A stretch of DNA of 64,000 bases, from assembly GCA_000406005.1 (NCBI GenBank), contig ASZN01000021.1, positions 3,309-67,308 on the forward strand, given 5' to 3'. The position numbers and the translations under genes were made by a program. Source of the stretch: Candidatus Poribacteria bacterium WGA-3G. Lineage in GTDB: Bacteria; Poribacteria; WGA-4E; WGA-3G. Of this stretch, positions 1 through 64,000 are shown piece after piece. Numbering within the stretch: position 1 is the first letter of the stretch; each line of letters opens with the position of its first letter. Under the pieces are notes generated by a model. The model was not told the origin of the DNA and did not search any database. It worked only from the letters and a program-made list of their open reading frames with translations.

Positions 1-1
1 G

Positions 2-143
2 TTACACGAATACGCCAGTGGCGATGATGCGTTTATGTCTATTGAACTCTGCGGGGATTGGCTCACCTTCTACACGGGTGTACTTATTAGGCATACCGAC
101 ATAGAAATCTATCCAGCGATGGAACCCGCGTCTGAAAGTAAAT
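2..143 (+). CDS. 3' end of an unidentified upstream gene (partial; open frame ...LHEYASGDDAFMSIELCGDWLTFYTGVLIRHTDIEIYPAMEPASESK*)
   Basis: The frame is open from the window edge to a TAG at about 141-143. No recognisable domain; the call rests on coding-like composition only. Confidence 0.2.
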
Positions 144-341
144 AGGTTTTGTTTTTTCACTTGCTGTATTTACAGTTATAGGGGGCAGGGCCATTCAATT
201 GTACCTATTCACTTTATGTATGTGGATATTTTCTACCTGTAGGAGCGAGCTGTGCTCGCGATTTTCCCTAAGAATGTTCACATATATAAAGAAAAACCAA
301 GATCCAAATCGAGAATTGAATGGCCCTGTTATAGGGGGTGA

Positions 342-788
342 GTGCAAATGAACGTTCAAGATATGACAGATGCTGAAGTTTATGAATTAGCACTTGATAT
401 CCTTTTAGACAAACTGGGCCACACTGGGTTAATTCAGTTTCTGCAGCATTGTAAACCGTGCACCGGTGATTACACTGTTGAACGTCAGAAGCGGATGAAC
501 GATGGGACAACGGATGTCAAGACTATCGTCAAACGCATTCAAGAGAAACGGGAACTAATAGGGACAGAGAAAGTGAATGCAAAAAGTATGGACGACATGT
601 CGGGCATTGAGATTTATGAGTTTGGGCTCAAGGCGATTTCACTGGAACTCGGTCCTGTTGGAATAGTCCGGTTCGTTCATCTGTTTGATACTGATGAATA
701 CACTTATGCTCTTGAGAAACTCAAATTGCCTAATACCAATGACCGTGCCCTGAAGACAATAATAGAGCCAGAAACCGAGCGTACTTAG
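342..788 (+). CDS. hypothetical protein with two tandem copies of a ~50-aa domain; putative partner (antitoxin-like) of the downstream PIN protein
   Basis: GTG start. Internal duplication is visible (DMTDAEVYELALDILLDKLGHTGLIQF.. // DMSGIEIYEFGLKAISLELGPVGIVRF..). An 8-nt gap separates it from the PIN gene on the same strand. Confidence 0.5.
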   Translation: MQMNVQDMTDAEVYELALDILLDKLGHTGLIQFLQHCKPCTGDYTVERQKRMNDGTTDVKTIVKRIQEKRELIGTEKVNAKSMDDMSGIEIYEFGLKAISLELGPVGIVRFVHLFDTDEYTYALEKLKLPNTNDRALKTIIEPETERT

Positions 789-796
789 ACAGGCAA

Positions 797-1258
797 ATGC
801 GATTTCATGCCAAAAACTTGAGAGTCTATCTTGATACGTGTTGTGTAAATCGTCTCTTTGATCATCAGATGCAAGCCCGAGTCCAGCGTGAAACTCAAGC
901 GATAACCCAAATTCTTAGTTATTTTGTGACAATGAGATGGGACTGGCTTAGCAGCGTAATTTTAGAGGATGAAGTAAACGCGGACGCTGATTCAGAACGA
1001 CGCTCTCGAGTAAAATCAGTTATGGAACATGTACGCTACACGTTTTCCATAGGTGCATCTGAAGAAACAAGGGCTGAAGAACTGGAGAATTTGGGGTTTA
1101 AGCACTATGATGCTTTGCATATTGCGTGTGCCGAAAGTGGTGGTGCAGATGTTCTTTTGACAACCGATGACCGGATGTTACGACTCGCGAAACGCCACAG
1201 CGCACAACTTCAAGTCCACGTCGAAAATCCGTATACATGGCTGCAAACGATAACTTGA
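797..1258 (+). CDS. PIN-domain ribonuclease (VapC-like toxin)
   Basis: Acidic PIN residues are present: N-terminal YLDTC, LEDE, DALHIA, and TTDD near the C-terminus. Size is 153 aa. Confidence 0.75.
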   Translation: MRFHAKNLRVYLDTCCVNRLFDHQMQARVQRETQAITQILSYFVTMRWDWLSSVILEDEVNADADSERRSRVKSVMEHVRYTFSIGASEETRAEELENLGFKHYDALHIACAESGGADVLLTTDDRMLRLAKRHSAQLQVHVENPYTWLQTIT

Positions 1259-1758
1259 CATGTCAAAACAGCACGAAAACACTATCACAACGAAATTGGT
1301 AGACATCCTCAACAGGATGCGGAGCACTTGGACCCTTGAGGAGCAAACACGTCCTTTCAAAAATGAAACCTGTCTGTGTTGTCGGTGTCAGCGAATATCT
1401 CCGGGAACCGATCGACGTAGTTGTTGACATCATCGGTCGCAAACTCAATACTCCCAACGTCGGCATCAAGGATCAGCTCGAACATGTGCCTCCGCTTCAC
1501 AGAGACCGGGTTGTAATCGGCATCGTAAGCGTCGAAGACCCAACAGACCCCATTCGGGTGCATGATGCCTTGATGGAGTGTCGCGTCCGAAAGTCGTCGA
1601 ATATGGAAACAGACACTATTTTCTCTGCGTACCTCAGTCTCTTTTTTTTTAAATCAACCTTGTCATCGGAACCCTCTAACGTAATGTGTACGTCCATCTA
1701 TGTTTTCTCCTATGTCTTTCGGATTCAGTGGTTTATAATAGCAGGTGATCTAAGCACA

Positions 1759-2679
1759 TCAGTGCCGCATGTTTACCAGATAAATCCCAGCTGCGACGAG
1801 AATAGCACCACCGAGTAGGTGTAGCGTTAATTCATCTCCTAAGACTAAATAACTGAATAACACACCTGACAACGGGGTCGCGAAGAAAAGCACGACCAGT
1901 TTACTTGCACTGTATCTTTCCAGTATTGAAGTCCATGCCAAGAAACAGTAACCAGCGATAACACCACCTTGATAAAGAAGGGCAGCGGTACTTGCAAGCG
2001 TCAGCTGCATCGGCTCACCTCGTTCCAATATTAAATTCATTACGGCATAACAGGGGAGACTCAGGCTTAAATACCAGACGAGAAGTCGGTAGGGGTGTAT
2101 CGCTTGGACGAGGAGTTTTGTCACGACAACACGTAACCCCAAGAAACATCCACTGACGAGGACAAGAATATCGCCGATGATACTTGTTTCGCCTTCTCCG
2201 AGATTCGGGGCGACGGTTATAAAAACACCACTGAAGGCGACAATAATGCCCAATGTCTTTGGAACAGAGAGCCGTTCACCGGGAATCCAGAAATGTGCGA
2301 AGAGGGCAGTAAAAAACGGATAGACATTAATAAAAATTGTTGAACGTGATGCTGTCGTGTATTTCGTACCGGTGTTCAAGCAGATGATTTGGAGTATGAA
2401 AATCGCCGTGAGTAGCAGCAATCTTGGCAGTTCGCCACGTTGTAGACCGAGTGAGACACGGCGGTAAAGGGACCAACTCCCGACAACAACGAGGCCAATC
2501 ACAAATCGGAAAAACGCCAATGCCATCGGTGGGAAATCGTCTAAACCGACTTTTATTGACGGTGAATTTCCGCCCCAGAGAAAGGCAAGGAGTAGACTGA
2601 GCGCAATAATTTTCCCGTGCGGCTCCTCACTGATAACATTGGGTTTTGGTGGTGTTTCGGTACGCTCGTTTCTATGCAA
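1759..2679 (-). CDS. EamA/DMT-family (drug/metabolite) transporter
   Basis: 306 aa with about 10 hydrophobic helices arranged as two EamA-like halves. Confidence 0.85.
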   Translation of the reverse strand: MHRNERTETPPKPNVISEEPHGKIIALSLLLAFLWGGNSPSIKVGLDDFPPMALAFFRFVIGLVVVGSWSLYRRVSLGLQRGELPRLLLLTAIFILQIICLNTGTKYTTASRSTIFINVYPFFTALFAHFWIPGERLSVPKTLGIIVAFSGVFITVAPNLGEGETSIIGDILVLVSGCFLGLRVVVTKLLVQAIHPYRLLVWYLSLSLPCYAVMNLILERGEPMQLTLASTAALLYQGGVIAGYCFLAWTSILERYSASKLVVLFFATPLSGVLFSYLVLGDELTLHLLGGAILVAAGIYLVNMRH

Positions 2680-2730
2680 AGGGGATGGTTATCCTCATTG
2701 AAAATTGGCGTTCTTTCGGGGATTGCGCTA

Positions 2731-3534
2731 TCAATCGTAGGCTCCCGGGCGATGGTTCCCCATCAGGCGTTGTTGGCGTTCCGTCGCCTGCTCCAAGATC
2801 GCTGCATCGAACTGAAACCGGTTCAGGTAAGGCGGGAATTTCTGCGTTATCATACGGTTTGCATAATGCACTTGTAATAGGTAGCGCGTCTGATTGCTAC
2901 GGTTTGCGGTGCCACGGTGCCAGACCTCACTTCTGAAGAGCACGACATCACCGGCATTACAGAGGATACTCTGTTCTTTAGCGCCTTTCCATTCCGTCTC
3001 ACCATCTGGTCGCCGTCCGGACAGATGGCTGCCAGGAACGAACTTCGTCGGACCGAGGTCTTCGTAGAGGTCATCCAAGTAATAGTGTGCAGTTGTGATA
3101 AAAATCGGTACTTTAACGCGCGGGTCTTCCAAAATATCCATAGGAAGCGAGATCGGCAGCCAATCTGTGTGCAGTCCTTGGTCAGGACGCCCGGGACCTG
3201 TCACCCACGCCGTCATACCGATGACGTGGCAATCGGCACCGTGAACCGCCTCTGCCAATTCGATGACCGGAGACTTATCTAAGTATCGCAGAAAGACCGG
3301 ATCACGGTTGAAGGCGTTATTGATGTGTTTGTTGAGAAAACCGCTTCCATTTTCTGGGACGCTGTGCCGATCGAAACTCTCTGGGATCGCTGTCAGCTGA
3401 TCCATGGCTGCCCGAAGCTCGGCAAGTTCTGCGCCATCAATAACGTTCGGAAGATAGGCGTACCCATCTTCTTCCATCGCTTTCACTCGGTTTTCGAGGT
3501 CAGGATACGCAACGAGGGGTAAGGCTTGGCTCAT
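2731..3534 (-). CDS. phytanoyl-CoA dioxygenase (PhyH) family Fe(II)/2OG oxygenase
   Basis: GLHTDW ... VWHRGTAN motifs (HxD...H). Start moved to the ATG at 3534 (MSQALPL), which is preceded by GGAGG. Confidence 0.85.
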   Translation of the reverse strand: MSQALPLVAYPDLENRVKAMEEDGYAYLPNVIDGAELAELRAAMDQLTAIPESFDRHSVPENGSGFLNKHINNAFNRDPVFLRYLDKSPVIELAEAVHGADCHVIGMTAWVTGPGRPDQGLHTDWLPISLPMDILEDPRVKVPIFITTAHYYLDDLYEDLGPTKFVPGSHLSGRRPDGETEWKGAKEQSILCNAGDVVLFRSEVWHRGTANRSNQTRYLLQVHYANRMITQKFPPYLNRFQFDAAILEQATERQQRLMGNHRPGAYD

Positions 3535-3703
3535 TATCCTTTTTTCCTCCTTCTTGTGGAAAAAGCCTAAATAGATACTTCCGCAGATGTATTTTACAAC
3601 TTTCAAGGTGTCCTGTCAACTTTTTTCCGAACAAAACGTTAGTTAAGTGCATCCAAAATAGTGTAAAAGTAAAATAACATTTATAAAAAGGGAGAAAATT
3701 CAG

Positions 3704-3970
3704 ATGAAAAAAGAAAGAACATCCCCAGAAACGCATGAAACTCTTAATAAAGACACAGCTATCCGCGTCTTGGGAGTCGTCATGGAATCTTTACCGGGTA
3801 ACCTGTTTCATGTTAAATTAGAAGAGAACGACCACAAAGTCGTGGCGTACCTTGCGGGTAAACTGATGCGGCACAAAATCTGGGTGCTTCCCGGTGACCA
3901 TGTTACCGTCGAACTTTCTCCGTATGACTTAACGCGCGGACGTATTGTCTGGCGGAATCCGGGAGCGTAA
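3704..3970 (+). CDS. infA: translation initiation factor IF-1
   Basis: S1-like core [33 protein letters not shown] matches IF-1. Confidence 0.85.
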
Positions 3971-4028
3971 GCAACGGCTTAAGGATGCGCGGTTGTGTTC
4001 AACCGCGTGTCCGCAGGTGAACCTAATT

Positions 4029-5018
4029 ATGGAAGGAATTGTTATAAAATCGAGAGGCGGTGCTTACGAAGTACAGGTTGGCGACCGTTGCTATACCTGT
4101 ACCGTACGGCATCACCTGATCGAAGAAGAGAAGCGTCGTCTCGATGAAACCAAAGAGATGCCTTATGTCGATCTCATCGCAGTCGGCGACCGCGTCCGTA
4201 TTTCGACACCGACACCGGCTGCGGATAACGGCTACATTGAGGCGTGTTTCCCACGCGAAACGCAATTTGGACGTATACGCATGGACGGTTGGCGACAGGT
4301 TATCGTTGCTAACTTAGAAATGCTGCTGATCATCTTCGCTGCCCGACACCCTACACTCAAGCTGCGGATGCTCGATAGATTCCTCGTCACCGCAGAGGCT
4401 TCGGATGTAGAACCCGTCATCTGTATCAACAAAATGGATCTGGCAAAATTGGAGAATGTACAGCGTGAACTAAAATTATATGAAGAATTAGGGTATAAGG
4501 TAGTTTATACAAGTATTGTAACCGGACTCGGTGTTGATGAGTTAAGAGAAACAATGCAAGATAAGATTTCCGCAATCGTCGGTTCATCTGGAGTCGGGAA
4601 ATCCTCTCTCCTTAACGCATTACAACCCGGGCTCCAATTACGCATTGGTGAAGTCGATGAGCGTATCCACAAGGGACGGCATACAACAACAGAAGTTATG
4701 CTGCTGCCCCTTGCGTTTGGCGGATTTGTCGCAGATACGCCCGGCATCCGAACGCTCGGACTGCTTGAAGTCGATGACGAACAGGGGTTAGATATCCATT
4801 TTCCTGAGATGCGCCCATATATCCCAGAGTGTAAATTTGCAGCATGCACGCACCAACACGAACCGGCATGTGCTGTCAAAGAGGCAGTTGAAACGGGTAC
4901 AATTAATACACTCCGGTATGAGAGTTATCTCCGGATCTCTGGATTCAAGGAGGGGAGATATGAACGAAACTCAGATAAGAGAAGATCGGACCGAAACACG
5001 AGAAGACGCAAACGCTGA
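4029..5018 (+). CDS. rsgA: ribosome small-subunit-dependent GTPase A
   Basis: G4-G1 circular-permuted GTPase (NKMDL...SSGVGKSSLLNAL) with a C-terminal zinc finger CKFAACTHQHEPAC. Start at ATG 4029, preceded by AGGTGA. Confidence 0.9.
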   Translation: MEGIVIKSRGGAYEVQVGDRCYTCTVRHHLIEEEKRRLDETKEMPYVDLIAVGDRVRISTPTPAADNGYIEACFPRETQFGRIRMDGWRQVIVANLEMLLIIFAARHPTLKLRMLDRFLVTAEASDVEPVICINKMDLAKLENVQRELKLYEELGYKVVYTSIVTGLGVDELRETMQDKISAIVGSSGVGKSSLLNALQPGLQLRIGEVDERIHKGRHTTTEVMLLPLAFGGFVADTPGIRTLGLLEVDDEQGLDIHFPEMRPYIPECKFAACTHQHEPACAVKEAVETGTINTLRYESYLRISGFKEGRYERNSDKRRSDRNTRRRKR

Positions 5019-5790
5019 CCTTCAGAAGTGGGAAGATGCTATCAGCAACTTGCTACGCATTATTGAGAGGAGTGAACGGAAACTCGGATATTTTCAGAAT
5101 AGAGTAAAACAGGCGAAATTCATGGATCGTCCGAACCAACGTAAGATTCGCACGGCTGGCGCGCAAGTTGGGGCACATTCGGCACAGTTGGAAGGACTTC
5201 GCAGTGAATTGCGGCAACTCGAACGTCTCTATAGTGGTGGTATCCACCTCCGGCAGACCACAGAGAACGAACTTCGCCAAATTTGGGGATGGATCAACCG
5301 ACCCGGCATCAGGAACCTTCTTTATACCGATCGGGTATCATTTGAAACATTCCTGAACGATTGGCGCCGTTGGGCATCCGACGCGAAAACACTGCCACTC
5401 GCTATTGAAATCCGAACAACACGTTTCCTCATCGGGTTTATCCTTCTTAAGCGCGACGCGGACACTGTTAAGATCCGATTCGTTATCATTCGACCGGACT
5501 ATCGCGCTCGCGGCTACGGCACTGACGCACTCATTGAGACCGTCCGTTACGCGTTCGAGGTACTCGATGCTGAGCACGTGACCTTAGAAGTATTAGACGG
5601 CAATGGACCCGCACTCACCTGCTTCGAGAATGCAGGATTCCAATATCTCAGTTACACCGAGACTGCCGGACAGGTGTACACGATGGGAATTGGGCGCAGC
5701 GAGTGGATCGGGGATAGCGTCGTAGATGAACAGAATGTTACGCCGCAATTGAGTGCCCCGCTCAAAGTGTTCTTTGATTCCGAAGAATAA
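4960..5790 (+). CDS. GNAT family N-acetyltransferase with a ~120-aa coiled-coil N-terminal extension
   Basis: GNAT core FVIIRPDYRARGYGTDALIETV...FENAGF. The start is uncertain: ATG 4960 (GGAGGGGAG SD) overlaps the rsgA 3' end, and 5122 is an alternative. Confidence 0.65.
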   Translation: MNETQIREDRTETREDANADLQKWEDAISNLLRIIERSERKLGYFQNRVKQAKFMDRPNQRKIRTAGAQVGAHSAQLEGLRSELRQLERLYSGGIHLRQTTENELRQIWGWINRPGIRNLLYTDRVSFETFLNDWRRWASDAKTLPLAIEIRTTRFLIGFILLKRDADTVKIRFVIIRPDYRARGYGTDALIETVRYAFEVLDAEHVTLEVLDGNGPALTCFENAGFQYLSYTETAGQVYTMGIGRSEWIGDSVVDEQNVTPQLSAPLKVFFDSEE

Positions 5791-5846
5791 TTTTCTTGCA
5801 AAAACTGAATGGGTATTGGGTGTCCAGCGCATGGCTTGAATTGAAA

Positions 5847-5884
5847 GGGACAGAGATGACAATTCTCTGTCCCTGATTTTTTGC
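5847..5884 (+). terminator. rho-independent terminator downstream of the GNAT gene
   Basis: Stem GGGACAGAG(...)CTCTGTCCC followed by TGATTTTTT. Confidence 0.7.
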
Positions 5885-6066
5885 AGAATAATTATAATCT
5901 TACCAAAAGTGCATCCAAAAGTGTGTTAAAACAATCAGACTGCATACCTTACGATCCATATCAATAGTGTTTTGAAATACAGCGCAATCCTTTTTTAACA
6001 GAATTACTGTGATGTTGGTAGACTGAACATCTTGAGTTATTACAACTATAGAAAAACAAAATATTC

Positions 6067-7620
6067 ATGGCAATGGAGAAAACTGTGATAAATCTTTGTA
6101 ATGTGCTAAAGAGTTCATCGAGTGTGCGAGTGCATGCGCATTGGCAGCCGATTTCGGATGCTACATTTAATATGCACAACGATTCACCACAACTCGCTGA
6201 GATGTTTGATCTGTCACCGTGCCACCCTGTCAAGGAATACGGGGTGGAAGATTTCAAGGTATTTCTTCCGTCTTCAACTGTAGCCGTAGGTGATCTATGG
6301 ACACTGGATCCGAACAGAATTGTTCCTTTCCTTTATCAGTTTCACCCAGGGGCAAGGGCTGATTTAGGTAACGGTGAGGAAGGCGCTTATGCGTGCTTAC
6401 GGGCATGTTCATCAGATTATGCGGAGATCACTTTCCGATTACATGCCGAGTTTACATTGGGAAATGTTGCACATCAGGAGCCGCAACAAGAAAACGCTGA
6501 AGAGGTGTCGGAACCGGAGTCCGAAGCTACGTTTATCCCATCGCAATATGTCGGACAGATGTTCGTCAATTTGAAAAGAGGAACGATTCGTGCGTTTTCG
6601 TTGGTACTACCTGCACGCAATAGCAATGTTGACATCAACGCCTGTGGTGGCGCGGATATGGTCTTTGTGCCGCGCATGGAGCTCCTCGCCACGGATGAGA
6701 CCGACCAAGATGAAATTGCGTGGGAGACAGTTATCACGGCAGAAAAAGCATGCCGTTCATTAGAATTGAAGTTTTACCCATTCGCGAAGATTGACTGGCT
6801 GCCGATCGAGAGGGCAGTTGAACGTGCGAAAGCAACGCACCGCCCGATTCATGCGATCCTTGTCTGGGGCTGCTTAGACGATGAATCTTGCTGAGCGAAC
6901 GGCAAATATTTGAGGGCGGGTCCGCTCTCCGATTCAGAAGTGATAGAGACACTCAACGAGAAGTTTGTCAATACATGGGTGCTTCTCAGGGAATTGCCAG
7001 AACTGATAAGTGGCGCGAAAGGCGAGACACCGAGCCTTGTGGCTAAAAAAATGCAACAGCATTATACCGACTCTGTGGATATTCTGGCGTTGACTCCCGA
7101 TGCGGAAGTCATTATGCATCAGCCGGAGTCGGCGCTGCCTTATAGGAAGCAGTCGCAGGCATATTTAACGGTGTTAAAGCATTCTGTAGCGGCATTTGAA
7201 GGAAGACGCACACGTGTAGGGAAAAGATCAAAATTAGATGGAAATCCGATCAGCTTGGGAACGGAATTGATGGAGATTTTGCATGTTTATGGCACGTCTA
7301 GCACCAACCCTCCAGATGACACGGTTGTTAAAATTGATACGACACCGTTTGAATCTGGTGGGATACTCCACATTGAAATACAGGTAGGTGCAGGCGAGTC
7401 GGCAGGGACGTTTGAGTTGTTTCATGACGACACCGAACTTTCCTCAAAAGGGGGTGCTGATGAAGCCCTTGATGGTGCATGGAATATTTCACCCGGTAGT
7501 ATCGGACACATTTTTCACAATTTCAGACGAGGTCGGCATTTCAAATTGGTCGCTACGGGTGCCGACGCTCAAAAAGCCACTGCTTTTTTGGCACGTGTTT
7601 CTGTTGTTTCGGATTATTAG
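6067..7620 (+). CDS. unknown N-terminal domain plus thioredoxin-fold (DUF255/YyaL-like) domain; single frame with one in-frame TGA (6892-6894); candidate selenoprotein
   Basis: ORFs 6067..6894 and 6910..7620 share one frame and are separated only by TGA. The second segment has no ATG and no SD. Sequence around the TGA (RPIHAILVWGCLDDESC-U-ANGKYL...SEVIETLNEKFVNTWVLLRE...ILALTPDAEV) aligns with the thioredoxin-like module of YyaL-type proteins (DKPIFLSIGYSTCHWCHV...EEIAKLLNENFVSIKVDREE...LTVFLTPDG). A hairpin GAGGGCG-GGUC-CGCUCUC lies 17 nt downstream. Confidence 0.5.
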
Positions 7621-7712
7621 GACTTAACGTGAGTTTGATAAAAGCAGAAGGACTATGTCAGTAAAAACGTTTTGTATTTGCTGAAAAGCGAAGGACTGAT
7701 AGAAGGAAAAGT

Positions 7713-8015
7713 TTGATGCTAACAACACTCATTCATCAAGAACTACTTGACAACCTGATGACGTTCCGCTTCGCCGCAGCAGTCTTTATCACACTGTTGC
7801 TTGTGGTTACAAATACCGCTGTGCTTATTAAGGACTATGAGCGACGCTTGGCAGGCTACAACGATGCTGTTAAAATGCATCAACGCCAACTCCAAGAGAC
7901 AAAAACCTATTCGGCAGGTGAAGTGTATGTTGATCGTCCACCTAACCCGTTAAGCATTTTCAATGTCGGATTCGATGAGCAACTTGAAAACAAGATTGAG
8001 GAGTTATTGACATGA
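7713..8015 (+). CDS. small single-pass membrane protein (hypothetical)
   Basis: One TM helix (AAAVFITLLLVVTNTAVLI). Its stop overlaps the start of the next gene (ATGA), which suggests translational coupling. Confidence 0.5.
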   Translation: MMLTTLIHQELLDNLMTFRFAAAVFITLLLVVTNTAVLIKDYERRLAGYNDAVKMHQRQLQETKTYSAGEVYVDRPPNPLSIFNVGFDEQLENKIEELLT

Positions 8016-9928
8016 AAACAGGACTATTTTTTCCGGTTATGCTTATCCTCTTATTAACCGCCGCTCTCTTTCTCCCGAGCAGCCCTGCACAAGATTACAC
8101 CCGATGGCAACTGCCTGAAGGCGCGATCGCGCGTTTTGGGAAGGGTATGCTCACCGAGTTCGTCTATTTGCCGGATGGTCATCGCCTCACCGTTTTGAGT
8201 TCGATCGGCACCTGGATATACGATGTCCGCACGGGTGAAGCACTGGATCTCATCACAGAACCGTTCACTGAAGATATGCGGCTCAGCCCCGATGGAAAGA
8301 CACTTGCTGCTGCAACGGACGGCAGCGTTTATTTATGGGACCTGCAGACTAAGAAATTGAAAAATGTTCTTGTAGGGGACACACATAGGATCGGTTCATT
8401 AACATTCAGCCCTACTGGAGAAACAGTCGCAGGCGGCACTTGGAACAATGCGATTCAACTGTGGGATATGCACACCGGTAAGTTGTTAAAGACCCTTATA
8501 GGACACACAGACCTTAACACAAGGTCTATGACTATTCGCTTTATCGCGTATTCGGACGATGGAAAGAGATTGGCGAGTGTCGGTTGGGAAGACAGAACAA
8601 CGATTCGTATTTGGGATGTGGAGACTGGACAACTCCGGCAGACGATCACTGAGCTTCCGAAACATATCTATAGTGTCGCATACTCGCCTGATAGTCAGTC
8701 CCTGGTGGGTGGCGGTAGCGATTCCAATATTTATCTTTGGGATGCTGGCACTGGAGAACGCCTAAAAACACTCGTTGGACATACAGCTGGCGTTGGTTCT
8801 GTGACCTACTCGCGAGATGGCACGACACTTGTGAGCGGGAGTTGGGATAAAACAATCCGCTTTTGGAACGCTAGCACCGGTGAACTCTTGAAAACCCTTA
8901 TCGGACATACGGAGGGTGGTGTTGCTGTAATGTACGCACCAGATGAAAAAACCGTTGCCAGTATGAGTTACTATGGCGGAACGATTCGTATTTGGGATGT
9001 GGGAACAGCCAAACTCTTGAAGACGATCACCGGACATACCGGCTCTTTTGGGAGATCAGTGGCGTTTTCACCGGATGGTCAGATGCTTGCGTATAATGGG
9101 ATGCCGGATAATACTATTCCGCTGCGCGATGTACAGAGTGGACAGCTTCTGAAAATCCTCACTGGGCATACAGATACTGTTAATTCGGTGCGGTTCTCAC
9201 CAGATAGCAGCGTGCTTGCGAGTGGGGGTTGGGATGGTAGTATCCGTTTATGGGATGTGGCGACTGGGCAGCTCCAAAAAACTATCACCGGACATGAGAA
9301 GGGTGTCCCTTCTATCAACTATTCACCGGACGGTGCAACCCTTATGAGTGGAAGTTGGGATAATACAATCCGTTTCTGGGATGTTGGGACGGGTAAACAC
9401 TTAAAAACCATAGTAGGGAACATCGCACAACTGGATGCGATCCAAGGTGTTAGGGCTATTGCCTTGAGTCCGGATGGGGGAACGATTGCCAGTGCAACGG
9501 ATGAAAAAGTGATTCGGTTATGGGACGTGCACACCGGTAAACTCAAAGACTCCCTTGTTGGACACACGAACGAGGTTGCTGCTGTCGCATTTTCTCCAAG
9601 TGGAGCCGTGCTTGCAAGTGGTAGTGACGATGCCACAGTGCGTTTATCGGATGTGGAAACAGGTAAACTGCTGAATACCTTCAAAGAGCCTACAAGAAGC
9701 AGTGTTTTATCCGTTGCCTTTAGTCCAGATGGACGTATACTTGCGAGTGGATGTTCTGGCGTGATTCGGTTGCGGGACACATCCACTAAGCGAAACACAG
9801 TGACCCTCACTGGACATACGACTTGGGTCCGGGCGTTAGCGTTCAGCCCTGATGGACACATACTTGCCAGTATAGACGAAAGTGGTGTGGTTATGCTATG
9901 GGATATGAACCAGGTTCGATGGCAATAG
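8012..9928 (+). CDS. secreted WD40-repeat beta-propeller protein (~14 WD repeats)
   Basis: Signal peptide, then repeated units of the form GHT..V.SVAFSPDG..LASGS.D.TIRLWDV.TG.LLKTL. Confidence 0.9.
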   Translation: MKTGLFFPVMLILLLTAALFLPSSPAQDYTRWQLPEGAIARFGKGMLTEFVYLPDGHRLTVLSSIGTWIYDVRTGEALDLITEPFTEDMRLSPDGKTLAAATDGSVYLWDLQTKKLKNVLVGDTHRIGSLTFSPTGETVAGGTWNNAIQLWDMHTGKLLKTLIGHTDLNTRSMTIRFIAYSDDGKRLASVGWEDRTTIRIWDVETGQLRQTITELPKHIYSVAYSPDSQSLVGGGSDSNIYLWDAGTGERLKTLVGHTAGVGSVTYSRDGTTLVSGSWDKTIRFWNASTGELLKTLIGHTEGGVAVMYAPDEKTVASMSYYGGTIRIWDVGTAKLLKTITGHTGSFGRSVAFSPDGQMLAYNGMPDNTIPLRDVQSGQLLKILTGHTDTVNSVRFSPDSSVLASGGWDGSIRLWDVATGQLQKTITGHEKGVPSINYSPDGATLMSGSWDNTIRFWDVGTGKHLKTIVGNIAQLDAIQGVRAIALSPDGGTIASATDEKVIRLWDVHTGKLKDSLVGHTNEVAAVAFSPSGAVLASGSDDATVRLSDVETGKLLNTFKEPTRSSVLSVAFSPDGRILASGCSGVIRLRDTSTKRNTVTLTGHTTWVRALAFSPDGHILASIDESGVVMLWDMNQVRWQ

Positions 9929-10130
9929 CAATTTGCAAAGCGGATTCGCATCGCTTTCCACCCCAAAAAAATAATTTTTTCATTTTTTTTTCGCGAAAAC
10001 GTGCAAAAGTGCATCCGAAAATGTGTTTAAGCGAATCATTGTCATTTTTTAATGGCGATGGTATCCTAATACCGCTTTATCGCGGTAGAAAGAAAAAGGA
10101 GGAAATTGTTATGTTAGCAAACCAGAGGAG

Positions 10131-10174
10131 GTGTGACACTTAGTGTTACACCCTTGTGGTGTGACACTTAGTGT
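10131..10174. repeat. two direct 16-bp repeats GTGTGACACTTAGTGT, each containing the inverted repeat ACACT-N-AGTGT
   Basis: Exact copies at about 10131-10146 and 10159-10174, upstream of the region-4 regulator gene. Confidence 0.5.
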
Positions 10175-10524
10175 CGCACTCTTTGGAAAGGGACGGAGGG
10201 TTTATATCCCTCTGTCCCCCATTTTAGTAGTTATCTTTTGAGATCGGATGGCAATCCTGATGCCAGATTTTTATGGCATGTTTTTGTCTTTTTTGATATA
10301 ATGGAATCTGCAAGCGGTCGTCGATGTTGCTGCCCTTGCACTGTTCAAAACTACAACCACAAATAAGGAGGAGGTACCTATCATGTTAATACTCAGTTTC
10401 AGCCACGCTATATTTCATCCGAACCGATCCGGTTCGAGGCGATGGTGCCTCTGTTCATTCTCAACAGTTTGATTGAAAATGGCATAGGCGCGATCGCCCT
10501 ATATTTGAGGGAGTTGCTCTATCT

Positions 10525-10899
10525 ATGCCCAAATTTAATGCAGATTTTTGGGAGATTCCGGTACCACCAGAATTTTTTGACCAGCTCACTACCGAAGACG
10601 ACTTCTGGTATCGAGCCCCTGATGACGAATATATGGAGGCACAGCGTGCCAAGCGGCAGGCAGTCTTGGAACAGGTTCGTCAGATTATCGCGAAGGAGTT
10701 AACGGAACGTCAAACCGAGTGTATCCAACTTTACTTTTATAAAGGTAAAACGCAAGAAGAGATTGGGAATATCCTCGGGATTTCTCGACGTGTTGTGAGC
10801 CAACACCTATTTGGTGTCACCCGAAACGGGAAACAGATAGGTGGCGCGATAAACAAGATCCGAAAGGTATGTCGAAAATTAGGAATAGAATTTCCGTAG
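10525..10899 (+). CDS. sigma-70 region-4 (HTH) domain protein; sigma-like regulator lacking region 2
   Basis: ERQTECIQLYFYKGKTQEEIGNILGISRRVVSQHL matches sigma-70 region 4. No region-2 sequence is present in any upstream frame. Confidence 0.65.
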   Translation: MPKFNADFWEIPVPPEFFDQLTTEDDFWYRAPDDEYMEAQRAKRQAVLEQVRQIIAKELTERQTECIQLYFYKGKTQEEIGNILGISRRVVSQHLFGVTRNGKQIGGAINKIRKVCRKLGIEFP

Positions 10900-10944
10900 G
10901 TGTCGGAACAGAATCTATATTTAAATGCTACACGTGCAATTCAA

Positions 10945-10977
10945 AGCGAGAGGCAACCTTCAAGGCGACCTCTCGCT
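10945..10977. terminator. hairpin between convergent genes (possible terminator)
   Basis: AGCGAGAGG...CCTCTCGCT stem. No clear U-tract follows. Confidence 0.35.
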
Positions 10978-11020
10978 TGGAAGCACTCTAAACACTAAAT
11001 AATCCTGTCGGTAAGGGTGC

Positions 11021-11713
11021 TTAACCGATTTCCTTGAACCGATAGCCGACCCCGTGTACCGTCTCAATATGCTGACCGAATTCGCCGAGTTTGCGACGTA
11101 GGCGGCTGACATGCGTATCCACCGTCCGGTCAATCCCGTAATACTCCTGCCCCCAGATCACATCCATCAGAATATCACGTGTAAAGACGCGTCCGGGTGA
11201 ACGTGCGAATAGGGTGATTAATTTAAACTCGGTGGCAGTCAAATCTATTGGACCGTTCTCTGTGAGTACCTGATGTTTGTCGAGATCAATGATGAGGCCG
11301 TGTGTTTCAATCTGTTCTGTATTTTCTGTCTGATTACCGGCTTGGAGACGGCGTAGCACGGCAGCCACGCGTAACACGACTTCTCTTGGACTGAACGGTT
11401 TTGTGATATAATCGTCAGCACCGAGTTCTAATCCAGCAACTCTATCCTTTTCTGCGGTTTTCGCGGTTACCATTACGACCGGAATATTTTGGGTTCTTGG
11501 ATCGTTTTTTAGTAAGCGGCAGACGATCATACCGTCTACTTCTGGGAGCATGAGATCGAGTATAATGAGGTCCGGCGGTTTTTCAACAGCCCGGTGCAGT
11601 GCATCTGCACCGTTACGGACGTAATCCGTGTCAAAACCGGCTTCTTGTAAGTTGTATCGCAGTAAATCCACGATATCACGTTCGTCTTCAACAATTAGAA
11701 TCTTTGCATCCAT
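11021..11713 (-). CDS. OmpR/PhoB-family two-component response regulator
   Basis: REC domain (ILIVEDERDIV...DLMLP) plus winged-helix C-terminus (..VHGVGYRF). Confidence 0.9.
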   Translation of the reverse strand: MDAKILIVEDERDIVDLLRYNLQEAGFDTDYVRNGADALHRAVEKPPDLIILDLMLPEVDGMIVCRLLKNDPRTQNIPVVMVTAKTAEKDRVAGLELGADDYITKPFSPREVVLRVAAVLRRLQAGNQTENTEQIETHGLIIDLDKHQVLTENGPIDLTATEFKLITLFARSPGRVFTRDILMDVIWGQEYYGIDRTVDTHVSRLRRKLGEFGQHIETVHGVGYRFKEIG

Positions 11714-12131
11714 TTAAAACATCCTTAGGGTCAATTTTTGATACCGAGTACTATTTTAACAAATGACGCGGGTATTGTCAATTTATTGGGACAAAAATCG
11801 CAGCTTTTTCTCTGTGCTATCTGAATGTCCCAGATCGGAAAGGAAAAAACAGTGAAAATAATCTGAGGATGTGCTATCATTTATTATAGTCTTCTATGTT
11901 TGGGTTAGTTTTTTCACTGGAACCGATTGGTGCGGTTTTTGAATATACGCTACGGGACTCAAGATGTTTTTGAAGTTTTCAAGGTTTCCGCGTAAAATCC
12001 GGTTCGGTTAGAAACCGAACCTACCGGCTCTGGGCCTGAGGCGGTTTTTGAATACACCAGATCGAGAAAAAACACGAACCCCGATATTTTCTTAATTGCC
12101 GTAAAACGGAAAGAGGTGACGACCCATTAAA

Positions 12132-14252
12132 TTGCTAAAAAATATGTTTACGCGATCCAATTGGACTTGGACATTCAGTTTGCGTTTTATCTGTCTGCTT
12201 ATAGGACTTACTTGGACCCCTCACGACGTTTTCGCTATGCGTGGGTTCACAGCAGAAAATGCGATTACGCAAAAACGGTATGAGACTGAATTTAAAGAAC
12301 GTCTCTCAGTCGAAAGGAGTCGCCGTAAGTTACGTTACTTAACGGAAGAACCGCATCTCGCTGGCACCGAAAATAGCCGTAAAGTCGTGGAATACCTGCG
12401 TTCCGAATTTGAGAGCTACGGATTACAGGTTCAGGTCTATGAATACCACGTCTATCTCCCCTATCCGCTTGAGGTGCATGTAGAACTCGTCTCACCGACA
12501 CAACATCTCGCTGTTAGTAAAGAATCGGGTTGGGAATGGGACAAAGATTCTTACGAGACGGATATTGTTCCCGGATACAACGCCTACTCACCCGACGGTG
12601 ATGTGACGGCAGAGCTCGTTTATGTCAACAGAGGGTTGCCCGAAGATTACGAAATCCTCAATGCGCGTGGTGTTTCAGTGGAAGGGAAAATCTGTATTGC
12701 CCGTTATGGTGGCAGTTACCGTGGTGTGAAGGCAAAAGTTGCAGGCGATAACGGTGCCGTCGCGTTGATCCTCTACTCTGATCCGAAAGATGACGGATAT
12801 ATCCGCGGCGATGTCTATCCACGGGGGCCCTGGCGTTCAGCGGATGCGATCCAACGTGGCACGGTGAAATATATATTTCAACACGCCAGTGACCCGCTGA
12901 CCCCAGGCTGGGCGGCTACCAAAGATGCTCAGAGAATACCGATCGCTGAAGCCACCGATTTACCCGAAATTCCTGTCGTTCCGATCGCCTATCGAGATGC
13001 CGAACCCTTTCTCAAAGCACTCGCAGGTTCTAATGTGCCATCGGAGTGGCAAGGCGGTTTACCTTTCACTTATCACATCGGACCGGGACCCGCGAAAGTC
13101 CACATTAAAGTCCGTTGCGAACACAGCACCCGTCCGATTTACAACGTCATCGCAAAGTTAGTAGGGACGGAATACCCTGATGAATGGGTAATCTTAGGGA
13201 ACCATCACGATGCTTGGGTTTACGGCGCAGCGGATCCAGGAAGCGGTACAACCGCTCTCTTAGAGGTCGCCGAATCTTTAGGCGAACTCGCCGAAGAAGG
13301 TGTCCGTCCGAAGCGGACAATCGTTTTCGCGTCGTGGGACGCTGAAGAATTCGGTATCCTCGGTTCCACAGAGTGGGTCGAAGACCTAAAAACGGAACTC
13401 CAAGAGAAAACCGTCGCTTATCTTAATGTAGATATTGCTGCAACGGGTGGACGCTTCTATGTCAGCGCGACGCCGTCGCTACGAGAATTAATCCGAGATG
13501 TAACCGAGAACGTCATTGATCCGAGGACGCTAAAACCGGTTTATGAGAATTGGAAAACGAAACAAGCGCGCGAAATACCACAGATCGGGAACCTCGGAAG
13601 TGGTTCAGACCATTCCCCCTTTGTTGGGCATGCCGGGATTTCAGCTGTCAGTATGGGGTTCGGTGGCCCTTACGGTGTCTACCATGCGATGCAAGATAAC
13701 TTCTACTGGATGGAACATTTCGGTGATCCGACGTTTCAGTATCAAGTGGCGATGTCCAAAATTTGGGGAACGCTTGCTTTACAACTCGCCAATGCCGATA
13801 TTCTACCCTTTGATTATGAAACTTACGCAACAGACCTCATGGTCCCTGTGAAGTTGTTGCAGAATTCGGGTTCCGAAAGCAAGATCGCCAGAGAGGTTAA
13901 AGCGTTAGATGCGTTACTTACCGAGTGGCAGCAGGCTGCATCTCTATTGAACCGGGAACTTACGCGTTATCTTGATTCGCGTAGTTTTTCTGAAATCTCG
14001 GAGATAAACCGACGACTGTATCAATTAGAGCGGAAGTTAATCGATGAGGACGGTTTGCCGTCGCGCCCATGGTTTAAGCATCTTATCTATGCACCCGGGC
14101 TTAATACAGGCTATGCAGCGGTCGTTTTTCCCGGCGTTTTGGACGCTATTGCGCAAGACGACAGTGGACAAGTCCGGGCAGAAGTCGATAGGCTGAGTAC
14201 AGCATTCAAACGCATGATTCAAGAAATTAATGCAATCCGAGAAATGTTGTGA
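12132..14252 (+). CDS. M28-family metallopeptidase with PA and TfR-like dimerisation domains (glutamate carboxypeptidase II-like)
   Basis: Signal peptide. Zinc-ligand context: GNHHDAW, DPGSGTTALLE, SWDAEEFGILGS, HS..D. Confidence 0.9.
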   Translation: MLKNMFTRSNWTWTFSLRFICLLIGLTWTPHDVFAMRGFTAENAITQKRYETEFKERLSVERSRRKLRYLTEEPHLAGTENSRKVVEYLRSEFESYGLQVQVYEYHVYLPYPLEVHVELVSPTQHLAVSKESGWEWDKDSYETDIVPGYNAYSPDGDVTAELVYVNRGLPEDYEILNARGVSVEGKICIARYGGSYRGVKAKVAGDNGAVALILYSDPKDDGYIRGDVYPRGPWRSADAIQRGTVKYIFQHASDPLTPGWAATKDAQRIPIAEATDLPEIPVVPIAYRDAEPFLKALAGSNVPSEWQGGLPFTYHIGPGPAKVHIKVRCEHSTRPIYNVIAKLVGTEYPDEWVILGNHHDAWVYGAADPGSGTTALLEVAESLGELAEEGVRPKRTIVFASWDAEEFGILGSTEWVEDLKTELQEKTVAYLNVDIAATGGRFYVSATPSLRELIRDVTENVIDPRTLKPVYENWKTKQAREIPQIGNLGSGSDHSPFVGHAGISAVSMGFGGPYGVYHAMQDNFYWMEHFGDPTFQYQVAMSKIWGTLALQLANADILPFDYETYATDLMVPVKLLQNSGSESKIAREVKALDALLTEWQQAASLLNRELTRYLDSRSFSEISEINRRLYQLERKLIDEDGLPSRPWFKHLIYAPGLNTGYAAVVFPGVLDAIAQDDSGQVRAEVDRLSTAFKRMIQEINAIREML

Positions 14253-14478
14253 TACGACGAGACGGTGCCCATGACAAGCGGAGTTTGTTACCCGCGTTCT
14301 CCATTGCACTCCATTGCAGGCGGGGTTTGATGAAGTTTGAAAAAATATTTCGGTAATTGACGGGCAATGAATTGCCCTACTACAAACGGGCAGGTTCGTA
14401 GTAGTGCGATTCATCGCACGTTCCGATATTACCGAATTAATAAATCAATTTTCATTAACCCCGCCTGTGTTATCCAAG

Positions 14479-15528
14479 TTACTGCATCGAAAAGACAACG
14501 CCTAACGCTTCATTTGGCGTTTGAATCAATTTCTCACACGCCTCTGAGGCTTGATCAATCGGCACAACATCTGTAATCAACGGTTGCACCTGAACCTTGC
14601 CTTCCGACATCAGTCGCAGCGATAACGCTAAGTTCCGCTGTGTCGGCCACGGGACGAACACCGGCGGGTAATCCGCACCATGCTCATAAGCCTCATCGTG
14701 GTAGCCGGGTCCAGTGCGCGCCGCGCTGATAACATCCACATTACCAAGTCCGGCTGCGAAACCGTGCGTTATGCTTGCACCACCGACGATGACAATACGA
14801 CCCATCTTGTGTGTATCAGGTGCCGTTTTCAACGTCGCTCGAATCTGTTGGAACGCACTCGTCGCATCGCCACCGAAAGCGATAATCCCGCAATCCATGC
14901 CGTAACCGTCCGTGAATTCTTGTGCAATAGGAATCGGATCCGTCTCCGAAACGTTCACCGCACGATGTATGCCAGCGTTCCCTGCGATACCTATCCGCAA
15001 CGGCAACCGGTCTAACCCCATAACATAAGCACCCGCGGTTTTCGCTATCTGGCATGCAAATTGACCGACGATACCCAACCCCGCAACGACGACGTTTTCA
15101 CCGATACGGATACGTCCGCGTTGCACGGCGTGCAACGCCGTCGCCGCAAGATGAACAGATGCCGCTTCCTTGTACGCGACATCATCCGGAATCTTCGCAC
15201 ACAGGTTGTGCGGTATACACGCCGACGTAGCATGAAGCGCGTAACCACCCCCCATACCAGCCACCCGATCGCCAATCTCAAATTCATCGCAATCGCCTTC
15301 CATGCCAACGACGACACCGGCGTTCGTATACCCAAACGGACGCTGTCGCGCTTGGGAACCTGGATTCTCGCGTCGTCGCTTGACACCGCCAAGTTCCGTG
15401 CCGGGGCTTACCATCGACGCGTGAACCTCAACCAAGAGCTGTCCCGATTTCGGCGCAGGTGTCTCCTGCTCCTCCGTCGAGATACGTCCCGCTTCATTTA
15501 TCACCACAACTTTTCTCGTTTTACTCAT
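14479..15528 (-). CDS. zinc-binding alcohol dehydrogenase-like (MDR superfamily) oxidoreductase
   Basis: MDR fold with GLGIVGQ Rossmann motif. Confidence 0.75.
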   Translation of the reverse strand: MSKTRKVVVINEAGRISTEEQETPAPKSGQLLVEVHASMVSPGTELGGVKRRRENPGSQARQRPFGYTNAGVVVGMEGDCDEFEIGDRVAGMGGGYALHATSACIPHNLCAKIPDDVAYKEAASVHLAATALHAVQRGRIRIGENVVVAGLGIVGQFACQIAKTAGAYVMGLDRLPLRIGIAGNAGIHRAVNVSETDPIPIAQEFTDGYGMDCGIIAFGGDATSAFQQIRATLKTAPDTHKMGRIVIVGGASITHGFAAGLGNVDVISAARTGPGYHDEAYEHGADYPPVFVPWPTQRNLALSLRLMSEGKVQVQPLITDVVPIDQASEACEKLIQTPNEALGVVFSMQ

Positions 15529-15546
15529 AAACAGTCCTCTCTGATT

Positions 15547-16515
15547 TTAATTTCGGTATGGTTCCAGATCAATCCCAGGATATGCCTGCGCAAGACGAGC
15601 AAGGGCCTCCGATGTATAATACGCATCCCCAGGGGCAGGCCACCCTAAAACGCGGCGCACAGCAGGTGTCGTTTGCGTGACAAATTTCACGTAGTTTGGA
15701 CTACTCCACCCCGGCACTGGGCGCGTCGTTTTGCACCAATCGTCATTGTCGGCACGATGAAAGTGATACCCCATCCACCCGCGTTGTCTACGCTTGTTCT
15801 CAAACGGTTGCGCCGCGTGAACCAAGTAACTCGAACGGAATGAAACACTCCCCGCTTTCGCCGTAAGCGGAACCGGCTCCGCAAGTGCTCCTTTAAACTC
15901 ACGCAGATCAGGAATCCCCATTCCGCCTGCTCTCCCCGGATACTTTGCCCATATCTTATCCAACTGGTTCTGCGAGCCTGGACAGACGAGCATCGGTGCA
16001 CCGTCCAATTCAATGTCATGTGGGAAGATAGCGGTCAAAATATAGCCATAACGTTGCCAATCCGGGTGCGGTGGCAAGGGTGAGTTCGTCGCATTGTCGA
16101 TGTGGTAACCCTGCCACGGATGTTCACTATGACGGCTATCGGTGAGTCCCTCTCGGAAGAATATTTGTCCATAGCCGAGTCGAATTTCTTCCGTGCCTAA
16201 CAGCTGCTGTGCAATCGCCAGATATGACTCGTTCTCAATGAGTTTATCGACTGCTTCCAAGCCTGTCGGAAAATGAGTCGCCTTACCAAAGGGCCCCGCG
16301 AGTCGTTGCATATCGCTGTTCTTCTGGTACGCATTTTTTAACGCTTCCGGTTGCGACTCCCATTTCGCTCGATATTCAGCATAAGTCAATCCATCGTAGG
16401 CATTTCGTTCAATCTCTTCGAGCGCGGGTACAATTGCTTCCGGTGAAAACACGTCGGGTACCACGATGATTCCATCGCGTTTCCATGTTGTTAGTTGTTC
16501 GGTCGTCAGTTCCAT
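15547..16515 (-). CDS. phytanoyl-CoA dioxygenase (PhyH) family protein
   Basis: HIDN...H motif region. Start at MELTTEQL (16515), preceded by GGAGGT. Confidence 0.8.
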   Translation of the reverse strand: MELTTEQLTTWKRDGIIVVPDVFSPEAIVPALEEIERNAYDGLTYAEYRAKWESQPEALKNAYQKNSDMQRLAGPFGKATHFPTGLEAVDKLIENESYLAIAQQLLGTEEIRLGYGQIFFREGLTDSRHSEHPWQGYHIDNATNSPLPPHPDWQRYGYILTAIFPHDIELDGAPMLVCPGSQNQLDKIWAKYPGRAGGMGIPDLREFKGALAEPVPLTAKAGSVSFRSSYLVHAAQPFENKRRQRGWMGYHFHRADNDDWCKTTRPVPGWSSPNYVKFVTQTTPAVRRVLGWPAPGDAYYTSEALARLAQAYPGIDLEPYRN

Positions 16516-16519
16516 GAGG

Positions 16520-17554
16520 TTACCTCCGTGTGAACATTTCCCATTTATCCTCTTGAACGACTTCACTATCCGCTTTCTGTTGAATCGTCTGCCACCATTC
16601 CCGGTTCTCTACATACCACTGAATCGTCTCGCGCATGCCGTCTTCAAATGGAATCGTCGGTTCCCATCCGACATCACGGGTAATTTTCCCCGAGTCCAAT
16701 AGGTACCGACAATCGTGTCCGGGTCTATCGGGCACATACGTTTTCAGACGCTGCGGTTTGCCGAGAACCGATAAAATAAAATCGCTAATCTCCTCAATGC
16801 TCTTCTCTACGCCGCTTCCGACGTTGTAGGTTTCACCGATTTTGCCACGCTGAATTACCGCTGCGACTGCCCTACAGTGGTCCTCAACGTGTAGCCATTC
16901 GCGACGGTTATGGCTGCTCCGATAGAGTGTTAACGGCAAATCTTGGATCGCATTCGTCGTGAACAGTGGAATAAGCTTTTCTGGATGCTGGTAGGGACCG
17001 TAGTTGTTCGCACAATTAGAGATCGTTATCGGCATGTTGAAACTATGAAAATAGGCGTTCACGAGATGGTCAGCCGCCGCTTTAGAAGCGTTATACGGCG
17101 TTTGCGGACGATACGGCGAGCATTCATTAAAAGTATCCGGTGAATCCAACGGAAGCTCACCATAAACCTCACACGTAGAGATATGATGAAACCGTTGCAC
17201 ATCGAACTGTCTCGCGGCGTCCAACAACACCTGCGTCCCCATCACATTCGTCTCAACAAAACGCCGAGGATGTAGAATCGCACGACTGTTATGAGACTCC
17301 GCAGCGAAATTGACAATCACATCCGGTGCCTCTTTCTTAAAGACATCTTCTACAAACACCGAGTCCATAATATCGCCACGGACGAACTTATAACGTTCGC
17401 GGTAACGTTCCGCTATATCCGTCAGATTCGTGATATTGCCAGCGTACGTCAGTAGGTCGAGGTTAACAATGGCATCGTCTGAATAGTGCCGCAGCCAATA
17501 TCGGATAAAGTTGGTACCGATAAAGCCAGCACCACCAGTGACCAGCAACTTCAT
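16520..17554 (-). CDS. rfbB: dTDP-glucose 4,6-dehydratase
   Basis: MKLLVTGGAGFIGTNF ... YxxxK SDR-extended motifs, typical of RfbB. Confidence 0.9.
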   Translation of the reverse strand: MKLLVTGGAGFIGTNFIRYWLRHYSDDAIVNLDLLTYAGNITNLTDIAERYRERYKFVRGDIMDSVFVEDVFKKEAPDVIVNFAAESHNSRAILHPRRFVETNVMGTQVLLDAARQFDVQRFHHISTCEVYGELPLDSPDTFNECSPYRPQTPYNASKAAADHLVNAYFHSFNMPITISNCANNYGPYQHPEKLIPLFTTNAIQDLPLTLYRSSHNRREWLHVEDHCRAVAAVIQRGKIGETYNVGSGVEKSIEEISDFILSVLGKPQRLKTYVPDRPGHDCRYLLDSGKITRDVGWEPTIPFEDGMRETIQWYVENREWWQTIQQKADSEVVQEDKWEMFTRR

Positions 17555-17738
17555 TAATTAAGAATTTCCTCCTGCAAGGTCGGATGAATTTCCCGTTAGG
17601 GTAATTGACCCCGAGATGCTTCCATTTCTCTATTCGCGGTTATCCATCAAAGCAATAACCATATCTTATCAGAAATAGTCCTCGCCTGTCAATCCAAATT
17701 CGCTCTGGAATCGGAGATTGCGATAAAAGAAATAAGTG

Positions 17739-17768
17739 TTGACAAATAGTCATAAAATATTGTAAAAT
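17739..17768 (+). promoter_or_regulatory. putative sigma-70 promoter (TTGACA-N18-TGTAAAAT) for the aldo/keto reductase gene
   Basis: Consensus -35 plus an extended -10, about 70 nt upstream of the ATG at 17839. Confidence 0.35.
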
Positions 17769-17838
17769 AATAAGTAAATTCAAATCGTGCTACGCTTTGT
17801 AGGAGGGGTTGTAACCCCGATCCACCGAGAAAAAAACA

Positions 17839-18777
17839 ATGCGCCAACGCAAATTAGGAAACACAGGACTTATCGTCTCCGAAATCGGCATGGGAACATG
17901 GGAACTTGGAGGACGTGAATGGGGAGACATCGGCGAAACCGATGCCATTGATCTCCTCCGATACGCCTTTGAAAACGGTGTCACCTATTACGATACAGCA
18001 GACCAATACGGCGGTGGACGCGCAGAACAGCTGCTCGGTGAGGCTTTCTCAGCACTCGGTGACAGAGTCGTCATCGCCACGAAACTCGGCTATGAATTAG
18101 ATTCCGACGGTTGGATTTCCCACGGATGGGAACGTCCGTCTTTCAACGCTTCACCCGACTATATCCGGTCGGCAGTTGAAGGCAGCCTCACACGGTTAAA
18201 ACGAGATGTCATAGACATCTACCAATTCCATGGACCACCACCGGCATCCGAATGGGACGACGCGTTTGGAACGATGGAAACTCTCAAATCCGAAGGCAAA
18301 ATCCGATTTTACGGGATGGGGCTCGGCAGCGAGGCAGAGGCATTAAAAGCGATAACAGAAACCGGTATCTCTTCACTGATGCTCACCTATAATATCCTCA
18401 CACAAGACATGGCGACACCAGTGATGGAGACCGCCACTGAAAACGGCATCGCTGTTGCCGTCCGGCAACCGTTGTCCTCAGGTTTACTCTCCGGACACCT
18501 CCGACCCGATACTACTTTCGCAGAAAACGATTATCGGAAAACCTGGAACCGCGAGAAATACCTCGCCGATCTGGAGCGCGTCGAACAGGTGAAATCCATC
18601 GTTGGGAATACCGCGCGAAACCTGCCACAAGCCGCACTCAAATTCATCTTGGCGCACCCCGCAGTCTCTTGTGTCGTACCGGGGATGATGACACCCGCAC
18701 AAGTTGATGACGGTGTAGCAACTTCCGACGCGCCGCCCTTGCCCAACACCGTCCTAAACCAACTACGAGACACCTAA
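17839..18777 (+). CDS. aldo/keto reductase
   Basis: LGNTGLIVSEIGMGTWELGG N-terminal AKR signature. Confidence 0.9.
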   Translation: MRQRKLGNTGLIVSEIGMGTWELGGREWGDIGETDAIDLLRYAFENGVTYYDTADQYGGGRAEQLLGEAFSALGDRVVIATKLGYELDSDGWISHGWERPSFNASPDYIRSAVEGSLTRLKRDVIDIYQFHGPPPASEWDDAFGTMETLKSEGKIRFYGMGLGSEAEALKAITETGISSLMLTYNILTQDMATPVMETATENGIAVAVRQPLSSGLLSGHLRPDTTFAENDYRKTWNREKYLADLERVEQVKSIVGNTARNLPQAALKFILAHPAVSCVVPGMMTPAQVDDGVATSDAPPLPNTVLNQLRDT

Positions 18778-18787
18778 GGGAAAATCT

Positions 18788-19093
18788 ATGAAAGTGATTG
18801 CGGATCTCTGCGTCGTCCCGATGGGGGTCGGTGTGTCGGTCTCAAAATACGTCACGGCGTGCGAACAGGTGCTAAAAGCGGCAGGGTTGGAAACCAAATT
18901 GCACGCCTACGGCACTAATATCGAAGGCGATTGGGACACCGTGTTCGCAGCGATACGGCGGTGCCATGAAGTCGTCCACGAGATGGGGGCACCTCGAATC
19001 ACAACAACACTCAAATTCGGTACCCGGACAGACAGAACACAAACGATGGAAGAAAAGGTTACCAGCGTCGAAAAACAGTTAAAAAACACATAG
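18788..19093 (+). CDS. MTH1187/YkoF-family (UPF0045) small protein
   Basis: 101 aa with VIADLCVVPMGVGVSVSKYV...YGTNIEG pattern. Confidence 0.7.
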   Translation: MKVIADLCVVPMGVGVSVSKYVTACEQVLKAAGLETKLHAYGTNIEGDWDTVFAAIRRCHEVVHEMGAPRITTTLKFGTRTDRTQTMEEKVTSVEKQLKNT

Positions 19094-19231
19094 AACTTAC
19101 GCAGCCCCCTTTGCAGGGTTTTTGCTTGGGTGTTTCTTCAGGGTTTGAAACCCCGACTATGATCGAAACGTCAACCCCCTTGCAGGCGGGGTTTCAAACC
19201 CCGTTTACGATAGAAAAAATGCGTAAACCCT
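19093..19231. repeat. composite REP/MITE-like element (degenerate acttacgca TIR, 'tttgcagggtttttgcttgggtgtttcttcagggtttgaaaccccg' module, and palindrome tgcaggcggggtttcaaaccccg)
   Basis: Shares modules with elements at 45770, 62841 and 26344. Confidence 0.6.
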
Positions 19232-19269
19232 AACAAAAAGCAATTATATAAAGAGGTTACACACTTCAA

Positions 19270-20571
19270 ATGTACAAAAAACTTTTACGCATAGGATTGG
19301 CATGTCTGATAAGTTTTCTTATCGTGTCGAACACCAGCCATGCCCAAGAACGTATTACCGGTCCGTGGCTCTGGATGATCGCTCTCACCGAACTCAACGA
19401 AGGCGGACAGGCTTCTACTGACATCGATTCTCTTGATGAAGCCAGTAAAGGCAGAACCACCGAAGAACACGTCGCAGAAAACGGTGCAAACGAAGGCGAT
19501 GAAGTCAGCGGTTATAGATGGACCCCCGGTGAACTCCCAGCAGACGGCAACATCAATACCTTGCTCGTTGATATTGGAATGACAGACATTGCCGATTTTA
19601 ACGATGTCACATCTTATGCCATTATCATCATCGAATCCGACGAAGAGCAACGTAATGTTAAAATGGGTGTCAGCAGCGATGACTCTATTAAAGTCTGGCT
19701 CAACGGTGAAGTCGTCCATAAAAACGCGGTCAATCGCGGACGCGGCGGTGCCAATGAATTTCAAGATGAATTCCAAGTTAACCTCAAAGAAGGTGCGAAC
19801 CTTTTAATGGTCAAAGTCAGTGAGCGCGGCGGCGGATGGGGAATGAACGTCGGCATCGATGCCGATTTCGACCACAGTCTGAACTTCGATGATTACGAAC
19901 ACGGCGAAGTAGACGCTAAGGGTGATCCGATTCCCGTACAAGAAACGGCATGGGGTGCAAACAGACGCATTACCGGTCCCTGGCTCTGGATGATCGCACC
20001 CACCAAAGCCAATCAAGGCGGACAGGCTTCCACCGAGGTCGATTCGCTCGACGAAGCCAGTAATGGTAAAGTCACCGAAGAGGAAGTCGCAAAAAATGGC
20101 GCGAACGAAGGTGATGAAGTCGGCGATTATGAATGGACAATCGGCGAACTCCCAGCAGACGGCAACATCAACACAACAGTTGTATCGATAGGTATGACAA
20201 ACGTCGCCGATTTTAACGATGTTACGTCCTACGCGCTGATTACGCTTAAAACCACCAAAGCACAGCGCGATGTTATCATGGGCGTTAACAGTGATGACTC
20301 TATCAAAGTCTGGCTCAACGGTGAAGTCGTCCATACAAACGCCGTAAATCGCGGACGCGGCAACGCAAACGCTTTCCAAGATACCTTCGAGGTTGACCTC
20401 GAACGCGGTAATAACATCTTAATGGTTAAAGTCAGTGAACGTGGCGGCGGATGGGGCATGTACGTCGGCATTGATGCAGATTTCGCACTCAGTAGTACGC
20501 CAGGACGCTTGTCCGTTGAACCTACAGGGAAATTTATAACGAAGTGGGGTGAACTAAAACGCACCCGCTAA
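19270..20571 (+). CDS. secreted protein, paralog 1 of a tandem family (two ~200-aa repeat units; possible lectin/PA14-like beta-sandwich)
   Basis: Signal peptide. Unit motif GPWLWMIAPT..NQGGQASTDIDSLDEAS...DDSIKVWLNGEVVH.NAVNRGRG...VKVSERGGGWGMYVGIDAD occurs twice. Confidence 0.8.
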   Translation: MYKKLLRIGLACLISFLIVSNTSHAQERITGPWLWMIALTELNEGGQASTDIDSLDEASKGRTTEEHVAENGANEGDEVSGYRWTPGELPADGNINTLLVDIGMTDIADFNDVTSYAIIIIESDEEQRNVKMGVSSDDSIKVWLNGEVVHKNAVNRGRGGANEFQDEFQVNLKEGANLLMVKVSERGGGWGMNVGIDADFDHSLNFDDYEHGEVDAKGDPIPVQETAWGANRRITGPWLWMIAPTKANQGGQASTEVDSLDEASNGKVTEEEVAKNGANEGDEVGDYEWTIGELPADGNINTTVVSIGMTNVADFNDVTSYALITLKTTKAQRDVIMGVNSDDSIKVWLNGEVVHTNAVNRGRGNANAFQDTFEVDLERGNNILMVKVSERGGGWGMYVGIDADFALSSTPGRLSVEPTGKFITKWGELKRTR

Positions 20572-20749
20572 GGTAGGCACTTTCAACCAAACAATTCAAA
20601 AATTCAATTTAATCGAAAAATATATTTGACTTTTTTGGTAACCTGTGCTAACCTATTACGTTGGTTGAATAGAAGGGACATAATGGCATAATCATTTTGT
20701 CCTGCTCTCTCCAAAACGATAGTAAACAGAGACTATTTCTAAATTTCTC

Positions 20750-20901
20750 AGGACTTACGCATGCTGCTCTTTTGTAGCACGATGCACTTCGCATCTGGGC
20801 GAGTACGCCGCAAAACTTCATAGTTTGTGTCACCAGAACGCTGTGTTTTCCGAAAATTCTCATCTAACAGAACGGACTGCAGTCAAAATTGCGTAAGTCC
20901 T
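20750..20901. mobile_element. MITE-like element copy A (TIR AGGACTTACGCA / TGCGTAAGTCCT) with a ~40-bp internal insertion; flanked by a duplicated AAATTTCT
   Basis: Terminal inverted repeats are perfect over 12 bp. Flanks read ..ctAAATTTCTc[element]AAATTTCTaac. Confidence 0.7.
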
Positions 20902-20942
20902 AAATTTCTAACAAGCAACAAGAGGAGATTTCACGTAAATAA

Positions 20943-21644
20943 ATGTACAAAAAATTATGGCTCATAGGATTGACATGTCTAATCGGTCTTTCGTTTATAA
21001 CGCATATCGCTGATGCCGAAACGCCCATCGCAGGACCGTGGCTCTGGATGATCGCACCCACTGAAGCCAACCAAGGTGGACAAGCCTCGACCGATATTGA
21101 TTCGCTTGACGAGGAAAGTAAAGGCAAAGTCACAGAAGAAGATGTCGCAAAAAACGGTGCCAGAGAAGGCGATGAAGTCGGCGACTATGAATGGACACCC
21201 GGCGAACTGCCAGCAGACGGCAACATTAACACCATGCTCGTCTCAATCAAGATGACAAAAGTCGCCGATTTTAACGATGTTACCTCTTACGCCCTTCTGA
21301 TACTCGAATCCAGCAAAACACAGTCCAAGGTGACAATGGGTACCAGCAGCGATGACTCTATCAAAGTCTGGCTTAATGGTGAAGAGGTTCATAAGAAGGC
21401 TGTGAACCGTGGTCGCGGCGGCACACCCGCAAATATCAATGGCTACCAAGATAGGTTCGAGGTGGACATCAAAAAAGGTGCCAACCTGTTGTTGGTCAAA
21501 GTCAGTGAGCGCGGCGGCGGATGGGGACAGTACGTCGGTATCGATGCCGATGTCGAACCCCACATAGATTTTGACGGGTTTCAACCCGTTGAACCCGCTG
21601 GAAAATTAGCGACACAATGGGCAGAAATTAAGAACGCGCATTAG
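20943..21644 (+). CDS. secreted protein, paralog 2 (single repeat unit)
   Basis: Same unit motif as paralog 1. A 40-mer at 21041 is identical to 40-mers at 22001 and 22561. Confidence 0.8.
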   Translation: MYKKLWLIGLTCLIGLSFITHIADAETPIAGPWLWMIAPTEANQGGQASTDIDSLDEESKGKVTEEDVAKNGAREGDEVGDYEWTPGELPADGNINTMLVSIKMTKVADFNDVTSYALLILESSKTQSKVTMGTSSDDSIKVWLNGEEVHKKAVNRGRGGTPANINGYQDRFEVDIKKGANLLLVKVSERGGGWGQYVGIDADVEPHIDFDGFQPVEPAGKLATQWAEIKNAH

Positions 21645-21905
21645 TGCTGTCGTTTTCAATCCGAACATTTTCGTTACCTGTTTTCGGTGCTATTCGATAG
21701 AGATATTTCACGTTGACTGGGCAACGAAAATTAAATTGTTCCAACCACCACTTTTTAATCTTGATTTAAATTGTGGTTATTTGTTAAACTAATATCGAAT
21801 AGTTGTTCATCCTTAATTTAAAAAGGCGTCAGAAACCATAACGCAATAGATGAGCACTGTTAAAGTTAAATGTTATTTTCTCAAAAAAATTAAACGGAGG
21901 ATTTT

Positions 21906-23153
21906 ATGAACAGGAAACTATTTGTAGGGTTAACGTGCCTTATGGCGATCTTCTTCATGACGCACATCGCTGATGCACAAGAACCAATTGCAGGCCCCTG
22001 GCTCTGGATGATCGCACCCACTGAAGCCAACCAAGGTGGAGAGGCTTCTACCGATATCGATTCTCTCTCAGTCGCCAGTGGTGGTGATGTCACTGAAGAT
22101 ATGGTCGCAGCAAACGGCGCAACCGAAGGCGACGAAGTCGGCGATTACGCTTGGACAATCGGCACGCTCCCAGCAGACGGAAACACCAATACCATGCTCG
22201 TCGAACTCGGTGTCACAGAAAATGCCGATTTCAACGACGTGAGTTCTTATGGACTTATCTACCTTGTATCCGCGACTGCTCAGTCCGGCGTAACGCTCGG
22301 CGCCAGCAGTGATGACTCTGTCAAAATCTGGCTCAACGGCGAAGTCGTTCACACAAACGCTGTCAACCGTGGACGCGGCGGCGCACCCGCTGATATAGAT
22401 GGCTACCAAGATAAAATTGAAGTAAACCTCGTAGAAGGGGCTAATCTGTTGCTCGTGAAGGTGAGCGAACGCGGTGGTGGATGGGGACAATACGTCGGTA
22501 TCGATGCCGATGTCACGACCTCACCTACGCCACCTATCTTTCACATTACAGGCGAATATGTCTGGATGATCGCACCCACTGAAGCCAACCAAGGTGGACA
22601 GGCTTCTACCGATATCGATTCCCTCGCAGTCGCCAGTAACGACGATGTCACCGAAGAAGACATCGCAATGAACGGCGCAACCGAAGGCGACGAAGTCGGC
22701 GATTACGCTTGGACGGTCAGTACCCTCCCAGCAGACGGAAACATCAACACCATGCTCGTCGAACTCGGCGTCACAGAAAACGCTGACTTCAACGACGTTA
22801 CCTCTTACGCCGTCATCACACTCGTAGCCGATGAAGATATGGAAGGCGTGATGTTCGGGGTCAGCAGTGACGATTCCGTCAAAGTCTGGCTCAACGGTGA
22901 AGTCGTTCACACAAACGCTGTAAACCGCGGACGCGGCAACGCCCAATCCTTCCAAGATACGTTCGCAGCTAACCTTGTCCAAGGCGACAACATCCTGATG
23001 ATAAAAGTCAGTGAACGTGGCGGCGGGTGGGGAATGTATGCCGGTACCAGTGCTGATGTCGAGGCTGTCTATAAGCCAGCTGTCGAATTAGGCACATCCG
23101 TTGAAGCCGCTGGCAAACTCCCAACAACATGGGGAAGCTTGAAAATTAAGTAA
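21906..23153 (+). CDS. secreted protein, paralog 3 (two repeat units)
   Basis: Signal peptide plus two units with the conserved motifs. Confidence 0.8.
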   Translation: MNRKLFVGLTCLMAIFFMTHIADAQEPIAGPWLWMIAPTEANQGGEASTDIDSLSVASGGDVTEDMVAANGATEGDEVGDYAWTIGTLPADGNTNTMLVELGVTENADFNDVSSYGLIYLVSATAQSGVTLGASSDDSVKIWLNGEVVHTNAVNRGRGGAPADIDGYQDKIEVNLVEGANLLLVKVSERGGGWGQYVGIDADVTTSPTPPIFHITGEYVWMIAPTEANQGGQASTDIDSLAVASNDDVTEEDIAMNGATEGDEVGDYAWTVSTLPADGNINTMLVELGVTENADFNDVTSYAVITLVADEDMEGVMFGVSSDDSVKVWLNGEVVHTNAVNRGRGNAQSFQDTFAANLVQGDNILMIKVSERGGGWGMYAGTSADVEAVYKPAVELGTSVEAAGKLPTTWGSLKIK

Positions 23154-23190
23154 TTCCTAATGTTAACGCGAGGATTTTGCTTCGCAACTT

Positions 23191-23240
23191 AAAATGAGAG
23201 GACGCAGCTGATACACTTCAACTGCGTCCTCTCATTTTAC
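23191..23240. terminator. bidirectional rho-independent terminator between convergent genes
   Basis: AAAATGAGAGGACGCAG...CTGCGTCCTCTCATTTT, a 15-bp stem flanked by A and T tracts. Confidence 0.75.
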
Positions 23241-23247
23241 CGCTCAT

Positions 23248-24099
23248 CTATCGTCCCATAAGTTCCATGAAAACCGGCAACGATTCCCTGAACCCGTCCT
23301 CGCGTGTCCCACCTACTGGTGTATAGACACTCTCTAAAGAGATTGTACCTTCGTAACCATCCCGTTTCAAAGCACTCACAATGTCGTTGTAATACGGATC
23401 CATCTGCCCTTGGCGCATCGCACAGAAATCAAACGTTGCTGCCGGTAGGTTCACAACGCCATCTTTGAGATGAACATGCGCAATATGTTCACGAATCACC
23501 TCATAGCCGTCTGGATACGGAACCTCCGTACAATAAAGTGAACTACACGGATCCCACAACACTTTCAGATGCGGTACATCTAATTCGTCTATTAGCTTCC
23601 TCGCGAGCAACGCCGAGGTCACGTTCCCAGAGATCGCAGTCTCAATCACGAGTGTGATATCTGCATCGTCCGCGATACGCAACGGTTCTTCCAAGCGATC
23701 CAGAAGCGTTGACCATGTACCTTCGGAAACAATCGGTTCCGCACCGAAAAGCACCATCTCTTTCCGAAAACTGAAAATCCGGACAAGGTTCGTCCCGAGT
23801 GCTTTCGCAACATCAATACACCGTTGTAACGTCGTAATATGCTCACGATAGGCAGGCGCGACCACTGCCGTATCAACGGGGAGCGCCGACAAATTATGGT
23901 GCGAGATACACGATACCTTTAAATTTCGAGCATCGATTAAACCCTTAACGCGCGCAACATCGGCATCCGTCAAATCGCCTACCTGTTTCTCCCAAAGGTA
24001 CTGCAATTCGACATATTCCAAGCCGGTCTCAACCATAACGTCCAGCGCATATTCAAAATCCCGACTGATGCCGTCTGTGATGACCCCCAATTTGAACAT
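23248..24099 (-). CDS. sugar phosphate isomerase/epimerase (xylose isomerase-like TIM barrel)
   Basis: 283 aa with a TIM-barrel pattern that includes conserved E and H residues. Confidence 0.8.
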   Translation of the reverse strand: MFKLGVITDGISRDFEYALDVMVETGLEYVELQYLWEKQVGDLTDADVARVKGLIDARNLKVSCISHHNLSALPVDTAVVAPAYREHITTLQRCIDVAKALGTNLVRIFSFRKEMVLFGAEPIVSEGTWSTLLDRLEEPLRIADDADITLVIETAISGNVTSALLARKLIDELDVPHLKVLWDPCSSLYCTEVPYPDGYEVIREHIAHVHLKDGVVNLPAATFDFCAMRQGQMDPYYNDIVSALKRDGYEGTISLESVYTPVGGTREDGFRESLPVFMELMGR

Positions 24100-24127
24100 T
24101 CAACACCCTCTCATTTTTTCAAGCCTA

Positions 24128-24192
24128 CGCCTAACGCGACTATTAAACAGAAAGAACGAACCTTCCAACCTTCCAACCTTCCAGTCTTCCAG
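24128..24192. repeat. short tandem repeat (CCTTCCAA/GTCTTCCA units, ~5 copies)
   Basis: Sequence aaccttccaaccttccaaccttccagtcttccagtcttccaatcc. Confidence 0.6.
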
Positions 24193-24216
24193 TCTTCCAA
24201 TCCGACCCGATAATAT

Positions 24217-25110
24217 TTATTCCGTTCTTTTAACTTCGACACCAGCAATATTTTCCAAAATTTTGATAATCGTCCAGTTATCCTCATCTGGGTTCACCGC
24301 CTTCCCCGCTTGAAACAGTTCAAAAGCGGCACTCGCTGCAAAAAGCGGTACACCACAATCGCTTGCCATATTTTTCGCCAGACTCAGGTCTTTATACATC
24401 GTACCGATATTGCTCTGCCCCTTGAAGTTGCGGGATAAAATGTTTTCCGTCGTATCTCTGAAAAGGAAATTTCCGACGACACTTGTGCCGACAACATCAC
24501 GAAGCGTCTCCGGTGCCACCCCCGCCTTCACCGCCAGTGTCAACGCCTCAAAAATACCGGCATACGTCGTACCGATCAGCACCGCGAGTGCAGACTTGAC
24601 CGTCTGACCCATACCGATCTCCTCACCGACGTGATAGATGTCTTTACCAACGGCTTCAAGCACCGGCTTCGATGCCGCAAATGTCTCGTTCTCTGCTGCC
24701 ACCATCATCGTGAGTGTCCCAGCAGCCGCTCCCGGCGCACCGCCACTCACAGGCGCGTCAACGATGTTAACACCTTTTGCGGTCACGAGTCCGGCGACTT
24801 CCATCACCTGCGTACGTCCGATCGTCGCCGTACAGATTACCGTAGAACCCGGTTTCAGACCCGCCAATAATCCGTCTTCACCCAAAAGAGCCGCCTTGAC
24901 CTGTTCAACATTCAGCACCATAATAAAAACGGTATCCGCGGCGGCACCGACATCCTGCGGCGATGCAGCAGCGTGTGCACCCGCTCGCACCAACGGCTCC
25001 ATCGCTTCAGGACGGACATCATACACCGCCAGTTCGTGTCCGGCTTTCAAGATGTTCCTTGACATCGCCGCCCCCATATTCCCAACGCCAATAAGTCCAA
25101 CTCTCGCCAT
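24217..25110 (-). CDS. NAD-binding 3-hydroxyisobutyrate dehydrogenase family oxidoreductase
   Basis: MARVGLIGVGNMGAAM... Rossmann motif plus a 6PGD-like C-terminal domain. Confidence 0.9.
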   Translation of the reverse strand: MARVGLIGVGNMGAAMSRNILKAGHELAVYDVRPEAMEPLVRAGAHAAASPQDVGAAADTVFIMVLNVEQVKAALLGEDGLLAGLKPGSTVICTATIGRTQVMEVAGLVTAKGVNIVDAPVSGGAPGAAAGTLTMMVAAENETFAASKPVLEAVGKDIYHVGEEIGMGQTVKSALAVLIGTTYAGIFEALTLAVKAGVAPETLRDVVGTSVVGNFLFRDTTENILSRNFKGQSNIGTMYKDLSLAKNMASDCGVPLFAASAAFELFQAGKAVNPDEDNWTIIKILENIAGVEVKRTE

Positions 25111-25303
25111 ATATTACCTCAAAAATATTCCTGAAAATTGATATACGCAGAAACAAACCGCCCTACAAAAACCAATAGAGTCTACCACACATCCTAAGAA
25201 ACGTCAATCTATTTTTCGTACACCCATCAACAGAATTTTTACACAATTTTTTCTCCACTGTGCTATAATAACACATTCATATACGAAAAAGGAGCCAAAA
25301 TAA

Positions 25304-26335
25304 ATGGCAGATACTATTAAAGGTGCCGTTCTCGGATATGGTGCCGCATTTAACATGGGCAGAGCCCACGCAAATATGATGCAGAACACCGACGGCATAG
25401 AATGCGTCGCTATTTGCGACATAGACCCTGAACGAACCGATGCCGCAAAAAAAGATTTCCCCGGCATCAGCACCTATAATTCAGTTGAAGAGCTCAACGC
25501 CGACGACGGTGTCGATCTCGTCGCAAATGTTCTACCGCATAGTTTGCACTGTGGACCCTCAGTGGCAAGCCTCAAGGCCGGCAAGCACGTCGTCGTTGAA
25601 AAACCGATGTGCGTCACGATCGCCGAAGCCACAGAAATGATTACAACCGCTAAAGAAAACGACGTTATGTTGTCCGTTCATCACAACCGACGCTGGGATG
25701 CGGATTTCTGGACGCTCCGAGAACTCGTCCAATCCGGCATCATCGGTAAAGTCTTTAGCGTTGAAATGTGGGGCGGCGGCTACGGAAGACCCAACCCCGA
25801 CTGGTGGCGAAGCGTCAAAGCCATCTCCGGGGGCCAATTCTACGACTGGGGCGCACACTACCTCGATTGGCTACTCAATGTTCTCGAAGCACCAATGATT
25901 AACGTCACCGGCTTCTATCAGCCGAATCTCGTTTGGGACGATATTACCAACGAAGATCACGTCCAAGCGATTATCCGATTTGCAGGTGGCGAAGTCGTCG
26001 CAGACGGCGCAGCCGCAAACATCCAGATGTCTAACATCGCCAAAATCGGTGGAGAGCGATGGAAACTGCTCGGATCACACGGCGCGATTACCTCCGAAGG
26101 CGGCGGGTTCAAAGTACTCTCCGAAGTCGAAGGACAACCAAAAGAGCAGACGGTCGGCCATCACGGCAGACCCGGACCGAGTTATTATCAGAATATCGTC
26201 GCCCATTTAAACGACGGCACGCCACTACTCGTAACACCGGAATCCGCTCGCCGGGTCATTGCCATCATGGATTTAGCAGAAAAATCCGCTAAAACACATC
26301 AGGCTGAAACGGTACCTTACGAGTTTGAAGCATAA
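25304..26335 (+). CDS. Gfo/Idh/MocA-family oxidoreductase
   Basis: N-terminal Rossmann region plus EKP catalytic motif (VVVEKPM). Confidence 0.85.
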   Translation: MADTIKGAVLGYGAAFNMGRAHANMMQNTDGIECVAICDIDPERTDAAKKDFPGISTYNSVEELNADDGVDLVANVLPHSLHCGPSVASLKAGKHVVVEKPMCVTIAEATEMITTAKENDVMLSVHHNRRWDADFWTLRELVQSGIIGKVFSVEMWGGGYGRPNPDWWRSVKAISGGQFYDWGAHYLDWLLNVLEAPMINVTGFYQPNLVWDDITNEDHVQAIIRFAGGEVVADGAAANIQMSNIAKIGGERWKLLGSHGAITSEGGGFKVLSEVEGQPKEQTVGHHGRPGPSYYQNIVAHLNDGTPLLVTPESARRVIAIMDLAEKSAKTHQAETVPYEFEA

Positions 26336-26343
26336 CAAAACTT

Positions 26344-26392
26344 ACACAAATCCCACTGCAGGACGGGGTTTCAAACCCCGCCTGCAATATCA
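26344..26392. repeat. REP-like palindrome TGCAGGaCGGGGTTTCAAACCCCGCCTGCA
   Basis: Near-perfect palindrome, found again at 14310 and 19190. Confidence 0.6.
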
Positions 26393-26496
26393 ACCAAGCT
26401 CTTGTAGCTCTTGTAGGTTGGGTTGAACGTAGTGAAACCCAACGATTTGCTAACGGGTACGGTTAGAAAACCGCACCATCTATCCTCCGTAATAAT

Positions 26497-27513
26497 ATGA
26501 AAGCTATCGTCTTCGAGAAAATTCAGCAACTACGCATCCAAGATAAACCTATCCCCGAACTCGTCAATGGCGACGTACGCATCGAAATAGAACTCTGCGG
26601 TATCTGTGCCTCTGACCTCGCAGCACTTCGCGGAGATGTATCAGATTACGCACCACCTGTCGTCATGGGACACGAACTCGCAGGCATCATCGTAGACAGC
26701 CGACACCCTGATGTTAAAGTCGGCGAACGCGTGACCGTCAACCCTATGCTCTCCTGCGGTGTATGCACCGAATGCCAGAACGACCTGGACAAATACTGCA
26801 AAAACATTGAAGGCATCGGACACGATATCGATGGCGGATACGCCGAATACATGCGGATGCCAAAGCACGGCGTGGATACCGGTAAACTTATCCGGGTCCC
26901 AGATAGCGTACCGCCCGAAGAATTGCTGTTTCTCGAACCGTTGGGCTGCTGCCTAAACGCCATGCGGGAAACGCCCTTCAAGGATTCCGTCGCAATCCTC
27001 GGTGCCGGCCCCATCGGTCTAATGCTCACCCAATTAGCGAAACGCGCAGGTTTAGCCACCTACGTAGTGGAACCCCACGCATACCGTAGAGGGGTCGCAG
27101 AAACACTCGGTGCCGATCACACCTTTGATACATCCGCTGAGTCAGTAGCACACCTTCAAGAACTCACCAATGGCGGCGTTGATACCGTCATCTCCGCGAC
27201 AACAAATAACGCCTCGGCAATCGCACTCGCTTTCGAGATCGTCCGTAGAGGCGGATGCCTCAACTTCTTTGGACTTGCACCAGAAGGCGAAGAACTCCGC
27301 ATCAACCTCGAGGAATTCCACTACGCCGGACACAAACTGATGGCTTCATGGGCATTCTCACGCGCCAGCCTTGAAGAATCCAAGCAACTCCTAATCGAGA
27401 AAGCACTCAACTTTGAACCCTTACTGACGGATCGGTTCCCGATTACACAAGGCTTAGCAGCGTTCGATAACGCCGCTGCCCACCGCGGTATCAAAACAGC
27501 TGTCCACCCATAA
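26497..27513 (+). CDS. zinc-dependent alcohol dehydrogenase (sorbitol/threonine dehydrogenase-like)
   Basis: CGICASDL...GHELAG catalytic zinc motif, the structural zinc cysteines CGVCTECQ, and a GAGPIG Rossmann motif. Confidence 0.9.
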   Translation: MKAIVFEKIQQLRIQDKPIPELVNGDVRIEIELCGICASDLAALRGDVSDYAPPVVMGHELAGIIVDSRHPDVKVGERVTVNPMLSCGVCTECQNDLDKYCKNIEGIGHDIDGGYAEYMRMPKHGVDTGKLIRVPDSVPPEELLFLEPLGCCLNAMRETPFKDSVAILGAGPIGLMLTQLAKRAGLATYVVEPHAYRRGVAETLGADHTFDTSAESVAHLQELTNGGVDTVISATTNNASAIALAFEIVRRGGCLNFFGLAPEGEELRINLEEFHYAGHKLMASWAFSRASLEESKQLLIEKALNFEPLLTDRFPITQGLAAFDNAAAHRGIKTAVHP

Positions 27514-27687
27514 CTATCACTTGATTTTCGGCACAGTTTTGTGGTATTTTTAATTGCAACGAACTTTGAAAATATTTTTTTTATTATCCCTGCATAAGGA
27601 GATGTCAATTTCGGTGCAATTCGCAGGTTCCGAAAACTCACCACACAAAATCGGTGAACTCGCAATCCGAAATTCATTACAAAAAAT

Positions 27688-28527
27688 ATGGTTCTTGGTG
27701 CACACGTATCCACTTCAGGCGGACTACACAACGCCATCAAAAATGGTACCGACCTCGAGTGCGACACGATACAAATTTTCTTGCGAAATCCAAACCAATG
27801 GCAAGGAAAATCTCTCACCGCAGAGATCACCGAAAAATTTACCACGGCATGGTCAGCAGCCGCGCTCGGCGAGATCATTGTCCACGATATTCACTTAAGT
27901 AATCTCGCTTCCCCGAAATTAGATGTGTTGAAAAAATCACGACAAGCGTTTCGTGAACAGATGGAACTCGCGCAGCAGCTCGGACTCCGCTACATCGTAA
28001 CACATCTCGGATCGCACCTCGGTGAAGGTGAAACATTCGGTTTAAAGCAGCTAACCGATAGTTTCGATTTCCTGTTTGAAAATACTGAGGCACCAGATGT
28101 CATACCGCTCCTCGAAACGACTGCCGGACAAGGCACAAACCTCGGCTACCGTTTTGAACACCTGCGCGATGTGATCGGCATGTCAAAATACTCAGATCGG
28201 TTCGGGGTCTGCTTGGATACCTGCCACGTCTTTGCCGCTGGCTACGATATGCGAACCGCAACAGATTGTGAAGCGACTTTCAAGCAGTTTGATGACATCA
28301 TCGGACTTAACCGCTTAAAAGCCTTCCATCTCAACGACGCAAAATCGGAATACCAAAGCCGTGTGGACCGACACCAACACATCGGGGAGGGCAATATCGG
28401 CACAACCGCATTTACATATATCCTTAACGATGCACGATTTGCTGAAACCCCACTCATCATTGAAACGCCAGAAATGAAGACAATGCACGAGGTAAACCTC
28501 TCTACACTACGCGGATTGAAAACGTAG
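27688..28527 (+). CDS. nfo: endonuclease IV (AP endonuclease)
   Basis: MVLGAHVSTSGGL... with H/D/E zinc ligands that match Nfo. Confidence 0.9.
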   Translation: MVLGAHVSTSGGLHNAIKNGTDLECDTIQIFLRNPNQWQGKSLTAEITEKFTTAWSAAALGEIIVHDIHLSNLASPKLDVLKKSRQAFREQMELAQQLGLRYIVTHLGSHLGEGETFGLKQLTDSFDFLFENTEAPDVIPLLETTAGQGTNLGYRFEHLRDVIGMSKYSDRFGVCLDTCHVFAAGYDMRTATDCEATFKQFDDIIGLNRLKAFHLNDAKSEYQSRVDRHQHIGEGNIGTTAFTYILNDARFAETPLIIETPEMKTMHEVNLSTLRGLKT

Positions 28528-28557
28528 TTTGCCGAATTTTCGTATTGAAACTTGGAT

Positions 28558-28752
28558 AGGACTTACGCATGCTGCTCTTTTGTAGCACAAACTTCTTAGT
28601 TTGTGTCACCAGAACCCTGTGTTTTCTTGGATAGGACTTACGCATGCTGCTCTTTTGTAGCACAAACTTCTTAGTTTGTGTCACCAGAACCCTGTGTTTT
28701 CCGAAAATTCTCATCTAACAAAACGGGCTGCAGTCAAAATTGCGTAAGTCCT
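28558..28752. mobile_element. MITE-like element: a 5' partial copy (~71 bp plus a duplicated TTGGAT flank) in tandem with a full copy (28633-28752)
   Basis: The string 'ttggataggacttacgcatgctgctcttttgtagcacaaacttcttagtttgtgtcaccagaaccctgtgttttc' occurs twice in tandem. The full copy ends in TGCGTAAGTCCT. Confidence 0.7.
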
Positions 28753-28967
28753 ATTGGAAAAGGGTGGAAATTAAAAAGGTGTCTATCGGTTTTTGGGAAG
28801 TCGCATTCCTCATCATAATCCTTTTGGGAATCGTCATTGCGTCGCGTCTCGTCGAAAGACTTCGGACGAAACGCATTTGTCCAGAGTGTGGCTTAGCAAT
28901 TCATACGCACACATCAACTTGTCCGTCATGCAAGCACACTTTCCAAAGAAAAAATAAAGGAGGCTAA
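28740..28967 (+). CDS. small membrane protein with a C-terminal zinc ribbon (CPECG...CPSC); hypothetical
   Basis: The ATG lies inside the MITE terminus, with an alternative GTG at about 28773. The stop region supplies the copZ SD, so the two may be translationally coupled. Confidence 0.35.
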   Translation: MRKSYWKRVEIKKVSIGFWEVAFLIIILLGIVIASRLVERLRTKRICPECGLAIHTHTSTCPSCKHTFQRKNKGG

Positions 28968-28978
28968 GGAATAACACC

Positions 28979-29185
28979 ATGCAAAAAACGAAACTAAAAA
29001 TCAGCGGTATGTCCTGTCAACATTGCGTCAAAACAGTGAAAGATGCGTTGACAGCACTTGAGGGCGTTCAGCGCGCGAAAGTCAACCTGCGCAAAGGCGA
29101 GGCAGTTGTCCGTTTCGATGAACTGCACGTCAGCCCTGCCAATCTCAGGGAGGCAATAACGCAAGCCGGATTTGAAGCGTCGTAA
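28979..29185 (+). CDS. copZ: heavy-metal-associated (HMA) copper chaperone
   Basis: GMSCQHCV metal-binding motif in a 68-aa ferredoxin-like fold. Confidence 0.85.
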   Translation: MQKTKLKISGMSCQHCVKTVKDALTALEGVQRAKVNLRKGEAVVRFDELHVSPANLREAITQAGFEAS

Positions 29186-29221
29186 CCCTCTACACACACA
29201 ATTCGGACAAAGTGGAAAAAG

Positions 29222-30511
29222 ATGGATACAGCAAGAATCCAAATCAAAGCAGGCAACGGTGGGAACGGATGCATCAGTTTCCGTCGCGAGAAATTCGTCC
29301 CTCGCGGCGGTCCTGACGGTGGCGATGGCGGCAACGGCGGCAACGTCGTCCTTATCGCTACCCTTGGAATGAGTACACTGATCGACCTGCATCATAACCC
29401 GCGCCAAGTCGCCGAAAATGGTGGACACGGCTCCGGCAAAAAACGAGACGGTGCTGATGGCGTAGATCGTGTCGTTAAAGTCCCTACCGGCACCATCGTT
29501 AGAGACTATGATACCACCGAGGTGCTTGCGGACCTAACGGAACCTGATGAAAGCGTTGTCGTCGCACGCGGCGGTATCGGCGGTAAGGGGAACGCACGCT
29601 TTAAAAGTAGCACCTTCCAAGCACCACGCGTCGCAGAGAAAGGCGAACCCGGCGAAGAACGTCAGATTAGCCTCGAAGTTAAACTCATCGCCGATGTCGG
29701 ACTCGTCGGCTATCCGAACGCCGGTAAATCGACACTCTTATCACGTACATCTGCCGCAACACCAAAAATCGCCGCCTACCCGTTCACGACGCTCCGTCCG
29801 AACCTCGGTGTCGTCCGCATCAACCGAGAACAGAACTTTATCCTCGCCGACATCCCCGGACTCATAGAAGGCGCGCATCAAGGTGCTGGCTTAGGACACC
29901 AATTCTTGCGGCACATCGAACGCACCAAGATGCTCATCCACGTCATCGACCTTAGTGCCACGGATGGACGAGACCCGATTAAAGATTACGAACAATTGAA
30001 CCGCGAATTGGGTCATTATAACGAATTGCTAACGAAACTGCCACAAATCATCGCACTCAATAAAACAGATATGCCCGAAGCGAAGGCGAACCTACAGCGC
30101 GTACAGGAATACTTCGGCAACCGGAAAACTTTTCCGATCTCTGCAATTACCGGTGACGGTGTGAACCCACTCATGCAGCAAGCCTATCGCTCCTTGCAAT
30201 ACTTGGAAGCACGTGCCCGAAAGGAAGCAGAGACAGCGATCATCTTGGAACATGAACTCCCACCGGAACCATCAGCACGGTTTGAACTCACTGAAACTGA
30301 AGATGGGTTCATTATCACCGGTGCAGAACCGCGCCGCGCCGTCCTCATGACCGACATGGAAAACGAACAAGCACTGGTCCTGTTATATCGGAAACTAAAA
30401 AATATGGGAGTTATAAACGCGCTTGCACGCGCAGGCGCGGAAGAAGGAGATACAGTCCAGATTGATGAATTCGAGTTCACCTATAGTCCAAAATCGATGC
30501 AATCCAGTTGA
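29222..30511 (+). CDS. obg: GTPase Obg/CgtA
   Basis: Glycine-rich Obg fold (GGNGG.G..SFRREK..P.GGPDGGDGGNGG) plus GTPase motifs GYPNAGKST and NKTD. Confidence 0.95.
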   Translation: MDTARIQIKAGNGGNGCISFRREKFVPRGGPDGGDGGNGGNVVLIATLGMSTLIDLHHNPRQVAENGGHGSGKKRDGADGVDRVVKVPTGTIVRDYDTTEVLADLTEPDESVVVARGGIGGKGNARFKSSTFQAPRVAEKGEPGEERQISLEVKLIADVGLVGYPNAGKSTLLSRTSAATPKIAAYPFTTLRPNLGVVRINREQNFILADIPGLIEGAHQGAGLGHQFLRHIERTKMLIHVIDLSATDGRDPIKDYEQLNRELGHYNELLTKLPQIIALNKTDMPEAKANLQRVQEYFGNRKTFPISAITGDGVNPLMQQAYRSLQYLEARARKEAETAIILEHELPPEPSARFELTETEDGFIITGAEPRRAVLMTDMENEQALVLLYRKLKNMGVINALARAGAEEGDTVQIDEFEFTYSPKSMQSS

Positions 30512-31628
30512 ACAGCGCGCCCGTTTAGGGGACGTACGGCGCATCGTCGTAAAGGTCGGCAGCAGCACCATCACAACGGACGGCGTGCTCAACGAAGCCG
30601 CTCTGGATGGACTTGTCCACGATTTAGCACTCGTCAAACAGGACGGTGTCGAGGTCATCCTTGTCACGTCAGGCGCCATCGCCGCCGGGTGGCCACAACT
30701 CGGTCTCAGGCAGCGTCCAAATACGCTACCACGCCTACAAGCCGCCGCCGCCACTGGGCAAATTCTATTAATGACAGCCTATCGAGAACGGTTCTCAAAT
30801 TATGGACAAAACGTCGCACTCATGCTCCTCACACGCGACGATTTCTCGAACCGCAAACGTTATACCCGTATGAACGACACCCTCCGAGCACTCCTGAATC
30901 TCGGCGTGATACCGATTATCAATGAAAACGACACCGTCGCCATTGAGGAAATCAAGGTCGGCGATAACGATACCCTCTCCGCTTACGTAACGAATCTCGC
31001 ACAAGCAGAACTCCTCGTTATCCTCTCCGATCAACCAGGTTTCTTCACCGCCGACCCAAGGTACACCCCGAATTCAGAACTCATCCACACCGTGAACACC
31101 ATCTCAGAGGAAATCTGGCAAGCCGCTGGTGAAGCAGGTACAACCAGTGGCACCGGCGGAATGGTGACCAAACTCAAAGCCGCTGACATCGTCACCGGAT
31201 CCGGAGAAATGATGGTCTTAGCAGACGGACAGGAACCGCTCGTCGTCACAAGACTCCTCAAGGGTGAGTTACTCGGAACCCTCTTCCTACCACATGAACG
31301 GATCTCCGGACGAAAACGCTGGATCGCCTATTCACGTCCACCGAAAGGCAGACTCATCTTAGACGACGGCGCACGCAATGCACTCATACAAGGCGGTAAA
31401 AGCCTACTGCCCGCCGGCATCCGACGCGTTGAAGGCAATTTCGACTACAGCGATACCGTCTCGTGTCTTACAGAAAACGGTGTGGAGTTTGCACGCGGCT
31501 TGGCAAACTATAATGCCGTAGAAACCGCCAAGCTCGCCGGGAAACAGACGACAGACATCGAAAAAATCCTCGGCTACCGCGACTACGACGAAATCATACA
31601 TCGCGATAATCTCGTCCTACTCGACTAA
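30465..31628 (+). CDS. proB: glutamate 5-kinase with C-terminal PUA domain
   Basis: RIVVKVGSS...VTSGAIAAG amino-acid-kinase motifs. Start uncertain: ATG 30465, or TTG 30423 overlapping obg. Confidence 0.85.
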   Translation: MNSSSPIVQNRCNPVEQRARLGDVRRIVVKVGSSTITTDGVLNEAALDGLVHDLALVKQDGVEVILVTSGAIAAGWPQLGLRQRPNTLPRLQAAAATGQILLMTAYRERFSNYGQNVALMLLTRDDFSNRKRYTRMNDTLRALLNLGVIPIINENDTVAIEEIKVGDNDTLSAYVTNLAQAELLVILSDQPGFFTADPRYTPNSELIHTVNTISEEIWQAAGEAGTTSGTGGMVTKLKAADIVTGSGEMMVLADGQEPLVVTRLLKGELLGTLFLPHERISGRKRWIAYSRPPKGRLILDDGARNALIQGGKSLLPAGIRRVEGNFDYSDTVSCLTENGVEFARGLANYNAVETAKLAGKQTTDIEKILGYRDYDEIIHRDNLVLLD

Positions 31629-31642
31629 TCTGTTGCCACGAC

Positions 31643-31828
31643 TCATTTGGAATCAGTGGTTTGTTGAGCTTTATCAACGAGAAGCGATTCTATCTTAGCA
31701 AGCCTCGCGTTTATTTCTTCAAGCGTTGGGTTCGAATCTTTTACTTTTTCTTCCAAAGTTTTTCTAATATCTCTCAGTTCATCAAGAATTATCTGTTCTA
31801 TGCTCGTTAGTGTTTTGATGTCTACCAT
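31643..31828 (-). CDS. small coiled-coil hypothetical protein
   Basis: 61-aa ORF convergent with proB. No recognisable domain. Confidence 0.3.
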   Translation of the reverse strand: MVDIKTLTSIEQIILDELRDIRKTLEEKVKDSNPTLEEINARLAKIESLLVDKAQQTTDSK

Positions 31829-32020
31829 CCGTACCTCCGTGGTGTTGACCAGCGGCGAATTGATAAATTCCGCTTAAATATTTATCTTGCATTCTATCAT
31901 ACTTGACCTAAAAATGTCAAAATATTCGCTCTTGAAATTTTCCAAACGACACGTTATAATACTCTTGCTATTCTTATACTTCAATTTTTGAGGAAAGGTG
32001 GAAAACAGGAAGGGAAACGC

Positions 32021-32785
32021 ATGGTTAGCCGAGAAACTATTCAAGCCGTTGTTGACGATATCGTGCGCGAGTTCACACCGCTACAAGTGATTCTCTTCGG
32101 CTCCTATGCCTACGGCACACCGACAGAGGACTCGGATGTGGACCTGCTCGTCGTCATGGATATTCCGAAATCAGAGTTTCGCAATAAAGCTATAGAGATC
32201 CGGCAACGTATCCCGTACCCGTTCGGCATGGATCTCTTAGTCCGCTCTCCGGAAGAGATCGCGTATCGTGTCGCCTACAACGATTGGTTTCTCCGCGAGA
32301 TTACTGAAAAAGGAGAACTCCTTCACGGATATGACACACATTGCAAAATAGAAAATACACAAAACACACCCAACATCTTCAAAAAGGAGAAGGTCCTGAT
32401 GAACCCGCTAACACTGGAGTGGGTGGAAAAGGCTGAAGAAGATTATAATTTAGCACAGTTGGCGCAGCAATCGTCCCGTCCATTTCACAATTCTATCTGT
32501 TTCCATGCGCAACAGTGCATCGAAAAATATCTAAAAGCGTGGCTTCAAGAGGCGAGCATTCCGGTACCAAGAACACACAATCTTGAGGAATTACTGATGT
32601 TGATTGTGCCGAGGCTGCCTGATTGGAATCAGTGGTATCCTGATTTTAAGACAATCACTATGTATGCAGTGGATTCTCGCTACCCAGGCGATCCAGCGAC
32701 TGCTGAGAATACAGAACATGCTATGCGTGTATGCGACGCGGTGCGTCAAGCCATCCGTTCCTCATTAAAACTTCCAATTATCTGA
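32021..32785 (+). CDS. nucleotidyltransferase (MNT/Pol-beta-like) fused to a HEPN domain in one polypeptide
   Basis: N-terminal GSYAYGTPTEDSDVDLLVV (GS...D.D nucleotidyltransferase motif). C-terminal HEPN with the RTHNLEEL R-x4-H motif. Confidence 0.75.
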   Translation: MVSRETIQAVVDDIVREFTPLQVILFGSYAYGTPTEDSDVDLLVVMDIPKSEFRNKAIEIRQRIPYPFGMDLLVRSPEEIAYRVAYNDWFLREITEKGELLHGYDTHCKIENTQNTPNIFKKEKVLMNPLTLEWVEKAEEDYNLAQLAQQSSRPFHNSICFHAQQCIEKYLKAWLQEASIPVPRTHNLEELLMLIVPRLPDWNQWYPDFKTITMYAVDSRYPGDPATAENTEHAMRVCDAVRQAIRSSLKLPII

Positions 32786-32847
32786 GTCGGTTATGTCAAA
32801 CTTGACAATTTCTATGAACCATTGATCACGTTCACCAAAGGAACACT

Positions 32848-34110
32848 ATGAACCAAAACATCCAAGAAATGATCCAATCACAAGCGAAAAAAGCAAAATC
32901 GGCGATGCGCGTTTTATCGCGGAGCTCCGCAGATGTCCGAAATAATGCGCTCTTAGCGATGGCTGAAAGCCTGCAGGACTCCAAAGATAAAATCCAAGCC
33001 GCCAATCGTATTGACCTCGATAACGGCGAAAAAACCGGACTCGCTGCACCCCTCATGCAACGTCTCCTCTTAGACAATAAAAAGATTGAACGTATGGTCG
33101 ACAACCTCCGACAAGTCGCCGCCCTCCCAGACCCCATCGGTGCCGTCATCAGTATGGGAGAACGTCCGAACGGACTCAAAATCGGCACTGTCCGTGTACC
33201 TATCGGTGTCGTCGCCGTGGTATACGAGTCACGTCCAGATGTGACCGTCGAAGTCTCGGCACTCTGCATCAAATCCGGGAACGGCGTTATCCTGCGTGGC
33301 GGTTCCGAGGCAATACACTCCAACGCAACACTCGCTCGGATACTCAGCGATACCGCCGCCGCAGAAGGTGTCCCAAACGCAATCCAATTCGTTGACACCA
33401 CCGACCGCCAAGCAGTCTACGAACTCATCCGTCTGCCAGACTATGTTGACCTCGTGATCCCTCGCGGTAGCAACGAATTCGTACAATTCCTGATGAAGGA
33501 ATCCGATGTTCCCGTACTCGGACACGCCGACGGTATCTGCCACATCTACGTCGATAAAGCCGCCGACCTCGAAATGGCAAACAATATCTGCATCAACGCG
33601 AAGATCGGATACAAAGTCGCCGTCTGCAACGCATTGGAAACACTTCTTGTCCACGCCGATACTGCCGAAAAATTCCTCCCCGCTTTTTGTGAGACGCTAC
33701 AAGATGCCGAGGTTGAAATCCGTGGATGCGAACAGACACAGCAACTCTATCCAGCTGCCAAACCCGCAACCGAAGAAGATTGGCGCACAGAATACCTCGA
33801 CTATATTCTCTCTATCCGCATAGTGGACGACATCGAAACAGCGATTGATCACATAGAAACTTACGGCTCACACCATTCCGACGCGATTATCACCGAGAGC
33901 TACAGCACAGCGCAACGCTTCCTCAAAGAGGTCGATTCCGCTGCAGTCTACGTCAACGCCAGCACCGTCTTCACCGACGGCTATGAATTCGGTCTCGGTG
34001 CCGAAGTCGGTATCAGCACACAGAAACTCCACTCCCGCGGTCCGATGGGACTCGAAGGTTTGACAACCTACAAATACATCGTCTACGGAAACGGTCAAGT
34101 CCGCGAATAG
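32848..34110 (+). CDS. proA: gamma-glutamyl phosphate reductase
   Basis: Aldehyde dehydrogenase fold with a GSEA-type glutamate-cysteine region. 420 aa, typical of ProA. Confidence 0.95.
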   Translation: MNQNIQEMIQSQAKKAKSAMRVLSRSSADVRNNALLAMAESLQDSKDKIQAANRIDLDNGEKTGLAAPLMQRLLLDNKKIERMVDNLRQVAALPDPIGAVISMGERPNGLKIGTVRVPIGVVAVVYESRPDVTVEVSALCIKSGNGVILRGGSEAIHSNATLARILSDTAAAEGVPNAIQFVDTTDRQAVYELIRLPDYVDLVIPRGSNEFVQFLMKESDVPVLGHADGICHIYVDKAADLEMANNICINAKIGYKVAVCNALETLLVHADTAEKFLPAFCETLQDAEVEIRGCEQTQQLYPAAKPATEEDWRTEYLDYILSIRIVDDIETAIDHIETYGSHHSDAIITESYSTAQRFLKEVDSAAVYVNASTVFTDGYEFGLGAEVGISTQKLHSRGPMGLEGLTTYKYIVYGNGQVRE

Positions 34111-34155
34111 GGCACACCACGCGCTCCTAACGCAGTCCATTACCGGAGGAAAATC

Positions 34156-34773
34156 ATGGCAGCCCGTGCAGCACAAACCCATCTCACACCTGAAGAATAT
34201 ATTGCTTTAGAACGCAAAGCAATACCTGATGCCGACACTGCCAGAAATGAATACGTCAAAGGGAAAATAATCGCAATGTCTGGAGCGAGTCGAGAGCATA
34301 ATCTCATCACTAATAACATATCTGGCGAGCTCCGCAATCTATTAAAAAGCAGCGGCTGTGAAACCTACGCGAGCGATATGCGGGTGAGTTCTCCTCTCAC
34401 TTCCTCCTACTTCTACCCTGATGTCGTTGTCGTTTGTGAAGAACCTCGTTTTGAAGACGATGTTTTTGATATACTCCTTAACCCCACTATCCTTGTAGAA
34501 GTCCTCTCTGCTTCAACCGAGGCTTATGATCGCGGCGAAAAATTCGGACACTACCGACACCTCGCGTCCTTGCAGGAATACATCCTCATTTCCCAAGACA
34601 AGGTACTCGTTGAACGCTACCGCCGCCAAAAAAAACAGGATACCGCACCCGTTCCTGCAAAAGACTGGATTTTCACCGCTTTCCAAGCACTTGAGGACAT
34701 TTTGCCACTCACCGCCATCCAATGCGAACTCCCCTTGCAAGAAATCTACGAACGCGTCACATTTCCTGATTAG
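34156..34773 (+). CDS. Uma2-family (DUF820) PD-(D/E)xK endonuclease-like protein
   Basis: EYIALER...G.II.MSGASREH... pattern, about 200 aa. Confidence 0.75.
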   Translation: MAARAAQTHLTPEEYIALERKAIPDADTARNEYVKGKIIAMSGASREHNLITNNISGELRNLLKSSGCETYASDMRVSSPLTSSYFYPDVVVVCEEPRFEDDVFDILLNPTILVEVLSASTEAYDRGEKFGHYRHLASLQEYILISQDKVLVERYRRQKKQDTAPVPAKDWIFTAFQALEDILPLTAIQCELPLQEIYERVTFPD

Positions 34774-34796
34774 AGTTTTGGAGAACCATAAGGCTG

Positions 34797-36149
34797 ATTA
34801 CGATAAAAGAACCCTCTATCCTAAAAAATATCCTCGTTGTCACGCCGCTGAGTCTGATCGGACGTGCCGGCACATTTTTTATCTATATCGCACTCGCCAA
34901 CTGGTTCGGCGACCCAGTAGAAATGGATTTCATCTACTACTATTGGGGGATCGCCGTATTCTTGATTGATCTACTTAGTGCCGCATCGGCTTATTCCGTC
35001 CTCGTTCCGCTATTAGCCGAAGCCCGAATGAAAAGTGAAACCGAAGCACAACGCTGCGTCCAATCCATCTTTTCCCGTTATATAACGATAATGCCGTGGC
35101 TCTGCTGCCTCCTCGTTGCCATCTCTTATGTAATCTCTCAACGCTTCTTACCAAACACCGGACTCACACCGACCACCACTTTCGGCATCGTTTGTGGATT
35201 TCTCTGCCTCGCAATCATCACATCCATCCGTTGGATGCTCAAGGCAGTATTGGACACTTATCAAGCGTTTCGACTCCCCGTTATTTTACAAGGGCTCCGT
35301 GCTGCCGTCGTCATCGGAACAATCTACTTATGCAAACCTTCGCTAACATGGCTCAGTATACCGCTCGCACTGATCCTCGGCGAACTTTTTCAAGTAGTTG
35401 TCCTATTCCCACGATGCTGCACCATCCTAAATCTACGGGTGCAGCACCTGAAACTCAATTTACAGGAGACACCCTATACCAAACAGTTCTTCCCTCAATG
35501 TCTACTCATGATCGGTGCGGCGATTTCCGATGGGCTGAACCCCGTCGTCGATAGAGGGATGGCAAGCACATTAGGCGCGAGTTCCGTCTCAAAACTGGAT
35601 TACGCACTCCGCTTGTGCGCAATCCCCGAAACGCTCACAGGTGTAACACTTCCTGTTCTACTTTCGCATTGGGCAAAGATATCATCATCTGAGCAGCAAC
35701 CTGAAAACAACCGAACAACTCACGGAACACAATTCCAACGAAGCGTCTGGCAAGGGGCAGTTATACTGTTGGTGTTGATGACACCGTTCCTGACAGGTTT
35801 CTATCTTTTCCGGGAAAACATCGTCTCAATTTTGTATGGACACGGTGAATTGTCCGAGGTAGGTCAGTTGCACATCGCTTCATTGCTGGGGATCTATCTG
35901 CTTGGAATGCTGCCACGTCTTATGAGCAGGTTGCTCATCCGCGCGCATCTCGCACGTCAGGCACACGGCACCATCGTAACCGCAACCCTCATCAGACTCG
36001 TCCTAAATCCGTTTCTCAATTGGGTGTTCATGTGGTATTGGGGATTAGAAGGGATCGCTTGGTCAACAGCGTTGCTGTCCTATCCAATTTTCGCGTACAT
36101 CGCGATCGCGTTCTGGCGCGCGGAACAGATGGACAAAACTAAACCATAG
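34797..36149 (+). CDS. murJ: lipid II flippase MurJ (MviN) with no canonical start codon; the N-terminus is encoded upstream of the listed ATG 34923
   Basis: The frame is open from 34770. Upstream translation ILKNILVVTPLSLIGRAGTFFIYIALANWFGDPVEMDF... matches the MurJ N-terminus (..ARYFGAG.ATDAFFVAFKIPN...FVPVLAEY). The only candidate initiators are ATT/ATA/CTG. Confidence 0.6.
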   Translation: MTIKEPSILKNILVVTPLSLIGRAGTFFIYIALANWFGDPVEMDFIYYYWGIAVFLIDLLSAASAYSVLVPLLAEARMKSETEAQRCVQSIFSRYITIMPWLCCLLVAISYVISQRFLPNTGLTPTTTFGIVCGFLCLAIITSIRWMLKAVLDTYQAFRLPVILQGLRAAVVIGTIYLCKPSLTWLSIPLALILGELFQVVVLFPRCCTILNLRVQHLKLNLQETPYTKQFFPQCLLMIGAAISDGLNPVVDRGMASTLGASSVSKLDYALRLCAIPETLTGVTLPVLLSHWAKISSSEQQPENNRTTHGTQFQRSVWQGAVILLVLMTPFLTGFYLFRENIVSILYGHGELSEVGQLHIASLLGIYLLGMLPRLMSRLLIRAHLARQAHGTIVTATLIRLVLNPFLNWVFMWYWGLEGIAWSTALLSYPIFAYIAIAFWRAEQMDKTKP

Positions 36150-36900
36150 CGAAACGTTCAGGGTAATTAGAGGTAATACCTTGCACACCGAAGGTCACCA
36201 TTTCGCGCATCCGATCCAGGTCATCTACCGTCCAACACCACAACGCAATACCGCGCCGTCGGATCTGATACGCAAATTCGGCTGTGATTAACTCGTGATT
36301 GACATTCAGCAGATTGCCCCCCAATTCTCCCAATCGCTGACAGAGGTCGGCGGGTGAAGCACCGTTGTTATGACTTCCAATGAGCCATCCCGTCGGGATA
36401 CGCGGTTCCAAACCGCGAACATCTTGTAGAACAGAGGTATGGAAGGAGATAATAACCACCTGTTCAAGCGCGTTCATTTCTCGAACTTTTCTGACAACCG
36501 CTTCACCGATAGTGGGATCCTTAATTTCGAGCAGAGCAATCGCGTCGCCAGAGATGCATTCTAACGCCTCCGCAAGCGTCGGCACCAACTCACGAGCGAC
36601 TGTTTTAACCGTAGTAGCATCCACCTGAACCTGTTCGCCGCCAAAGTCAGGATGAAACCAACCACCAGCATCCGCCATCTTGACTGTTGCAAGCGTCTTT
36701 CCCCGAACAAGTCCACTGAGGTTTGTCGTTCTGTCCAACGTGGCATCGTGTATCGCAACGATTTCGCCATCCTTCGTCCCGTGCAGATCAAGTTCAATAG
36801 CATCCACACCGATTGCGAGTGCTTCCCTGAACGCCGAAAGCGTATTTTCTGGCGCACTCGCAGATGCGCCACGGTGCGCAATCCGAATCCACGAACCCAT
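36139..36900 (-). CDS. ugpQ: glycerophosphodiester phosphodiesterase
   Basis: IAHRGASASAPENTLSAF...ELDLHGTKDGEIVAIHD GDPD motifs. Start at MGSWIR, preceded by AGGAG. Confidence 0.85.
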   Translation of the reverse strand: MGSWIRIAHRGASASAPENTLSAFREALAIGVDAIELDLHGTKDGEIVAIHDATLDRTTNLSGLVRGKTLATVKMADAGGWFHPDFGGEQVQVDATTVKTVARELVPTLAEALECISGDAIALLEIKDPTIGEAVVRKVREMNALEQVVIISFHTSVLQDVRGLEPRIPTGWLIGSHNNGASPADLCQRLGELGGNLLNVNHELITAEFAYQIRRRGIALWCWTVDDLDRMREMVTFGVQGITSNYPERFAMV

Positions 36901-36922
36901 AATGTTTCGTCTCCTATCGTGC

Positions 36923-38356
36923 TTACGCCATTTCATCAACACCGCTGCTCTGTTTAATCTTCTTTAACAGTGTGGTCCGACTCATACCCAGCAACTCGGC
37001 AGTCTTACTGTGATTGCCCGAAAACGCATTTAAAACCAGTTCAATCAACACCTTATCCAACTGATTAACAACATCTTCGTAAAGTCCCTGTTTCCCTTCG
37101 GAGACAGCCTCCTGAATCGTGTCCCGTAAAATGGACTTAAGGGTCGCCTCAAGTTGTGAACCATCGGTAGCACTTACTGCGTGTCCACTCCTGATTTCTG
37201 GTGGTAGATCGTCTGGCAGAACCACATCCGATCGAGACAACGCCGCTGCGCTACGGACACAATTTTCCAACTCCCGAACATTCCCAGGCCACGGATAGTC
37301 TCGCAGCAGCTGCATCGCTTCCTCGGAAATACCGCGAATCGGCTTGCCGAGTTCCTCCTGAATCAGTTGCAAGAAATGCGTAACAAGTAGTGGAATATCT
37401 TCTTGACGCTCCCGTAACGGCGGTAGATGGATCGCAATACGCTTGAAACGGTAATAGAGATCCTCACGGAACTGGCCACGTCTCACCATTTCGCCAAGTT
37501 CCTGATTCGTAGCAGCGATCAAGCGAACATCCACTTTAAGTCTACGAGTTCCGCCTAATCGTTCAATCTCTTGCGTCTGCAAAGCACGGAGCAGTTTCAC
37601 TTGTAATGCCGGGGTCATGTTACTGACTTCATCAAGAAAAAGTGTGCCGCCGTTCGCCAACTCAAATCGTCCCGGTTTCCCCTCCGTTTTTGCGCCTGTG
37701 AACGCTCCCGCTTCATAGCCGAAAAGTTCACTCTCCAAAAGCTCATCAGGGAGCGCGCCACAATCAACCGGAATAAACGGTTTCTCCTTGCGTTCACTCC
37801 CGACGTGAATAGCACGCGCAACGAGATCCTTGCCGCTCCCCGTCTCACCCTCAATCAACACAGTCATCGCATTGCTCGCCATAATCCCGATGAGCTTGTA
37901 GATTTCACGCATCTGGCTGCTTTTACCGACCAACCGGTGCCCGCTCTGCACCGCCGATTCGTCCGCCGCTTCTACAGTCAAGGCGCTGCGAACAGATTGT
38001 GTTCGGAACGCACGCTCCAACACACCCTTGACGACATCGAGATCAATCGGTTTCGGCACAAAATCAAACGCTTGCAAACGCATCGCCTCTATTGTCGTTT
38101 CTACATCATCATAAGCCGTGATGATAACCACAATCACCCACGGATGACGCGCTTTAATCTCTTCTAACGCCTCTAAGCCACTCATCCCCGGCAAGTTCAC
38201 ATCAAGCAAAACGACGTCCGGCTTGTCAGCAGCGATACGGCGTAAACCTTCCTCGGCACTGTTCGCGACATCCGGCGCATACCCTTCACTTTCAAGGAAT
38301 TGCTCGAAAGCCCAACAAATCTTCTCATCGTCGTCAATGACCAACACGTGTTTCAT
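36923..38356 (-). CDS. sigma-54-dependent response regulator (NtrC family: REC-AAA+-Fis HTH)
   Basis: REC domain, GETGSGKDLVARAIH Walker A, GAFTGA sigma-54 contact motif and a C-terminal Fis-type HTH. Start at MKHVLVIDDD, preceded by AGGTGG. Confidence 0.9.
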   Translation of the reverse strand: MKHVLVIDDDEKICWAFEQFLESEGYAPDVANSAEEGLRRIAADKPDVVLLDVNLPGMSGLEALEEIKARHPWVIVVIITAYDDVETTIEAMRLQAFDFVPKPIDLDVVKGVLERAFRTQSVRSALTVEAADESAVQSGHRLVGKSSQMREIYKLIGIMASNAMTVLIEGETGSGKDLVARAIHVGSERKEKPFIPVDCGALPDELLESELFGYEAGAFTGAKTEGKPGRFELANGGTLFLDEVSNMTPALQVKLLRALQTQEIERLGGTRRLKVDVRLIAATNQELGEMVRRGQFREDLYYRFKRIAIHLPPLRERQEDIPLLVTHFLQLIQEELGKPIRGISEEAMQLLRDYPWPGNVRELENCVRSAAALSRSDVVLPDDLPPEIRSGHAVSATDGSQLEATLKSILRDTIQEAVSEGKQGLYEDVVNQLDKVLIELVLNAFSGNHSKTAELLGMSRTTLLKKIKQSSGVDEMA

Positions 38357-38393
38357 AGATCCACCTAAGCACCCTTGACAAACTCGACAGCGT

Positions 38394-39683
38394 CTACGCA
38401 TCCTTCTCAGTGCGTTTCCCGCCCTCTATTGACAACAGAAATTTCTCGCCATCATCACTTATTTCAGGGGAACTGCTCTCTTCTGATTTCTCTTCTAACT
38501 TCCGCTTGAGAACCGGATAGGCATCCACGACCGGTATCTCTTCAAGATCTGTCAAGGTCGGTCTGCGTTCCTCTGCTCTCGCAATCGCTTCAGCGAGCCG
38601 TTCTTTTTTTCTTTTAACTCGTGCAACATCCCGCGCCTTGAAGTCCGGTAACACCTTTTCCGCAAACAGTTCTAACGATTCGATTATATCTTCATGGCGG
38701 TTCGCACCAGCCTGTTGAATGAAAACGACCTGATCCACGCCAGCCTCTTCCATCACCTCCAAGTGCTCACGCACCTGATCCGGCGTTCCGATACCCGCTC
38801 TACCTTCAGTCGGCTCCTGTGTCGTCTCTCTATACAGCTGCCAAATATCCGTCTGTCCGGGTATCTGTGAACCGCCGTGATAGTAATGTGCCAACGCAAA
38901 CCGGAAGAAACGGAATCCGTCTAATCCACGCGCGACAGCAGTCGCCTCATCGTTGTGGCAGGAGAACCCAGATACCATAGCGATGTTAGGGTTAACTCGC
39001 TGCGTCAGCGGTTCGCATTCCCTCTCAAAAATCTCGTAATACTCTTCCACCCAAAATTTGGCTTCATTGGCATCAATAAAAGCAAAAGTTAGCGCACCGA
39101 GTCCATATCTCGCCGCAAAACGAAGGCTATCACGACTCGAACAAGCCACCCACGGCGGCGGATGCGGTGTCTGCAACGGTTTCGGTACAACATTACGCGG
39201 TGGCATCGAAAAGTACTGACCATCGTACCCAGTATACGGCGACTGCGTCATCATTTTTGCCGTTTCACGCGTACATTCCGCCCACATCTCGCGTTTATGC
39301 TTCGGATCAACGTTGAATCCACCGAGTTCTATATGCGAAGCAGACTCTCCCGTCCCCCACTCTACGCGCCCGTTCGATACGAGGTCAAGCGTCGCGATCC
39401 GCTCAGCAACACGTGCAGGATGGTTGTACGCTGGCGGCATCAATACGATCCCGTGTCCGAGCCGAATCTGCGTCGTCCGCTGACTACACGCCGCAAGAAA
39501 TACCTCCGGCGCAGAAGAGTGCGAATACTCTTCAAGGAAATGGTGCTCAACCTCCCAAATATAATCGAAACCAAGTTTATCAGCGAGTTCTACCTGCGCC
39601 AACGCATCTTGGAATAACTTATGCTCCTCACCCTCAGCCCACGGACGTGGAATCTGATGCTCATAAAATAGTCCAAATTTCAT
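38394..39683 (-). CDS. LLM-class (luciferase-like) flavin-dependent oxidoreductase with an acidic C-terminal tail
   Basis: TIM-barrel luciferase-like pattern (MKFGLFYEHQIPRPW...). Confidence 0.8.
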   Translation of the reverse strand: MKFGLFYEHQIPRPWAEGEEHKLFQDALAQVELADKLGFDYIWEVEHHFLEEYSHSSAPEVFLAACSQRTTQIRLGHGIVLMPPAYNHPARVAERIATLDLVSNGRVEWGTGESASHIELGGFNVDPKHKREMWAECTRETAKMMTQSPYTGYDGQYFSMPPRNVVPKPLQTPHPPPWVACSSRDSLRFAARYGLGALTFAFIDANEAKFWVEEYYEIFERECEPLTQRVNPNIAMVSGFSCHNDEATAVARGLDGFRFFRFALAHYYHGGSQIPGQTDIWQLYRETTQEPTEGRAGIGTPDQVREHLEVMEEAGVDQVVFIQQAGANRHEDIIESLELFAEKVLPDFKARDVARVKRKKERLAEAIARAEERRPTLTDLEEIPVVDAYPVLKRKLEEKSEESSSPEISDDGEKFLLSIEGGKRTEKDA

Positions 39684-39750
39684 TTTTTAATGATACCTTG
39701 CGGTTAAATAACGCGGATTTGAAATCTAACGTCCGTTTCTCGAATCCGCT

Positions 39751-40524
39751 CTACATTTCGGTATTAAGCGTTTGCATCTCTGCGTCGGTCAACTCCCACT
39801 CAAAGACATCCAAATTCTCCCGTAAATGCGGCACTGAACCCGATTTCGGTATTGTGATAATGCCTTGCTGTATAAGCCAACGGAGAGCGACCTGCGCTGC
39901 GGTCTTCCCGTGATTCTCACCGATCTTGCCCAACATAGCGTCCCCGGCAAGGTTGCCAACAGCGAGCGGACGATGCGCTGTCATTACAATGTCACGTGCA
40001 TGGCAATAGTCTCGCAATTCTGCACGGTTTCTCCGAACATGATACTCCACCTGATTTGTGCAAATCGGAAGTTCTGAGACCTCATACGCCTCTTCAACTT
40101 GAGCGATGCTAAAGTTACTGATACCGATGCTTTTCACCTGACCCGCGTCGTAGAGTTTTTGGAATGCATCAAAAGTCTCAGTAACCGGAACAGAGCCGCT
40201 CGGATGGTGAATCAATAACAGATCAACGTAATCCATTTGCAAATCGCTGAGGCACGCCTCAAATTGAGCGAGGACCTCGTCATGCTTGAGATGGGTGTGC
40301 CAAATTTTAGTGGTAAGAAAAATATTTTCGCGGTCGATATGAACGTCGCGAAGTGCGTTCCCGATTTCGCGTTGGTTCTGGTACATCCACGCTGTGTCGA
40401 TATGGGTATACCCGAAGTCAACGGCTTCTTTGACAATGCGTTCGCACTGCCTGCCTTTGAGCTGCCAGGTTCCTAAACCCAGTATTGGTATTTCGTGTCC
40501 TGATGCAAGTTTGATATTTTTCAT
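39751..40524 (-). CDS. aldo/keto reductase (2,5-diketo-D-gluconate reductase-like)
   Basis: GLGTWQLKG and DTAWMYQNQ AKR signatures. Confidence 0.9.
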   Translation of the reverse strand: MKNIKLASGHEIPILGLGTWQLKGRQCERIVKEAVDFGYTHIDTAWMYQNQREIGNALRDVHIDRENIFLTTKIWHTHLKHDEVLAQFEACLSDLQMDYVDLLLIHHPSGSVPVTETFDAFQKLYDAGQVKSIGISNFSIAQVEEAYEVSELPICTNQVEYHVRRNRAELRDYCHARDIVMTAHRPLAVGNLAGDAMLGKIGENHGKTAAQVALRWLIQQGIITIPKSGSVPHLRENLDVFEWELTDAEMQTLNTEM

Positions 40525-40688
40525 AATATCAACATCTTACGTGATTCCGAAAAAAAAGTCAAGTGCGAAGAAAAATCAATCAGGAACTAAATCGTCCTGA
40601 AATGCCAATTTATTTTTCAGATTTGGTATAAAATTTCACATAAACACAGCGAGATAGACTTTTTTTTCAAAATAACGCCAAAAAAAAG

Positions 40689-40719
40689 TTGACAAACACT
40701 AAAGAAATAGAGTATACTA
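40689..40719 (+). promoter_or_regulatory. putative sigma-70 promoter of the tRNA-Leu gene (TTGACA ... TATACT, 19-nt spacer)
   Basis: The -35 is consensus. The -10 ends about 13 nt before the tRNA 5' end. Spacing is suboptimal. Confidence 0.3.
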
Positions 40720-40767
40720 TTAATATTATTGTGGTCGAGTGGTGGAATCGGTAGACACAACGGACTT

Positions 40768-43185
40768 GTGCGCCATTGTGCTAATGTGCCCAATTGAGAT
40801 ATAAATCTCTATACTAATTAGGAAATGGTATAAAGCCAACTGCTTTAGGGTAAAGAGAAATCTAAACCTGAACATAGCATAGCAGTAAAGGATAGAATGG
40901 ATGAACTAACCTAATCCAAAGCTATTCAAGGCTTGAGAGATATGGTAAGAGTTATACTACCCGAAATCCAATACGCAGGAGTAAGTGTGGCTAAAAGGGC
41001 AAGGTTAGTGATGCCCCCACTAAGAGATGACATTAGATTTTAAGTCTGTCTAATGCCTTCCTAAATCTCTTAGACACTGTGAAATATACACAGGCAAGCG
41101 TATGAGTGGATTACCTAAGTCTCTCTATCGTTGACACATTGGAACTATGGGATAGTCTAAAGGGTGAGAACCCCATGGCTACGGAGTTTCCATAGTAGTC
41201 GCTCTCAACTGAGAATAAGACTATGCGAAGGTATAGTGAAGATGAAGGGAAACAGGTAAGTTAATCCAAGTAGATATAAGAGTAATGCGAAATGCATATT
41301 ATCTCGAATAAATACCTTGGAATAGTGAGTGATAGAGGAAAAAGAAATCTTCCGCTAAAGCGCGTATACTCTAATATGTGCGATAGAGAATTATTTCTAA
41401 TTGCCTATCATCAAATGGCGAAAAAGAAAGGTGCCATGACAAAGGGGTCTAACTCCGAAAACATTGATGAAATGTCGATTACAAAAATAGATAAAATCAT
41501 CAATGAACTTAAAACCGGAAAATATAGACCCAAACCCAGTCGTAGGGTCTATGTATCTAAACCAGACGGAAAACAAAGATGTTTAGGAATACCATGCTGG
41601 ACAGACAAACTCGTCCAACGTGTAGTAACGATGATACTGGGAGAATACTATGAACCCCAGTTCTCAGATCACTCGCATGGATTTAGACCCAATAGAGGTT
41701 GTCATACTGCTTTGGAAGAAATAGCCATAGCGTGGAAAGGGACAAAGTGGTTTATAGAAGGAGACATAAAGGGCTGCTTCGACAACATAAACCATGAATA
41801 CCTACTGAAGATCCTAAGAAAAAGGATTTTAGATGAAAGACTCATTAAACTCATTCGTATATGGCTAAAAGCCGGGTATATCGAGAATTGGACATACCAC
41901 AACACATACTCAGGCACGCCACAAGGCGGCGTTATGAGTCCTCTACTGGCTAACATATACCTCTCTGAATTAGATGAAAAATTAGAAGAATTATCTGAAA
42001 TCTGGAAAGTAGGAAAATCAAGAGGAACAAACCCCGAATACGCTAAACTATCGCGAAAAATCAACAAAGCAAAGAAGGAAAATAACGCCCAAGAAGCAAA
42101 AGAAGCACGGAAAGAACTTAACATCGCTAAAAGCAAAGGGCTTACTTGGTCGAATCCGCAAGATGACAATTTCCGCAGACTAAAATTTGTCAGATACGCA
42201 GACGATTTTATTATCGGATTTATCGGTAGCAAAGCAGAAGCCAAAGACATCAAAAAGGAAGTCAAAACTTTCCTCAAAGATGAAATTGGACTCACGCTAT
42301 CGGACGATAAAACGAAAATAACGAACGCGACACACGAAAAAGCACGCTTTCTTAACTACGAAATCTTTACCGAGAAATCAACAACAAGACCAAGAATAAA
42401 TGGAACAATCCGCTTGGACTTGCCTCACGACGTGTTCATAAAATGGAAAAGGAAGTATACTAAGAAAGGGAAAGCCTATCACAGCCCCTACTACATGGAA
42501 CTATCCGATTATATGATAATCAGGGCATATAATGCAGAGTTTCAAGGTCTCTATCAGTATTACATAATGGCTCAAAACGTATCGAGCAAATTATATCAAT
42601 TGAAGAGCTATGTGATGACATCAGCAGCTAAAACCTTGGCATCCAAACACAAACTCTCTGTAAACAAAATATGCGAAAAATATAAGAGGACCGGCAGCAA
42701 CGGCGTAAAAGCACTCATAGTAGAGGTCAATAGAAAGGATAAACCGCCCTTAGTCGCCACATTAGGGGACTTCCAAATAAAATGGGTAAAGTTTCCGAGT
42801 AAGAAAGATAAGCCATACAACGATGAAATTAGAGGTATAAAAGTTCTTGATGATAAAAAAAGTGTCCGGTCTGACCTCCTAACAAGGCTTATGAATAACA
42901 CTTGTGAAATATGTGGAAATACGGATGAAATAGAAGTACACCACATCAGAAAAATGAGTGATATTGATAAGAACAAAGAAGGATGGCAAAAACTCATGAG
43001 TAGCATGAGACGAAAGACACTCATCGTCTGCAAGGACTGTCATCATAAAATCCATATAGGAAAATATGATGGAAAATCACTATAAAAACTTACTGGAGAG
43101 CTACGTGCATTGAAAAGTGCAAGCGTGGTTCGGAGGGGGACTATTGAAAACACAGATGATGCTGTGCGTTGGTAGTCTACCCTAC
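40768..43185 (+). mobile_element. group II intron (~2.4 kb) with an intron-encoded protein in domain IV
   Basis: 5' GTGCG. Domain V is GAGAGCTACGTGCATT-GAAA-AGTGCAAGCGTGGTTC (AGC triad, GAAA loop) at about 43098-43131. Domain VI follows and the 3' end is ...CCTAC. The ORF at 41292-43085 encodes RT, maturase (X) and HNH domains. Confidence 0.85.
41292..43085 (+). CDS. group II intron reverse transcriptase/maturase with C-terminal HNH endonuclease domain
   Basis: RT motifs include FVRYADDFIIGF (YADD). An X/maturase region is present. HNH/zinc-finger-like sequence: CEICGNTDEIEVHHI...CKDCHHKIH. Confidence 0.9.
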   Translation: MHIISNKYLGIVSDRGKRNLPLKRVYSNMCDRELFLIAYHQMAKKKGAMTKGSNSENIDEMSITKIDKIINELKTGKYRPKPSRRVYVSKPDGKQRCLGIPCWTDKLVQRVVTMILGEYYEPQFSDHSHGFRPNRGCHTALEEIAIAWKGTKWFIEGDIKGCFDNINHEYLLKILRKRILDERLIKLIRIWLKAGYIENWTYHNTYSGTPQGGVMSPLLANIYLSELDEKLEELSEIWKVGKSRGTNPEYAKLSRKINKAKKENNAQEAKEARKELNIAKSKGLTWSNPQDDNFRRLKFVRYADDFIIGFIGSKAEAKDIKKEVKTFLKDEIGLTLSDDKTKITNATHEKARFLNYEIFTEKSTTRPRINGTIRLDLPHDVFIKWKRKYTKKGKAYHSPYYMELSDYMIIRAYNAEFQGLYQYYIMAQNVSSKLYQLKSYVMTSAAKTLASKHKLSVNKICEKYKRTGSNGVKALIVEVNRKDKPPLVATLGDFQIKWVKFPSKKDKPYNDEIRGIKVLDDKKSVRSDLLTRLMNNTCEICGNTDEIEVHHIRKMSDIDKNKEGWQKLMSSMRRKTLIVCKDCHHKIHIGKYDGKSL

Positions 43186-43250
43186 AAAATCCGTCGCCCT
43201 AAACAGGTGTGAGGGTTCAAGTCCCTCCTCGACCATAATTCAATACAAGT

Positions 43251-43340
43251 AGAACTTACGCGCTTCCACGGTAGGTGCGGTTTCATAACCGCACCCGATT
43301 ACGTCATCATAGACCTAATTCTCTGATTTCGCGTAAGTCT
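43251..43340. repeat. short MITE/REP-like element (TIR AGAACTTACGCG...CGCGTAAGTCT) enclosing the palindrome GGTGCGGTTTCATAACCGCACC
   Basis: Shares the ACTTACGC terminal motif with the main MITE family. Confidence 0.55.
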
Positions 43341-43356
43341 TGACAATAATTCTTGA

Positions 43357-43430
43357 CGCAGGGTAGAGCAGCCAGGTAGCTCGTCGGGCTCATAACCCGG
43401 AGGACGGGGGTTCAAATCCCCCCCCCTGCA
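43357..43430 (+). tRNA. initiator tRNA-fMet (CAU)
   Basis: CGCAGGGTAGAGCAGCCAGGTAGCTCGTCGGGCTCATAACCCGGAGG...: C1:A72 mismatch, three G:C pairs in the anticodon stem, anticodon CAT. Closely matches E. coli tRNA-fMet as recalled. Confidence 0.85.
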
Positions 43431-43525
43431 ATCTTCTCAACCCCTAAATGTTCTTTGATACATCAACGATAACATACAAAAAACACACTTAACCTCATCG
43501 TTTCCGATAATCCATCTCAACCTAT

Positions 43526-43599
43526 GCCGGTGTAGCTCAGTGGTTTAGAGCACACGACTCATAATCGTGCTGTCCGGAGTTCGACTCTCCGCACCGGCA
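43526..43599 (+). tRNA. tRNA with CAU anticodon (elongator Met or tRNA-Ile2, the lysidine substrate)
   Basis: GCCGGTG-TA-GCTC-AGTGGTTTA-GAGC-A-CACGA-CTCATAA-TCGTG-CTGTC-CGGAG-TTCGACT-CTCCG-CACCGGC-A. Confidence 0.85.
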
Positions 43600-43653
43600 T
43601 CGTTCTACCGTTTAAGCGGTGGGATACAATTTGCCGTTAAAATTGGCGACCTC

Positions 43654-45099
43654 ATGACAGCCGACTTCGTTCAACAGATGCACCGCTCCATAGCAGAGCA
43701 TAAAATGATTGAGGACGCTGAAACTGTGCTCGTCGCAGTCTCAGGCGGCGCAGATTCGCTTGCACTCCTATACGCACTGCACGCTTTACGCCAACAACTC
43801 AGATGTCATCTGCACGTTGTACATCTAAACCACTGCCTCCGACCAGACGCTGACACAGACGCTGACTTCGTCCGACAACACGCAGAACACCTAAATCTGC
43901 CTTGCACCCTCCAACAGGTAGATGTGTTCCGTTTAGCAAAACAGTGGAAACTCTCTGTAGAAACCGCCGGACGCAGAGCACGCTATCAATTCTATGATTC
44001 CGTCTGTTCGGAAACCGACGCGACGAAAGTCGCCTTAGGACACCACCAAGACGACATCGCCGAAACGGTTCTGATGAACCTCATACGCGGGAGCGGAACC
44101 GACGGATTGAAAGGCATCGTTCCCGTCAGGGATATGAAATTTATTAGACCTCTGATAGAATTTACACGTCAACAGATTGAGGCGTTCCTAACGTCCATAG
44201 GTATTGTCCCGCGACACGATTCAACCAACACCGATACACGCTATCTTCGCAATCGTATCCGCCACGAGTTGATACCAAGGCTTGAGAACAATTATAATCC
44301 AAATATCAAAGCCGCATTAAGCCGGACTGCTGATGTATTAGGTACTGAATCGGAATACCTTGATACAATCGCTTGCACAGCGTTTGAGGCGTGCCAAATA
44401 CAAGTCTCGCAAGAGACTATTATCCTTGATAGGGAAAAATTTCGACAGCACCACATCGCACTGCAGAGACGGATCCTCCGGAAAAGCGTATCCGAGATGT
44501 TAGGCGATTCGAGCGATCTCTATTTCAAACACTGCATCGCGATGCAAAATCTCATTGAAGGCGACGCACCTAATGCTGTCCTGCCACTTCCGAACGGTTT
44601 ACAATTTCGGCGTGCATATCAACGGATCGCCTTTGAAAGAAAAACAACTGAAATAGGAAACTTCTCCTATCCGATCGCCACTGTTGGAAAAACACTTATA
44701 GCGGCTTTAAATGCCGAAATTATTGCAGAATTGGGGGATGGAACATCTCGTAGAACACCCACACCACCCAATGGCAAATTTGAAGCGATATTTGATTATC
44801 AAAAGTTAAGAAAGGTATTTGCAGAACCGTTTTCAGAAGCAATCCCGCTCACATTGCGTAATCGGCGACAAGGCGACCGGTTTCAGCCGTACGGTATGCA
44901 AGGGACGAAAAAAATTAAGGATTTTTTGATAGATGCCAAGGTGCCTCGCCACGAACGCGACAACATTCCGCTCCTTGTTTGCGGCGATGTGATCTTGTGG
45001 GTCATCGGTTATACAACCAGCGATCTTTTCAAGGTCCAACCGCACACACAACACTATCTCTACCTAAGTTATGCCAGCAGCGACGAAACCGCTCCCTGA
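43654..45099 (+). CDS. tilS: tRNA(Ile)-lysidine synthetase
   Basis: PP-loop VAVSGGADSLALLY plus a TilS C-terminal domain. The listed ORF begins inside the tRNA; ATG 43654 is preferred. Confidence 0.85.
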   Translation: MTADFVQQMHRSIAEHKMIEDAETVLVAVSGGADSLALLYALHALRQQLRCHLHVVHLNHCLRPDADTDADFVRQHAEHLNLPCTLQQVDVFRLAKQWKLSVETAGRRARYQFYDSVCSETDATKVALGHHQDDIAETVLMNLIRGSGTDGLKGIVPVRDMKFIRPLIEFTRQQIEAFLTSIGIVPRHDSTNTDTRYLRNRIRHELIPRLENNYNPNIKAALSRTADVLGTESEYLDTIACTAFEACQIQVSQETIILDREKFRQHHIALQRRILRKSVSEMLGDSSDLYFKHCIAMQNLIEGDAPNAVLPLPNGLQFRRAYQRIAFERKTTEIGNFSYPIATVGKTLIAALNAEIIAELGDGTSRRTPTPPNGKFEAIFDYQKLRKVFAEPFSEAIPLTLRNRRQGDRFQPYGMQGTKKIKDFLIDAKVPRHERDNIPLLVCGDVILWVIGYTTSDLFKVQPHTQHYLYLSYASSDETAP

Positions 45100-45637
45100 A
45101 TCTGTTCTCATTTCTGAACCGTGCCTCCAAAAACGTATTCGCGAACTCGGCACACAAATTCTTGCCGATTATGAAAACCAAGAGTTAATACTCCTCGGTG
45201 TCCTGAGGGGAAGTGTGTTATTTTTCGCTGATCTCTCTCGTGCTATCTTCGGTGCACAACTTGAAAAACCCAGCAGAGAAGTACAGGTCCGTTTTGAATT
45301 CGTACAACTCACGAGTTATAATAATAACACACAACCATCGGCAGTCGAACTTATTCACGGCGGCAGCGACTATCTCGAACATCAGAATATCCTCATCGTC
45401 GAGGATATTATCGATACTGGACAAACTTTGAAACTTCTATACGAACATCTACGGACACTGAACCCGAAAACCGTTAAGGTGTGCACACTCCTCGACAAAC
45501 CGTCTAAACGTCGAGTACCTGTCACTATTGACTATATCGGTTTTGAGGTGCCGGATGCTTTCGTCGTAGGCTACGGACTTGACTACGCACAACAATATCG
45601 GAATTTACCGTATATCGCCTTGTTGGAATCAACCTAA
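45071..45637 (+). CDS. hpt: hypoxanthine phosphoribosyltransferase
   Basis: PRTase motif NILIVEDIIDTGQTL. Conserved tilS-hpt gene order. Confidence 0.85.
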   Translation: MPAATKPLPESVLISEPCLQKRIRELGTQILADYENQELILLGVLRGSVLFFADLSRAIFGAQLEKPSREVQVRFEFVQLTSYNNNTQPSAVELIHGGSDYLEHQNILIVEDIIDTGQTLKLLYEHLRTLNPKTVKVCTLLDKPSKRRVPVTIDYIGFEVPDAFVVGYGLDYAQQYRNLPYIALLEST

Positions 45638-45769
45638 GCAATTTCAATGGACGATAAAGACTATCCAGCACCACAATATTTGGTGCAAAGCACTTTTTAT
45701 ATTTTTTTCTTGACAATAATTTGAATTATTTGATATAATATATTAATCCTTTAATACATAATTATTAAT

Positions 45770-45922
45770 AGGACCTACGCACACCCCATGCAGGGTTTTT
45801 GCAATGTAATACAAGGAATGGATTTCGTCTATTCCCAGACTAAATCCGGTGTTTCTTCAGGGTTTGTAACCCCGCCTGATGCCCGTATTATGTAGAATCT
45901 CATGAAAAAATGCGTAAGTCCT
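45770..45922. mobile_element. diverged MITE-like element (AGGACCTACGCAC...TGCGTAAGTCCT) carrying the gggtttgtaaccccgcctg palindrome module
   Basis: The terminal inverted repeats differ from the main family at 2 positions. The interior is shared with 19093 and 62841. Confidence 0.6.
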
Positions 45923-45998
45923 AATTAAGTTGAATTGACACGCCTTTGCTAAGACAGCAATTTAAGTTACAATAAACATCACCAAGAGGGGGTTTATA

Positions 45999-46781
45999 AT
46001 GCGTAAACTCGTTTCGTTTGCCCTATGTGGTGTTTTGATCACGGCATTCATCTTTTTCACACAAGCACAAATGTCAGACAAAGCACAACTGGGGCGCGAA
46101 CTTTTTCACGATCCAACTTTCAAAGGAACAATCAAACCCGGTAAAGTAAAAGGATTCGCTACTGGGCTTACCTGCGCAAACTGCCACGCAGATTTTGACG
46201 AGACAACACATCCGGATGGAGTCATTCGTGCCGGACACAGTATGGTTGGTGTCCCACACCGCGGACAGGCGAAAGGCGGAATGATCTCAGCCGACATCTT
46301 TGAACGCGCAGCAGGCGGCGGCGGTTTCTGCTACCAGCACTTCCTACAGCGAATACCAGGTCCCGAAGTCGATCCAACCGCAATCCCTGAAGAACACGCT
46401 GAAGCACTTATGGCGTATTTCAAAGCGATCTCCGGTGATAACAAGGGTCCCCAATTTGAAATAGCAATGTTAGATGACAATGCCAAAAAGGCAGCCGGTG
46501 AGAAACTCGCTGCTATGAGCGGCGAGGCAGAAAACGGATGGCAACTCTTCGGGCGCGCATGCGTCGTCTGCCACCCGTCACCCTATAAAGCCGGAATCGG
46601 ACCCCAACTCATCCGATCAAGACCACCTCGGAATATCGACGCAACACTGGAACGTTGGGCAACGAAAATTCGAGGCGGCGGTACGCTCATGCCTTTCTAT
46701 GCACCTGATATCCTCAGCGACCAACAAGTCGCAGATATTATCGCATTCCTGCGCCAAGAATTAGAAAACGCCGGAAATTAA
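45999..46781 (+). CDS. secreted diheme c-type cytochrome
   Basis: Signal peptide. Two CxxCH motifs: CANCH and CVVCH. Confidence 0.8.
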   Translation: MRKLVSFALCGVLITAFIFFTQAQMSDKAQLGRELFHDPTFKGTIKPGKVKGFATGLTCANCHADFDETTHPDGVIRAGHSMVGVPHRGQAKGGMISADIFERAAGGGGFCYQHFLQRIPGPEVDPTAIPEEHAEALMAYFKAISGDNKGPQFEIAMLDDNAKKAAGEKLAAMSGEAENGWQLFGRACVVCHPSPYKAGIGPQLIRSRPPRNIDATLERWATKIRGGGTLMPFYAPDILSDQQVADIIAFLRQELENAGN

Positions 46782-46790
46782 TCGAAATTT

Positions 46791-46813
46791 AGGCTGGGTC
46801 GAACACCCAGCCT
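46791..46813 (+). terminator. hairpin terminator after the cytochrome c gene
   Basis: AGGCTGGGT-cgaac-ACCCAGCCT. The following T-tract is weak. Confidence 0.4.
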
Positions 46814-47066
46814 AATACTTTCGTGTTGAACCATCTATTTTTGTAACCTACTCTCTTCACTATTCGTTATTTGCCTATAAGCCAACATACGCCTTGACTT
46901 GAACGATTAAGGTATAATTCGAGAGTTTCGCTCGGTTTTTCTTTCTCTAATACCGAATATTTAATCGTTTCAGCTCAAAAGTCTATCGGTTGGTTCAAAC
47001 AGCAATACACGCAGTTGAAACACATTAATGTTTTACACGACCCGAATATGAAGAGAGGACAGTGGC

Positions 47067-47618
47067 ATGAGAATATCTCGAATCGACTTGCTTTTCTACA
47101 CATCGCTAATAGGTATTTACATTCTCCTAATAGGCATTGCGTTGAGTTTAACGAGTTGCGGTGGTAGTAACCTAAAAAATCCTGTATCGGAATCGGAAAC
47201 AGCTACAACAGGAGAAGAAAGCGGAACTACAAACGACATCGTTGAACTGGCACAAACCGCAGACGTGGCAGAACCAGGGCAGGTAGCCGATCTTGACGTA
47301 AGAGTTACTGTTACGAAGAAAACGGTACAACCCGGTGAGGCGGTAGAACTGACTGCTTCAGTCAAAGAAGTTAGAGGCACCAGTGTCACGCTTAACTGGC
47401 TGAACATTACGCAATTTGGCGAACTTTCCGCCGCCAGTGAAAATCCTGTTACTTGGACGGCTCCGCAAACATTAAATGGAGACAACGTCCAAGTCGAAGT
47501 TATTCAACTCATTGTGACTGTAATTAGCGAGATCGTCTCAGTCGGTTCATCTGGAATTGAGACCGATACGCAAATTTTTACAAAGACCAAAAACGTCTTG
47601 CTAACCGTCAGAAATTAG
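47067..47618 (+). CDS. lipoprotein, Thr/Val-rich (hypothetical)
   Basis: Lipobox L-T-S-C after a hydrophobic signal sequence. Confidence 0.5.
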   Translation: MRISRIDLLFYTSLIGIYILLIGIALSLTSCGGSNLKNPVSESETATTGEESGTTNDIVELAQTADVAEPGQVADLDVRVTVTKKTVQPGEAVELTASVKEVRGTSVTLNWLNITQFGELSAASENPVTWTAPQTLNGDNVQVEVIQLIVTVISEIVSVGSSGIETDTQIFTKTKNVLLTVRN

Positions 47619-47921
47619 TTAGCATCAGTCAATTCTGTTAGCACGAACAACATCCGATCCGCTTAAACAGACACAGAATTTGACGCTGTTGTATTATTGT
47701 CAGGGTAACAAATCAGTACGCCGCTAAAACAGGGGCTTGTGCGAAGCGTCGGCTAAACGTCCACGCCACAAGTTAAACCTCTGACTACAGGTCGCTTCTG
47801 TGCAGCGATATGAGCAGCACAGCGATGTTTGACAGGGACATCGGTAGTCAAAACCTGTCACTAACTTAAAAGGAACGGGCTTTCCTCCGCTGCTTAAAGA
47901 CACAGGGATCCAGCCCGAAGA

Positions 47922-48722
47922 TTGTTGATGAAGAAAAGGTCTATTCATACTTTTACGTTTATAACTGTTCTGCTTATAGAGGCACTCTCTGGAATAGTAT
48001 TTGCCGCTGGTTTCCAGCAACACATGATTCAGAAAGGTGAAACGCTGTCCGAAATCGCACAGAAGTACAAAGTACCCGTCAAATCAATTATCCAAGCAAA
48101 CAGTATTAAGTCAGCACACCGTATACAGACTGGGAAAATGCTACGCATACCGAGCGAAACCTTCGCCCTAAAAGAAATCATGTATCAGGTCAAACCCGGC
48201 GATACTTTGATCGGTATAGCGAACCACCATAACGTCGACTGGAGAGTCCTACAAAGACTCAACAGAATTTCTTCGCCTCGCAGTCTACAGATCGGCACAG
48301 AAATTCGGATTCCGTACGACGTTGTCTCCGGGTTCAGTGATCCGCTCCGAATTCCGTTAGTCCTTACTTCAAAATACGGCTATCGCCCCCATCCTGTTAC
48401 GGGGCGTTGGCGGATGCATGATGGGATAGACTTACGTGCCGCTGTCGGTACACGCGTCTACGCTTCCAAAGGTGGTAGAATTATCTTCGCAGGACGCAAA
48501 GGCGGCTACGGGAAACTCGTCGGAATAGAACACGAAGACAACTTTACCACATGGTATGGGCATTTGTCGCGCATCAGGGTAAAAGTCGGGCAAATTGTAA
48601 ACCAAGGAAAAGTCATCGGCTTGTCGGGCAACACCGGAATATCGACCGGGCCCCACTTACACTTTGAAATTAGGTATAAAGGCAGAAGTGAAAAACCAAC
48701 TCAGTACATTACCATACCGTAA
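47922..48722 (+). CDS. LysM-domain M23-family peptidoglycan endopeptidase
   Basis: Signal peptide, two LysM repeats, and an M23 domain with HDGIDL...HLHFEI. Confidence 0.9.
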   Translation: MLMKKRSIHTFTFITVLLIEALSGIVFAAGFQQHMIQKGETLSEIAQKYKVPVKSIIQANSIKSAHRIQTGKMLRIPSETFALKEIMYQVKPGDTLIGIANHHNVDWRVLQRLNRISSPRSLQIGTEIRIPYDVVSGFSDPLRIPLVLTSKYGYRPHPVTGRWRMHDGIDLRAAVGTRVYASKGGRIIFAGRKGGYGKLVGIEHEDNFTTWYGHLSRIRVKVGQIVNQGKVIGLSGNTGISTGPHLHFEIRYKGRSEKPTQYITIP

Positions 48723-50334
48723 ATGGTGTCTGCTACTCATAGCGACTGGCTTTCTTGTATTCACGTATTTTCTCGGTCAAAAAAACACATTATCAGATCC
48801 GATTGACCTGAGACCAGAAATCGGTACACGCGGAATCGGGTTAAGTGGGGCATTTATAGGCAGTGCAGACGACGCAACAAGCCCGCTCTGGAACCCAGCG
48901 GGGCTTGCTGCACTGCAACACGGGAACCTCATATACGATCTATCTCAAGGTGCTGTCTCCGTCGCTTATCCCATCCGACCTATCGGCACATTCGGTGTCA
49001 ATTTCCTTGACCTAAACGCCAATGATCGCTTCCTACTCAATCACGCCGCAAACCCGATCGGCAGCTTTGAACTCGGAAATAATCAGGTGCTCTTCTCCTG
49101 TGCCAGAAAATTCGGACCCCTGCAAATCGGTGCCAGCACAGGATTTAGTCGCGCGCCTTACCAGGGAAGCCTCTGGGCACCAAACTATGATGTCGGACTA
49201 CTCGCAGAAATTAACGCTCACCTCACCCTCGGGATGAGACTCCGAGATATCGCTGGCGTAACCATCCGACACACCGATGGACACGTTTTACAAACCTTCA
49301 ACCAGCAGGTCGCTATCGGGGCAGTCGTTACACCGCATCCAATCATCCGATGGCACAACCGATTCGACATCTCACCCGCCTACTTCGGCACAAGTATAGA
49401 AATCGGAAACAGAGCAATCGCCGCACACGTCGGGTCGACATTTACCCTTGACGATGAACTCCCATTCCAATCATGGCGTGTAGGATTCTCACTCAACCAA
49501 TTAGGAAAAGAACTCCATTACACCTACCTCAATCAGGAAAATCTCGAATATAGACACCTCATGTCAATAGGGATGTCTTTTGGAGAAACACAATCTATTT
49601 CACAAGACACTCAGATCAACAGACAAGAACAGAAAGACAAGACAATAACCCCAAACACACCAACATCAATACCGATGCCAGCGATTGTGACACAAAAACC
49701 GGCGCTGAAAGATCAGCCGAGTACACCAACAACTGATACCTCGCGAAAACCGACACCCAAAACAGAGCCCAAAACAGAGCCCAAAACAGAGCCCAAAACA
49801 GAGCCCAAAACAGAGATTAAAACACAGCCACCGGAACAGACAGAGGTAGCGTATCTGAGTATCCAAATCGCCACAGAATACGATATTGACTTACCACTTA
49901 TGCTCGCCATCATTCATGCTGAATCCAACTTTAATCCAGTCGCCGTATCTGAGAACGGAGCCGCCGGATTGATGCAGGTAATGCCCGCTACCGCACGCTA
50001 TCTCGGACTCAAGGTACCACAATACAAAGATAAACGGAAGCCGAAACTTGATGCCAACATAGACGAACGATTTGACCCACATAAAAACTTGCACACCGGC
50101 CTCACTTATTTCAAGATGCTTTCAGAGAGATATAAAGGCAATCTGACCTTGGCACTCGGTGCTTATAACGTTGGACCGGGCAGAGTGGCGGTGAACGGAC
50201 CTCTAATCAGTAGGGGTAAACAGTATGCAAATAAAGTTCTCAGTCGTTCCCGATACTACCGTGAAAATAAAGCACAGATGGAAGAGGATCTTAAGCAGTT
50301 AGAAGCAGCCCTGAAATCAAGAGACGGAACATAG
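48664..50334 (+). CDS. membrane-anchored lytic transglycosylase (C-terminal SLT domain) with a Pro/Thr-rich linker carrying the KTEP tandem repeat
   Basis: SLT motifs: ES.FNP.A.S..GA.GLMQ...GAYN.G. N-terminal TM helix. Overlaps the M23 gene by about 59 nt. Confidence 0.75.
   Translation: MKLGIKAEVKNQLSTLPYRKWCLLLIATGFLVFTYFLGQKNTLSDPIDLRPEIGTRGIGLSGAFIGSADDATSPLWNPAGLAALQHGNLIYDLSQGAVSVAYPIRPIGTFGVNFLDLNANDRFLLNHAANPIGSFELGNNQVLFSCARKFGPLQIGASTGFSRAPYQGSLWAPNYDVGLLAEINAHLTLGMRLRDIAGVTIRHTDGHVLQTFNQQVAIGAVVTPHPIIRWHNRFDISPAYFGTSIEIGNRAIAAHVGSTFTLDDELPFQSWRVGFSLNQLGKELHYTYLNQENLEYRHLMSIGMSFGETQSISQDTQINRQEQKDKTITPNTPTSIPMPAIVTQKPALKDQPSTPTTDTSRKPTPKTEPKTEPKTEPKTEPKTEIKTQPPEQTEVAYLSIQIATEYDIDLPLMLAIIHAESNFNPVAVSENGAAGLMQVMPATARYLGLKVPQYKDKRKPKLDANIDERFDPHKNLHTGLTYFKMLSERYKGNLTLALGAYNVGPGRVAVNGPLISRGKQYANKVLSRSRYYRENKAQMEEDLKQLEAALKSRDGT
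49754..49815 (+). repeat. 12-nt tandem repeat (AAAACAGAGCCC, ~4.5 copies) encoding (KTEP)n
   Basis: Perfect nucleotide repeats inside the SLT gene. Confidence 0.8.
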
Positions 50335-50364
50335 AAAAGCAACGCCACAAACAAGAGGAATAAT

Positions 50365-51621
50365 ATGGACAAAATTAGACTGGCAATCGTCGGATGCGGC
50401 GGGATGGGACATCGCCACATGTATGGATTAGCTGAACTCCATCAAGCAGGCTGGCAACGGTTTCAACTCGTCGGAGCATGCGATCCGGTTCAGGCAAATG
50501 CTGAATCACTTGCCACACAAGCGGAAGAACGTTTCGGTGAAAAGCCTGCCGTTGTCGGAAGCCTCGAAGAGCTTGCTGAAGTCGGGGTAGATGCCGTCGA
50601 TGTAACAACTACGCCACCATACCATCACACCGTCGCTATTGAAACGCTTGAACGCGGCTGGCATACTATGGTGGAAAAACCGATGGGACTAACTGTTCGG
50701 GCTTGCAACCATATCCGTCGTGCCGCTGACGCATCCGATGCTATCCTCAGCGTCGCAGAGAACTACCGACGCGACCCTATCAACAGACTTGCCAAAGCAC
50801 TCCTTAACGCTGAAGTTATCGGCACACCACGCTTCCTCATGCATCACGCCATCGGTGGCGCAAACCGGATGCTTATCTCCGTCTGGCGACACCAGAAAGA
50901 CCAGAGCGGTGTGCTACTCGATGTCGGCGTTCACTATGCTGATATGATGGAGTATCTACTCGGTGAAATCGATACCGTCTACGCCCAAACACGACTCCAT
51001 GAACCCATCCGACATAATTCTGCCGCAGTGACCGGTGAATCTGGATCCAACCCTGCTGGTGTTTACACGAAATGGCAGCGTGAGATGCCTGCTGAATTTG
51101 AGGCAACCGCTGAGGATGCCGCTTATGCAACACTCACCTTCAAAAACGGTGCCGTCGCGCAATACATCGAGGATCACGGCGCGTGGGGACAAGGCAACTG
51201 GCTCCGTAAAATTCACGGCTCCCAAGGTTCTATGACGCTCCCGGGGGACCGAAGCGGTGGAACTATCACCCTGAATATTGACGGACAGGAAACGATTAAC
51301 GACCAACGAGTTTTGGACCTCGTCCCAGACTTTCGATTAGACACCGTCACAGCAGACCTCTTCGGCGGCGACCGACTCTGGAACTACCAGTTTACACAAG
51401 GCGACGCGAAGAATATCGCTATTGAATATGGTGAATTTGCTGAAGTGATTGATGGAAACAGAGAAGTTGAAGTTGATGCCTACCAAGGCACACGCTCCGT
51501 CGCTGTCTCTTACGCCATACTTGAGTCCGGTGCTACAGGACAAATCGTCCAGATGGATCAAATGCTTGATGAATCCATTAACACTTACCAACGCGAGATT
51601 GACGAAGGATTGGGCATCTGA
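50365..51621 (+). CDS. Gfo/Idh/MocA-family oxidoreductase
   Basis: IVGCGGMG Rossmann motif and EKP motif. Confidence 0.85.
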   Translation: MDKIRLAIVGCGGMGHRHMYGLAELHQAGWQRFQLVGACDPVQANAESLATQAEERFGEKPAVVGSLEELAEVGVDAVDVTTTPPYHHTVAIETLERGWHTMVEKPMGLTVRACNHIRRAADASDAILSVAENYRRDPINRLAKALLNAEVIGTPRFLMHHAIGGANRMLISVWRHQKDQSGVLLDVGVHYADMMEYLLGEIDTVYAQTRLHEPIRHNSAAVTGESGSNPAGVYTKWQREMPAEFEATAEDAAYATLTFKNGAVAQYIEDHGAWGQGNWLRKIHGSQGSMTLPGDRSGGTITLNIDGQETINDQRVLDLVPDFRLDTVTADLFGGDRLWNYQFTQGDAKNIAIEYGEFAEVIDGNREVEVDAYQGTRSVAVSYAILESGATGQIVQMDQMLDESINTYQREIDEGLGI

Positions 51622-51638
51622 TCTCAAAGGGACAAGCC

Positions 51639-52703
51639 ATGGCAGGCACACAAGAATTCGGTATCGGTCTCATCGGATTGGGCATCGGGCATCAGCATCT
51701 ACTCGGCTATCAAAGCCGAGATCTACATGTCGCCGCGGTCTGCGACAAAGACCCTATGCGCCTTAACGAAGTTGGGGAACAATTCGGAATTGAGAAAAGA
51801 TATACCCGTATTATAGACCTCATCGCCGATACCGATGTCCGTATAGTCGATATAGCCGTGCAACCCTGGATCCGTTCTCCGATTGTCAAAGCTGCCGCTG
51901 AAGCCGGCAAGCATATCCTCTGTCAAAAACCGTTCTCAATGTCAATGCAACAGGCAGTTGAAATGGTCAATATTTGCGAGCAACACACCGTACAACTCGC
52001 CGTAAATCAAAACTCCTGCTTTGTTCCCGGTTTCCTCGCCATCGAACCTTATATCAACGCTGAACACCTCGGCGAAATCTATCACGTCTCCATAACCTGC
52101 AACGGCTTCTACACCGAGTTCCCCGAACGCCATCTCATCCCAGCAATGCAGGTACATCACATCGGACTTGTCCACAAATGGTTCGGTGAATACGAGAGCG
52201 TCTACTGTCAAGCACACGGACACAACAGACCCATAGAAGAAGGAGAGACTATTTCCGTCGCACTCTTCAAAAGTCGGAGCGGTGTACAAGGTCTGCTTTC
52301 GTGCAATTGGGCATTCCTTGCCAACCCCGGACGCAACTTACAGCACCCGCACGAGGAAATCCGCATCCAAGGCACCAAAGGTGCTATCTACGGAAACAGT
52401 GCCGACATGACGGTTCACCTCACGGAACCCGAAACCCAAGAGATTAAACCATCAATAGAAGGCGCATGGTTCCCGGATGCATTCGGTAACGTGATGGCAC
52501 ACTTTTTGGAGTGCTTACGGACCAGGGAGAAACCCATCACCGACGGACGCAGCAACTTGCACATCCTCCAGACCATTTTCGCCATGCACCAATCAGCGAT
52601 CTCAGGAAAGGTCGTTCCAATCAACGACATCCCATTAGACAGCAACTACAACCTGAGTCCACATCCTATCCATAGCGCGGATGATACAAGCATTTTGCAG
52701 TGA
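51639..52703 (+). CDS. Gfo/Idh/MocA-family oxidoreductase
   Basis: GLIGLGIG Rossmann motif and a CQKP motif. Confidence 0.85.
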   Translation: MAGTQEFGIGLIGLGIGHQHLLGYQSRDLHVAAVCDKDPMRLNEVGEQFGIEKRYTRIIDLIADTDVRIVDIAVQPWIRSPIVKAAAEAGKHILCQKPFSMSMQQAVEMVNICEQHTVQLAVNQNSCFVPGFLAIEPYINAEHLGEIYHVSITCNGFYTEFPERHLIPAMQVHHIGLVHKWFGEYESVYCQAHGHNRPIEEGETISVALFKSRSGVQGLLSCNWAFLANPGRNLQHPHEEIRIQGTKGAIYGNSADMTVHLTEPETQEIKPSIEGAWFPDAFGNVMAHFLECLRTREKPITDGRSNLHILQTIFAMHQSAISGKVVPINDIPLDSNYNLSPHPIHSADDTSILQ

Positions 52704-52721
52704 TTTTCCCTTACTACGTCC

Positions 52722-53909
52722 CTACCAATCGCCTCTCCGGTTATCCCAGAGATGTGCTTTGACAACCTCCTCGTTGAGTTCCATTCCCCATCCAGGGCGC
52801 GTCGGAATCTTCATATTGCCGTCCACAATCTCTGGAACGTGCGTCGTCAAGTCGTCCTTCCACGGGACATCATCAATATCAATCTCCATAATACGTACGT
52901 TCGGTAACACGGCACAAAGACTTGCACTGATATAGGTAGCAAGATGGCTATAGTAGTTATGTGGCGCAACATTGAGTTGGAACACATCCGCCAAGTCGCC
53001 AATCTTCTTTGACGGTGCGAACCCGTTCCAAGGTACATCTATCATGAACACATCCGCAGCACGACACGCAAAATAGGGTAGATATTCGCGCATATAATAG
53101 AGATTCTCGCCGGTACATATCTTCGTCGTCGTGGAATCCTTGATTTGACGGAGTGCCTCATGGTCATACATATCAATCTCCAACCATAGCATATCGAACG
53201 GCTCCAGCACTTTAGCAATACGCATACACGCCTCCGGCTTGAAGTTGAAGTTCAGGTCAAGGTTGATACCAATATCCGGTCCGACTGCCTCTCTGAAAGT
53301 ACCGATTAAGGTTTCAATATGTCGGAGAAGCTGAGGCGTTACGTTTCCGTCGGTGGTACCGGGTCCATTGCTGAAACCGGGAAAATAGACGGAAGCAGGA
53401 TCACCCGGAATAACAATGTTCGTTTTGAGAGCAGTGTACCCCTTTTCAACGACCTCGCGCCCCAATGCGGCAATGTCATCCATCGTCCTTAATGGCGGCA
53501 CCCCGATGAGTTCATAGTTGCGGACACGTGAAGTACCGCAGTGGGACCAATAGACGCGCACATCGTCGCGCGTCGGTCCACCAAACAACTCCACAACAGA
53601 GATGTCCAACGCTTTCGCTTTTATATCCACCAATGCACACTCAATACCCGCAATCGCCTTCGCAGCGATCCCGCCAGGGCTTTGGCGAGAACCGCGAATC
53701 ATGTCCGAAAACCGCATCTCATACGCACGCGGATCCCGTCCGATAAGCAACGGTGTCAGGTCCTTGATAGTCCCGACCACGCCGTTAGGATTCCTGCCAT
53801 CGCTACATTCACCGTAACCCGTAACACCTGCATCGGTCTCCACCTTCACGAAAGTCCAAGGTCGCCACCCTGCATCCACAACAAACGTCTCAATATTGGT
53901 AATTTTCAT
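52722..53909 (-). CDS. enolase-superfamily dehydratase (mandelate racemase/muconate lactonizing enzyme family; galactonate dehydratase-like)
   Basis: MKITNIETFVV...GYGE N-terminal capping domain plus metal-binding D/E/D in the barrel. Start at 53909, preceded by AGGAG. Confidence 0.85.
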   Translation of the reverse strand: MKITNIETFVVDAGWRPWTFVKVETDAGVTGYGECSDGRNPNGVVGTIKDLTPLLIGRDPRAYEMRFSDMIRGSRQSPGGIAAKAIAGIECALVDIKAKALDISVVELFGGPTRDDVRVYWSHCGTSRVRNYELIGVPPLRTMDDIAALGREVVEKGYTALKTNIVIPGDPASVYFPGFSNGPGTTDGNVTPQLLRHIETLIGTFREAVGPDIGINLDLNFNFKPEACMRIAKVLEPFDMLWLEIDMYDHEALRQIKDSTTTKICTGENLYYMREYLPYFACRAADVFMIDVPWNGFAPSKKIGDLADVFQLNVAPHNYYSHLATYISASLCAVLPNVRIMEIDIDDVPWKDDLTTHVPEIVDGNMKIPTRPGWGMELNEEVVKAHLWDNRRGDW

Positions 53910-53919
53910 GCAATTCTCC

Positions 53920-54921
53920 TTACAACTGAACAACTTCTTTTCGCCGATCTGATTCAAGGAGCGCATCACAGACGCGCATCGTGTTAACCGCAGCATCAGA
54001 CCATTCCGCTTCAAGGTTTCCAGATTGCACAATCTGAGAGAACCGCTCAATCATCTTAACCTCTTGGATGCACCCTTCAACCGTATTTCGCTCGTTCCCA
54101 TCGGAACCGTGAATCCAAAACCGGGCAGTATCTTCGGTGGTCGGGACAGTGAAATCATCGCAGACAATCGAGGCACGCGTGCCTGCCACCTCAAACCACT
54201 TCCGGAGTCCCGTGTCGAACCCACAATCCAAAGTAGCGATACGTTCATCGTCGAACCAGAGGATGCCAGCAAGATTGAAATCGACACCCATCTTGTAGCG
54301 TGCCGTCGCGAAAACCTGTGTCGGCATCTGCTCAAACGCCCAGAGAATCGCGCGGACACAGTAATAGCCTAAATCGCCGAGACTCCCGCCTGCGAATTCC
54401 TTCATCGTACGGATATTTCCAACTGGAATTGTATCCCAATTGAAAGTGAACGCCGCCGTCACTCGGCGAAGTTTACCGAGTGTGCTATCCATCAATTTCT
54501 GCTTCATCGCCGTCGTACGATCGTGATGCACCCACATGACACCATCCATGAGTTGTACGCCGTTCTGACGACACGCATCTGCCATCGCGGCAGCTTCGGT
54601 CGCATTCGCAGCAAGCGGTTTTTCACAAAGGAGGTGTTTACCGTGTTCCGCTGCCTTGATCGTCCATTCAGCGTGAAGTGATGGCGGTAAGGGGATGTAA
54701 AGGGCATCAAGTGAATCGTCGGCAAGGAGTGCATGGTATGTGCCGTAAGTGGTGGGGACATTGTGTTTCTCTGCCCATGCTGCAGCGCGTTCCTCTGTCC
54801 GACTCGCAACCGCAATCAAATCGGCGTTCTCGGCAAGATGGATCGCCCGGGCAACCTTCGTGGCGATATTCGCCGTGCTGAGAATCCCCCAACGGACACG
54901 TGGTTTTACTTCTGTTGTCAT
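53920..54921 (-). CDS. Gfo/Idh/MocA-family oxidoreductase
   Basis: N-terminal Rossmann region and EKP motif. Confidence 0.85.
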   Translation of the reverse strand: MTTEVKPRVRWGILSTANIATKVARAIHLAENADLIAVASRTEERAAAWAEKHNVPTTYGTYHALLADDSLDALYIPLPPSLHAEWTIKAAEHGKHLLCEKPLAANATEAAAMADACRQNGVQLMDGVMWVHHDRTTAMKQKLMDSTLGKLRRVTAAFTFNWDTIPVGNIRTMKEFAGGSLGDLGYYCVRAILWAFEQMPTQVFATARYKMGVDFNLAGILWFDDERIATLDCGFDTGLRKWFEVAGTRASIVCDDFTVPTTEDTARFWIHGSDGNERNTVEGCIQEVKMIERFSQIVQSGNLEAEWSDAAVNTMRVCDALLESDRRKEVVQL

Positions 54922-55034
54922 ATCGCTCCGTCAAATGTCCTAAGTCTTAACTTTACCATAATATAACCGACAACAGGAAATAGGTCAAGTACATAGGCAG
55001 GACTATTTAGTTCTCGGTTTTTCCATCCAATTTT

Positions 55035-55080
55035 GGATACCCAGGCCCGGTAGGTGCGGTTTGGAACCGCACCGGATTTG
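55035..55080. repeat. REP-like palindrome GGTGCGGTTTGGAACCGCACC
   Basis: Same family as 43270, 11997 and 56512. Confidence 0.55.
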
Positions 55081-55278
55081 AAAAAGAAAAATCAAAAATT
55101 TAGAAAATCCAATAATTTGCCTAAAACTAAATCACCCTGAGTACATAGGAACCAAGGACTAACGGAAAAAAACCGTTTTAATTTGATTTTCACAGGGAAA
55201 ATGGTATAATAGAAACAGAAAAATAGGTAGCACACACTATGTGCTACCCATTCGATAACAGAACTATCGGCACACATT

Positions 55279-56466
55279 GTGTGTCATGAAAGGAACTTTA
55301 TGAACATTAGAAAAATCATAACATTCACATTTCTATCCGTGATTATCGCATTAATTGCAAGACTTTCTGCCTGCGAACGCGTCTCACAAATTGCCCAACC
55401 CACTACACCTCAAACACCAGAACCGAGTGAAGAATTCTCGATCGGGGTTGTCTTACCTTTAACAGGACGACTCACCGATTCATTTAATAAGCCGATACAG
55501 CAAGGCTTTGAATTGGCACTCAACGAAATTAACAACGCACAATCTAACGGAACAAAGTTGAAGCTTACCGTTAGGGACGATCAGAGTACCGTAGAAGGGG
55601 CAGTTGAAGCCTTCAATAAACTGATTCACCAAGACGGGGTGTCTGTTATCCTTGGACCTGCTACTTCAAGTCAAACTAAGGAAGCTTTTCCGAGAGCGCA
55701 AGAAAATCAGGTTGTCGCGATGAGTCCGACATCCGCTGCCCGTGGTCTCAGTGCGATCGGAGATTATGTTTTTCGCGTCTCGCTGACGACAGATATACTT
55801 ATCCCGAAGGGTATTGAAGCCACACAGACAAAACTCGGTTATCAACGCGCCGCGACAATGTATGATGAAACCGATCTTTTCTCGACCGATGGAGACGCGT
55901 CCGTGCAGGAAGTCCTTGCTGCAAAAGGCGTTGAGGTGGTAGCCACCGAAACTTTCCAAGGTGGAGATACCGACTTTTCTGAACAATTAACCCGAATCCA
56001 GACCCTGAATCCCGACATCATTTTTGTTTCATGTTTATCGCCGGAAAAGCCTGGGATCCTTATGCAAGGGCATCAACTCGGTATAACTGCTCCGTTTATC
56101 GTGCGAACATTGACTGCAGCAGATGTACAAGCCGCAGGTGCAGCCGCTGAGGGCGCGATAACTTTTGTAGGGTGGGGGACTGCTGTGGATACGCCCGGAA
56201 ATAAAGCTTTTGTGGAAAATTATAGTGCCAAATTCGAGACAGAACCAACCAACTACGCCGCGCGTTCGTATGCGACACTTCATATTTTGGCGGAGGCGAT
56301 CGCGAATGCACAGTCAACCGATGCTGCAGCGATTCGAGACGCACTCGCAAGTATCACAGATTTTGACACAATTTTCGGCAAATTCTCTTTTGACGCTAAC
56401 GGGGACGCAGTTTACGACGAGAAGGTTCTAATCGTCAAAGATGGTGAATTGGTGATCTTTGAGTAG
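55279..56466 (+). CDS. ABC transporter substrate-binding lipoprotein (branched-chain amino acid/LivK-like type I PBP)
   Basis: Lipobox LSAC plus a Peripla_BP_6-like pattern. Confidence 0.8.
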   Translation: MCHERNFMNIRKIITFTFLSVIIALIARLSACERVSQIAQPTTPQTPEPSEEFSIGVVLPLTGRLTDSFNKPIQQGFELALNEINNAQSNGTKLKLTVRDDQSTVEGAVEAFNKLIHQDGVSVILGPATSSQTKEAFPRAQENQVVAMSPTSAARGLSAIGDYVFRVSLTTDILIPKGIEATQTKLGYQRAATMYDETDLFSTDGDASVQEVLAAKGVEVVATETFQGGDTDFSEQLTRIQTLNPDIIFVSCLSPEKPGILMQGHQLGITAPFIVRTLTAADVQAAGAAAEGAITFVGWGTAVDTPGNKAFVENYSAKFETEPTNYAARSYATLHILAEAIANAQSTDAAAIRDALASITDFDTIFGKFSFDANGDAVYDEKVLIVKDGELVIFE

Positions 56467-56499
56467 TTTACCATAACTGTCAATTTAAAAAAAATAACC

Positions 56500-56560
56500 G
56501 TCGCAGGCCCCAGGGCCGGTAGGTTCGGTTTACTAACCGAACCTACCTGGGGATGAAAGT
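56500..56560. repeat. REP-like palindrome CCGGTAGGTTCGGTTtactAACCGAACCTACCTGG
   Basis: Long inverted repeat of the same family. Confidence 0.55.
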
Positions 56561-56601
56561 GTCGCTTTATTTTTTCGATTCACTATAAAAGGTAAAAGGC
56601 T

Positions 56602-57465
56602 GTGGAGAATTCACTTGATCAGTTTTATACGAAACCAGAGATCGCCACGACGTGCTGGAAACACTTCATCGATACACTCGTGAGGCTAAACCGAAACCCG
56701 AATGATATGTTCTTTATTGAACCCGCTGCCGGTAGTGGCGTGTTTTACAAACTCCTACCACAGCAGAGACGACTCGGTATCGACCTCGTACCGAAATGTG
56801 ATGACGTGAAACCGCAAGACTTTTTTGAACTTACCGATCTCCAATACACATCCAGAGAGACCGCAGTCATCGGAAACCCACCTTTCGGCAAACGTGGGAA
56901 ATTAGCAATCGCCTTCTTTAATCATGCAGCCCATTTAGCAGACACTGTCGCCTTTATCGTCCCAGTCAATTTCCGCAAATTTAACACCCACAAGTGGCTT
57001 GACTCTGATATGCGCTTCATCAGCAAATTGCCGCTACCGAGAGATGCCTTCCACCTCAGTACAGGCAAATCTTACGCAGTAAACACAGAATTTCAGATAT
57101 GGACACGTCTGTCAACCGCACATCACGACATGCGCCAATATAAACCGCTCCCCATTCGACACAAAGATTTTCAGATGTGGCAGTACAACAACACACCTGA
57201 TGCCTTAAAAGTTTTTCAGAACCGCTTTGATTTCGCCGTGCCATGCCAAGGCTGGCAAGATTACTCCCGTAGAGAAACGGACGAAAAACAGTGTGAAAAG
57301 AGTAAACAATGGATACTGCTGAAAACCGAAAGCCCCATTGTCTTAACACGTCTGATGGAGATTGATTATGAGCGTCTGGCACTGGAGTGCGCCACGGCTG
57401 TTCCCGGTTTTCGGAAAGGAGATTTGGTAAAAGAATATGCAGAAAAATATGAACGCAATAAGTAG
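56602..57465 (+). CDS. putative orphan SAM-dependent N6-adenine methyltransferase (gamma-class motif order)
   Basis: Motif X-like QFYTKPE, motif I EPAAGSGVF and motif IV NPPF, in the X-I-IV order seen in TaqI-like MTases. No adjacent restriction gene, and the C-terminal region is short. Confidence 0.55.
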   Translation: MENSLDQFYTKPEIATTCWKHFIDTLVRLNRNPNDMFFIEPAAGSGVFYKLLPQQRRLGIDLVPKCDDVKPQDFFELTDLQYTSRETAVIGNPPFGKRGKLAIAFFNHAAHLADTVAFIVPVNFRKFNTHKWLDSDMRFISKLPLPRDAFHLSTGKSYAVNTEFQIWTRLSTAHHDMRQYKPLPIRHKDFQMWQYNNTPDALKVFQNRFDFAVPCQGWQDYSRRETDEKQCEKSKQWILLKTESPIVLTRLMEIDYERLALECATAVPGFRKGDLVKEYAEKYERNK

Positions 57466-57567
57466 TTTTGGGTTTGAAGAATTTTTAAAACTTAATGCCT
57501 TGGTTAGGAAGAATACTGACAGTCTATATTTTCAAGTTTTAGTAGTAAATATTCTGTTTTGACAATT

Positions 57568-58728
57568 TCATCTGTTGCTTCGCTTGGGACGCATATTAAA
57601 CCGCTCTGGACGATAAGATGCAAACCAATCCACTCGAACACCGTCCAAGATTTCTAACGTCGCCATTTCACCGACCAAAGGTGCCAGCGTCACACCGCTG
57701 TGCATGAGCGCAACATACAAGTTCCGCACCGCTTCAGTAAATCCGAGAACAGGAAACCCATCAAGCGGCATCGGACGATAACCGACGGGTGTCGGAATCG
57801 CCTGCGCGTCCGCTATCGTCGGCAGATAGGCTCTGGCACGGTCAAGGAGCGCATCCGCATGCTGTTGCGAGTCGTCACGATTCATCCCTTCTTGTGTTCC
57901 CTGTCCGATTCTGAGACTCCCATCAGAAAGCTGCCGGAGATGGAGATGTTGATGATTCTCATCTGTAGCCGGGGCATGGATAACCGCTACGTTGTGTAAG
58001 ACCTCAACGCAGGGGGTCGTCTTAATAACAATACCGGGACTCTGTTGTTGTGGAATCTGCACTTGGGCAAAGGAGGCCAGTTCGGTCGTCTGAACGCCGC
58101 TCGCCAAAACGACAACATCGCAAGGAAACTCGGTGTCGGCGGTTTTGACTGCGACGACGCTGTCGTCGCGAACGACAAATCCGGTAACGGCTGTCTGCGA
58201 ATGCACAACCGCACCCGCTTCACACGCACGCTGGAGACAGACATCAATAAAAGTATCGGTCTCTATATGGATATCCGCCTCGGAGAGAGACGCTGCAAGG
58301 ACATCACCGGGATCGAGATGCGGCTCAAGTGCCAACATCTCCGCACACCTGATCAAACGGCACGGATACCCCCATGTCTGGATCTGTCGGACCCGTTGAC
58401 GCAGCTGCGTTGCGCGACGCGGATGATTTTCCCACCGCATTTCGCCGCCGTAACGGATACCAATATCCGCATCAAGTTGATACGCCAACCGGTACCACAT
58501 ATCCAACGAACGGCGATTGAGTGTATGGTACTCACGCGGATCTTTGCCAAACCCGTTCACCCACGCAAAAGAGTGACCGGACGCACCCGCCCCGGGCATG
58601 TCGCGTTCCAGAAGCGTTACAGTAATACCGTCACGCCGCGATAAATGATAACCGAGCGTGGCACCTATAATACCCGCACCTACTATGACTACACTTTTCG
58701 TCTGGGAACTGTAACTTCTGTTTGACAA
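57568..58728 (-). CDS. FAD-dependent oxidoreductase (DAO family; glycine/D-amino-acid oxidase-like)
   Basis: VVIVGAGIIGATLGYHL dinucleotide-binding motif. Confidence 0.85.
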   Translation of the reverse strand: MSNRSYSSQTKSVVIVGAGIIGATLGYHLSRRDGITVTLLERDMPGAGASGHSFAWVNGFGKDPREYHTLNRRSLDMWYRLAYQLDADIGIRYGGEMRWENHPRRATQLRQRVRQIQTWGYPCRLIRCAEMLALEPHLDPGDVLAASLSEADIHIETDTFIDVCLQRACEAGAVVHSQTAVTGFVVRDDSVVAVKTADTEFPCDVVVLASGVQTTELASFAQVQIPQQQSPGIVIKTTPCVEVLHNVAVIHAPATDENHQHLHLRQLSDGSLRIGQGTQEGMNRDDSQQHADALLDRARAYLPTIADAQAIPTPVGYRPMPLDGFPVLGFTEAVRNLYVALMHSGVTLAPLVGEMATLEILDGVRVDWFASYRPERFNMRPKRSNR

Positions 58729-58766
58729 GGAACCCCTCTGCGAAACCGATTGGAAACTCCGATCAT

Positions 58767-59387
58767 CTAACGATGCACCGCGACAATAAAACCTGTTAAG
58801 CCAACAAGCAACAACTGAAAGCCGGTTTCATAAAACAGAATAAAAAATGGTTGGCAGAGCGCAATCAAACTCAATGCGATTAAGCCGACAGAAAGGCGTT
58901 CACACACGGTTTTTTCTGAAAAGACAATCGAAAAAACAATTATACCAGGAAGGAGTAGGTGTAGAGCCGTACCGCCAAGCGACGGAAAAAAAGGTTGGTA
59001 GAGGAAGATAATGCCGAGACACGCTAAGAGTGCCGAACCAATCGTCGCAACCTGCTTCGCTGCTGTCGTCATACCAAATGCAATCGCACCGGCAAACAGG
59101 AGATGAAACGCTGAACCACGCAGAATCGCGGGAATAGGGAGATAGAGAAATCCGAGTCCAATAATTAGACCAACACCAGATATAACAGCGATCCGCTGTC
59201 TGTTTTCAAAAGCAGTCCCACCGAGAATCGCAGCAATACTCAGCAGCACGAATGCGATACCTTTCAGTAGAACAGCATTCTGCGTAACAACCGGAGGCAA
59301 CAACGGAATACCATCTATATAGAGAAAAACAATACCAATAACAAAGAAGCCGATTGCAAGCAGTTGATTCCGTTTTCTTTTCGTCAT
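58767..59387 (-). CDS. polytopic membrane protein with ~5 internal repeats of a Gly-rich TM unit (hypothetical)
   Basis: Repeated units such as GGTALHLLLPGIIVFS, RGSAFHLLFAGAIAFG and TGFQLLLVGLTGFIVAV. Confidence 0.5.
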   Translation of the reverse strand: MTKRKRNQLLAIGFFVIGIVFLYIDGIPLLPPVVTQNAVLLKGIAFVLLSIAAILGGTAFENRQRIAVISGVGLIIGLGFLYLPIPAILRGSAFHLLFAGAIAFGMTTAAKQVATIGSALLACLGIIFLYQPFFPSLGGTALHLLLPGIIVFSIVFSEKTVCERLSVGLIALSLIALCQPFFILFYETGFQLLLVGLTGFIVAVHR

Positions 59388-59430
59388 AGCGATTTCTTAG
59401 TGACCTGTAGCCGTTCCCGACTAAACTTCC

Positions 59431-59895
59431 TTAATCTTTTCGTTTCAACAGACGGTCCATCCAACCCTTAGACTGTTCTTTTACTAACTGACTCCTTAAA
59501 TCCGCAATTTGTGAAGACCACTTCGCTCTCTCAACATCGAAAGATTCAATCATCTCTCGAAGCTCAGCATTTTCGGCAGCAAGTTTTTGTTTATCCGCCT
59601 CCAATTTGGCACAAGTTTCCCGGAGATACGTAATATCAATAACTTGACAACTGAGATTCTCAATAATATCATCCGTTGGCATATTATAAGAGAGTCTTTT
59701 TATCAGCGGCGCGAGTCCGTCAATCCGCAGTTGAATCTGTGGTGCTGTGGTGCCTCCAGGTTCCTCAGATGGCGCAGAGACAACCCGTAAAAACGGTTCG
59801 ATATCTGTATCTCGCCGTTCCAATGTTCGACTGATGATCCCTTCTTCCACACCTATAATTTCTGAAATCTCGGAAGGGTTCATATAGAGATCCAT
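59431..59895 (-). CDS. hypothetical protein with possible N-terminal HTH and C-terminal coiled coil
   Basis: Start trimmed to MDLYMNPSEISEIIGVEEGIISRT to avoid overlap with the upstream gene. The coiled-coil reads LEADKQKLAAENAELREMIE. Confidence 0.45.
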   Translation of the reverse strand: MDLYMNPSEISEIIGVEEGIISRTLERRDTDIEPFLRVVSAPSEEPGGTTAPQIQLRIDGLAPLIKRLSYNMPTDDIIENLSCQVIDITYLRETCAKLEADKQKLAAENAELREMIESFDVERAKWSSQIADLRSQLVKEQSKGWMDRLLKRKD

Positions 59896-59917
59896 GCTAA
59901 ATTTTCCTATAGCCACT

Positions 59918-60655
59918 TCACGAAATCCCGTCCCAATATTTCCACATATCGTCAGGGGTTTCAAACTTAATCTCGTCGAGATCTTTCCGTCGGTACCTAC
60001 TGATGAGTGCAATTCTGACGTTGCGACCGCAGTTCGGGCCCGCAGTATGACTCATCTGATGATGCCAGAAACAGACATCGCCAGCACCACCTGTGAATTC
60101 ATAACTCGGTCCTAAATCAAACGGGGCACCACCGCCGGGGAGGCTATCCAAATCGTGGTGTCTGAAATATTCCGCCCAAATTAAATGGCTCCCGGGCCAG
60201 ACGGTAAACCCACCACCTTGTTTTTCAACCGTGTCGAGATAAACGGTCGCGCCGAGTGTGAACGAACCGACGACACCTTTCGGCACACCGTTCGTAGGCG
60301 TGTGATAACCGTCAAGATGTCCCCCAGGTTCGCGCCATTCTCTGTCTGGATCCGGAAAATTGATATGCGGACCGGCACCGCCACTCGGATGTAATTTATC
60401 TTTCCCGACGAGTTCTTCCGCCATAGCGAAAACTCGGTTATTGTATGTTGTGCCCTTGATAACGTCTTCACCACCGACAGGTACCGTACGATAACCTTTA
60501 CGAATCCAAGACTCCGGGTCGTTCCTATCTTCGTCAAGTGCTTCCCAAAGCCTGTCAAGTGCAGCATCGATCGTTTCTTGTGCCAGCGCGCCGCGCACAA
60601 CCAGATAGCCGTTTTCTTTAAAGAATGTTTTGTCTGCTTCTGTTAAATACGCCAT
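59918..60655 (-). CDS. phytanoyl-CoA dioxygenase (PhyH) family protein
   Basis: F..NGYLVV N-terminus. H.D...H pattern: HLDGYH ... HTAGPN. Confidence 0.8.
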   Translation of the reverse strand: MAYLTEADKTFFKENGYLVVRGALAQETIDAALDRLWEALDEDRNDPESWIRKGYRTVPVGGEDVIKGTTYNNRVFAMAEELVGKDKLHPSGGAGPHINFPDPDREWREPGGHLDGYHTPTNGVPKGVVGSFTLGATVYLDTVEKQGGGFTVWPGSHLIWAEYFRHHDLDSLPGGGAPFDLGPSYEFTGGAGDVCFWHHQMSHTAGPNCGRNVRIALISRYRRKDLDEIKFETPDDMWKYWDGIS

Positions 60656-60930
60656 AATTTTGTTTCCCTTGCAATCTACCACGTTTAGAGAAAATTTATC
60701 CAATCAGGACTAACACTGCTTAATCAGAATCACCACTGCTGTCGCACCAATAAAAAATATAAGGGTTTCCACCGGGAACTCCGAAAAAATCTCGAACTTG
60801 CGCCAACTAAACATCGTTTTAAAAAATGCCTTCCAGCGCATCAGTCTTACCTCTAACTGCCGAAATCCACTCCGACCTGGCATTGTGAAAAGCGAGATGC
60901 TCGGACGACGCGGCGGTATCAATTATCACA

Positions 60931-62058
60931 CTATGCACGAACATCAAATCCGTTCTCTTCACGCGCTTTTTGGTAGGGTGCCTCTTCTATATTCAACCCG
61001 AAACCAGGACTTTGCGGCACATTCACATAACCGTTGGAGATGGTGTAACCAGAATCATCTATACCCGGAGTCGTCGCATGATCCCACTCAGTGAACTCAA
61101 ACCGCTCCACCTTCGCCGCAAGATGACAGGTGACAAAATTGCCGTAGTAACCACCATAGTGATGCGGTGCTGTACCGACATCAAAGGTATCCAACTCAGG
61201 TCCTAACTCAAGCCAACGCGAAAATCCCGGATGGAAAATATCGTATTGAACGATGTCAATGAGTCCATCTTTTGCCCAATTCACAAGGTGCGGTGATGCG
61301 CCACCCTCGCCATCGGCGATACGGGTTTCCAACCCTTCAGCATCTAACCACTCTTTCAACAGGCTATAGACGCGTGCATCCTCGTGGAACGCCTCTTCCA
61401 TCCAATAGACTTTTGCATCCGCAGCCCCACCCAATACCTGCTTCGTAAGATTGAGATTATAACCGTTGTTCGCATCTATCAATATCGTAGCATCGGCACC
61501 AACTGCCTCGCGGACGGCGCGGATGACATCGATGTCGCGGTGGGTGCCTTTGTCAAGTGGCATGTGCATAGCACCACGTCCGACTTTGATTTTGTAAGCG
61601 TTATGACCGCGTGCCTTTCCTTCTAATGCCTCGGAAGCGATAAGTGCCGCCGCTTCAGCATTGTCGTCAAGGTGCAAGTCATCAATGTAGAGCGAGGTGT
61701 CGTAACACGGTGCCTGAAACGCACCATCTTCGCCAGAAAGCATCGCATAGACCGGTTTTTGTGCTAACTGACCCACCAAATCCCAGAGCGGATACTCCAG
61801 CATCCTGAATCCTTCGGCGACACCACTTTCCGGATCAAACGCCTCGCTGAGCTGAAACCCGACGATAGCCGCCGCTTGATCACGCGAAATCGATGAAAAA
61901 CCGAAACCGCTCACACCATCCGTTGTCGTTAGACGAGCAATCGGCGGACGGACATGAAGCCCATGCTCACCAAGCCGAGAATTGCAACCCGCTTTGCGCG
62001 GACGCTCACCTGTTAAACGTGCCCATTCAATACGTTCAATTCTTACATTTTCTACCAT
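60931..62058 (-). CDS. enolase-superfamily (mandelate racemase/muconate lactonizing enzyme family) sugar-acid dehydratase
   Basis: Capping domain plus TIM barrel with KxK...D..E..D pattern. Confidence 0.85.
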   Translation of the reverse strand: MVENVRIERIEWARLTGERPRKAGCNSRLGEHGLHVRPPIARLTTTDGVSGFGFSSISRDQAAAIVGFQLSEAFDPESGVAEGFRMLEYPLWDLVGQLAQKPVYAMLSGEDGAFQAPCYDTSLYIDDLHLDDNAEAAALIASEALEGKARGHNAYKIKVGRGAMHMPLDKGTHRDIDVIRAVREAVGADATILIDANNGYNLNLTKQVLGGAADAKVYWMEEAFHEDARVYSLLKEWLDAEGLETRIADGEGGASPHLVNWAKDGLIDIVQYDIFHPGFSRWLELGPELDTFDVGTAPHHYGGYYGNFVTCHLAAKVERFEFTEWDHATTPGIDDSGYTISNGYVNVPQSPGFGLNIEEAPYQKAREENGFDVRA

Positions 62059-62157
62059 GTTTTAAATTTTCCTTGCGGTTAAATCAAACGGGTTTGTATT
62101 TTAGAGTCCTTTTCTGTGTATCCGCCTTCCACTTCGTTTCAGGCGACGGTTTTGATT

Positions 62158-62277
62158 AGGACTTACGCATGCTGCTCTTTTGTAGCACAAACTTCTTAGT
62201 TTGTGTCACCAGAACGCTGTGTTTTCCGAAAATTCTCATCTAACAGAACGGGCTGCAGTCAAAATTGCGTAAGTCCT
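62158..62277. mobile_element. MITE-like element copy C (full length, 120 bp)
   Basis: Differs by 1-3 nt from copy B2 and has perfect 12-bp terminal inverted repeats. Confidence 0.75.
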
Positions 62278-62323
62278 ATTGATGTTATACCATTTCTGAA
62301 AAGATGAATGTCGTACCGTACAC

Positions 62324-62833
62324 CTATAATTGGGTCTCAAGTAGCGCGAGGCTTTTCGGATCCAACTTATTATAATTCTCAATTTCATAACGGTTACCAT
62401 CTGCATCTTTAATCAGGACGCGTCCATTCTCAAGCGAATCAATATCATACCGAGTACGTAAACCGAACTGCACATCTCCTTGTGAGGTTTCAACCACCCA
62501 CTGCGTAACGCCGAACTGCCCGTCAATTGCATTGATTTTGGTAATCTTCGGCATAAAATAGCGTTTCTCTAACTCCTCAACGAGTACCTTGCGGGACTCG
62601 TGTGGCAGATGCTTTATATCCTCAATAATGCCAATCTCATTAGATTCTTCATCCATTAGAGAAACATATCGACTGGCTTCGCTTACTGGAAACGCGTAGA
62701 CCGGCTGAACTCTGGTCTGAGTCGTCCCATCTGGAAGTTGGACAACCAACTCTTCAAATGCGTTTCGCTCAATCCTAATACGGCTCGCATCAAGAAACTC
62801 TAATTCATCTGTAACCTTAATCGCTTCCTTCAT
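62324..62833 (-). CDS. hypothetical 169-aa protein encoded directly downstream of an ABC exporter (possibly DUF1854-like)
   Basis: Same strand as the ABC gene and about 95 nt from it. No motif recognised with confidence. Confidence 0.45.
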   Translation of the reverse strand: MKEAIKVTDELEFLDASRIRIERNAFEELVVQLPDGTTQTRVQPVYAFPVSEASRYVSLMDEESNEIGIIEDIKHLPHESRKVLVEELEKRYFMPKITKINAIDGQFGVTQWVVETSQGDVQFGLRTRYDIDSLENGRVLIKDADGNRYEIENYNKLDPKSLALLETQL

Positions 62834-62840
62834 GAATATG

Positions 62841-62930
62841 CCCTTCCTTCATACCACCCTTTGCAGGGTTTTTGCTTGGGTGTTTCTTCAAGGGTTTGTA
62901 ACCCCGCCATCCTACTTCAGACTGAGATTA
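62841..62930. repeat. REP-like module 'ctttgcagggtttttgcttgggtgtttcttcaagggtttgtaaccccgcc'
   Basis: Near-identical to 19107-19160. Confidence 0.55.
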
Positions 62931-64000
62931 CCATGCACGAATCTTGGACAACTCAGTCTGCTTCTCACACAAATTCGCGTAGGTGCCATCTTCGGCAATA
63001 AGCTCCTCATGCGTCCCAATTTCGTCAACCTCACCCTCTTTCAACACCACAAGCCGATCGGCATATTTAAGGGTCGATAATCTGTGTGCGATAGCAAACA
63101 CGGTCCTACCTTGAACGAGTCGCTCCAATGCCTCCTGAATCTTCGACTCCGTTTCAGTATCAACAGAAGAGGTCGCCTCATCTAAAATAAGGATGCGTGG
63201 ATTTTTTAAGATTGCGCGTGCAATAGAGATGCGTTGCCGTTCGCCACCAGAAACCCGTGCACCTCTTTCACCGACCATCGTGTCGTAACCGTCGGGGAAC
63301 TTGACAATAAAATCATGGGCATTCGCCGCTCTCGCAGCAGCAATGATCTCCCGCCGAGATGCGCCCGGTTTCGAGTACCCAATATTCTCCGCTATTGTAC
63401 CTTGGAATAGGAACGGATCCTGCAAGACCACACCGATCTGCTGACGCAGCGCCTTAACCTGGATGTCGCGACTGTCGTGACCATCAACCATGATTGTCCC
63501 ATCATTCGGGTCATAGAAACGGGTAATCAGATTGATGAGCGTGCTTTTGCCAGCACCACTATGTCCGACCAATCCTATCATTTCACCCGGTTCCACTTCA
63601 AAACTGACACCGTTGAGCGCATTCTTCTCGTTATCGTAAGAGAAATGGACATCTCTAAATTCGACAGCACCACGAATATCTCTCAGTGCCACTGCATCGT
63701 CCTTATCAGCAACGCTTGGAGGTGTATCCATAATTTCAAATACACGCTCGGCGGAAGTCCCCGCTCGGATAAACCGCTCGTTCATCTGACAGAGCGTACG
63801 CACCGGACCAAAGAATTGCATCATGTAGCCTTGGAACATAAACAGGGTACCAATGCTTAAATCGCCTTGAAAAATTTGCCAGCCGCCGACAAGCCAGATT
63901 AGGATAGAACCCGAATAGGTGATGAATTCCATAATCGGACGGTAAAGGCTCCCAAGCCTCGCAGCGTTCATCTCGCCCGTAAACACCTGATAGGTCGACT
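62928..64000 (-). CDS. ABC transporter ATP-binding/permease protein (MsbA-like exporter), 3' part; gene continues beyond the window end
   Basis: Walker A GHSGAGKST, signature LSGGERQRISIAR, Walker B ILILDEATS. The TMD continues upstream. Confidence 0.9.
   Translation of the reverse strand, partial: STYQVFTGEMNAARLGSLYRPIMEFITYSGSILIWLVGGWQIFQGDLSIGTLFMFQGYMMQFFGPVRTLCQMNERFIRAGTSAERVFEIMDTPPSVADKDDAVALRDIRGAVEFRDVHFSYDNEKNALNGVSFEVEPGEMIGLVGHSGAGKSTLINLITRFYDPNDGTIMVDGHDSRDIQVKALRQQIGVVLQDPFLFQGTIAENIGYSKPGASRREIIAAARAANAHDFIVKFPDGYDTMVGERGARVSGGERQRISIARAILKNPRILILDEATSSVDTETESKIQEALERLVQGRTVFAIAHRLSTLKYADRLVVLKEGEVDEIGTHEELIAEDGTYANLCEKQTELSKIRAW

Follow-up and report, generated by a model that had tools for sequence, protein, structure and literature searches.

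An in-frame TGA in a Candidatus Poribacteria gene is almost certainly the selenocysteine codon of a bacterial selenoprotein N relative

The stretch of DNA analysed here, 64,000 nucleotides from Candidatus Poribacteria bacterium WGA-3G (hereafter the window), carries at 6067..6894 and 6895..7620 two adjoining open segments that form a single frame of 517 codons, in which TGA 6892-6894 is the sole in-frame stop. An earlier sequence-only reading had described two ORFs in one frame parted by nothing other than this TGA, and inspection of the frame bears this out, coordinates included. Around the codon the frame reads ...RPIHAILVWGCLDDESC-[TGA]-ANGKYLRAGPLSDSEVIETLNEKFVNTWVLLRELPEL..., and the ATG with which it opens lies only 5 codons past an upstream stop. 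The features of the locus, all on the forward strand, are as follows.

6067..7620, + strand: complete gene for a predicted selenoprotein, bacterial SelenoN-like; 517 codons plus a TAG stop, with selenocysteine (Sec) as codon 276
6109..6732, + strand: SelenoN-specific N-terminal beta-rich domain, approximately residues 15-222; the AF2 model of the N-half has a pLDDT of 86.9
6733..7221, + strand: thioredoxin-like domain, approximately residues 223-385, with the Cys-Sec pair between β1 (PIHAILVWG) and helix α1 (ANGKYLRAGPL...)
6892..6894, + strand: UGA, predicted Sec codon, giving Cys275-Sec276 in the motif S-C-U-A
6912..6929, + strand: candidate bacterial SECIS-type hairpin, GAGGGCG-GGUC-CGCUCUC, stem 6912-6918/6923-6929, loop GGUC at 6919-6922
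7249..7617, + strand: clade-specific C-terminal domain, approximately residues 395-517, with no Pfam or NCBIfam match

TGA otherwise serves as an ordinary stop in this DNA, as the sequence-only reading had held: among the 52 long frames of the window (those of at least 200 codons), 13 are terminated by TGA. What sets the codon at 6892-6894 apart is that 241 codons stay open behind it, while the other 12 of the 13 frames close within 0-137 codons. The earliest possible start in the segment 3' of the TGA is TTG 6910, and no purine-rich, Shine-Dalgarno (SD)-like stretch was found in 6895-6909, so that the downstream segment does lack an SD, again as first described.

Comparison with homologous loci shows that both the TGA and the coding sequence that crosses it are conserved. 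Of 91 homologous sites, which come almost entirely from Candidatus Poribacteria and represent dozens of assemblies as well as several paralogue clades, 88 have TGA at the aligned column; the remaining three comprise one TGC, one TGG and one disrupted site. In tblastn searches, matches in 80 Poribacteria loci pass through the stop, and in these, as in three distant high-GC bacterial loci, TGA is the codon that follows ...DDESC. The frame after it remains open for 96-396 codons and encodes the conserved peptide U-[AG][NST]GKxLRAGPLS...FVNxWVLLRELPEL; the five codons that separate the TGA from TTG 6910 are themselves conserved as protein, the G and K being invariant. Measured against orthologues, dN/dS is about equal on the two sides (0.20-0.32 upstream of the TGA, 0.18-0.28 downstream). 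Consistent termination of homologues at this position had been named beforehand as a result that would speak against a selenoprotein, and approximately 97 database proteins do end exactly at ...DDESC; these ends arise because gene callers halt at the conserved TGA, since at the DNA level both the open frame and the resemblance to related proteins extend past it.

The sequence-only reading had also proposed that homologues be checked for Cys or Sec at the aligned position, and both occur. Beside the prevailing TGA, one homologue (P0004, at locus L085) has TGC/Cys at the Sec column, and four further bacterial proteins (P0146, P0148, P0162 and P0170) have Cys there, reading SCC or ACC; Trp/TGG occupies the column in two relatives (L042 and P0181). 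A further element of the original description, a C-x5-C spacing ahead of the Cys-Sec dipeptide, is present in the window protein and is a feature of its clade rather than of the family: it relies on Cys269, which is found at 23 of 82 sites, all in the window's own clade, with V, A, P or T at the others. TGA 6892-6894 almost certainly codes for selenocysteine in a poribacterial relative of selenoprotein N.

The assignment to the selenoprotein N family rests on profile and pairwise searches that reach eukaryotic proteins. A profile of the N-half retrieved 518 clusters, defined at 50% identity, among them eukaryote-type proteins that possess both a transmembrane segment and an EF-hand and terminate in ...LDDQSC; the eukaryote-type clusters are matched at E values of approximately 1e-39 to 1e-41. 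One of these, P0263 (E 2.2e-39), belongs to a 90%-identity cluster that includes 'Selenoprotein N [Stylophora pistillata]' (PFX29373.1), and a BLASTP comparison with the fused window protein as query matched this coral sequence at E 5e-32 with 28% identity over 341 columns (query 54-332), an alignment spanning both flanks of the Sec. The coral transcript and another eukaryote-type transcript read DDQSC-[TGA]-GSGR, with the TGA at the same column. Homology of the window protein with eukaryotic SelenoN is thus established at the level of sequence comparison. The Sec motif is SCUA in the window's clade and SCUG in many bacterial relatives; that of human selenoprotein N is SCUG (PMC12839072).

The sequence-only reading had likened the region instead to YyaL/DUF255 proteins. 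This likeness stands at the level of fold, where DsbH, DUF255 and UAS domains are the solved folds closest to the thioredoxin-like domain, and fails at the level of family: the DUF255 model PF03190 scores 12.4 bits (E 0.15) against the whole protein and 14.5 bits against the domain alone, with a cut-off of 27, and DUF255/YyaL membership was rejected. The best-scoring family member reaches E 6.6e-4 with the same model. Neither NCBIfam nor Pfam holds a model that covers the family of the window protein. We found neither a curated model nor a solved structure for a bacterial selenoprotein N and, in a literature search of incomplete coverage, no paper on such a protein and no selenium-labelling or mass-spectrometry evidence for any bacterial member. 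The prokaryotic selenoproteome as reviewed in 2026 makes no mention of it, and in the BSepDB paper the matches to 'selenoprotein n' are merely the words 'selenoprotein name'. One truncated homologue (P0092, a JGI record) already carries the label 'selenoprotein N'.

The N-terminal domain bears the invariant motifs FLxQFHPGA, RxHAEF, PxQFxG and VPRMEL, and a Foldseek search of the N-half model against the PDB returned nothing significant (best E 0.045, TM <0.25). For the domain that follows, a natural Cys homologue was modelled, and the model adopts a thioredoxin-like fold in which the Cys-Cys pair opens helix α1; the fold around the Cys-Sec site is therefore, as computed from this model, thioredoxin-like, and the original placement of the TGA in the redox segment of such a domain is upheld. 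By sequence, the PDB gave no match to the fused protein, and a profile built on the thioredoxin region likewise found none with E values allowed up to 10. P0002, P0003 and P0181 also have the C-terminal domain, which is missing from minimal bacterial and eukaryotic forms, and post-Sec lengths differ to match (236-255 codons in the window's clade vs 96-118 in minimal forms). No signal peptide, membrane anchor or hydrophobic segment precedes the N-terminal domain, and a cytoplasmic location is therefore predicted; Pfam detects no EF-hand in the window protein. By analogy with the GCUG end of thioredoxin reductase, Cys275-Sec276 most likely cycles between a selenenylsulfide and a thiol/selenol state, and if such cycling holds, the activity would be that of a thiol/selenol oxidoreductase.

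Downstream of the UGA, the GGUC-loop hairpin at 6912-6929 has a stem of 7 bp, one of them G-U, with a possible 3-bp lower extension (6908-6910 with 6931-6933); it starts 17 nt past the UGA, and its loop lies 24 nt past. The hairpin belongs to the minimum-free-energy fold and alone has an energy of -9.8 kcal/mol. The surrounding 76-nt region as a whole folds no better than shuffled sequences (z = -0.3), and the fold of this single sequence is therefore weak evidence by itself. The hairpin can be compared with the consensus model of bacterial SECIS elements (bSECIS) that PMC13188914 summarises from Zhang and Gladyshev. This asks for 3-9 nt in the loop and 4-16 bp in the upper stem, a G in one or both of the leading two loop positions (with G or U after it), a UGA-to-loop distance of 16-37 nt and an energy of -7.5 kcal/mol or lower. 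A bacterial SECIS prediction on this region had been suggested as a check, and the hairpin fits the model in every structural respect (4-nt loop, 7-bp stem, GGU, 24 nt, -9.8 kcal/mol), as do 73 of 82 family sites, compared with 2.7% of the 2212 UGA triplets in the window.

Constraint on the hairpin is visible in codon choice as well. Synonymous sites are frozen within nt 19-38 (codons +6 to +11 after the TGA) and nowhere else: Leu+6 is TTG in 72 of 77 sequences, Arg+7 is exclusively AGG or AGA (80/80), Gly+9 is invariably GGT (78/78), Pro+10 is CCG in 66 of 70 and Leu+11 is CTC in 80 of 81, while outside the hairpin the same amino acids draw on 4-6 codons. High-GC homologues with a protein identity of only about 35% keep an identical hairpin, AGG Arg codon included. 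In the loop, G28 and U30 are invariant across 66 sequences and G29 is nearly so. Explicit pair counting found 93.5% of cells paired, with double-sided changes at three pairs (G-C to A-U in 11 sequences, C-G to U-A in two and G-C to C-G in one), and the covariation score, which peaks in the proposed register, was matched by none of 500 shuffles. The conservation of the hairpin largely coincides with that of the peptide LRAGPLS, and true covariation is therefore confined to these three pairs. Two variants occur: the Cys form P0004 retains the stem with a loop changed from GGU to UUU, and one subclade has a register-shifted stem with a loop of AGGU or AGUU. Because of this shift, RNAalifold run on 66 aligned sites from mixed clades gave a weak consensus and did not recover the hairpin; an Rfam scan of the window gave no match at its position. 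The hairpin proposed as a SECIS candidate is, then, conserved as a structure, its synonymous sites being frozen and some of its pairs showing compensatory change, and it is likely to be the signal that permits ribosomes to read through.

Taken together, the observations make it very likely that 6067-7620 forms a single gene whose product is a selenoprotein of 517 residues, a homologue of SELENON in Candidatus Poribacteria. A ribosome arriving at UGA-276 would meet the hairpin acting as a bacterial SECIS, which would recruit SelB·GTP·Sec-tRNA(Sec), so that Sec could be inserted in competition with release factor 2 and the 241 further codons translated. The predicted product would be a cytoplasmic protein composed of the SelenoN-specific N-domain, the thioredoxin-like domain with Cys275-Sec276 and the clade-specific C-terminal domain. 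Insertion of Sec at codon 276 and binding of SelB are presumed from this model. No tRNA-Sec gene was detected in the 64-kb window, nor by ARAGORN in the fetched homologue loci, and no selA, selB or selD was recognised by eye among the window's long ORFs. Sec-containing [NiFeSe] hydrogenases have been reported in Poribacteria (PMC13582414), and most sponge-symbiont bins contain the SelA, SelB and SelD COGs (PMC5649159).

Other accounts of the interrupted frame have to be weighed against this one, and three of them (a pseudogene, a split gene and a recoded genome) were rejected on the comparative and frame evidence. Gene callers annotate two genes here in nearly all genomes, and a 275-residue protein that truly ends at the TGA, followed by a second one initiated at the available TTG 6910, is the arrangement this annotation implies. 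Such a split would sever the thioredoxin-like fold between β1 and helix α1, at its redox site, yet Cys-containing homologues and eukaryotic SelenoN run across that site as a single chain. Moreover, no case was seen in which the parts differ in frame. The conserved peptide U-ANGKYL begins right after the TGA and upstream of the TTG, the five codons between TGA and TTG are conserved as protein, and the TTG lacks an SD-like sequence; we regard two genes as highly improbable. A lone in-frame stop does resemble a recent nonsense mutation, or an error in the sequencing of an ordinary Cys- or Trp-containing gene, but a mutation or error recurring in one column at 88 of 91 independent sites, with purifying selection equal on either side, has a negligible chance of being the cause. 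Genome-wide reassignment of UGA to Trp or Gly, for which the open frame itself is the sole argument, is just as remote, given that 12 other long frames of the window end in TGA, most of them closing soon after, and that only TGA 6892-6894 has a long conserved continuation.

The alternative that comes closest, though it too is highly improbable, accepts read-through and assigns it to a near-cognate Trp, Cys or Arg tRNA, stimulated by the hairpin in the manner of eukaryotic SRE-type or viral signals. In its favour are the lack of Sec machinery in the window (as judged from the tRNA-Sec scan and from the long ORFs by eye), the TGG/Trp codons in two relatives, which could alternatively reflect simple loss of Sec, and the observation that the SRE of eukaryotic SelenoN can drive Sec-independent read-through (PMC4561486). 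Against it, independent bacterial lineages substitute Cys beside a conserved Cys, the classic signature of Sec/Cys exchange; the eukaryotic members of the family are proven selenoproteins with Sec at the same column (PMC12839072); the hairpin suits the SelB-type SECIS model, and its G-G/U loop is lost in the sole Cys form examined; and other Sec proteins have been reported in Poribacteria (PMC13582414).

If the window gene is read as a selenoprotein N homologue, it is one of many. Within Poribacteria, genomes carry at least 3-4 SelenoN paralogues each, in several architectures, and the 518 clusters are mostly of bacterial type, with neither membrane anchor nor EF-hand; taxonomy, as checked for the fetched loci, is nearly all Poribacteria. 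Judging from their sequences, most family members appear to retain the Cys-Sec site. In one group (P0067-P0089) a membrane segment links the SelenoN domain to an ECF sigma factor, and fusions to TlpA/peroxiredoxin-like domains also occur. This expansion in sponge symbionts, together with the two kinds of fusion, suggests a role in redox sensing or repair.

The position of the recoding signal invites comparison with eukaryotes. In bacterial SelenoN genes the apical loop of the SECIS falls on conserved Gly-Pro codons, at nt 28-31 after the U of UGA. These codons also carry the loop of a strong hairpin, at nt 24-33 or 26-33, in the coral transcript and a eukaryote-type contig. The Rfam eukaryotic SECIS families gave no match in the coral and eukaryote-type loci at E values up to 0.1. 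The hairpin at the matching position in human SEPN1 goes by the name of Sec redefinition element (SRE). The human SEPN1 SRE is the best-studied of its kind, and its mutation leads to myopathy. Descent of an SRE from a bacterial SECIS has been put forward for SPS genes only (Mariotti et al. 2015, PMC4561486). The SRE of SelenoN may likewise be a downgraded descendant of a bacterial SECIS in an ancestral bacterial-type SelenoN gene; if true, the SelenoN gene would have moved between the bacterial and eukaryotic domains with its Sec codon in place. As a joint proposition, that SelenoN links bacterial and eukaryotic recoding signals and, as a second strand, that the ECF-fused domain is an extracytoplasmic redox sensor, we offer this tentatively, thinking it rather less probable than its negation.

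In humans the gene for selenoprotein N is a disease gene (SEPN1-related myopathies), and the biochemical activity of SELENON is only partly understood. Sequence and Foldseek searches of the PDB returned no solved SELENON structure or detectable relative. Having no membrane anchor, the bacterial proteins should lend themselves far better than human SELENON to expression, crystallisation and assay, and nature supplies Cys variants alongside the Sec forms. The prokaryotic selenoproteome should gain a eukaryote-type family, whose bacterial genes current annotation systematically splits in two. Additionally, the co-located recoding hairpins of bacterial and eukaryotic members offer a specific setting in which ideas on how SREs arose can be tested.

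Among known systems, the candidate signal most resembles SECIS elements of the E. coli fdhF/fdnG type, which are likewise simple in-ORF hairpins soon after the UGA with a small loop that opens G-G-U; it differs in showing no evident bulged U. The fdhF apical loop also includes GGUC, with G23 and U24 contacting SelB, and lies approximately 6 nt nearer the UGA than does the loop in the window. For the redox site the closest parallel is the GCUG motif of thioredoxin reductase, an analogy stated in PMC12839072: in both, adjacent Cys and Sec are followed by a small residue and presumably undergo a selenenylsulfide/selenolthiol cycle. In thioredoxin reductase, however, the motif sits on the flexible C-terminal tail of a flavoenzyme, whereas in the window protein it would lie inside a thioredoxin-like fold. 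The domains with which that fold is shared, DUF255/Thioredox_DsbH (PF03190; YyaL and the SPATA20 N-domain), DsbH, DsbD-gamma and UAS, have CxxC where the window protein has a vicinal C-U pair, and the window domain, unlike these, is fused to a large SelenoN-specific N-domain that has no solved relative.

The deepest likeness is to SELENON itself, with which the window protein is homologous over the SelenoN-specific and thioredoxin-like domains, the Sec occupying the same column right after a conserved Cys and being followed by the common peptide GSG[KR]xLRxGPL...F[IV]xxW.L.[KR][ED]L; in both, an RNA hairpin stands just 3' of the UGA. The differences lie in what surrounds this core. The window protein lacks the membrane anchor and EF-hand that the eukaryote-type proteins P0255 and P0263 both have, is predicted to be cytoplasmic whereas the animal protein resides in the ER lumen, and carries an extra C-terminal domain of approximately 125 residues. 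Residence in the ER and redox control of SERCA are functions of the animal protein for which bacteria would not be expected to have an equivalent. Finally, eukaryotes rely on a kink-turn SECIS in the 3'-UTR, and the window gene on what is probably an in-ORF SECIS of bacterial type.

The gene at 6067-7620 encodes, as judged by sequence comparison, a homologue of selenoprotein N (SelenoN) with an in-frame TGA at its redox site, and the hairpin behind this TGA is a predicted conserved SECIS of the bacterial type, to which SelB would bind. The window features considered here are as follows.

6067-7620, forward strand: gene of the SelenoN homologue
6892-6894: in-frame TGA, codon 276
6888-6905: small predicted hairpin that takes in the UG of the UGA
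6912-6929: hairpin GAGGGCG-GGUC-CGCUCUC, within the minimum-free-energy fold
7618-7620: TAG
8012-9928: WD40-repeat protein, 638 residues, signal-like N-terminus, lying ~400 bp beyond the selenoprotein gene
19252-20571, 20943-21644, 21894-23153: three tandem paralogous ORFs with similar hydrophobic N-termini and a common GPWLWMI motif; long shadow ORFs lie opposite the first and third
29186-30511: Obg-like GTPase ORF ending in TGA
41286-43085: putative reverse-transcriptase/maturase-like ORF
43096-43185: Rfam group II intron match, 56 bits; the stretch made up of this match and the preceding ORF (41286-43185) lies directly upstream of the tRNA genes
43358-43601: two tRNA-Met genes

Eukaryote-like repeat proteins are on record from Poribacteria (PMC3909097).

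As the sequence-only reading held, the TGA alone separates an ORF of 275 codons (6067-6894) from a segment in the same frame (6895-7620), and translation runs ...RPIHAILVWGCLDDESC, stop, ANGKYLRAGPLSDSEVIETLNEKFVNTWVLLRELPEL... Its further statement that TGA is otherwise a real stop is borne out by the 52 open frames with 200 codons or more, 13 of which end in this triplet; behind the TGA at 6892-6894 another 241 codons follow before the frame closes, while the other twelve close within 0-137 codons. The second-longest continuation, 137 codons behind the Obg-like GTPase, overlaps the following gene, read in a different frame, and is thus probably due to chance. Downstream of the TGA, dN/dS against nine close orthologues is 0.18-0.28, and upstream it is 0.20-0.32 in eight aligned comparisons, that with locus L007 being spoiled by an indel; both halves are thus translated, and under the same constraint.

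Among 117 database relatives of the fused protein, in which both ORFs are joined across the TGA, about 97 stop exactly at query residue 275 (...DDESC), sixteen others start at residue 282 or slightly downstream (MRAGPLS... or a later point of that conserved stretch), and one, P0004, reads through without a break (...DDESC-C-GTGKTLR...). A scan of species-representative genomes yielded 129 relatives, of which the best 80 loci all belong to Candidatus Poribacteria MAGs and have tblastn matches that cross the stop. The aligned codon is TGA in 79 sites, in six more loci with slightly different flanks and in three distant high-GC bacterial loci, the exceptions being a TGG (locus L042), a disrupted copy (L035) and the TGC of P0004 (L085); past the TGA the frame remains open for 96-396 codons and the peptide is conserved. 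Hence homologues terminate here as protein records, whereas their DNA continues past a conserved TGA. At the Sec column, the alignment position of this TGA, an exhaustive profile search found Cys in four full-length bacterial homologues (P0146, P0148, P0162 and P0170), so that the replacement of Sec by Cys sought among homologues occurs in these and in P0004; P0181 has Trp (SCW). Selenoprotein genes are typically recognised by just this pattern, a conserved in-frame TGA that is matched by Cys in homologues and adjoins a conserved Cys. These comparative data contradict three other explanations of the interrupted frame, namely a gene split in two, a pseudogene and a reassigned code. The Trp of L042 (TGG) and P0181 may mean that Sec was lost recently, that there is a sequencing error or that the copy is inactive; in L042 (TGG at 4805-4807) the downstream hairpin is intact (CAGGGCG-GGUC-CGCUCUG), and the C-terminal domain of P0181 is the same as that of the window protein.

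Family assignment came from profile and pairwise searches. A profile of the N-terminal half matched 518 clusters at E <= 1e-3 and 209 at E <= 1e-30 among 1.84 billion representatives, most of them ending at the Sec column. Two matches, P0255 and P0263, combine an N-terminal membrane segment with an EF-hand and end in ...LDDQSC, and the 90%-identity cluster of P0263 includes 'Selenoprotein N [Stylophora pistillata]'. To this coral protein the fused window protein is 28% identical over 341 columns on both sides of the Sec site (BLASTP, E 5e-32), and the corresponding transcript reads DDQSC-TGA-GSGRTLREGPL... Human selenoprotein N carries its Sec within an SCUG motif (PMC12839072), which is shared by many bacterial relatives (SCU-GSGK or SCU-GTGK), whereas the clade of the window has SCUA. 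In one JGI record a truncated homologue, P0092, is already called 'selenoprotein N'.

The GGUC-loop hairpin proposed as a SECIS is present as described, and it recurs widely in the family. The bSECIS consensus asks for 3-9 loop nt above a stem of 4-16 bp, with G at loop position 1 or 2, a UGA-to-loop distance of 16-37 nt and an energy <= -7.5 kcal/mol (PMC13188914); the window element has a 4-nt GGUC loop, a 7-bp stem, a spacing of 24 nt and -9.8 kcal/mol. Under a strict implementation without bulges, 73 of 82 family sites pass, vs 59 of 2212 UGA triplets in the window (2.7%). Compared with shuffles, the 76-nt region as a whole shows no extra folding stability (z = -0.3), so the single-sequence fold proves little. 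The strongest evidence for a predicted conserved hairpin of SECIS type is codon usage across the 82 sites, in which synonymous positions are frozen within nt 19-38 after the UGA.

Codon usage in the hairpin (codons counted from UGA)
Leu+6: TTG in 72/77
Arg+7: AGG or AGA in 80/80, CGN never
Ala+8: GCG in 65/72
Gly+9: GGT in 78/78
Pro+10: CCG in 66/70
Leu+11: CTC in 80/81

At other conserved columns the same amino acids use four to six codons, as at Gly-8 (GGT 33, GGC 29, GGG 16, GGA 4) and Pro+35 (all four), and high-GC homologues of only ~35% protein identity have the identical 18-nt hairpin, AGG Arg codon included. The sequence is also frozen right behind the stop codon: position 6895, which follows the UGA, is G in 66/66 aligned sequences, and the first codon (6895-6897) is GCG in all 56 sites with Ala.

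Explicit pair counting over 66 distinct sequences found 93.5% of cells paired, with two-sided changes (G-C to A-U in 11 sequences, C-G to U-A in 2, G-C to C-G in 1) and a covariation score reached by 0/500 shuffles, all slid registers scoring lower; this covariation is confined to three pairs, in a hairpin that overlaps conserved peptide. RNAalifold on the mixed alignment of hairpin sites was uninformative. In one subclade, where the peptide AGP becomes TGV or AVV, the stem register is shifted (GAGGAC-AGGU-GUCCUC, GAGGGC-AGUU-GUCCUC), and a hairpin with G-G/U in the loop is still formed. The Cys form L085, a single case, keeps the stem (GAGGAC...GUCCUC) ~20-37 nt after its TGC and has the loop AUUU vs AGGU in Sec-encoding relatives, which fits relaxed selection on SelB-contact bases after a Sec-to-Cys change. 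Read-through of the UGA without Sec fits poorly with the SelB-type loop of the Sec-encoding genes, with the Sec/Cys pattern and with the family identity.

The 517-residue product has no signal peptide, with only five codons from the upstream stop to the ATG, and comprises a SelenoN-specific N-domain, a thioredoxin-like domain with Cys275 and a predicted Sec276, and a clade-specific C-terminal domain that gave no family match. The N-terminal half gave a good model, at pLDDT 86.9, and matched no solved structure significantly. The natural Cys homologue P0146 was modelled at pLDDT 92.5, its Cys-Cys pair lying between a β-strand and a helix start in a β-α-β-α...β-β-α unit.

Fold comparison scores
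DsbD-family domain: 14.4
AGR3: 12.9
Thioredoxin: 12.8
DsbH: 12.5
A Thioredox_DsbH protein: 12.3
UAS domains: 10.9-11.4

On these scores, the thioredoxin fold and the likeness to the DUF255 module claimed from the sequence hold at the fold level; membership of the DUF255 family finds no support. The only Pfam match of the window protein, Thioredox_DsbH/DUF255, reaches 12.4 bits against a cut-off of 27 (similarly weak in 11/20 family members), and NCBIfam gave no match.

We infer Sec insertion and SelB binding, as well as chemistry and substrate. Decoding would most likely take the standard bacterial route: at the UGA the hairpin would bring in SelB carrying Sec-tRNA(Sec), release factor 2 would compete with it, and translation would continue to the TAG. 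Like the GCUG centre of thioredoxin reductase, and as has been proposed for SELENON, the adjacent Cys and Sec would be expected to form and reopen a selenenylsulfide, so that the protein acts as a thiol/selenol oxidoreductase. A redox role is supported by paralogues P0102-P0117 (loci L061-L076), which fuse the SelenoN module, via a helical linker after the thioredoxin-like domain, to a TlpA/Redoxin/AhpC-type domain. In this clade the latter domain has WAVWNSFC for the usual WCxxC, one Cys being left, and post-Sec length is 280-396 codons. The 64-kb window contains no tRNA-Sec, and no sel genes were recognised by eye among its long ORFs; Sec-containing [NiFeSe] hydrogenases are reported from Poribacteria (PMC13582414), and SelA, SelB and SelD COGs from most sponge-symbiont bins (PMC5649159), both of which support the presence of Sec machinery indirectly.

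Poribacteria genomes carry at least 3-4 SelenoN paralogues each, e.g. OZ241378.1 (L054, L055 with two sites, L071), and gene callers systematically split bacterial SelenoN genes. In L048, L051, L052, L053 and L055 two paralogues stand in tandem on the same strand, and both have a TGA and a hairpin of their own; the database protein P0002 is an artefact of gene calling that joins the half of one copy behind its TGA to the half of the next copy ahead of its TGA. In P0004 (L085:5001-7073), P0067-P0089 and P0162, from some Poribacteria and other bacteria, an N-terminal ECF sigma-70 factor (Sigma70_r2/r4) is followed by a hydrophobic segment and the SelenoN domain. The protein would cross the membrane once, with the SelenoN domain as its C-terminal and presumably extracytoplasmic part; the arrangement looks like a sigma factor joined to a redox sensor. 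As called, most of these fusion genes stop at the Sec TGA; P0004 and P0162 are Cys forms.

Neither the mechanism of decoding nor the protein family is new in itself; new, from the sequence comparisons, appears to be a large bacterial-type SelenoN branch that keeps Sec and its own in-ORF SECIS. We found no Pfam or NCBIfam models or solved structures for bacterial SelenoN, it goes unmentioned in a 2026 review covering the prokaryotic selenoproteome, and our literature search, of incomplete coverage, returned no paper on this branch, which may have been described elsewhere. Two eukaryote-type SelenoN mRNAs (L086:1483-1560, L090:4303-4380) form a strong hairpin directly after the UGA (-29 kcal/mol over 75 nt), and no Rfam SECIS family matched downstream at E up to 0.1. 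The human SEPN1 hairpin at the matching position is the well-studied Sec redefinition element, or SRE (PMC8704476), and a bacterial SECIS origin of such elements has been put forward for SPS genes by Mariotti et al. (PMC4561486). In the eukaryote-type hairpin the apical loop (nt 24-33 or 26-33) coincides with the Gly-Pro codons (GGUCC or GGGCC) that in bacteria hold the GGUC loop (nt 28-31); the stem arms differ in sequence. Since a shared loop position could simply follow from the conserved peptide, we consider descent of the SelenoN SRE from a bacterial SECIS rather unlikely; if true, it would make SelenoN a second, better-characterised test case after SPS.

Follow-up and report, generated by a model that had tools for sequence, protein, structure and literature searches.

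Three paralogous genes of Candidatus Poribacteria bacterium WGA-3G form an old array that, on balance, appears to encode Sec-exported, noncatalytic, calcium-dependent glycan-binding proteins, possibly retained by a short C-terminal tag. The genes lie in a 64,000-nt stretch of contig ASZN01000021.1, the whole of which was analyzed and is referred to here as the window. Poribacteria are uncultivated, and are among the most abundant and widespread symbionts of sponges. We read the domain repeated in the three proteins as a new branch within the PA14 / galactose-binding-like lectins, not as a new kind of biology.

Organization of the Gene Array

An ORF check recovered three forward-strand genes of 433, 233, and 415 aa, at exactly the coordinates given in a first-pass annotation of this DNA, and the five repeat units (two in gene 1, one in gene 2, and two in gene 3, each set behind a Sec signal peptide) were recovered twice, by a DNA repeat search and by an HMM. 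These ORFs, units, and signal-peptide features confirm the three-gene array of secreted paralogs that the annotation described. Its unit size of ~200 aa requires correction: the core unit is 172-176 aa instead, and the repeat period is 205 aa for gene 1 and 186 aa for gene 3. All three genes carry a ribosome-binding site, signal peptide, and tag of their own, and the encoded proteins consist of signal peptide, units, and tag only, with no catalytic domain. A tblastn search found no fourth paralog anywhere else in the window.

19270-20571, + strand: gene 1, 433 aa; signal peptide, two units, C-terminal tag (ORF)
19270-19344, + strand: gene 1 signal peptide, aa 1-25, predicted cleavage between SHA and QE (sequence features)
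19354-19869, + strand: gene 1 unit 1, 172 aa, PA14-like beta-sandwich domain (HMM positions 1-172, 334 bits)
19969-20484, + strand: gene 1 unit 2 (HMM, 339 bits)
20515-20568, + strand: gene 1 C-terminal tag, VEPTGKFITKWGELKRTR
20943-21644, + strand: gene 2, 233 aa; signal peptide, one unit, C-terminal tag (ORF, orthologs, layout, AlphaFold model)
20943-21017, + strand: gene 2 signal peptide, aa 1-25, predicted cleavage between ADA and ET (sequence features)
21027-21554, + strand: gene 2 unit, 176 aa (repeat search, HMM, AlphaFold model)
21588-21641, + strand: gene 2 C-terminal tag, VEPAGKLATQWAEIKNAH, a low-confidence predicted helix
21906-23153, + strand: gene 3, 415 aa; signal peptide, two units, C-terminal tag (ORF, synteny, layout)
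21906-21977, + strand: gene 3 signal peptide, aa 1-24, predicted cleavage between ADA and QE (sequence features)
21987-22514, + strand: gene 3 unit 1, 176 aa (repeat search, HMM)
22545-23060, + strand: gene 3 unit 2, 172 aa (repeat search, HMM)
23100-23150, + strand: gene 3 C-terminal tag, VEAAGKLPTTWGSLKIK

Age and Conservation of the Array

Genes 2 and 3 are the single-unit and double-unit partners, respectively, of a conserved 'single then double' pair, which is the commonest layout (32 of 78 loci). The 2-1-2 layout found here occurs with the same flanking genes in 15 Poribacteria genomes, complete chromosomes included. Gene 1 joined the array later and is clade-specific, missing from locus L002 and from the 32 loci of '1-2' layout; its orthologs in syntenic loci are 84-94% identical, with dN/dS of 0.07-0.12. 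Orthologs of gene 2 are 79-90% identical, and the flanking genes match Poribacteria MAGs at 88-99% identity. All named homologs and all 74 GTDB loci belong to Poribacteria without exception, in agreement with the earlier description of the family as lineage-specific.

Two further claims of that description, recent duplication and rapid evolution, are contradicted. The units share 65-77% protein identity (23-35% different) and differ at 23-29% of nucleotides and 34-48% of third codon positions, they group by position across genomes in 923 of 1050 cases, and dS reaches about 1 among the syntenic trios of the 15 genomes. Because the array genes are under purifying selection (dN/dS 0.07-0.27, only about two to three times more relaxed than the flanking genes), they are not fast-evolving, and the proteins are therefore functional. 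The array is old and conserved. The exact runs of 38-44 nt common to the units might suggest that a single gene was misassembled or duplicated very recently, but we regard this as extremely improbable and have rejected it given the nucleotide divergence of the units, their position-orthology across genomes, and the synteny, with the 2-1-2 layout assembled independently in 15 loci and each gene carrying its own translation start signal, signal peptide, and tag.

The shared strings, first described as identical 40-mers at 21041, 22001, and 22561, are real, but the core that is exact in all three copies is only 38 nt long (at 21043, 22003, and 22561); the string itself is 41 nt, exact at 21040 and 22000, with three mismatches at the 5' end of the copy at 22558. 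The chance expectation for matches to the 41-nt string is 0. The longest exact runs are 42 nt between gene 2 and gene 3 unit 1 (at 21039/21999), 40 nt between gene 2 and gene 3 unit 2, and 44 nt between the two units of gene 3, all of them beyond a codon-shuffle null (P <= 0.005).

21039-21080, + strand: 42-nt match with 21999-22040, its last 38 nt also identical to 22561-22598, encoding WLWMIAPTEANQGG; likely a short gene-conversion tract

An excess of within-genome similarity among units (z = 11.8) bears out the gene conversion proposed from the first reading of the sequence. The identical 38-44-nt strings are best read as short-tract gene conversion over old paralogy, a process that would hold patches of old paralogs identical.

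Relationship to PA14 and Other Carbohydrate-Binding Domains

Structure prediction and comparison of one unit, a check suggested in the first-pass annotation, gave a confident beta-sandwich with distant relatives only and no well-characterized family. With the AlphaFold2 model of gene 2 (pLDDT 91.3, pTM 0.87; all five models agree), Foldseek matched only carbohydrate-binding beta-sandwiches in the PDB. These included the GH31 PA14 insert 7knc (E = 9.5e-5), the MpPA14 lectin 5j6y/6x8a (TM 0.45-0.47, probability 1.0), CBM35, and, as best or near-best matches, GH2 N-domains (CapGH2b 9np*, the beta-glucuronidase 6d8k, and 7vqm; E = 4e-6 to 5e-4); TM to GH2 N-domain / galactose-binding-like structures was 0.35-0.46, and the RsgI PA14 dyad 6qdi was matched with the first model. 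All of these matches are distant, with TM <= 0.47, 10-17% identity, and rmsd of 5-8 A.

No Pfam or NCBIfam model capturing the domain and no solved relative were found, in keeping with the earlier remark that its family could not be named; the resemblance to PA14 or a lectin-type beta-sandwich noted at the same time is supported by the PA14, GH2-N, and CBM35 folds above and by partial Pfam PA14 matches centered on the SSDDS.KVWLNG segment. PF07691 (gathering score 24 bits) scores 27.2 bits on gene 3, through two ~27-residue stretches (profile positions 63-89 of 147), and 21.2 bits on gene 1, with no match on gene 2; the Pfam search gave no full-domain match in genes 1-3, and 3 of 76 diverse members are matched at E <= 0.01. 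GH2_N (PF02837) matches 2 of the 76 at this threshold and gene 1 only within the array, at 17.1 bits, below its gathering score of 28 bits; the fold is similar, but genes 1-3 have no catalytic barrel. RhaB_D2 (PF21557, gathering score 27 bits) is the Pfam model matching most members (18 of 76 at E <= 0.01, best E 4.5e-5), scoring 32.7 bits on gene 1 over 85 of 172 profile positions, 22.8 bits on gene 3, and 12.2 bits on gene 2.

PA14 domains occur in the MpPA14 region of the Marinomonas primoryensis adhesin, the A-domains of yeast Epa/Flo proteins, and the dyads of clostridial RsgI anti-sigma factors. With PA14 lectins the array domain shares a predicted beta-sandwich, a conserved DD followed by a strand x-[KR]-[VL]-W-[LIV]-[ND]-G, a predicted extracellular location as a stand-alone adhesin head or as a module in large adhesins and enzymes, and the existence of two-domain tandems like the RsgI dyads (PMC6852018). 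It differs from them in its 10-17% identity and TM <0.5, in that the Pfam model covers ~27 residues per unit and misses most members, and in three elements of its own: an I-x-G-P-W-L-W-M strand at the N-terminus, a helical, acidic insertion of ~45 residues (DIDSL...VTEE..VA.NGA.EGD), and an SERGGGWG loop. The C-terminal half follows a pattern, x-V-W-[LV]-N-G-x-x-V ... G-x-N-x-L-x-V-x-V, common to the GH2 N-domain, RhaB_D2, and CBM35, although the catalytic domain attached to the GH2 N-domain is missing from the window genes and Pfam scores are mostly under cut-offs.

Among the 76 diverse members D113 is invariant and D112 at least 90% conserved. The DD lies where the PA14 profile aligns and is followed by a conserved [N/D]-R loop; of the NRGRG sequence in this loop, distant members keep only [N/D]-R.

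Distribution of the Domain in Larger Proteins

The domain was found in 3,114 cluster representatives, many of which are fusions. Its partners in large Poribacteria surface proteins are leucine-rich repeats (LRRs), dockerin, cohesin, a pectate-lyase-like domain, T9SS C-terminal domains, LDL-receptor repeats, and a HELGHxFGLRH metallopeptidase motif; in P0157 and P0246 it lies immediately N-terminal to the zinc-metallopeptidase motif, and several relatives have Reprolysin-like or Metallopep Pfam matches. Because it is fused to LRR, dockerin, cohesin, metallopeptidase, pectate-lyase-like, and T9SS domains, we place it in extracellular, glycan- or matrix-facing machinery. This role as a module of many large proteins had been missed in the first-pass annotation.

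Secretion Signals and the C-Terminal Tag

At the N-terminus of each of the three proteins, a basic n-region is followed by a hydrophobic core (10-aa hydropathy 2.5-3.1) and a cleavage site, SHA or ADA. Features were scored manually, not with a dedicated predictor, in the three genes and 228 relatives; this scoring found the Sec/SPase I combination (n-region, h-region, AxA-type site, no lipobox), with no lipobox in any of the three proteins, the same signal-peptide pattern in 226 of the 228 relatives, and a lipobox in 1 of 228. The three proteins thus appear to be Sec-exported, judging from their sequences. Both the signal peptides reported at the start of all three genes and the view of a secreted or surface family agree with these features, and the relatives are extracellular multidomain proteins.

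All three proteins end in an 18-residue, strictly C-terminal tag, [PS]-V-E-[PA]-x-G-K-[LF]-x-T-[TQ]-W-[GA]-x-[LI]-K-x(2-3)-COOH, which in gene 2 is modeled as an amphipathic helix (mature residues 194-207, pLDDT about 50-59). The tag also occurs on a sister family, on LamG and discoidin-like proteins, and on a 603-aa metallopeptidase-LamG protein, a sharing among protein families that had likewise gone unnoticed. A Pfam search found no Por_Secre_tail / FlgD_ig-type T9SS domain (70-100 aa) in genes 1-3; such a C-terminal domain is present in the large relatives P0126, P0130, P0134, P0139, and others, and among relatives it and the tag are mutually exclusive. Like T9SS C-terminal domains, PEP-CTERM/exosortase, and LPXTG/sortase signals, the tag is strictly C-terminal, always accompanies an N-terminal signal peptide, and is common to unrelated secreted domain families of one lineage. 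In contrast to PEP-CTERM and LPXTG, its ~18 residues include no transmembrane segment, and it is far shorter than the 70-100 aa of a T9SS domain. The tag may keep the short proteins at the cell envelope or sort them to it; in the large relatives, the T9SS-type domain would act instead.

Noncoding Elements

20597-20680, + strand: promoter-like block upstream of gene 2, with a TTGACT-17 nt-TAACCT core at 20626-20654
20749-20902, + strand: MITE-like insertion between genes 1 and 2; L001 and L006 lack it in the orthologous spacer
23190-23239, no strand assigned: hairpin with 22-nt arms, 95% complementary, between gene 3 and the convergent downstream gene

The promoter-like block has an A/T-rich stretch upstream of its core and a conserved CGTTGGTTGAATA downstream. 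Each locus has one copy, which in every case precedes the single-unit gene. Across 29 loci the copies share 78-95% identity, and the conservation extends to loci whose proteins share only about 55%; the block is a putative promoter. The MITE that had been noted between the first two paralogs is borne out, being absent from that spacer in the two loci listed above and having copies of 96-100% identity elsewhere in the window (28558-28753 and 62158-62278); the segment also lies at unrelated sites in other Poribacteria loci. The insertion is outside the protein system. The hairpin is probably a bidirectional terminator. The neighboring genes offer no clue to function: no transporter, glycosidase, secretion, or peptidase gene was found in the conserved flanks of the array.

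Proposed Function and Alternatives

PA14 lectins use a DcisD motif and an Asn to bind a Ca2+ that ligates sugar diols (PMC8092209, PMC6852018). By analogy, the near-invariant Asp-Asp (SSDDSIKVWLNG) and the [N/D]-R loop would most likely hold a Ca2+ that binds vicinal sugar hydroxyls; the DD motif, in a structurally conserved strand region, could also be kept for folding alone. The one-unit protein would be a monovalent binder and the two-unit proteins bivalent; for the latter, the PA14 dyads in RsgI sensors of clostridia offer a parallel. Poribacteria inhabit the proteoglycan-rich extracellular matrix of sponges (PMC5087111, PMC6081418), and the ligands may well be glycans of the sponge matrix or of particles. 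The proteins probably help the bacterium to bind host or food glycans. We found no transcript or protein report on the array family in the literature.

An abundant structural coat or matrix, S-layer-like or a biofilm scaffold, in which the units polymerize or bind proteins and the tag serves self-assembly or attachment, is an unlikely reading, although several observations fit it: the conserved, near-consensus putative promoter with its A/T-rich element before the single-unit gene suggests high expression, the constant pairing of one-unit and two-unit genes is the commonest layout, the C-terminal helix, being amphipathic, could serve in assembly, and the weak fold matches do not fix the class of ligand. 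Yet the structural neighbors are all carbohydrate binders, the DD motif is conserved, and the accessory role of the domain on enzymes and LRR adhesins typifies a binding module, not a lattice protein. Still less probable is a role in targeting or regulating secreted metallopeptidases or other enzymes, through recognition of the protein substrate or as decoys, inhibitors, or pro-domain-like chaperones. The domain placed directly before the metallopeptidase motif in two relatives, the Metallopep/Reprolysin-like matches in several more, and the tag on a metallopeptidase-LamG protein would suit such a role, but the domain is found equally with LRRs, pectate-lyase-like, cohesin/dockerin, and LDL-receptor repeats, showing no tie to peptidases, and the array's conserved neighborhood has no peptidase gene.

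We tentatively raise the possibility that the tag is a new Poribacteria sorting or anchoring signal, an alternative to T9SS that marks a regulon-like set of small secreted lectin-type proteins; the array would then be its most abundant cargo, with a dedicated promoter conserved across the phylum, and would form a glycan-binding surface facing the sponge matrix.

Our findings define an uncatalogued phylum-wide domain that is represented by more than 3,000 sequence clusters and has a predicted fold suggestive of sugar binding, together with a conserved "single plus double" gene pair. The array also provides a clean example of old tandem paralogs kept partly identical through short-tract gene conversion. 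The shared C-terminal tag may reveal how Poribacteria retain small secreted proteins, and the family as a whole bears on how these bacteria attach to, recognize, or feed on the glycan-rich matrix of their hosts.

Three genes and five units

The three neighbouring genes lie, all on the forward strand, exactly at the open reading frame (ORF) coordinates of the first-pass annotation, whose description of the array holds overall with small corrections. A DNA repeat search recovered one unit in five copies, and an HMM built from these copies aligned to each at full length. The repeated domain described earlier is thus present, with a core of 172-176 aa rather than the stated ~200 aa and a repeat period of 205 aa in gene 1 and 186 aa in gene 3. 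No sixth copy was found by tblastn in the 64-kb window.

Genes, units and C-terminal tags of the array
19270-20571, + strand: gene 1, ORF of 433 aa
19354-19869, + strand: gene 1, unit 1
19969-20484, + strand: gene 1, unit 2
20515-20568: gene 1, 18-residue tag, VEPxGKLxTxWGxLKxx-COOH
20943-21644, + strand: gene 2, ORF of 233 aa
21027-21554, + strand: gene 2, single unit
21588-21641: gene 2, same tag
21906-23153, + strand: gene 3, ORF of 415 aa
21987-22514, + strand: gene 3, unit 1
22545-23060, + strand: gene 3, unit 2
23100-23150: gene 3, same tag

Each gene is preceded by a Shine-Dalgarno-like sequence of its own and opens with a leader whose n-region is basic, whose core is strongly hydrophobic and whose cleavage site is SHA/ADA, a pattern that recurs in 226 of 228 relatives. 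Because of these features, the proteins are very probably Sec/SPase I substrates, in agreement with the signal peptides and secreted character first attributed to them. Lipoprotein anchoring through a conserved leader Cys was rejected, as positions -3 to -1 are unlike a lipobox, which occurs in only one of the 228 relatives.

An old array with probable gene conversion

Identical 40-nt strings shared between the genes had been taken to imply recent duplication or gene conversion. The string is in fact 41 nt long, exact at two sites (21040 and 22000) and carrying three 5' mismatches at the third (22558), with a 38-nt core exact at all three. Recent duplication, or an assembly artefact, is ruled out by the divergence of the units, which share 65-77% identity in protein, 71-78% in DNA and 52-66% at third codon positions, by the recurrence of the 2-1-2 unit layout at 15 loci, complete chromosomes among them, and by the orthology of units according to position. 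The nearest relative of a unit was the same-position unit of another genome in 923 of 1,050 comparisons, with identities of 0.82-0.84 between orthologous units versus 0.64-0.73 between paralogous pairs. The 433/233/415 trio was also found with the same neighbours on another metagenome contig.

The best explanation for the shared strings is instead short-tract gene conversion acting on old paralogs, as judged from several sequence patterns. The longest exact runs between units, of 42, 40 and 44 nt, are longer than a codon-shuffle null allows (P <= 0.005). Paralogous units of one genome also resemble each other slightly, but significantly, more than non-orthologous units of different genomes do (mean nucleotide identity 0.7326, vs 0.7218 under permutation); none of 2,000 permutations reaches this excess (z = 11.8), which is concentrated in unit codons 1-30, 55-72 and 121-138. 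Codon usage shared across a genome could contribute to this global statistic, but it cannot produce the site-specific patterns. In the 40-mer region, the Thr codon of APT is ACT in units 3-5 of the window, ACA in the related loci L006 and L022, and ACC in L009 and L008, while all five units of L015 encode Q-N-S where other genomes have Q-A-S. A separate observation is that genes 2 and 3 (20943-23153), compared with their orthologs in L004, L005, L008, L009 and L016, show in several pairs a dS about half that of flanking genes (for L005, 0.45-0.48 vs 0.7-1.1), a hint of conversion, of recombination between strains or of constraint at the nucleotide level.

Among 78 loci, the layout is "single then double" at 32, "2-1-2" at 15 and "2-1-1-2" at four, the remainder being mainly lone one- or two-unit genes, partly on truncated loci. 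On these counts, genes 2 and 3 form the widely conserved core and gene 1, which L002 for instance lacks, is a clade-specific addition.

The family had also been called rapidly evolving. By the Nei-Gojobori method, comparing window genes with orthologs in 20 loci at the whole-gene level, dN/dS was 0.07-0.24 for gene 1, 0.12-0.27 for gene 2 and 0.13-0.26 for gene 3, versus 0.01-0.16 for six flanking genes. The family is under purifying selection, roughly 2-3 times more relaxed than that on its metabolic neighbours, and whole-gene values of 0.07-0.27 argue against both fast evolution and positive selection at that level.

Spacers and mobile DNA

Comparative alignment revealed a promoter-like block of ~85 nt between genes 1 and 2, in which an A/T-rich stretch is followed by TTGACT, a 17-nt spacer, TAACCT and then CGTTGGTTGAATA. 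It occurs once per locus, invariably with the single-unit gene downstream, and is 78-95% identical over 29 loci, in some of which the proteins are just ~55% identical; in these distant loci, ~25 nt separate it from the ribosome-binding site. The spacer sequence inside the block is itself conserved, suggesting that a regulator acts at this site or that the promoter is very strong. A consensus scan of the region for promoters and terminators returned nothing above chance, and an Rfam search of the spacers found no known RNA element over noise.

Intergenic features
20597-20680 (core 20626-20654): promoter-like block, gene 1-gene 2 spacer
20749-20902: MITE-like insertion of 154 nt, lengthening the 5' region of gene 2
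23190-23239: hairpin with 22-nt arms, between gene 3 and its convergent neighbour
28558-28753 (partly tandem) and 62158-62278: near-identical MITE-like copies
L001:16641-16795, L009:3662-3783, and in L011 and L075: MITE-like copies at related loci

The MITE noticed earlier between the first two paralogs is borne out: the element (~120-155 nt, inverted ends AGGACTTACGCA...TGCGTAAGTCCT) has further copies in the window and is missing from the orthologous site of the close relatives L001 and L006. The hairpin, found by repeat search, probably terminates both convergent genes. A further short intergenic repeat, CCCTTTGCAGGGTTTTTGCTTGGGTG..., occurs at 19107-19155, directly 3' of a Thiamine_BP-like gene and upstream of gene 1, and at 62857-62906 (96% identical), with weaker copies at 45848-45877 and 26349-26387 and others in L001, L002, L066 and L068; it could be of REP or terminator type. 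Elsewhere in the window, 40001-46000 has a GC content of 0.40-0.44 versus ~0.50 in the rest, contains ORFs of 597 and 510 aa, and may be a horizontally acquired island.

A shared C-terminal tag

The C-terminus of each of the three proteins is V-E-[PA]-x-G-K-[LF]-x-T-x-W-[GA]-x-[LI]-K plus a further 2-3 residues. Six-frame translation of 868 kb of Poribacteria loci gave 163 occurrences of this motif, of which 159 are no more than 6 residues from a stop codon, and a tag profile run against 1,690 ORFs gave no significant internal match. Twelve ORFs carry the tag without the unit domain, all with signal peptides; they are Laminin_G_3 and F5/8-type-C-like proteins, a metallopeptidase-LamG_3 fusion of 603 aa, and members of a sister PA14-like family (hhalign probability 98.5%).

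Further loci with the tag
L003:687-1547
L030:5030-5728, - strand
L030:3770-4591, - strand
L032:6853-7686
L045:101-1912

The tag has no transmembrane segment and is predicted, at low confidence, to form an amphipathic helix; a database search with a 45-aa version returned only fragments of 31-79 aa from the same families, and none of the large relatives with a T9SS-type C-terminal domain bears it. That secreted families otherwise unrelated share the tag, and always at the very end of the protein, suggests that it is a signal for sorting, anchoring or docking. The inter-unit linker of gene 1 was considered as a tag relic left by gene fusion and rejected, as pairwise similarity is weak (p = 0.37, 0.03 and 0.007) and the tag profile has no match there.

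At the syntenic locus of a distant genome, a complete 5.24-Mb Poribacteria chromosome (L003:8903-14696), four family genes (396/239/227/398 aa) contain six units and are accompanied by a discoidin-like gene in divergent orientation that also bears the tag. This locus acts as a hotspot for lectin-like genes with the tag.

Distribution of the family

The 233-aa protein of gene 2 has 505 homologs in a collection of 5.8 billion proteins, and all the named ones are "hypothetical protein" of Candidatus Poribacteria. The 74 loci recovered from GTDB species representatives all belong to Poribacteria MAGs or to unnamed MAGs of the same sponge studies, which bears out the proposed lineage specificity for the close-family peptide patterns scanned, patterns that distant relatives outside Poribacteria may escape. 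Because its flanking genes are 88-99% identical to those of these MAGs, the window is a segment of a Poribacteria chromosome.

An exhaustive profile search of 1.84 billion cluster representatives matched 3,114 proteins at E <= 1e-3, of which 218 reach E <= 1e-30; many of the matched proteins are 800-2,800 aa in length. In nine large relatives the unit domain is joined with LRRs, dockerin, cohesin, LDL-receptor class B repeats, a pectate-lyase-like domain, Reprolysin-like matches and FlgD_ig/Por_Secre_tail C-terminal domains; HELGHxFGLRH zinc-peptidase motifs and a T9SS tail of the NYPNPFNPETWIPY...RKMLIxK type are visible in the large proteins. The unit domain is therefore a general module of the extracellular proteins of the phylum, extending beyond the small paralogs.

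Fold and proposed glycan binding

The domain had been judged unplaceable in a known family, with a faint resemblance to PA14 or a lectin-type beta-sandwich, and both impressions were upheld. Pfam matches to genes 1-3 are partial and mostly sub-threshold: RhaB_D2 for gene 1 (32.7 bits), PA14 for gene 3 (27.2 bits, over two ~27-residue stretches around SSDDS.KVWLNGEVV), and weaker ones to GH2_N, 3-keto-disaccharide hydrolase and others. When 76 diverse members were scanned singly at E <= 0.01, RhaB_D2 was matched by 18, PA14 by three and GH2_N by two. An NCBIfam search gave no match, two profile searches of all PDB sequences found nothing real, and the family is described by no existing model.

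An initial AlphaFold run on a shallow alignment was poor (one of five models converged, pLDDT 72.5); with the alignment deepened by 60 divergent single-domain relatives, mature gene 2 was modelled at pLDDT 91.3 and pTM 0.87, all five models having pLDDT >= 90. The predicted structure is a beta-sandwich whose first strand is followed by an insertion of short helices. Foldseek searches of the PDB with the predicted models returned solely sugar-binding beta-sandwiches.

Foldseek matches
PA14 insert of GH31 alpha-xylosidase
N-terminal domain of GH2 enzymes
MpPA14 lectin of Marinomonas adhesin
PA14 of KmBglI
CBM35
RsgI PA14 dyad

The probability was ~1 throughout, yet TM was just 0.37-0.47 and identity 10-17%, which sets the family apart as a remote branch of its own within the PA14 / galactose-binding-like superfold.

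In PA14 lectins, a Ca2+ that ligates vicinal sugar hydroxyls is held by two consecutive Asp in a cis peptide (DcisD) and an Asn of a second loop, and loss of the DD in an RsgI module abolishes calcium and pectin binding (PMC8092209, PMC6852018). Among the 76 diverse members, D113 is invariant and D112 at least 90% conserved; the pair lies exactly in the stretch to which the PA14 profile aligns and is followed by a conserved [N/D]-R loop. By this likeness the units would bind glycans in a Ca2+-dependent manner, and one-unit proteins would be monovalent and two-unit proteins bivalent binders.

A literature search for expression or proteomic evidence on this Poribacteria family found none. Poribacteria are located in the sponge extracellular matrix (PMC5087111), which is rich in proteoglycans and glycoproteins (PMC6081418), a setting that fits the putative glycan binding. 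The phylum has many surface repeat proteins (PMC3909097); a 638-aa ORF at 8012-9928, with at least seven WD40-like repeats visible in DNA (repeat families D6 and D7), is typical of repeat proteins reported from the phylum. The unit domain is an uncatalogued new branch of a known kind, found here in an old and conserved gene array, and the tag is a possible new signal for sorting or anchoring.

Follow-up and report, generated by a model that had tools for sequence, protein, structure and literature searches.

The window analysed here, a 64,000-nt stretch of contig ASZN01000021.1 from Candidatus Poribacteria bacterium WGA-3G, contains a series of short, dispersed repeats with near-identical inverted ends. 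These repeats raise two questions: what kind of element they are, and which enzyme is responsible for their movement. A sequence-only reading had described three of them as a non-autonomous, MITE-like transposable element family. Our analysis points the same way, and we put a probability of roughly 0.9 on the reading that the elements are MITEs and that a DDE transposase of the IS701 family (ISPlag1 type) most likely moves them. They are an ordinary kind of element, belonging to a transposon class that is already known and to which the Poribacterial families are added here. The elements and associated features of the window are as follows.

20749 to 20902, + strand: MITE copy A, family 1 (12-mer bounds 20750-20901, 152 nt); includes the 13th terminal bases C...A and carries a nested 32-nt module
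20742 to 20748, no strand: left target-site duplication (TSD) of copy A, AATTTCT, atypical at 7 bp; right counterpart at 20903-20909
20781 to 20812, + strand: 32-nt module nested in copy A, GATGCACTTCGCATCTGGGCGAGTACGCCGCA; two mini-hairpins; a separate dispersed repeat that lies outside the MITE consensus
28632 to 28753, + strand: MITE copy B, family 1 (12-mer bounds 28633-28752, 120 nt); 5-bp TSD TTGGA at 28627-28631 and 28754-28758
28552 to 28626 (75 bp), + strand: partial tandem duplicate near copy B, made of TTGGA and the left 70 nt of B; 100% identity to 28627-28701
62157 to 62278, + strand: MITE copy C, family 1 (12-mer bounds 62158-62277, 120 nt); 5-bp TSD TTGAT at 62152-62156 and 62279-62283
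19091 to 19232 (core 19092-19231), + strand: element with degenerate ends, TAGAACTTACGCA...TGCGTAAACCCTA; two family-2 GGGGTTTCAAACCCC-type hairpins inside
45769 to 45923 (core 45770-45922), + strand: family-2-type MITE with ends AGGACCTACGCA...TGCGTAAGTCCT; 5-bp TSD ATTAA at 45764-45768 and 45924-45928
3554 to 3555, no strand: empty site; the orthologous intergenic position in MAG VYCT01000283.1 holds a family-1 MITE

Copies A, B and C are near-identical, lie where the sequence-only reading had placed them and have perfect 12-nt inverted termini, AGGACTTACGCA...TGCGTAAGTCCT. Copies B and C share 97% identity, and alignment showed that A differs from both by a single block, which had been estimated at about 40 bp and in fact measures 32 nt. 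The original inventory of three copies was sound for A, B and C, but it missed the 75-bp partial copy beside B and two further elements. Ten occurrences of the AGGACTTACGCA 12-mer, at most one mismatch being allowed, were counted in the window, where shuffles predict 0.23, and the remaining matches lead to the elements 19092-19231 and 45770-45922, which share the ends and have a different interior, a GCAGGCGGGGTTTCAAACCCCGCCTGC-type hairpin. In element 19092, four of the five positions of the flanking repeat match, and the first hairpin is split by a second small module, the 23-nt GTTTTTGCTTGGGTGTTTCTTCA block (19118-19140). The interior hairpin of element 45770 contains the same 23-nt module (45795-45802 and 45848-45859), itself broken by a further insert of 45 nt.

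At 120-154 nt, and crossed only by mechanically called ORFs, the window elements are non-coding, as had been proposed. It had also been suggested that an element end supplies the ATG of a small ORF at 28740; this does not hold, as the codon in copy B is TTG (AAAATTGCGTAAG) and ORF 28740-28967 is only a mechanical call. The 75-bp partial copy upstream of B is present in an independent assembly (L122) and so is not an assembly artefact: site B went through a local 75-bp tandem duplication.

The termini proved to be slightly longer than first described. Among 95 non-redundant elements from the window and elsewhere, a pyrimidine (T, 75; C, 19) adjoins the 12-mer on the outside at the left end, and a purine (A, 79; G, 16) at the right end. 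This bias defines a conserved end of 13 nt, Y-AGGACTTACGCA...TGCGTAAGTCCT-R, rather than the 12-bp repeat originally reported, even though those 12 nt are perfect in copies A, B and C. An exact 5-bp direct repeat abuts the 13-bp termini in 52 of the 95 elements, compared with approximately 1.0 expected in a flank-shuffled control that used the right flanks of other elements. Longer flanking repeats are rarer (6 bp in 7/95, with 0.12 expected; 7 bp in 3/95), and an intact duplication is missing in 29/95. For copy A, a duplicated AAATTTCT had been noted on both sides; the direct repeat is real, but its boundaries move once the 13-nt end is used, leaving a 7-bp core, AATTTCT. MITEs of other phyla that have these ends also carry 5-bp duplications.

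To look for empty sites, the two flanks of each element were joined and compared with all available sequence, which recovered an exact filled/empty pair. Locus L108 is filled, GGTATA-TTTGT-[TAGGAC...GTCCTA]-TTTGT-TTTAG, whilst the orthologous loci L046 and L040, in different Poribacteria genomes, are empty and read GGTATATTTGTTTTAG, so that TTTGT is duplicated exactly. A second case involves the window itself: a family-1 MITE fills L028:237-356 (Poribacteria MAG VYCT01000283.1) opposite the empty site of the window near 3555, and positions 1747-3552 of the window share 80% identity with a Poribacteria MAG. The possibility that only the copies of the window exist, with no polymorphism or flank duplication elsewhere, is thus contradicted by many further copies and by site polymorphism. 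The filled/empty differences were seen between species only. Proteins encoded beside elements are identical to proteins on metagenome contigs, presumably from sponges, and within species, exact look-ups of the proteins neighbouring A, B and C led to sites that were all filled, or to contigs that break off within the repeat; site C is occupied in three other assemblies as well.

Another reading of the element boundaries was considered and rejected. A TA target of the IS630-like kind, which the sequence TAGGAC...GTCCTA could suggest, does not fit the empty site, where the junction is without TA and five further bases are duplicated. The L108/L046 pair also argues against the view that the flanking repeats are a preferred, pre-existing target motif. 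Taken together, the target-site duplications, the filled/empty pair, the dispersed copies and the existence of an insertion sequence (IS) with the same ends support the non-autonomous transposable element that was first proposed.

The parent transposase had been reported to be absent from the window, and tblastn with an IS701-family transposase found no relative within the 64 kb. Neither was there a recurrent protein beside the right-end motif at the 118 loci described below, where the recurrent ORFs are ordinary paralogues. An IS sharing the terminal repeat, the search for which the sequence-only reading had proposed, was reached by a full-text literature search with the 12-mer. ISPlag1 of Planktothrix agardhii, an IS701-group element 1306 bp in length, encodes a 337-aa transposase (Christiansen et al. 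2008, PMC2464740); its terminal repeats are CAGGACTTACGCAAGCACGCTATATATAG, the end begins CAGGACTTACGCA, and the signature motif is CAIRWKIEEFHREIK (PMC2464740). Elements of the ISPlag1 type carry ends identical to those of the MITEs.

Several full-length relatives extend this match. Locus L027, from an Oxalobacteraceae MAG, holds a 1099-bp element with the same 12-mers at both ends and a 337-aa protein with CALRWKIEQFHQEIK, which matches NCBIfam NF049921 (transpos_IS701_2) at 379.5 bits (cutoff 250, E=1.4e-113) as well as Pfam DDE_Tnp_1 and DDE_5. Relatives of the transposase were found by tblastn on 418 plasmids; the three plasmid copies that were inspected measure 1120 bp (Paraburkholderia), 1156 bp (A. 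baumannii) and 1087 bp (Chondrinema, Cytophagales), the 12-bp ends are perfect in each, and two of them have a 5-bp duplication. In Poribacteria, locus L034 (chromosome OZ252032.1) shows an end followed by a transposase gene that is truncated by the edge of the locus, and encodes the same transposase as L128. The L128, L129 and L130 copies are complete (1081, 1090 and 1089 bp), with perfect ends and transposases of 332-346 aa. A protein search with the L034 fragment returned 1578 relatives at E<=1e-20, some of them from outside Poribacteria, and P0001 heads a cluster of 29 sequences. Two more metagenomic copies, L181 and L182, measure 1062 and 1072 bp, one of them with the duplication TTTCT.

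Flanking 5-bp duplications are present at L119, L121 and L182. An intact duplication is missing in 5 of the 9 complete full-length ISs whose flanks were read, in one more, L120, the 5-bp repeat is one base out of register, and the Poribacterial full-length copies (L128-L130) are without clean duplications. Alignment of seven transposases showed D77, D163 and E270 to be invariant, as are R266, W267, H273, K277 and the motif RW.IEQ.H...K; C or S occupies the Y position of the YREK motif. The stop codon of the transposase lies, in several full-length copies, within the right end (GCG TAA GTCCT), which may explain part of the conservation of this end. On these sequence comparisons, the parent is most likely a 1.06-1.3-kb IS701-family IS of the ISPlag1 type (NF049921) with identical ends.

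Two other candidates were set aside. A putative long element with a duplication at L007:1299-4452 is a coincidence; the CCAAA duplication there belongs to a normal MITE, and the gene between the two ends encodes a sigma-factor fusion. The 425-aa DDE transposases of L037 and L111 belong to a different IS, which has ACTAAAGTTTGGACAAT ends.

In the mechanism that we favour, a full-length IS copy elsewhere in the genome would make the transposase, which would bind both ends of a MITE, excise or copy it and insert it into AT-rich intergenic DNA. A staggered target cut, usually of 5 bp, would then be repaired to give the flanking duplication. The identity of the ends suggests that an IS701-type transposase acts in trans on the MITEs, presumably by recognition of the 12-13-nt end, and by analogy the reaction chemistry would be that of IS4/IS701-type DDE enzymes. 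On this view, the genome from which the window derives would carry an active copy of the transposase.

The MITEs and the ISs have only their termini (12-13 nt) in common, and the MITEs are not simple deletion derivatives of the ISs. Their interiors are lineage-specific hairpins; that of family 1 is a GTAG-preceded stem of 7 bp with covarying pairs. The occurrence of one 13-bp end on ISs of 1.06-1.3 kb and on unrelated short MITEs suggests that a very short end is sufficient. This end has been kept from Cyanobacteria to Proteobacteria, Bacteroidota, Chloroflexota and Poribacteria, and both autonomous ISs and many unrelated MITE families use it. New MITE families may arise repeatedly in different phyla, by the placing of a local hairpin or REP between two 13-bp IS701-type ends.

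A scan for the right end, AAAAWTGCGTAAGTCCTA, in one genome per species (596 Gb) returned at least 118 loci; as approximately 35 chance matches are expected in 596 Gb, singletons mean little. Most of the matches listed are in Candidatus Poribacteria MAGs, and in about two-thirds of these Poribacteria-dominated listed matches an inverted partner is located 67-245 nt upstream of the right end. In total, 49 copies of family 1 were aligned, from many Poribacteria genomes, and among the matches listed the MITE families of the window were seen only in Poribacteria. Outside Poribacteria the same ends bound elements of 89-135 nt with unrelated interiors, giving at least six phyla or classes in all. 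These lineages include a Cytophagales MAG with many copies, Moraxella sp. TY6, M. osloensis and Psychrobacter, the cyanobacteria Drouetiella, Scytonema, Sphaerospermopsis, Geitlerinema, Leptolyngbyaceae and Dapis, and MAGs of an Anaerolineae, a Caenarcanales and another Bacteroidota.

All 95 elements are intergenic; none lies inside a long ORF, which answers the question, raised at the outset, of whether insertions sit consistently between genes. Their orientation relative to co-directional neighbouring genes shows no bias (27 sense, 25 antisense). Within the window, copy A ends 41 nt before an ATG at 20943, and ORF 18788-19093 stops at a TAG that is contributed by the first three bases of element 19092. 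A promoter with a 12/12 match to the consensus (45710-45739) precedes element 45770 by 30 nt, so some MITE copies are probably transcribed; an ORF begins 77 nt past this element, at 45999. No terminator-like or promoter-like signals above shuffled expectation were detected inside family 1, and a search of viral contigs, in view of possible carriage by phage, gave no match. Our literature search found no paper linking Poribacteria and MITEs. Repeats of this class break up short-read assemblies of sponge symbionts, and two of the contigs in our set, L122 and L127, end inside elements; for annotation, the repeats can now be named and tied to a specific transposase family.

Of the alternative explanations, the one that survives best holds that the copies are immobile fossils, and that gene conversion or a local duplication, and not recent transposition, made the copies of the window alike. 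Wherever another assembly encodes identical neighbouring proteins, sites B and C are occupied; site B has undergone a local tandem duplication, and clean duplications are missing from the Poribacterial full-length ISs. In addition, conversion is suggested by the identity of the partial and full copies at B, both of which depart from the partial copy in L122. Set against these points, copies B and C are 97% identical despite a separation of 33 kb and both retain intact 5-bp duplications, intact transposase ORFs are widespread in Poribacteria (the cluster and relatives given above), and filled and empty sites differ between species. We therefore regard immobility as unlikely.

It could also be argued that family 1 consists of REP/REPIN-type repeats moved by a RAYT (Y1 HUH) transposase, and that the IS701-like ends are incidental. 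The interior of family 1, a GTAG followed by a hairpin with a 7-bp stem, is built like a GTAG-tagged REP (PMC3733652). Genuine GTAG REPs abound in these genomes too, and in the window they are found at approximately 14360-14420. However, transposition of the REP/RAYT and IS200/IS605 types yields no target duplication, whereas the duplications observed here abut the 13-bp termini and not the hairpin, and families without the GTAG hairpin have the same ends and the same duplication. Movement of family 1 by a RAYT enzyme is highly improbable.

A last possibility is that the elements are structured-RNA genes or cis-elements, closed by a conserved helix of the inverted termini, and that copies have spread by duplication. 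Pair counts were made on the 49 aligned family-1 copies for a structure that we specified. The internal hairpin CACAAAC/GTTTGTG contains two covarying pairs (AU to GC, CG or UA), in which both partners are changed in 23 cells, compared with 4.5 in shuffles, and half of the copies show a U.G at one position; together with the promoter just upstream of element 45770, this is the evidence for an RNA. In the terminal 12-pair helix, by contrast, no pair is changed on both sides and the rare departures break the pair, so the ends are conserved as sequence, as would be expected of a protein-binding site. The covariation of the family-1 hairpin shows only that a palindrome is maintained, which is REP-like in form (compare PMC3733652). 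The sequence-only reading had named covariation-supported ends as the finding that would speak for an RNA gene; the terminal repeats instead proved to be invariant. In Rfam 15 the copies matched nothing at the gathering threshold; neither did the stretch 19000-21000 at E<=5, nor six loci that contain the 32-nt module. Since the ends do not covary and Rfam has no match, since there is no bias in orientation towards neighbouring genes, and since target duplications, an exact empty site and the use of the same termini around unrelated interiors and transposase genes all speak against it, an RNA gene is very unlikely.

Within the MITEs, our analysis revealed a second layer of repeats. The 32-nt module of copy A has the consensus RATGC-nnnTC-GCATY-TG-GGCG-AGTA-CGCC-GCA, and at least 16 occurrences of it were counted in the first megabase of loci. 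A metagenome scan with its 3' half added 50 loci, giving 58 distinct instances in total. The module is always embedded in another repeat. Three hairpin subtypes of family-1 MITEs carry it at the same position, without exception as the G...C variant; it also lies in the hairpin loop of a family-2 MITE (L059), within CCGGTGCGGTT...AACCGCACC hairpins and beside TCGCGGATT repeats. Its commonest site is exactly the 5' edge of the loop of a GTAG-type REP hairpin, GCGCAAT/module/GA-ATTGCGC-TACTACGAAC; REP hairpins of the same type without the module have a bare loop, GA or AA. The outermost pair of its first mini-hairpin covaries, with A-T in 41 instances and G-C in 12. Nesting extends to the modules themselves, as the 23-nt GTTTTTGCTTGGGTGTTTCTTCA block is inserted into the 32-nt module in L040 and L051; in the window the block is present in the family-2-type elements at 19118-19140 and 62868-62890, and in split form within 45795-45859.

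The 32-nt module shows no orientation bias. No orthologous site lacking it was found in 1.27 Mb, and its mobility is accordingly judged from paralogous comparisons of repeats with and without the module. We also considered whether the module might be a ribozyme, of the hammerhead or another type; inspection by eye did not find the core CUGAUGA...GAAA, and the six loci compared with Rfam gave no match. A tentative and somewhat doubtful suggestion is that the 32-nt and 23-nt segments are ultra-small mobile modules outside cyanobacteria, a poribacterial counterpart of the small dispersed repeats (SDR), inserted in one orientation into each other and into the tops of hairpins such as REP loops, MITE hairpins and other palindromes, with no known transposase signature.

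How do these elements compare with known systems? The ISPlag1-type ISs have the same terminal sequence as the window MITEs: their AGGACTTACGCA/TGCGTAAGTCCT ends are perfect, and those ISs with intact flanks show a 5-bp duplication. The window MITEs differ from ISPlag1 in having no transposase, in sharing only 12-13 nt with it and in their unrelated hairpin interiors. The 197-bp remnants of ISPlag1 with terminal repeats in Planktothrix are the same kind of derivative. The ISPlag1 repeat was reported as 29 bp, of which only the first 13 are conserved across the group. ISAba11-type elements, at approximately 1.1 kb, have 5-bp duplications. Classical members of the IS701 family, on the other hand, are 1400-1550 bp in length, with duplications that are always 4 bp (De Palmenaer et al. 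2008, PMC2266710); their end consensus is ---YACT-Y--YR, and their DDE transposase is without the Y of the YREK motif (PMC2266710). The present ISs resemble them in having a YREK-like motif without the Y (C/S..RW.IE..H...K), in matching DDE_Tnp_1 and DDE_5 and in having ACT at positions 5-7 of the end, but differ in size (1062-1306 bp) and in their mostly 5-bp duplications, which identifies them as a distinct, smaller subgroup.

The window MITEs have much in common with other bacterial MITEs. Like Nezha (Anabaena/Nostoc), MITEAba12 and Correia, they are approximately 100-170 bp long, non-coding and intergenic, with terminal inverted repeats and target duplications, and they share with bacterial MITEs an AT-rich target preference, a foldable interior and termini common to an IS acting in trans (PMC3184786). 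Nezha has ISNpu3 as its partner, and the direct repeat of its template copy, CATTATCTAC, measures 10 bp, against 5 bp in the present elements; on this difference in length, which sets Nezha apart by its description rather than by its sequence, it was rejected as the same family.

The relationship to REPs is closer for the hosts of the 32-nt module than for the MITEs. Many of these hosts are GTAG-type REP hairpins in inverted pairs (GTTCGTAGTA-GGGCAAT-TC-ATTGCCC), like the GTAG-tagged REPs and REPINs of the literature (Di Nocera 2013; Bertels and Rainey 2011). REP dimers are nested in longer palindromes in Anabaena variabilis (Di Nocera et al.), and a REP dimer is similarly nested in a longer palindrome at 14316-14470 of the window; the nesting of the 32-nt module recalls this arrangement. 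The MITEs, in contrast, have IS701-type ends and duplications, which are absent from REPs; although family 1 contains a GTAG and a hairpin, it is the 13-bp ends and the duplication that delimit the mobilised unit.

Lastly, it is the modules and not the MITEs that resemble SDRs. SDRs were reportedly described in heterocystous cyanobacteria by Elhai et al. in 2008, in Genome Res 18:1484. They are said to be tens of nucleotides long, dispersed, located inside other repeats or hairpins and mutually nested, with no known mobilising enzyme, and in each of these respects the 32-nt and 23-nt modules are alike; the sequences and the phylum differ. The SDR work of Elhai (2008) is cited in PMC5861425 and PMC3116915, and among the HIP1-rich cyanobacterial genomes examined, SDR-like repeats were found in none outside Nostocaceae (PMC5861425). 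The nested modules of Poribacteria bear on the old question of how repeats too small to encode anything are able to spread.

We identified a 32-nt two-hairpin module, RATGCnnnTCGCATYTGGGCGAGTACGCCGCA, that is dispersed through the Poribacteria (58 distinct instances), and every instance lies inside some other hairpin or repeat: the loops of GTAG-type hairpin repeats (REPs), the short non-coding MITEs of families 1 and 2, or CCGGTGCGGTT/AACCGCACC hairpins. Relative to REP hosts, the orientation of the module is constant. An Rfam search with six loci carrying the module returned no match, and no orthologous site empty of it was found in the 1.27 Mb searched. A 23-nt T/G-rich module, GTTTTTGCTTGGGTGTTTCTTCA, stands in place of the CG in GG-CG-GG-type stems, and is found both in family-2 hairpins and in the interior of the 32-nt module. 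There are also short tandem runs of related 13-nt units, GTTTTTGCTTGGG and GTTTTTGATAGGG.

Positions of the two modules in the window and in the compared loci (L-numbers)
20781-20812: 32-nt module, window (insert of MITE copy A)
L001:4277, L037:2174, L059:1908, L017:3075, L023:75, L031:100, L031:2259: 32-nt module, elsewhere
L131-L180: 32-nt module, further loci
19118-19140; 62868-62890: 23-nt module, window
45795-45802 + 45848-45859: 23-nt module, window, split copy
L040:780, L051:7082, L084:6497, L123:1634, L123:1705: 23-nt module, elsewhere

Because a 45-nt insert interrupts the 23-nt module in the family-2-type element 45770-45922, nesting there is three levels deep. The spacer 3′ of ORF 12132-14252 holds a nested composite (14316-14470), in which a family-2 hairpin, GCAGGCGGGGTT...ACCCCGCCTG, surrounds an element whose inverted ends are long (TGATGAAGTTTGAAAAAATATTTCGGTAAT...); inside that element, in turn, two GTAG-type REPs, GGGCAATGAATTGCCC-TACTACAAAC and GTTCGTAGTA-GTGCGATTCATCGCAC, form an inverted pair. 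The long-ended element is also found within MITEs of three compared loci (L012, L086 and L099).

Some of these hairpins lack the 13-bp ends of the MITEs. A solitary GGGGTTTCAAACCCCG(CCTGCA) hairpin at 26363-26387, directly after the stop of ORF 25304-26335, has no such ends and is 96% complementary to the hairpin at 19180-19204, within the family-2-type element 19092-19231; MITE interiors therefore occur as independent REP-like hairpins, too. Similarly without 13-bp ends is a unit at 62857-62908, between ORFs 62324-62833 and 62928-63986, which consists of CCCTTTGCAGG, the 23-nt module and GGGTTTGTAACCCCGCC. The window has one such unit; on contig L123, where the neighbouring protein encoded is identical, the unit occurs twice in tandem at a spacing of 71 nt (L123:1634-1760), a copy-number polymorphism.

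In several full-length insertion sequences, the right terminal repeat contains the end of the transposase ORF (..GCG TAA GTCCT; L027:1695-1712 in an Oxalobacteraceae MAG, and L128:2526-2540 and L130:2532-2546 in Poribacteria), and part of the end is therefore also under coding constraint. A second, different poribacterial insertion sequence encodes a 425-aa DDE_Tnp_1/DDE_5 transposase between inverted ends ACTAAAGTTTGGACAAT (L037:700-2130; L111:6174-7451); in L037, it adjoins a family-1-like fragment and a REP bearing the 32-nt module.

Elsewhere in the window, an Rfam group II intron match (56 bits; 43096-43185) lies directly 3′ of ORF 41292-43085 and is followed by two tRNA-Met genes with CAT anticodons (43358-43601), and ORF 48664-50334 contains about 6-8 copies of a 12-nt tandem repeat, CCCAAAACAGAG (49744-49839), which would encode a PKTE-type peptide repeat. 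A repeat search of the window revealed an array of paralogous genes or domains at 19270-23153 (300-nt repeats, 60-86% identical, spaced 546 to 1070 nt), and MITE copy A sits in a spacer of this array. MITE 45770-45922 is preceded, at a distance of 30 nt, by a sigma-70 promoter that matches the consensus in full (12/12; TTGACA, 18 nt, TG-TATAAT; 45710-45739), and so is probably within the 5′ untranslated region of ORF 45999-46781. ORF 18788-19093 takes its TAG stop codon (19091-19093; T-AG AACTTACGCA) from the first three bases of element 19092-19231, and its C-terminus may have been altered by the insertion.
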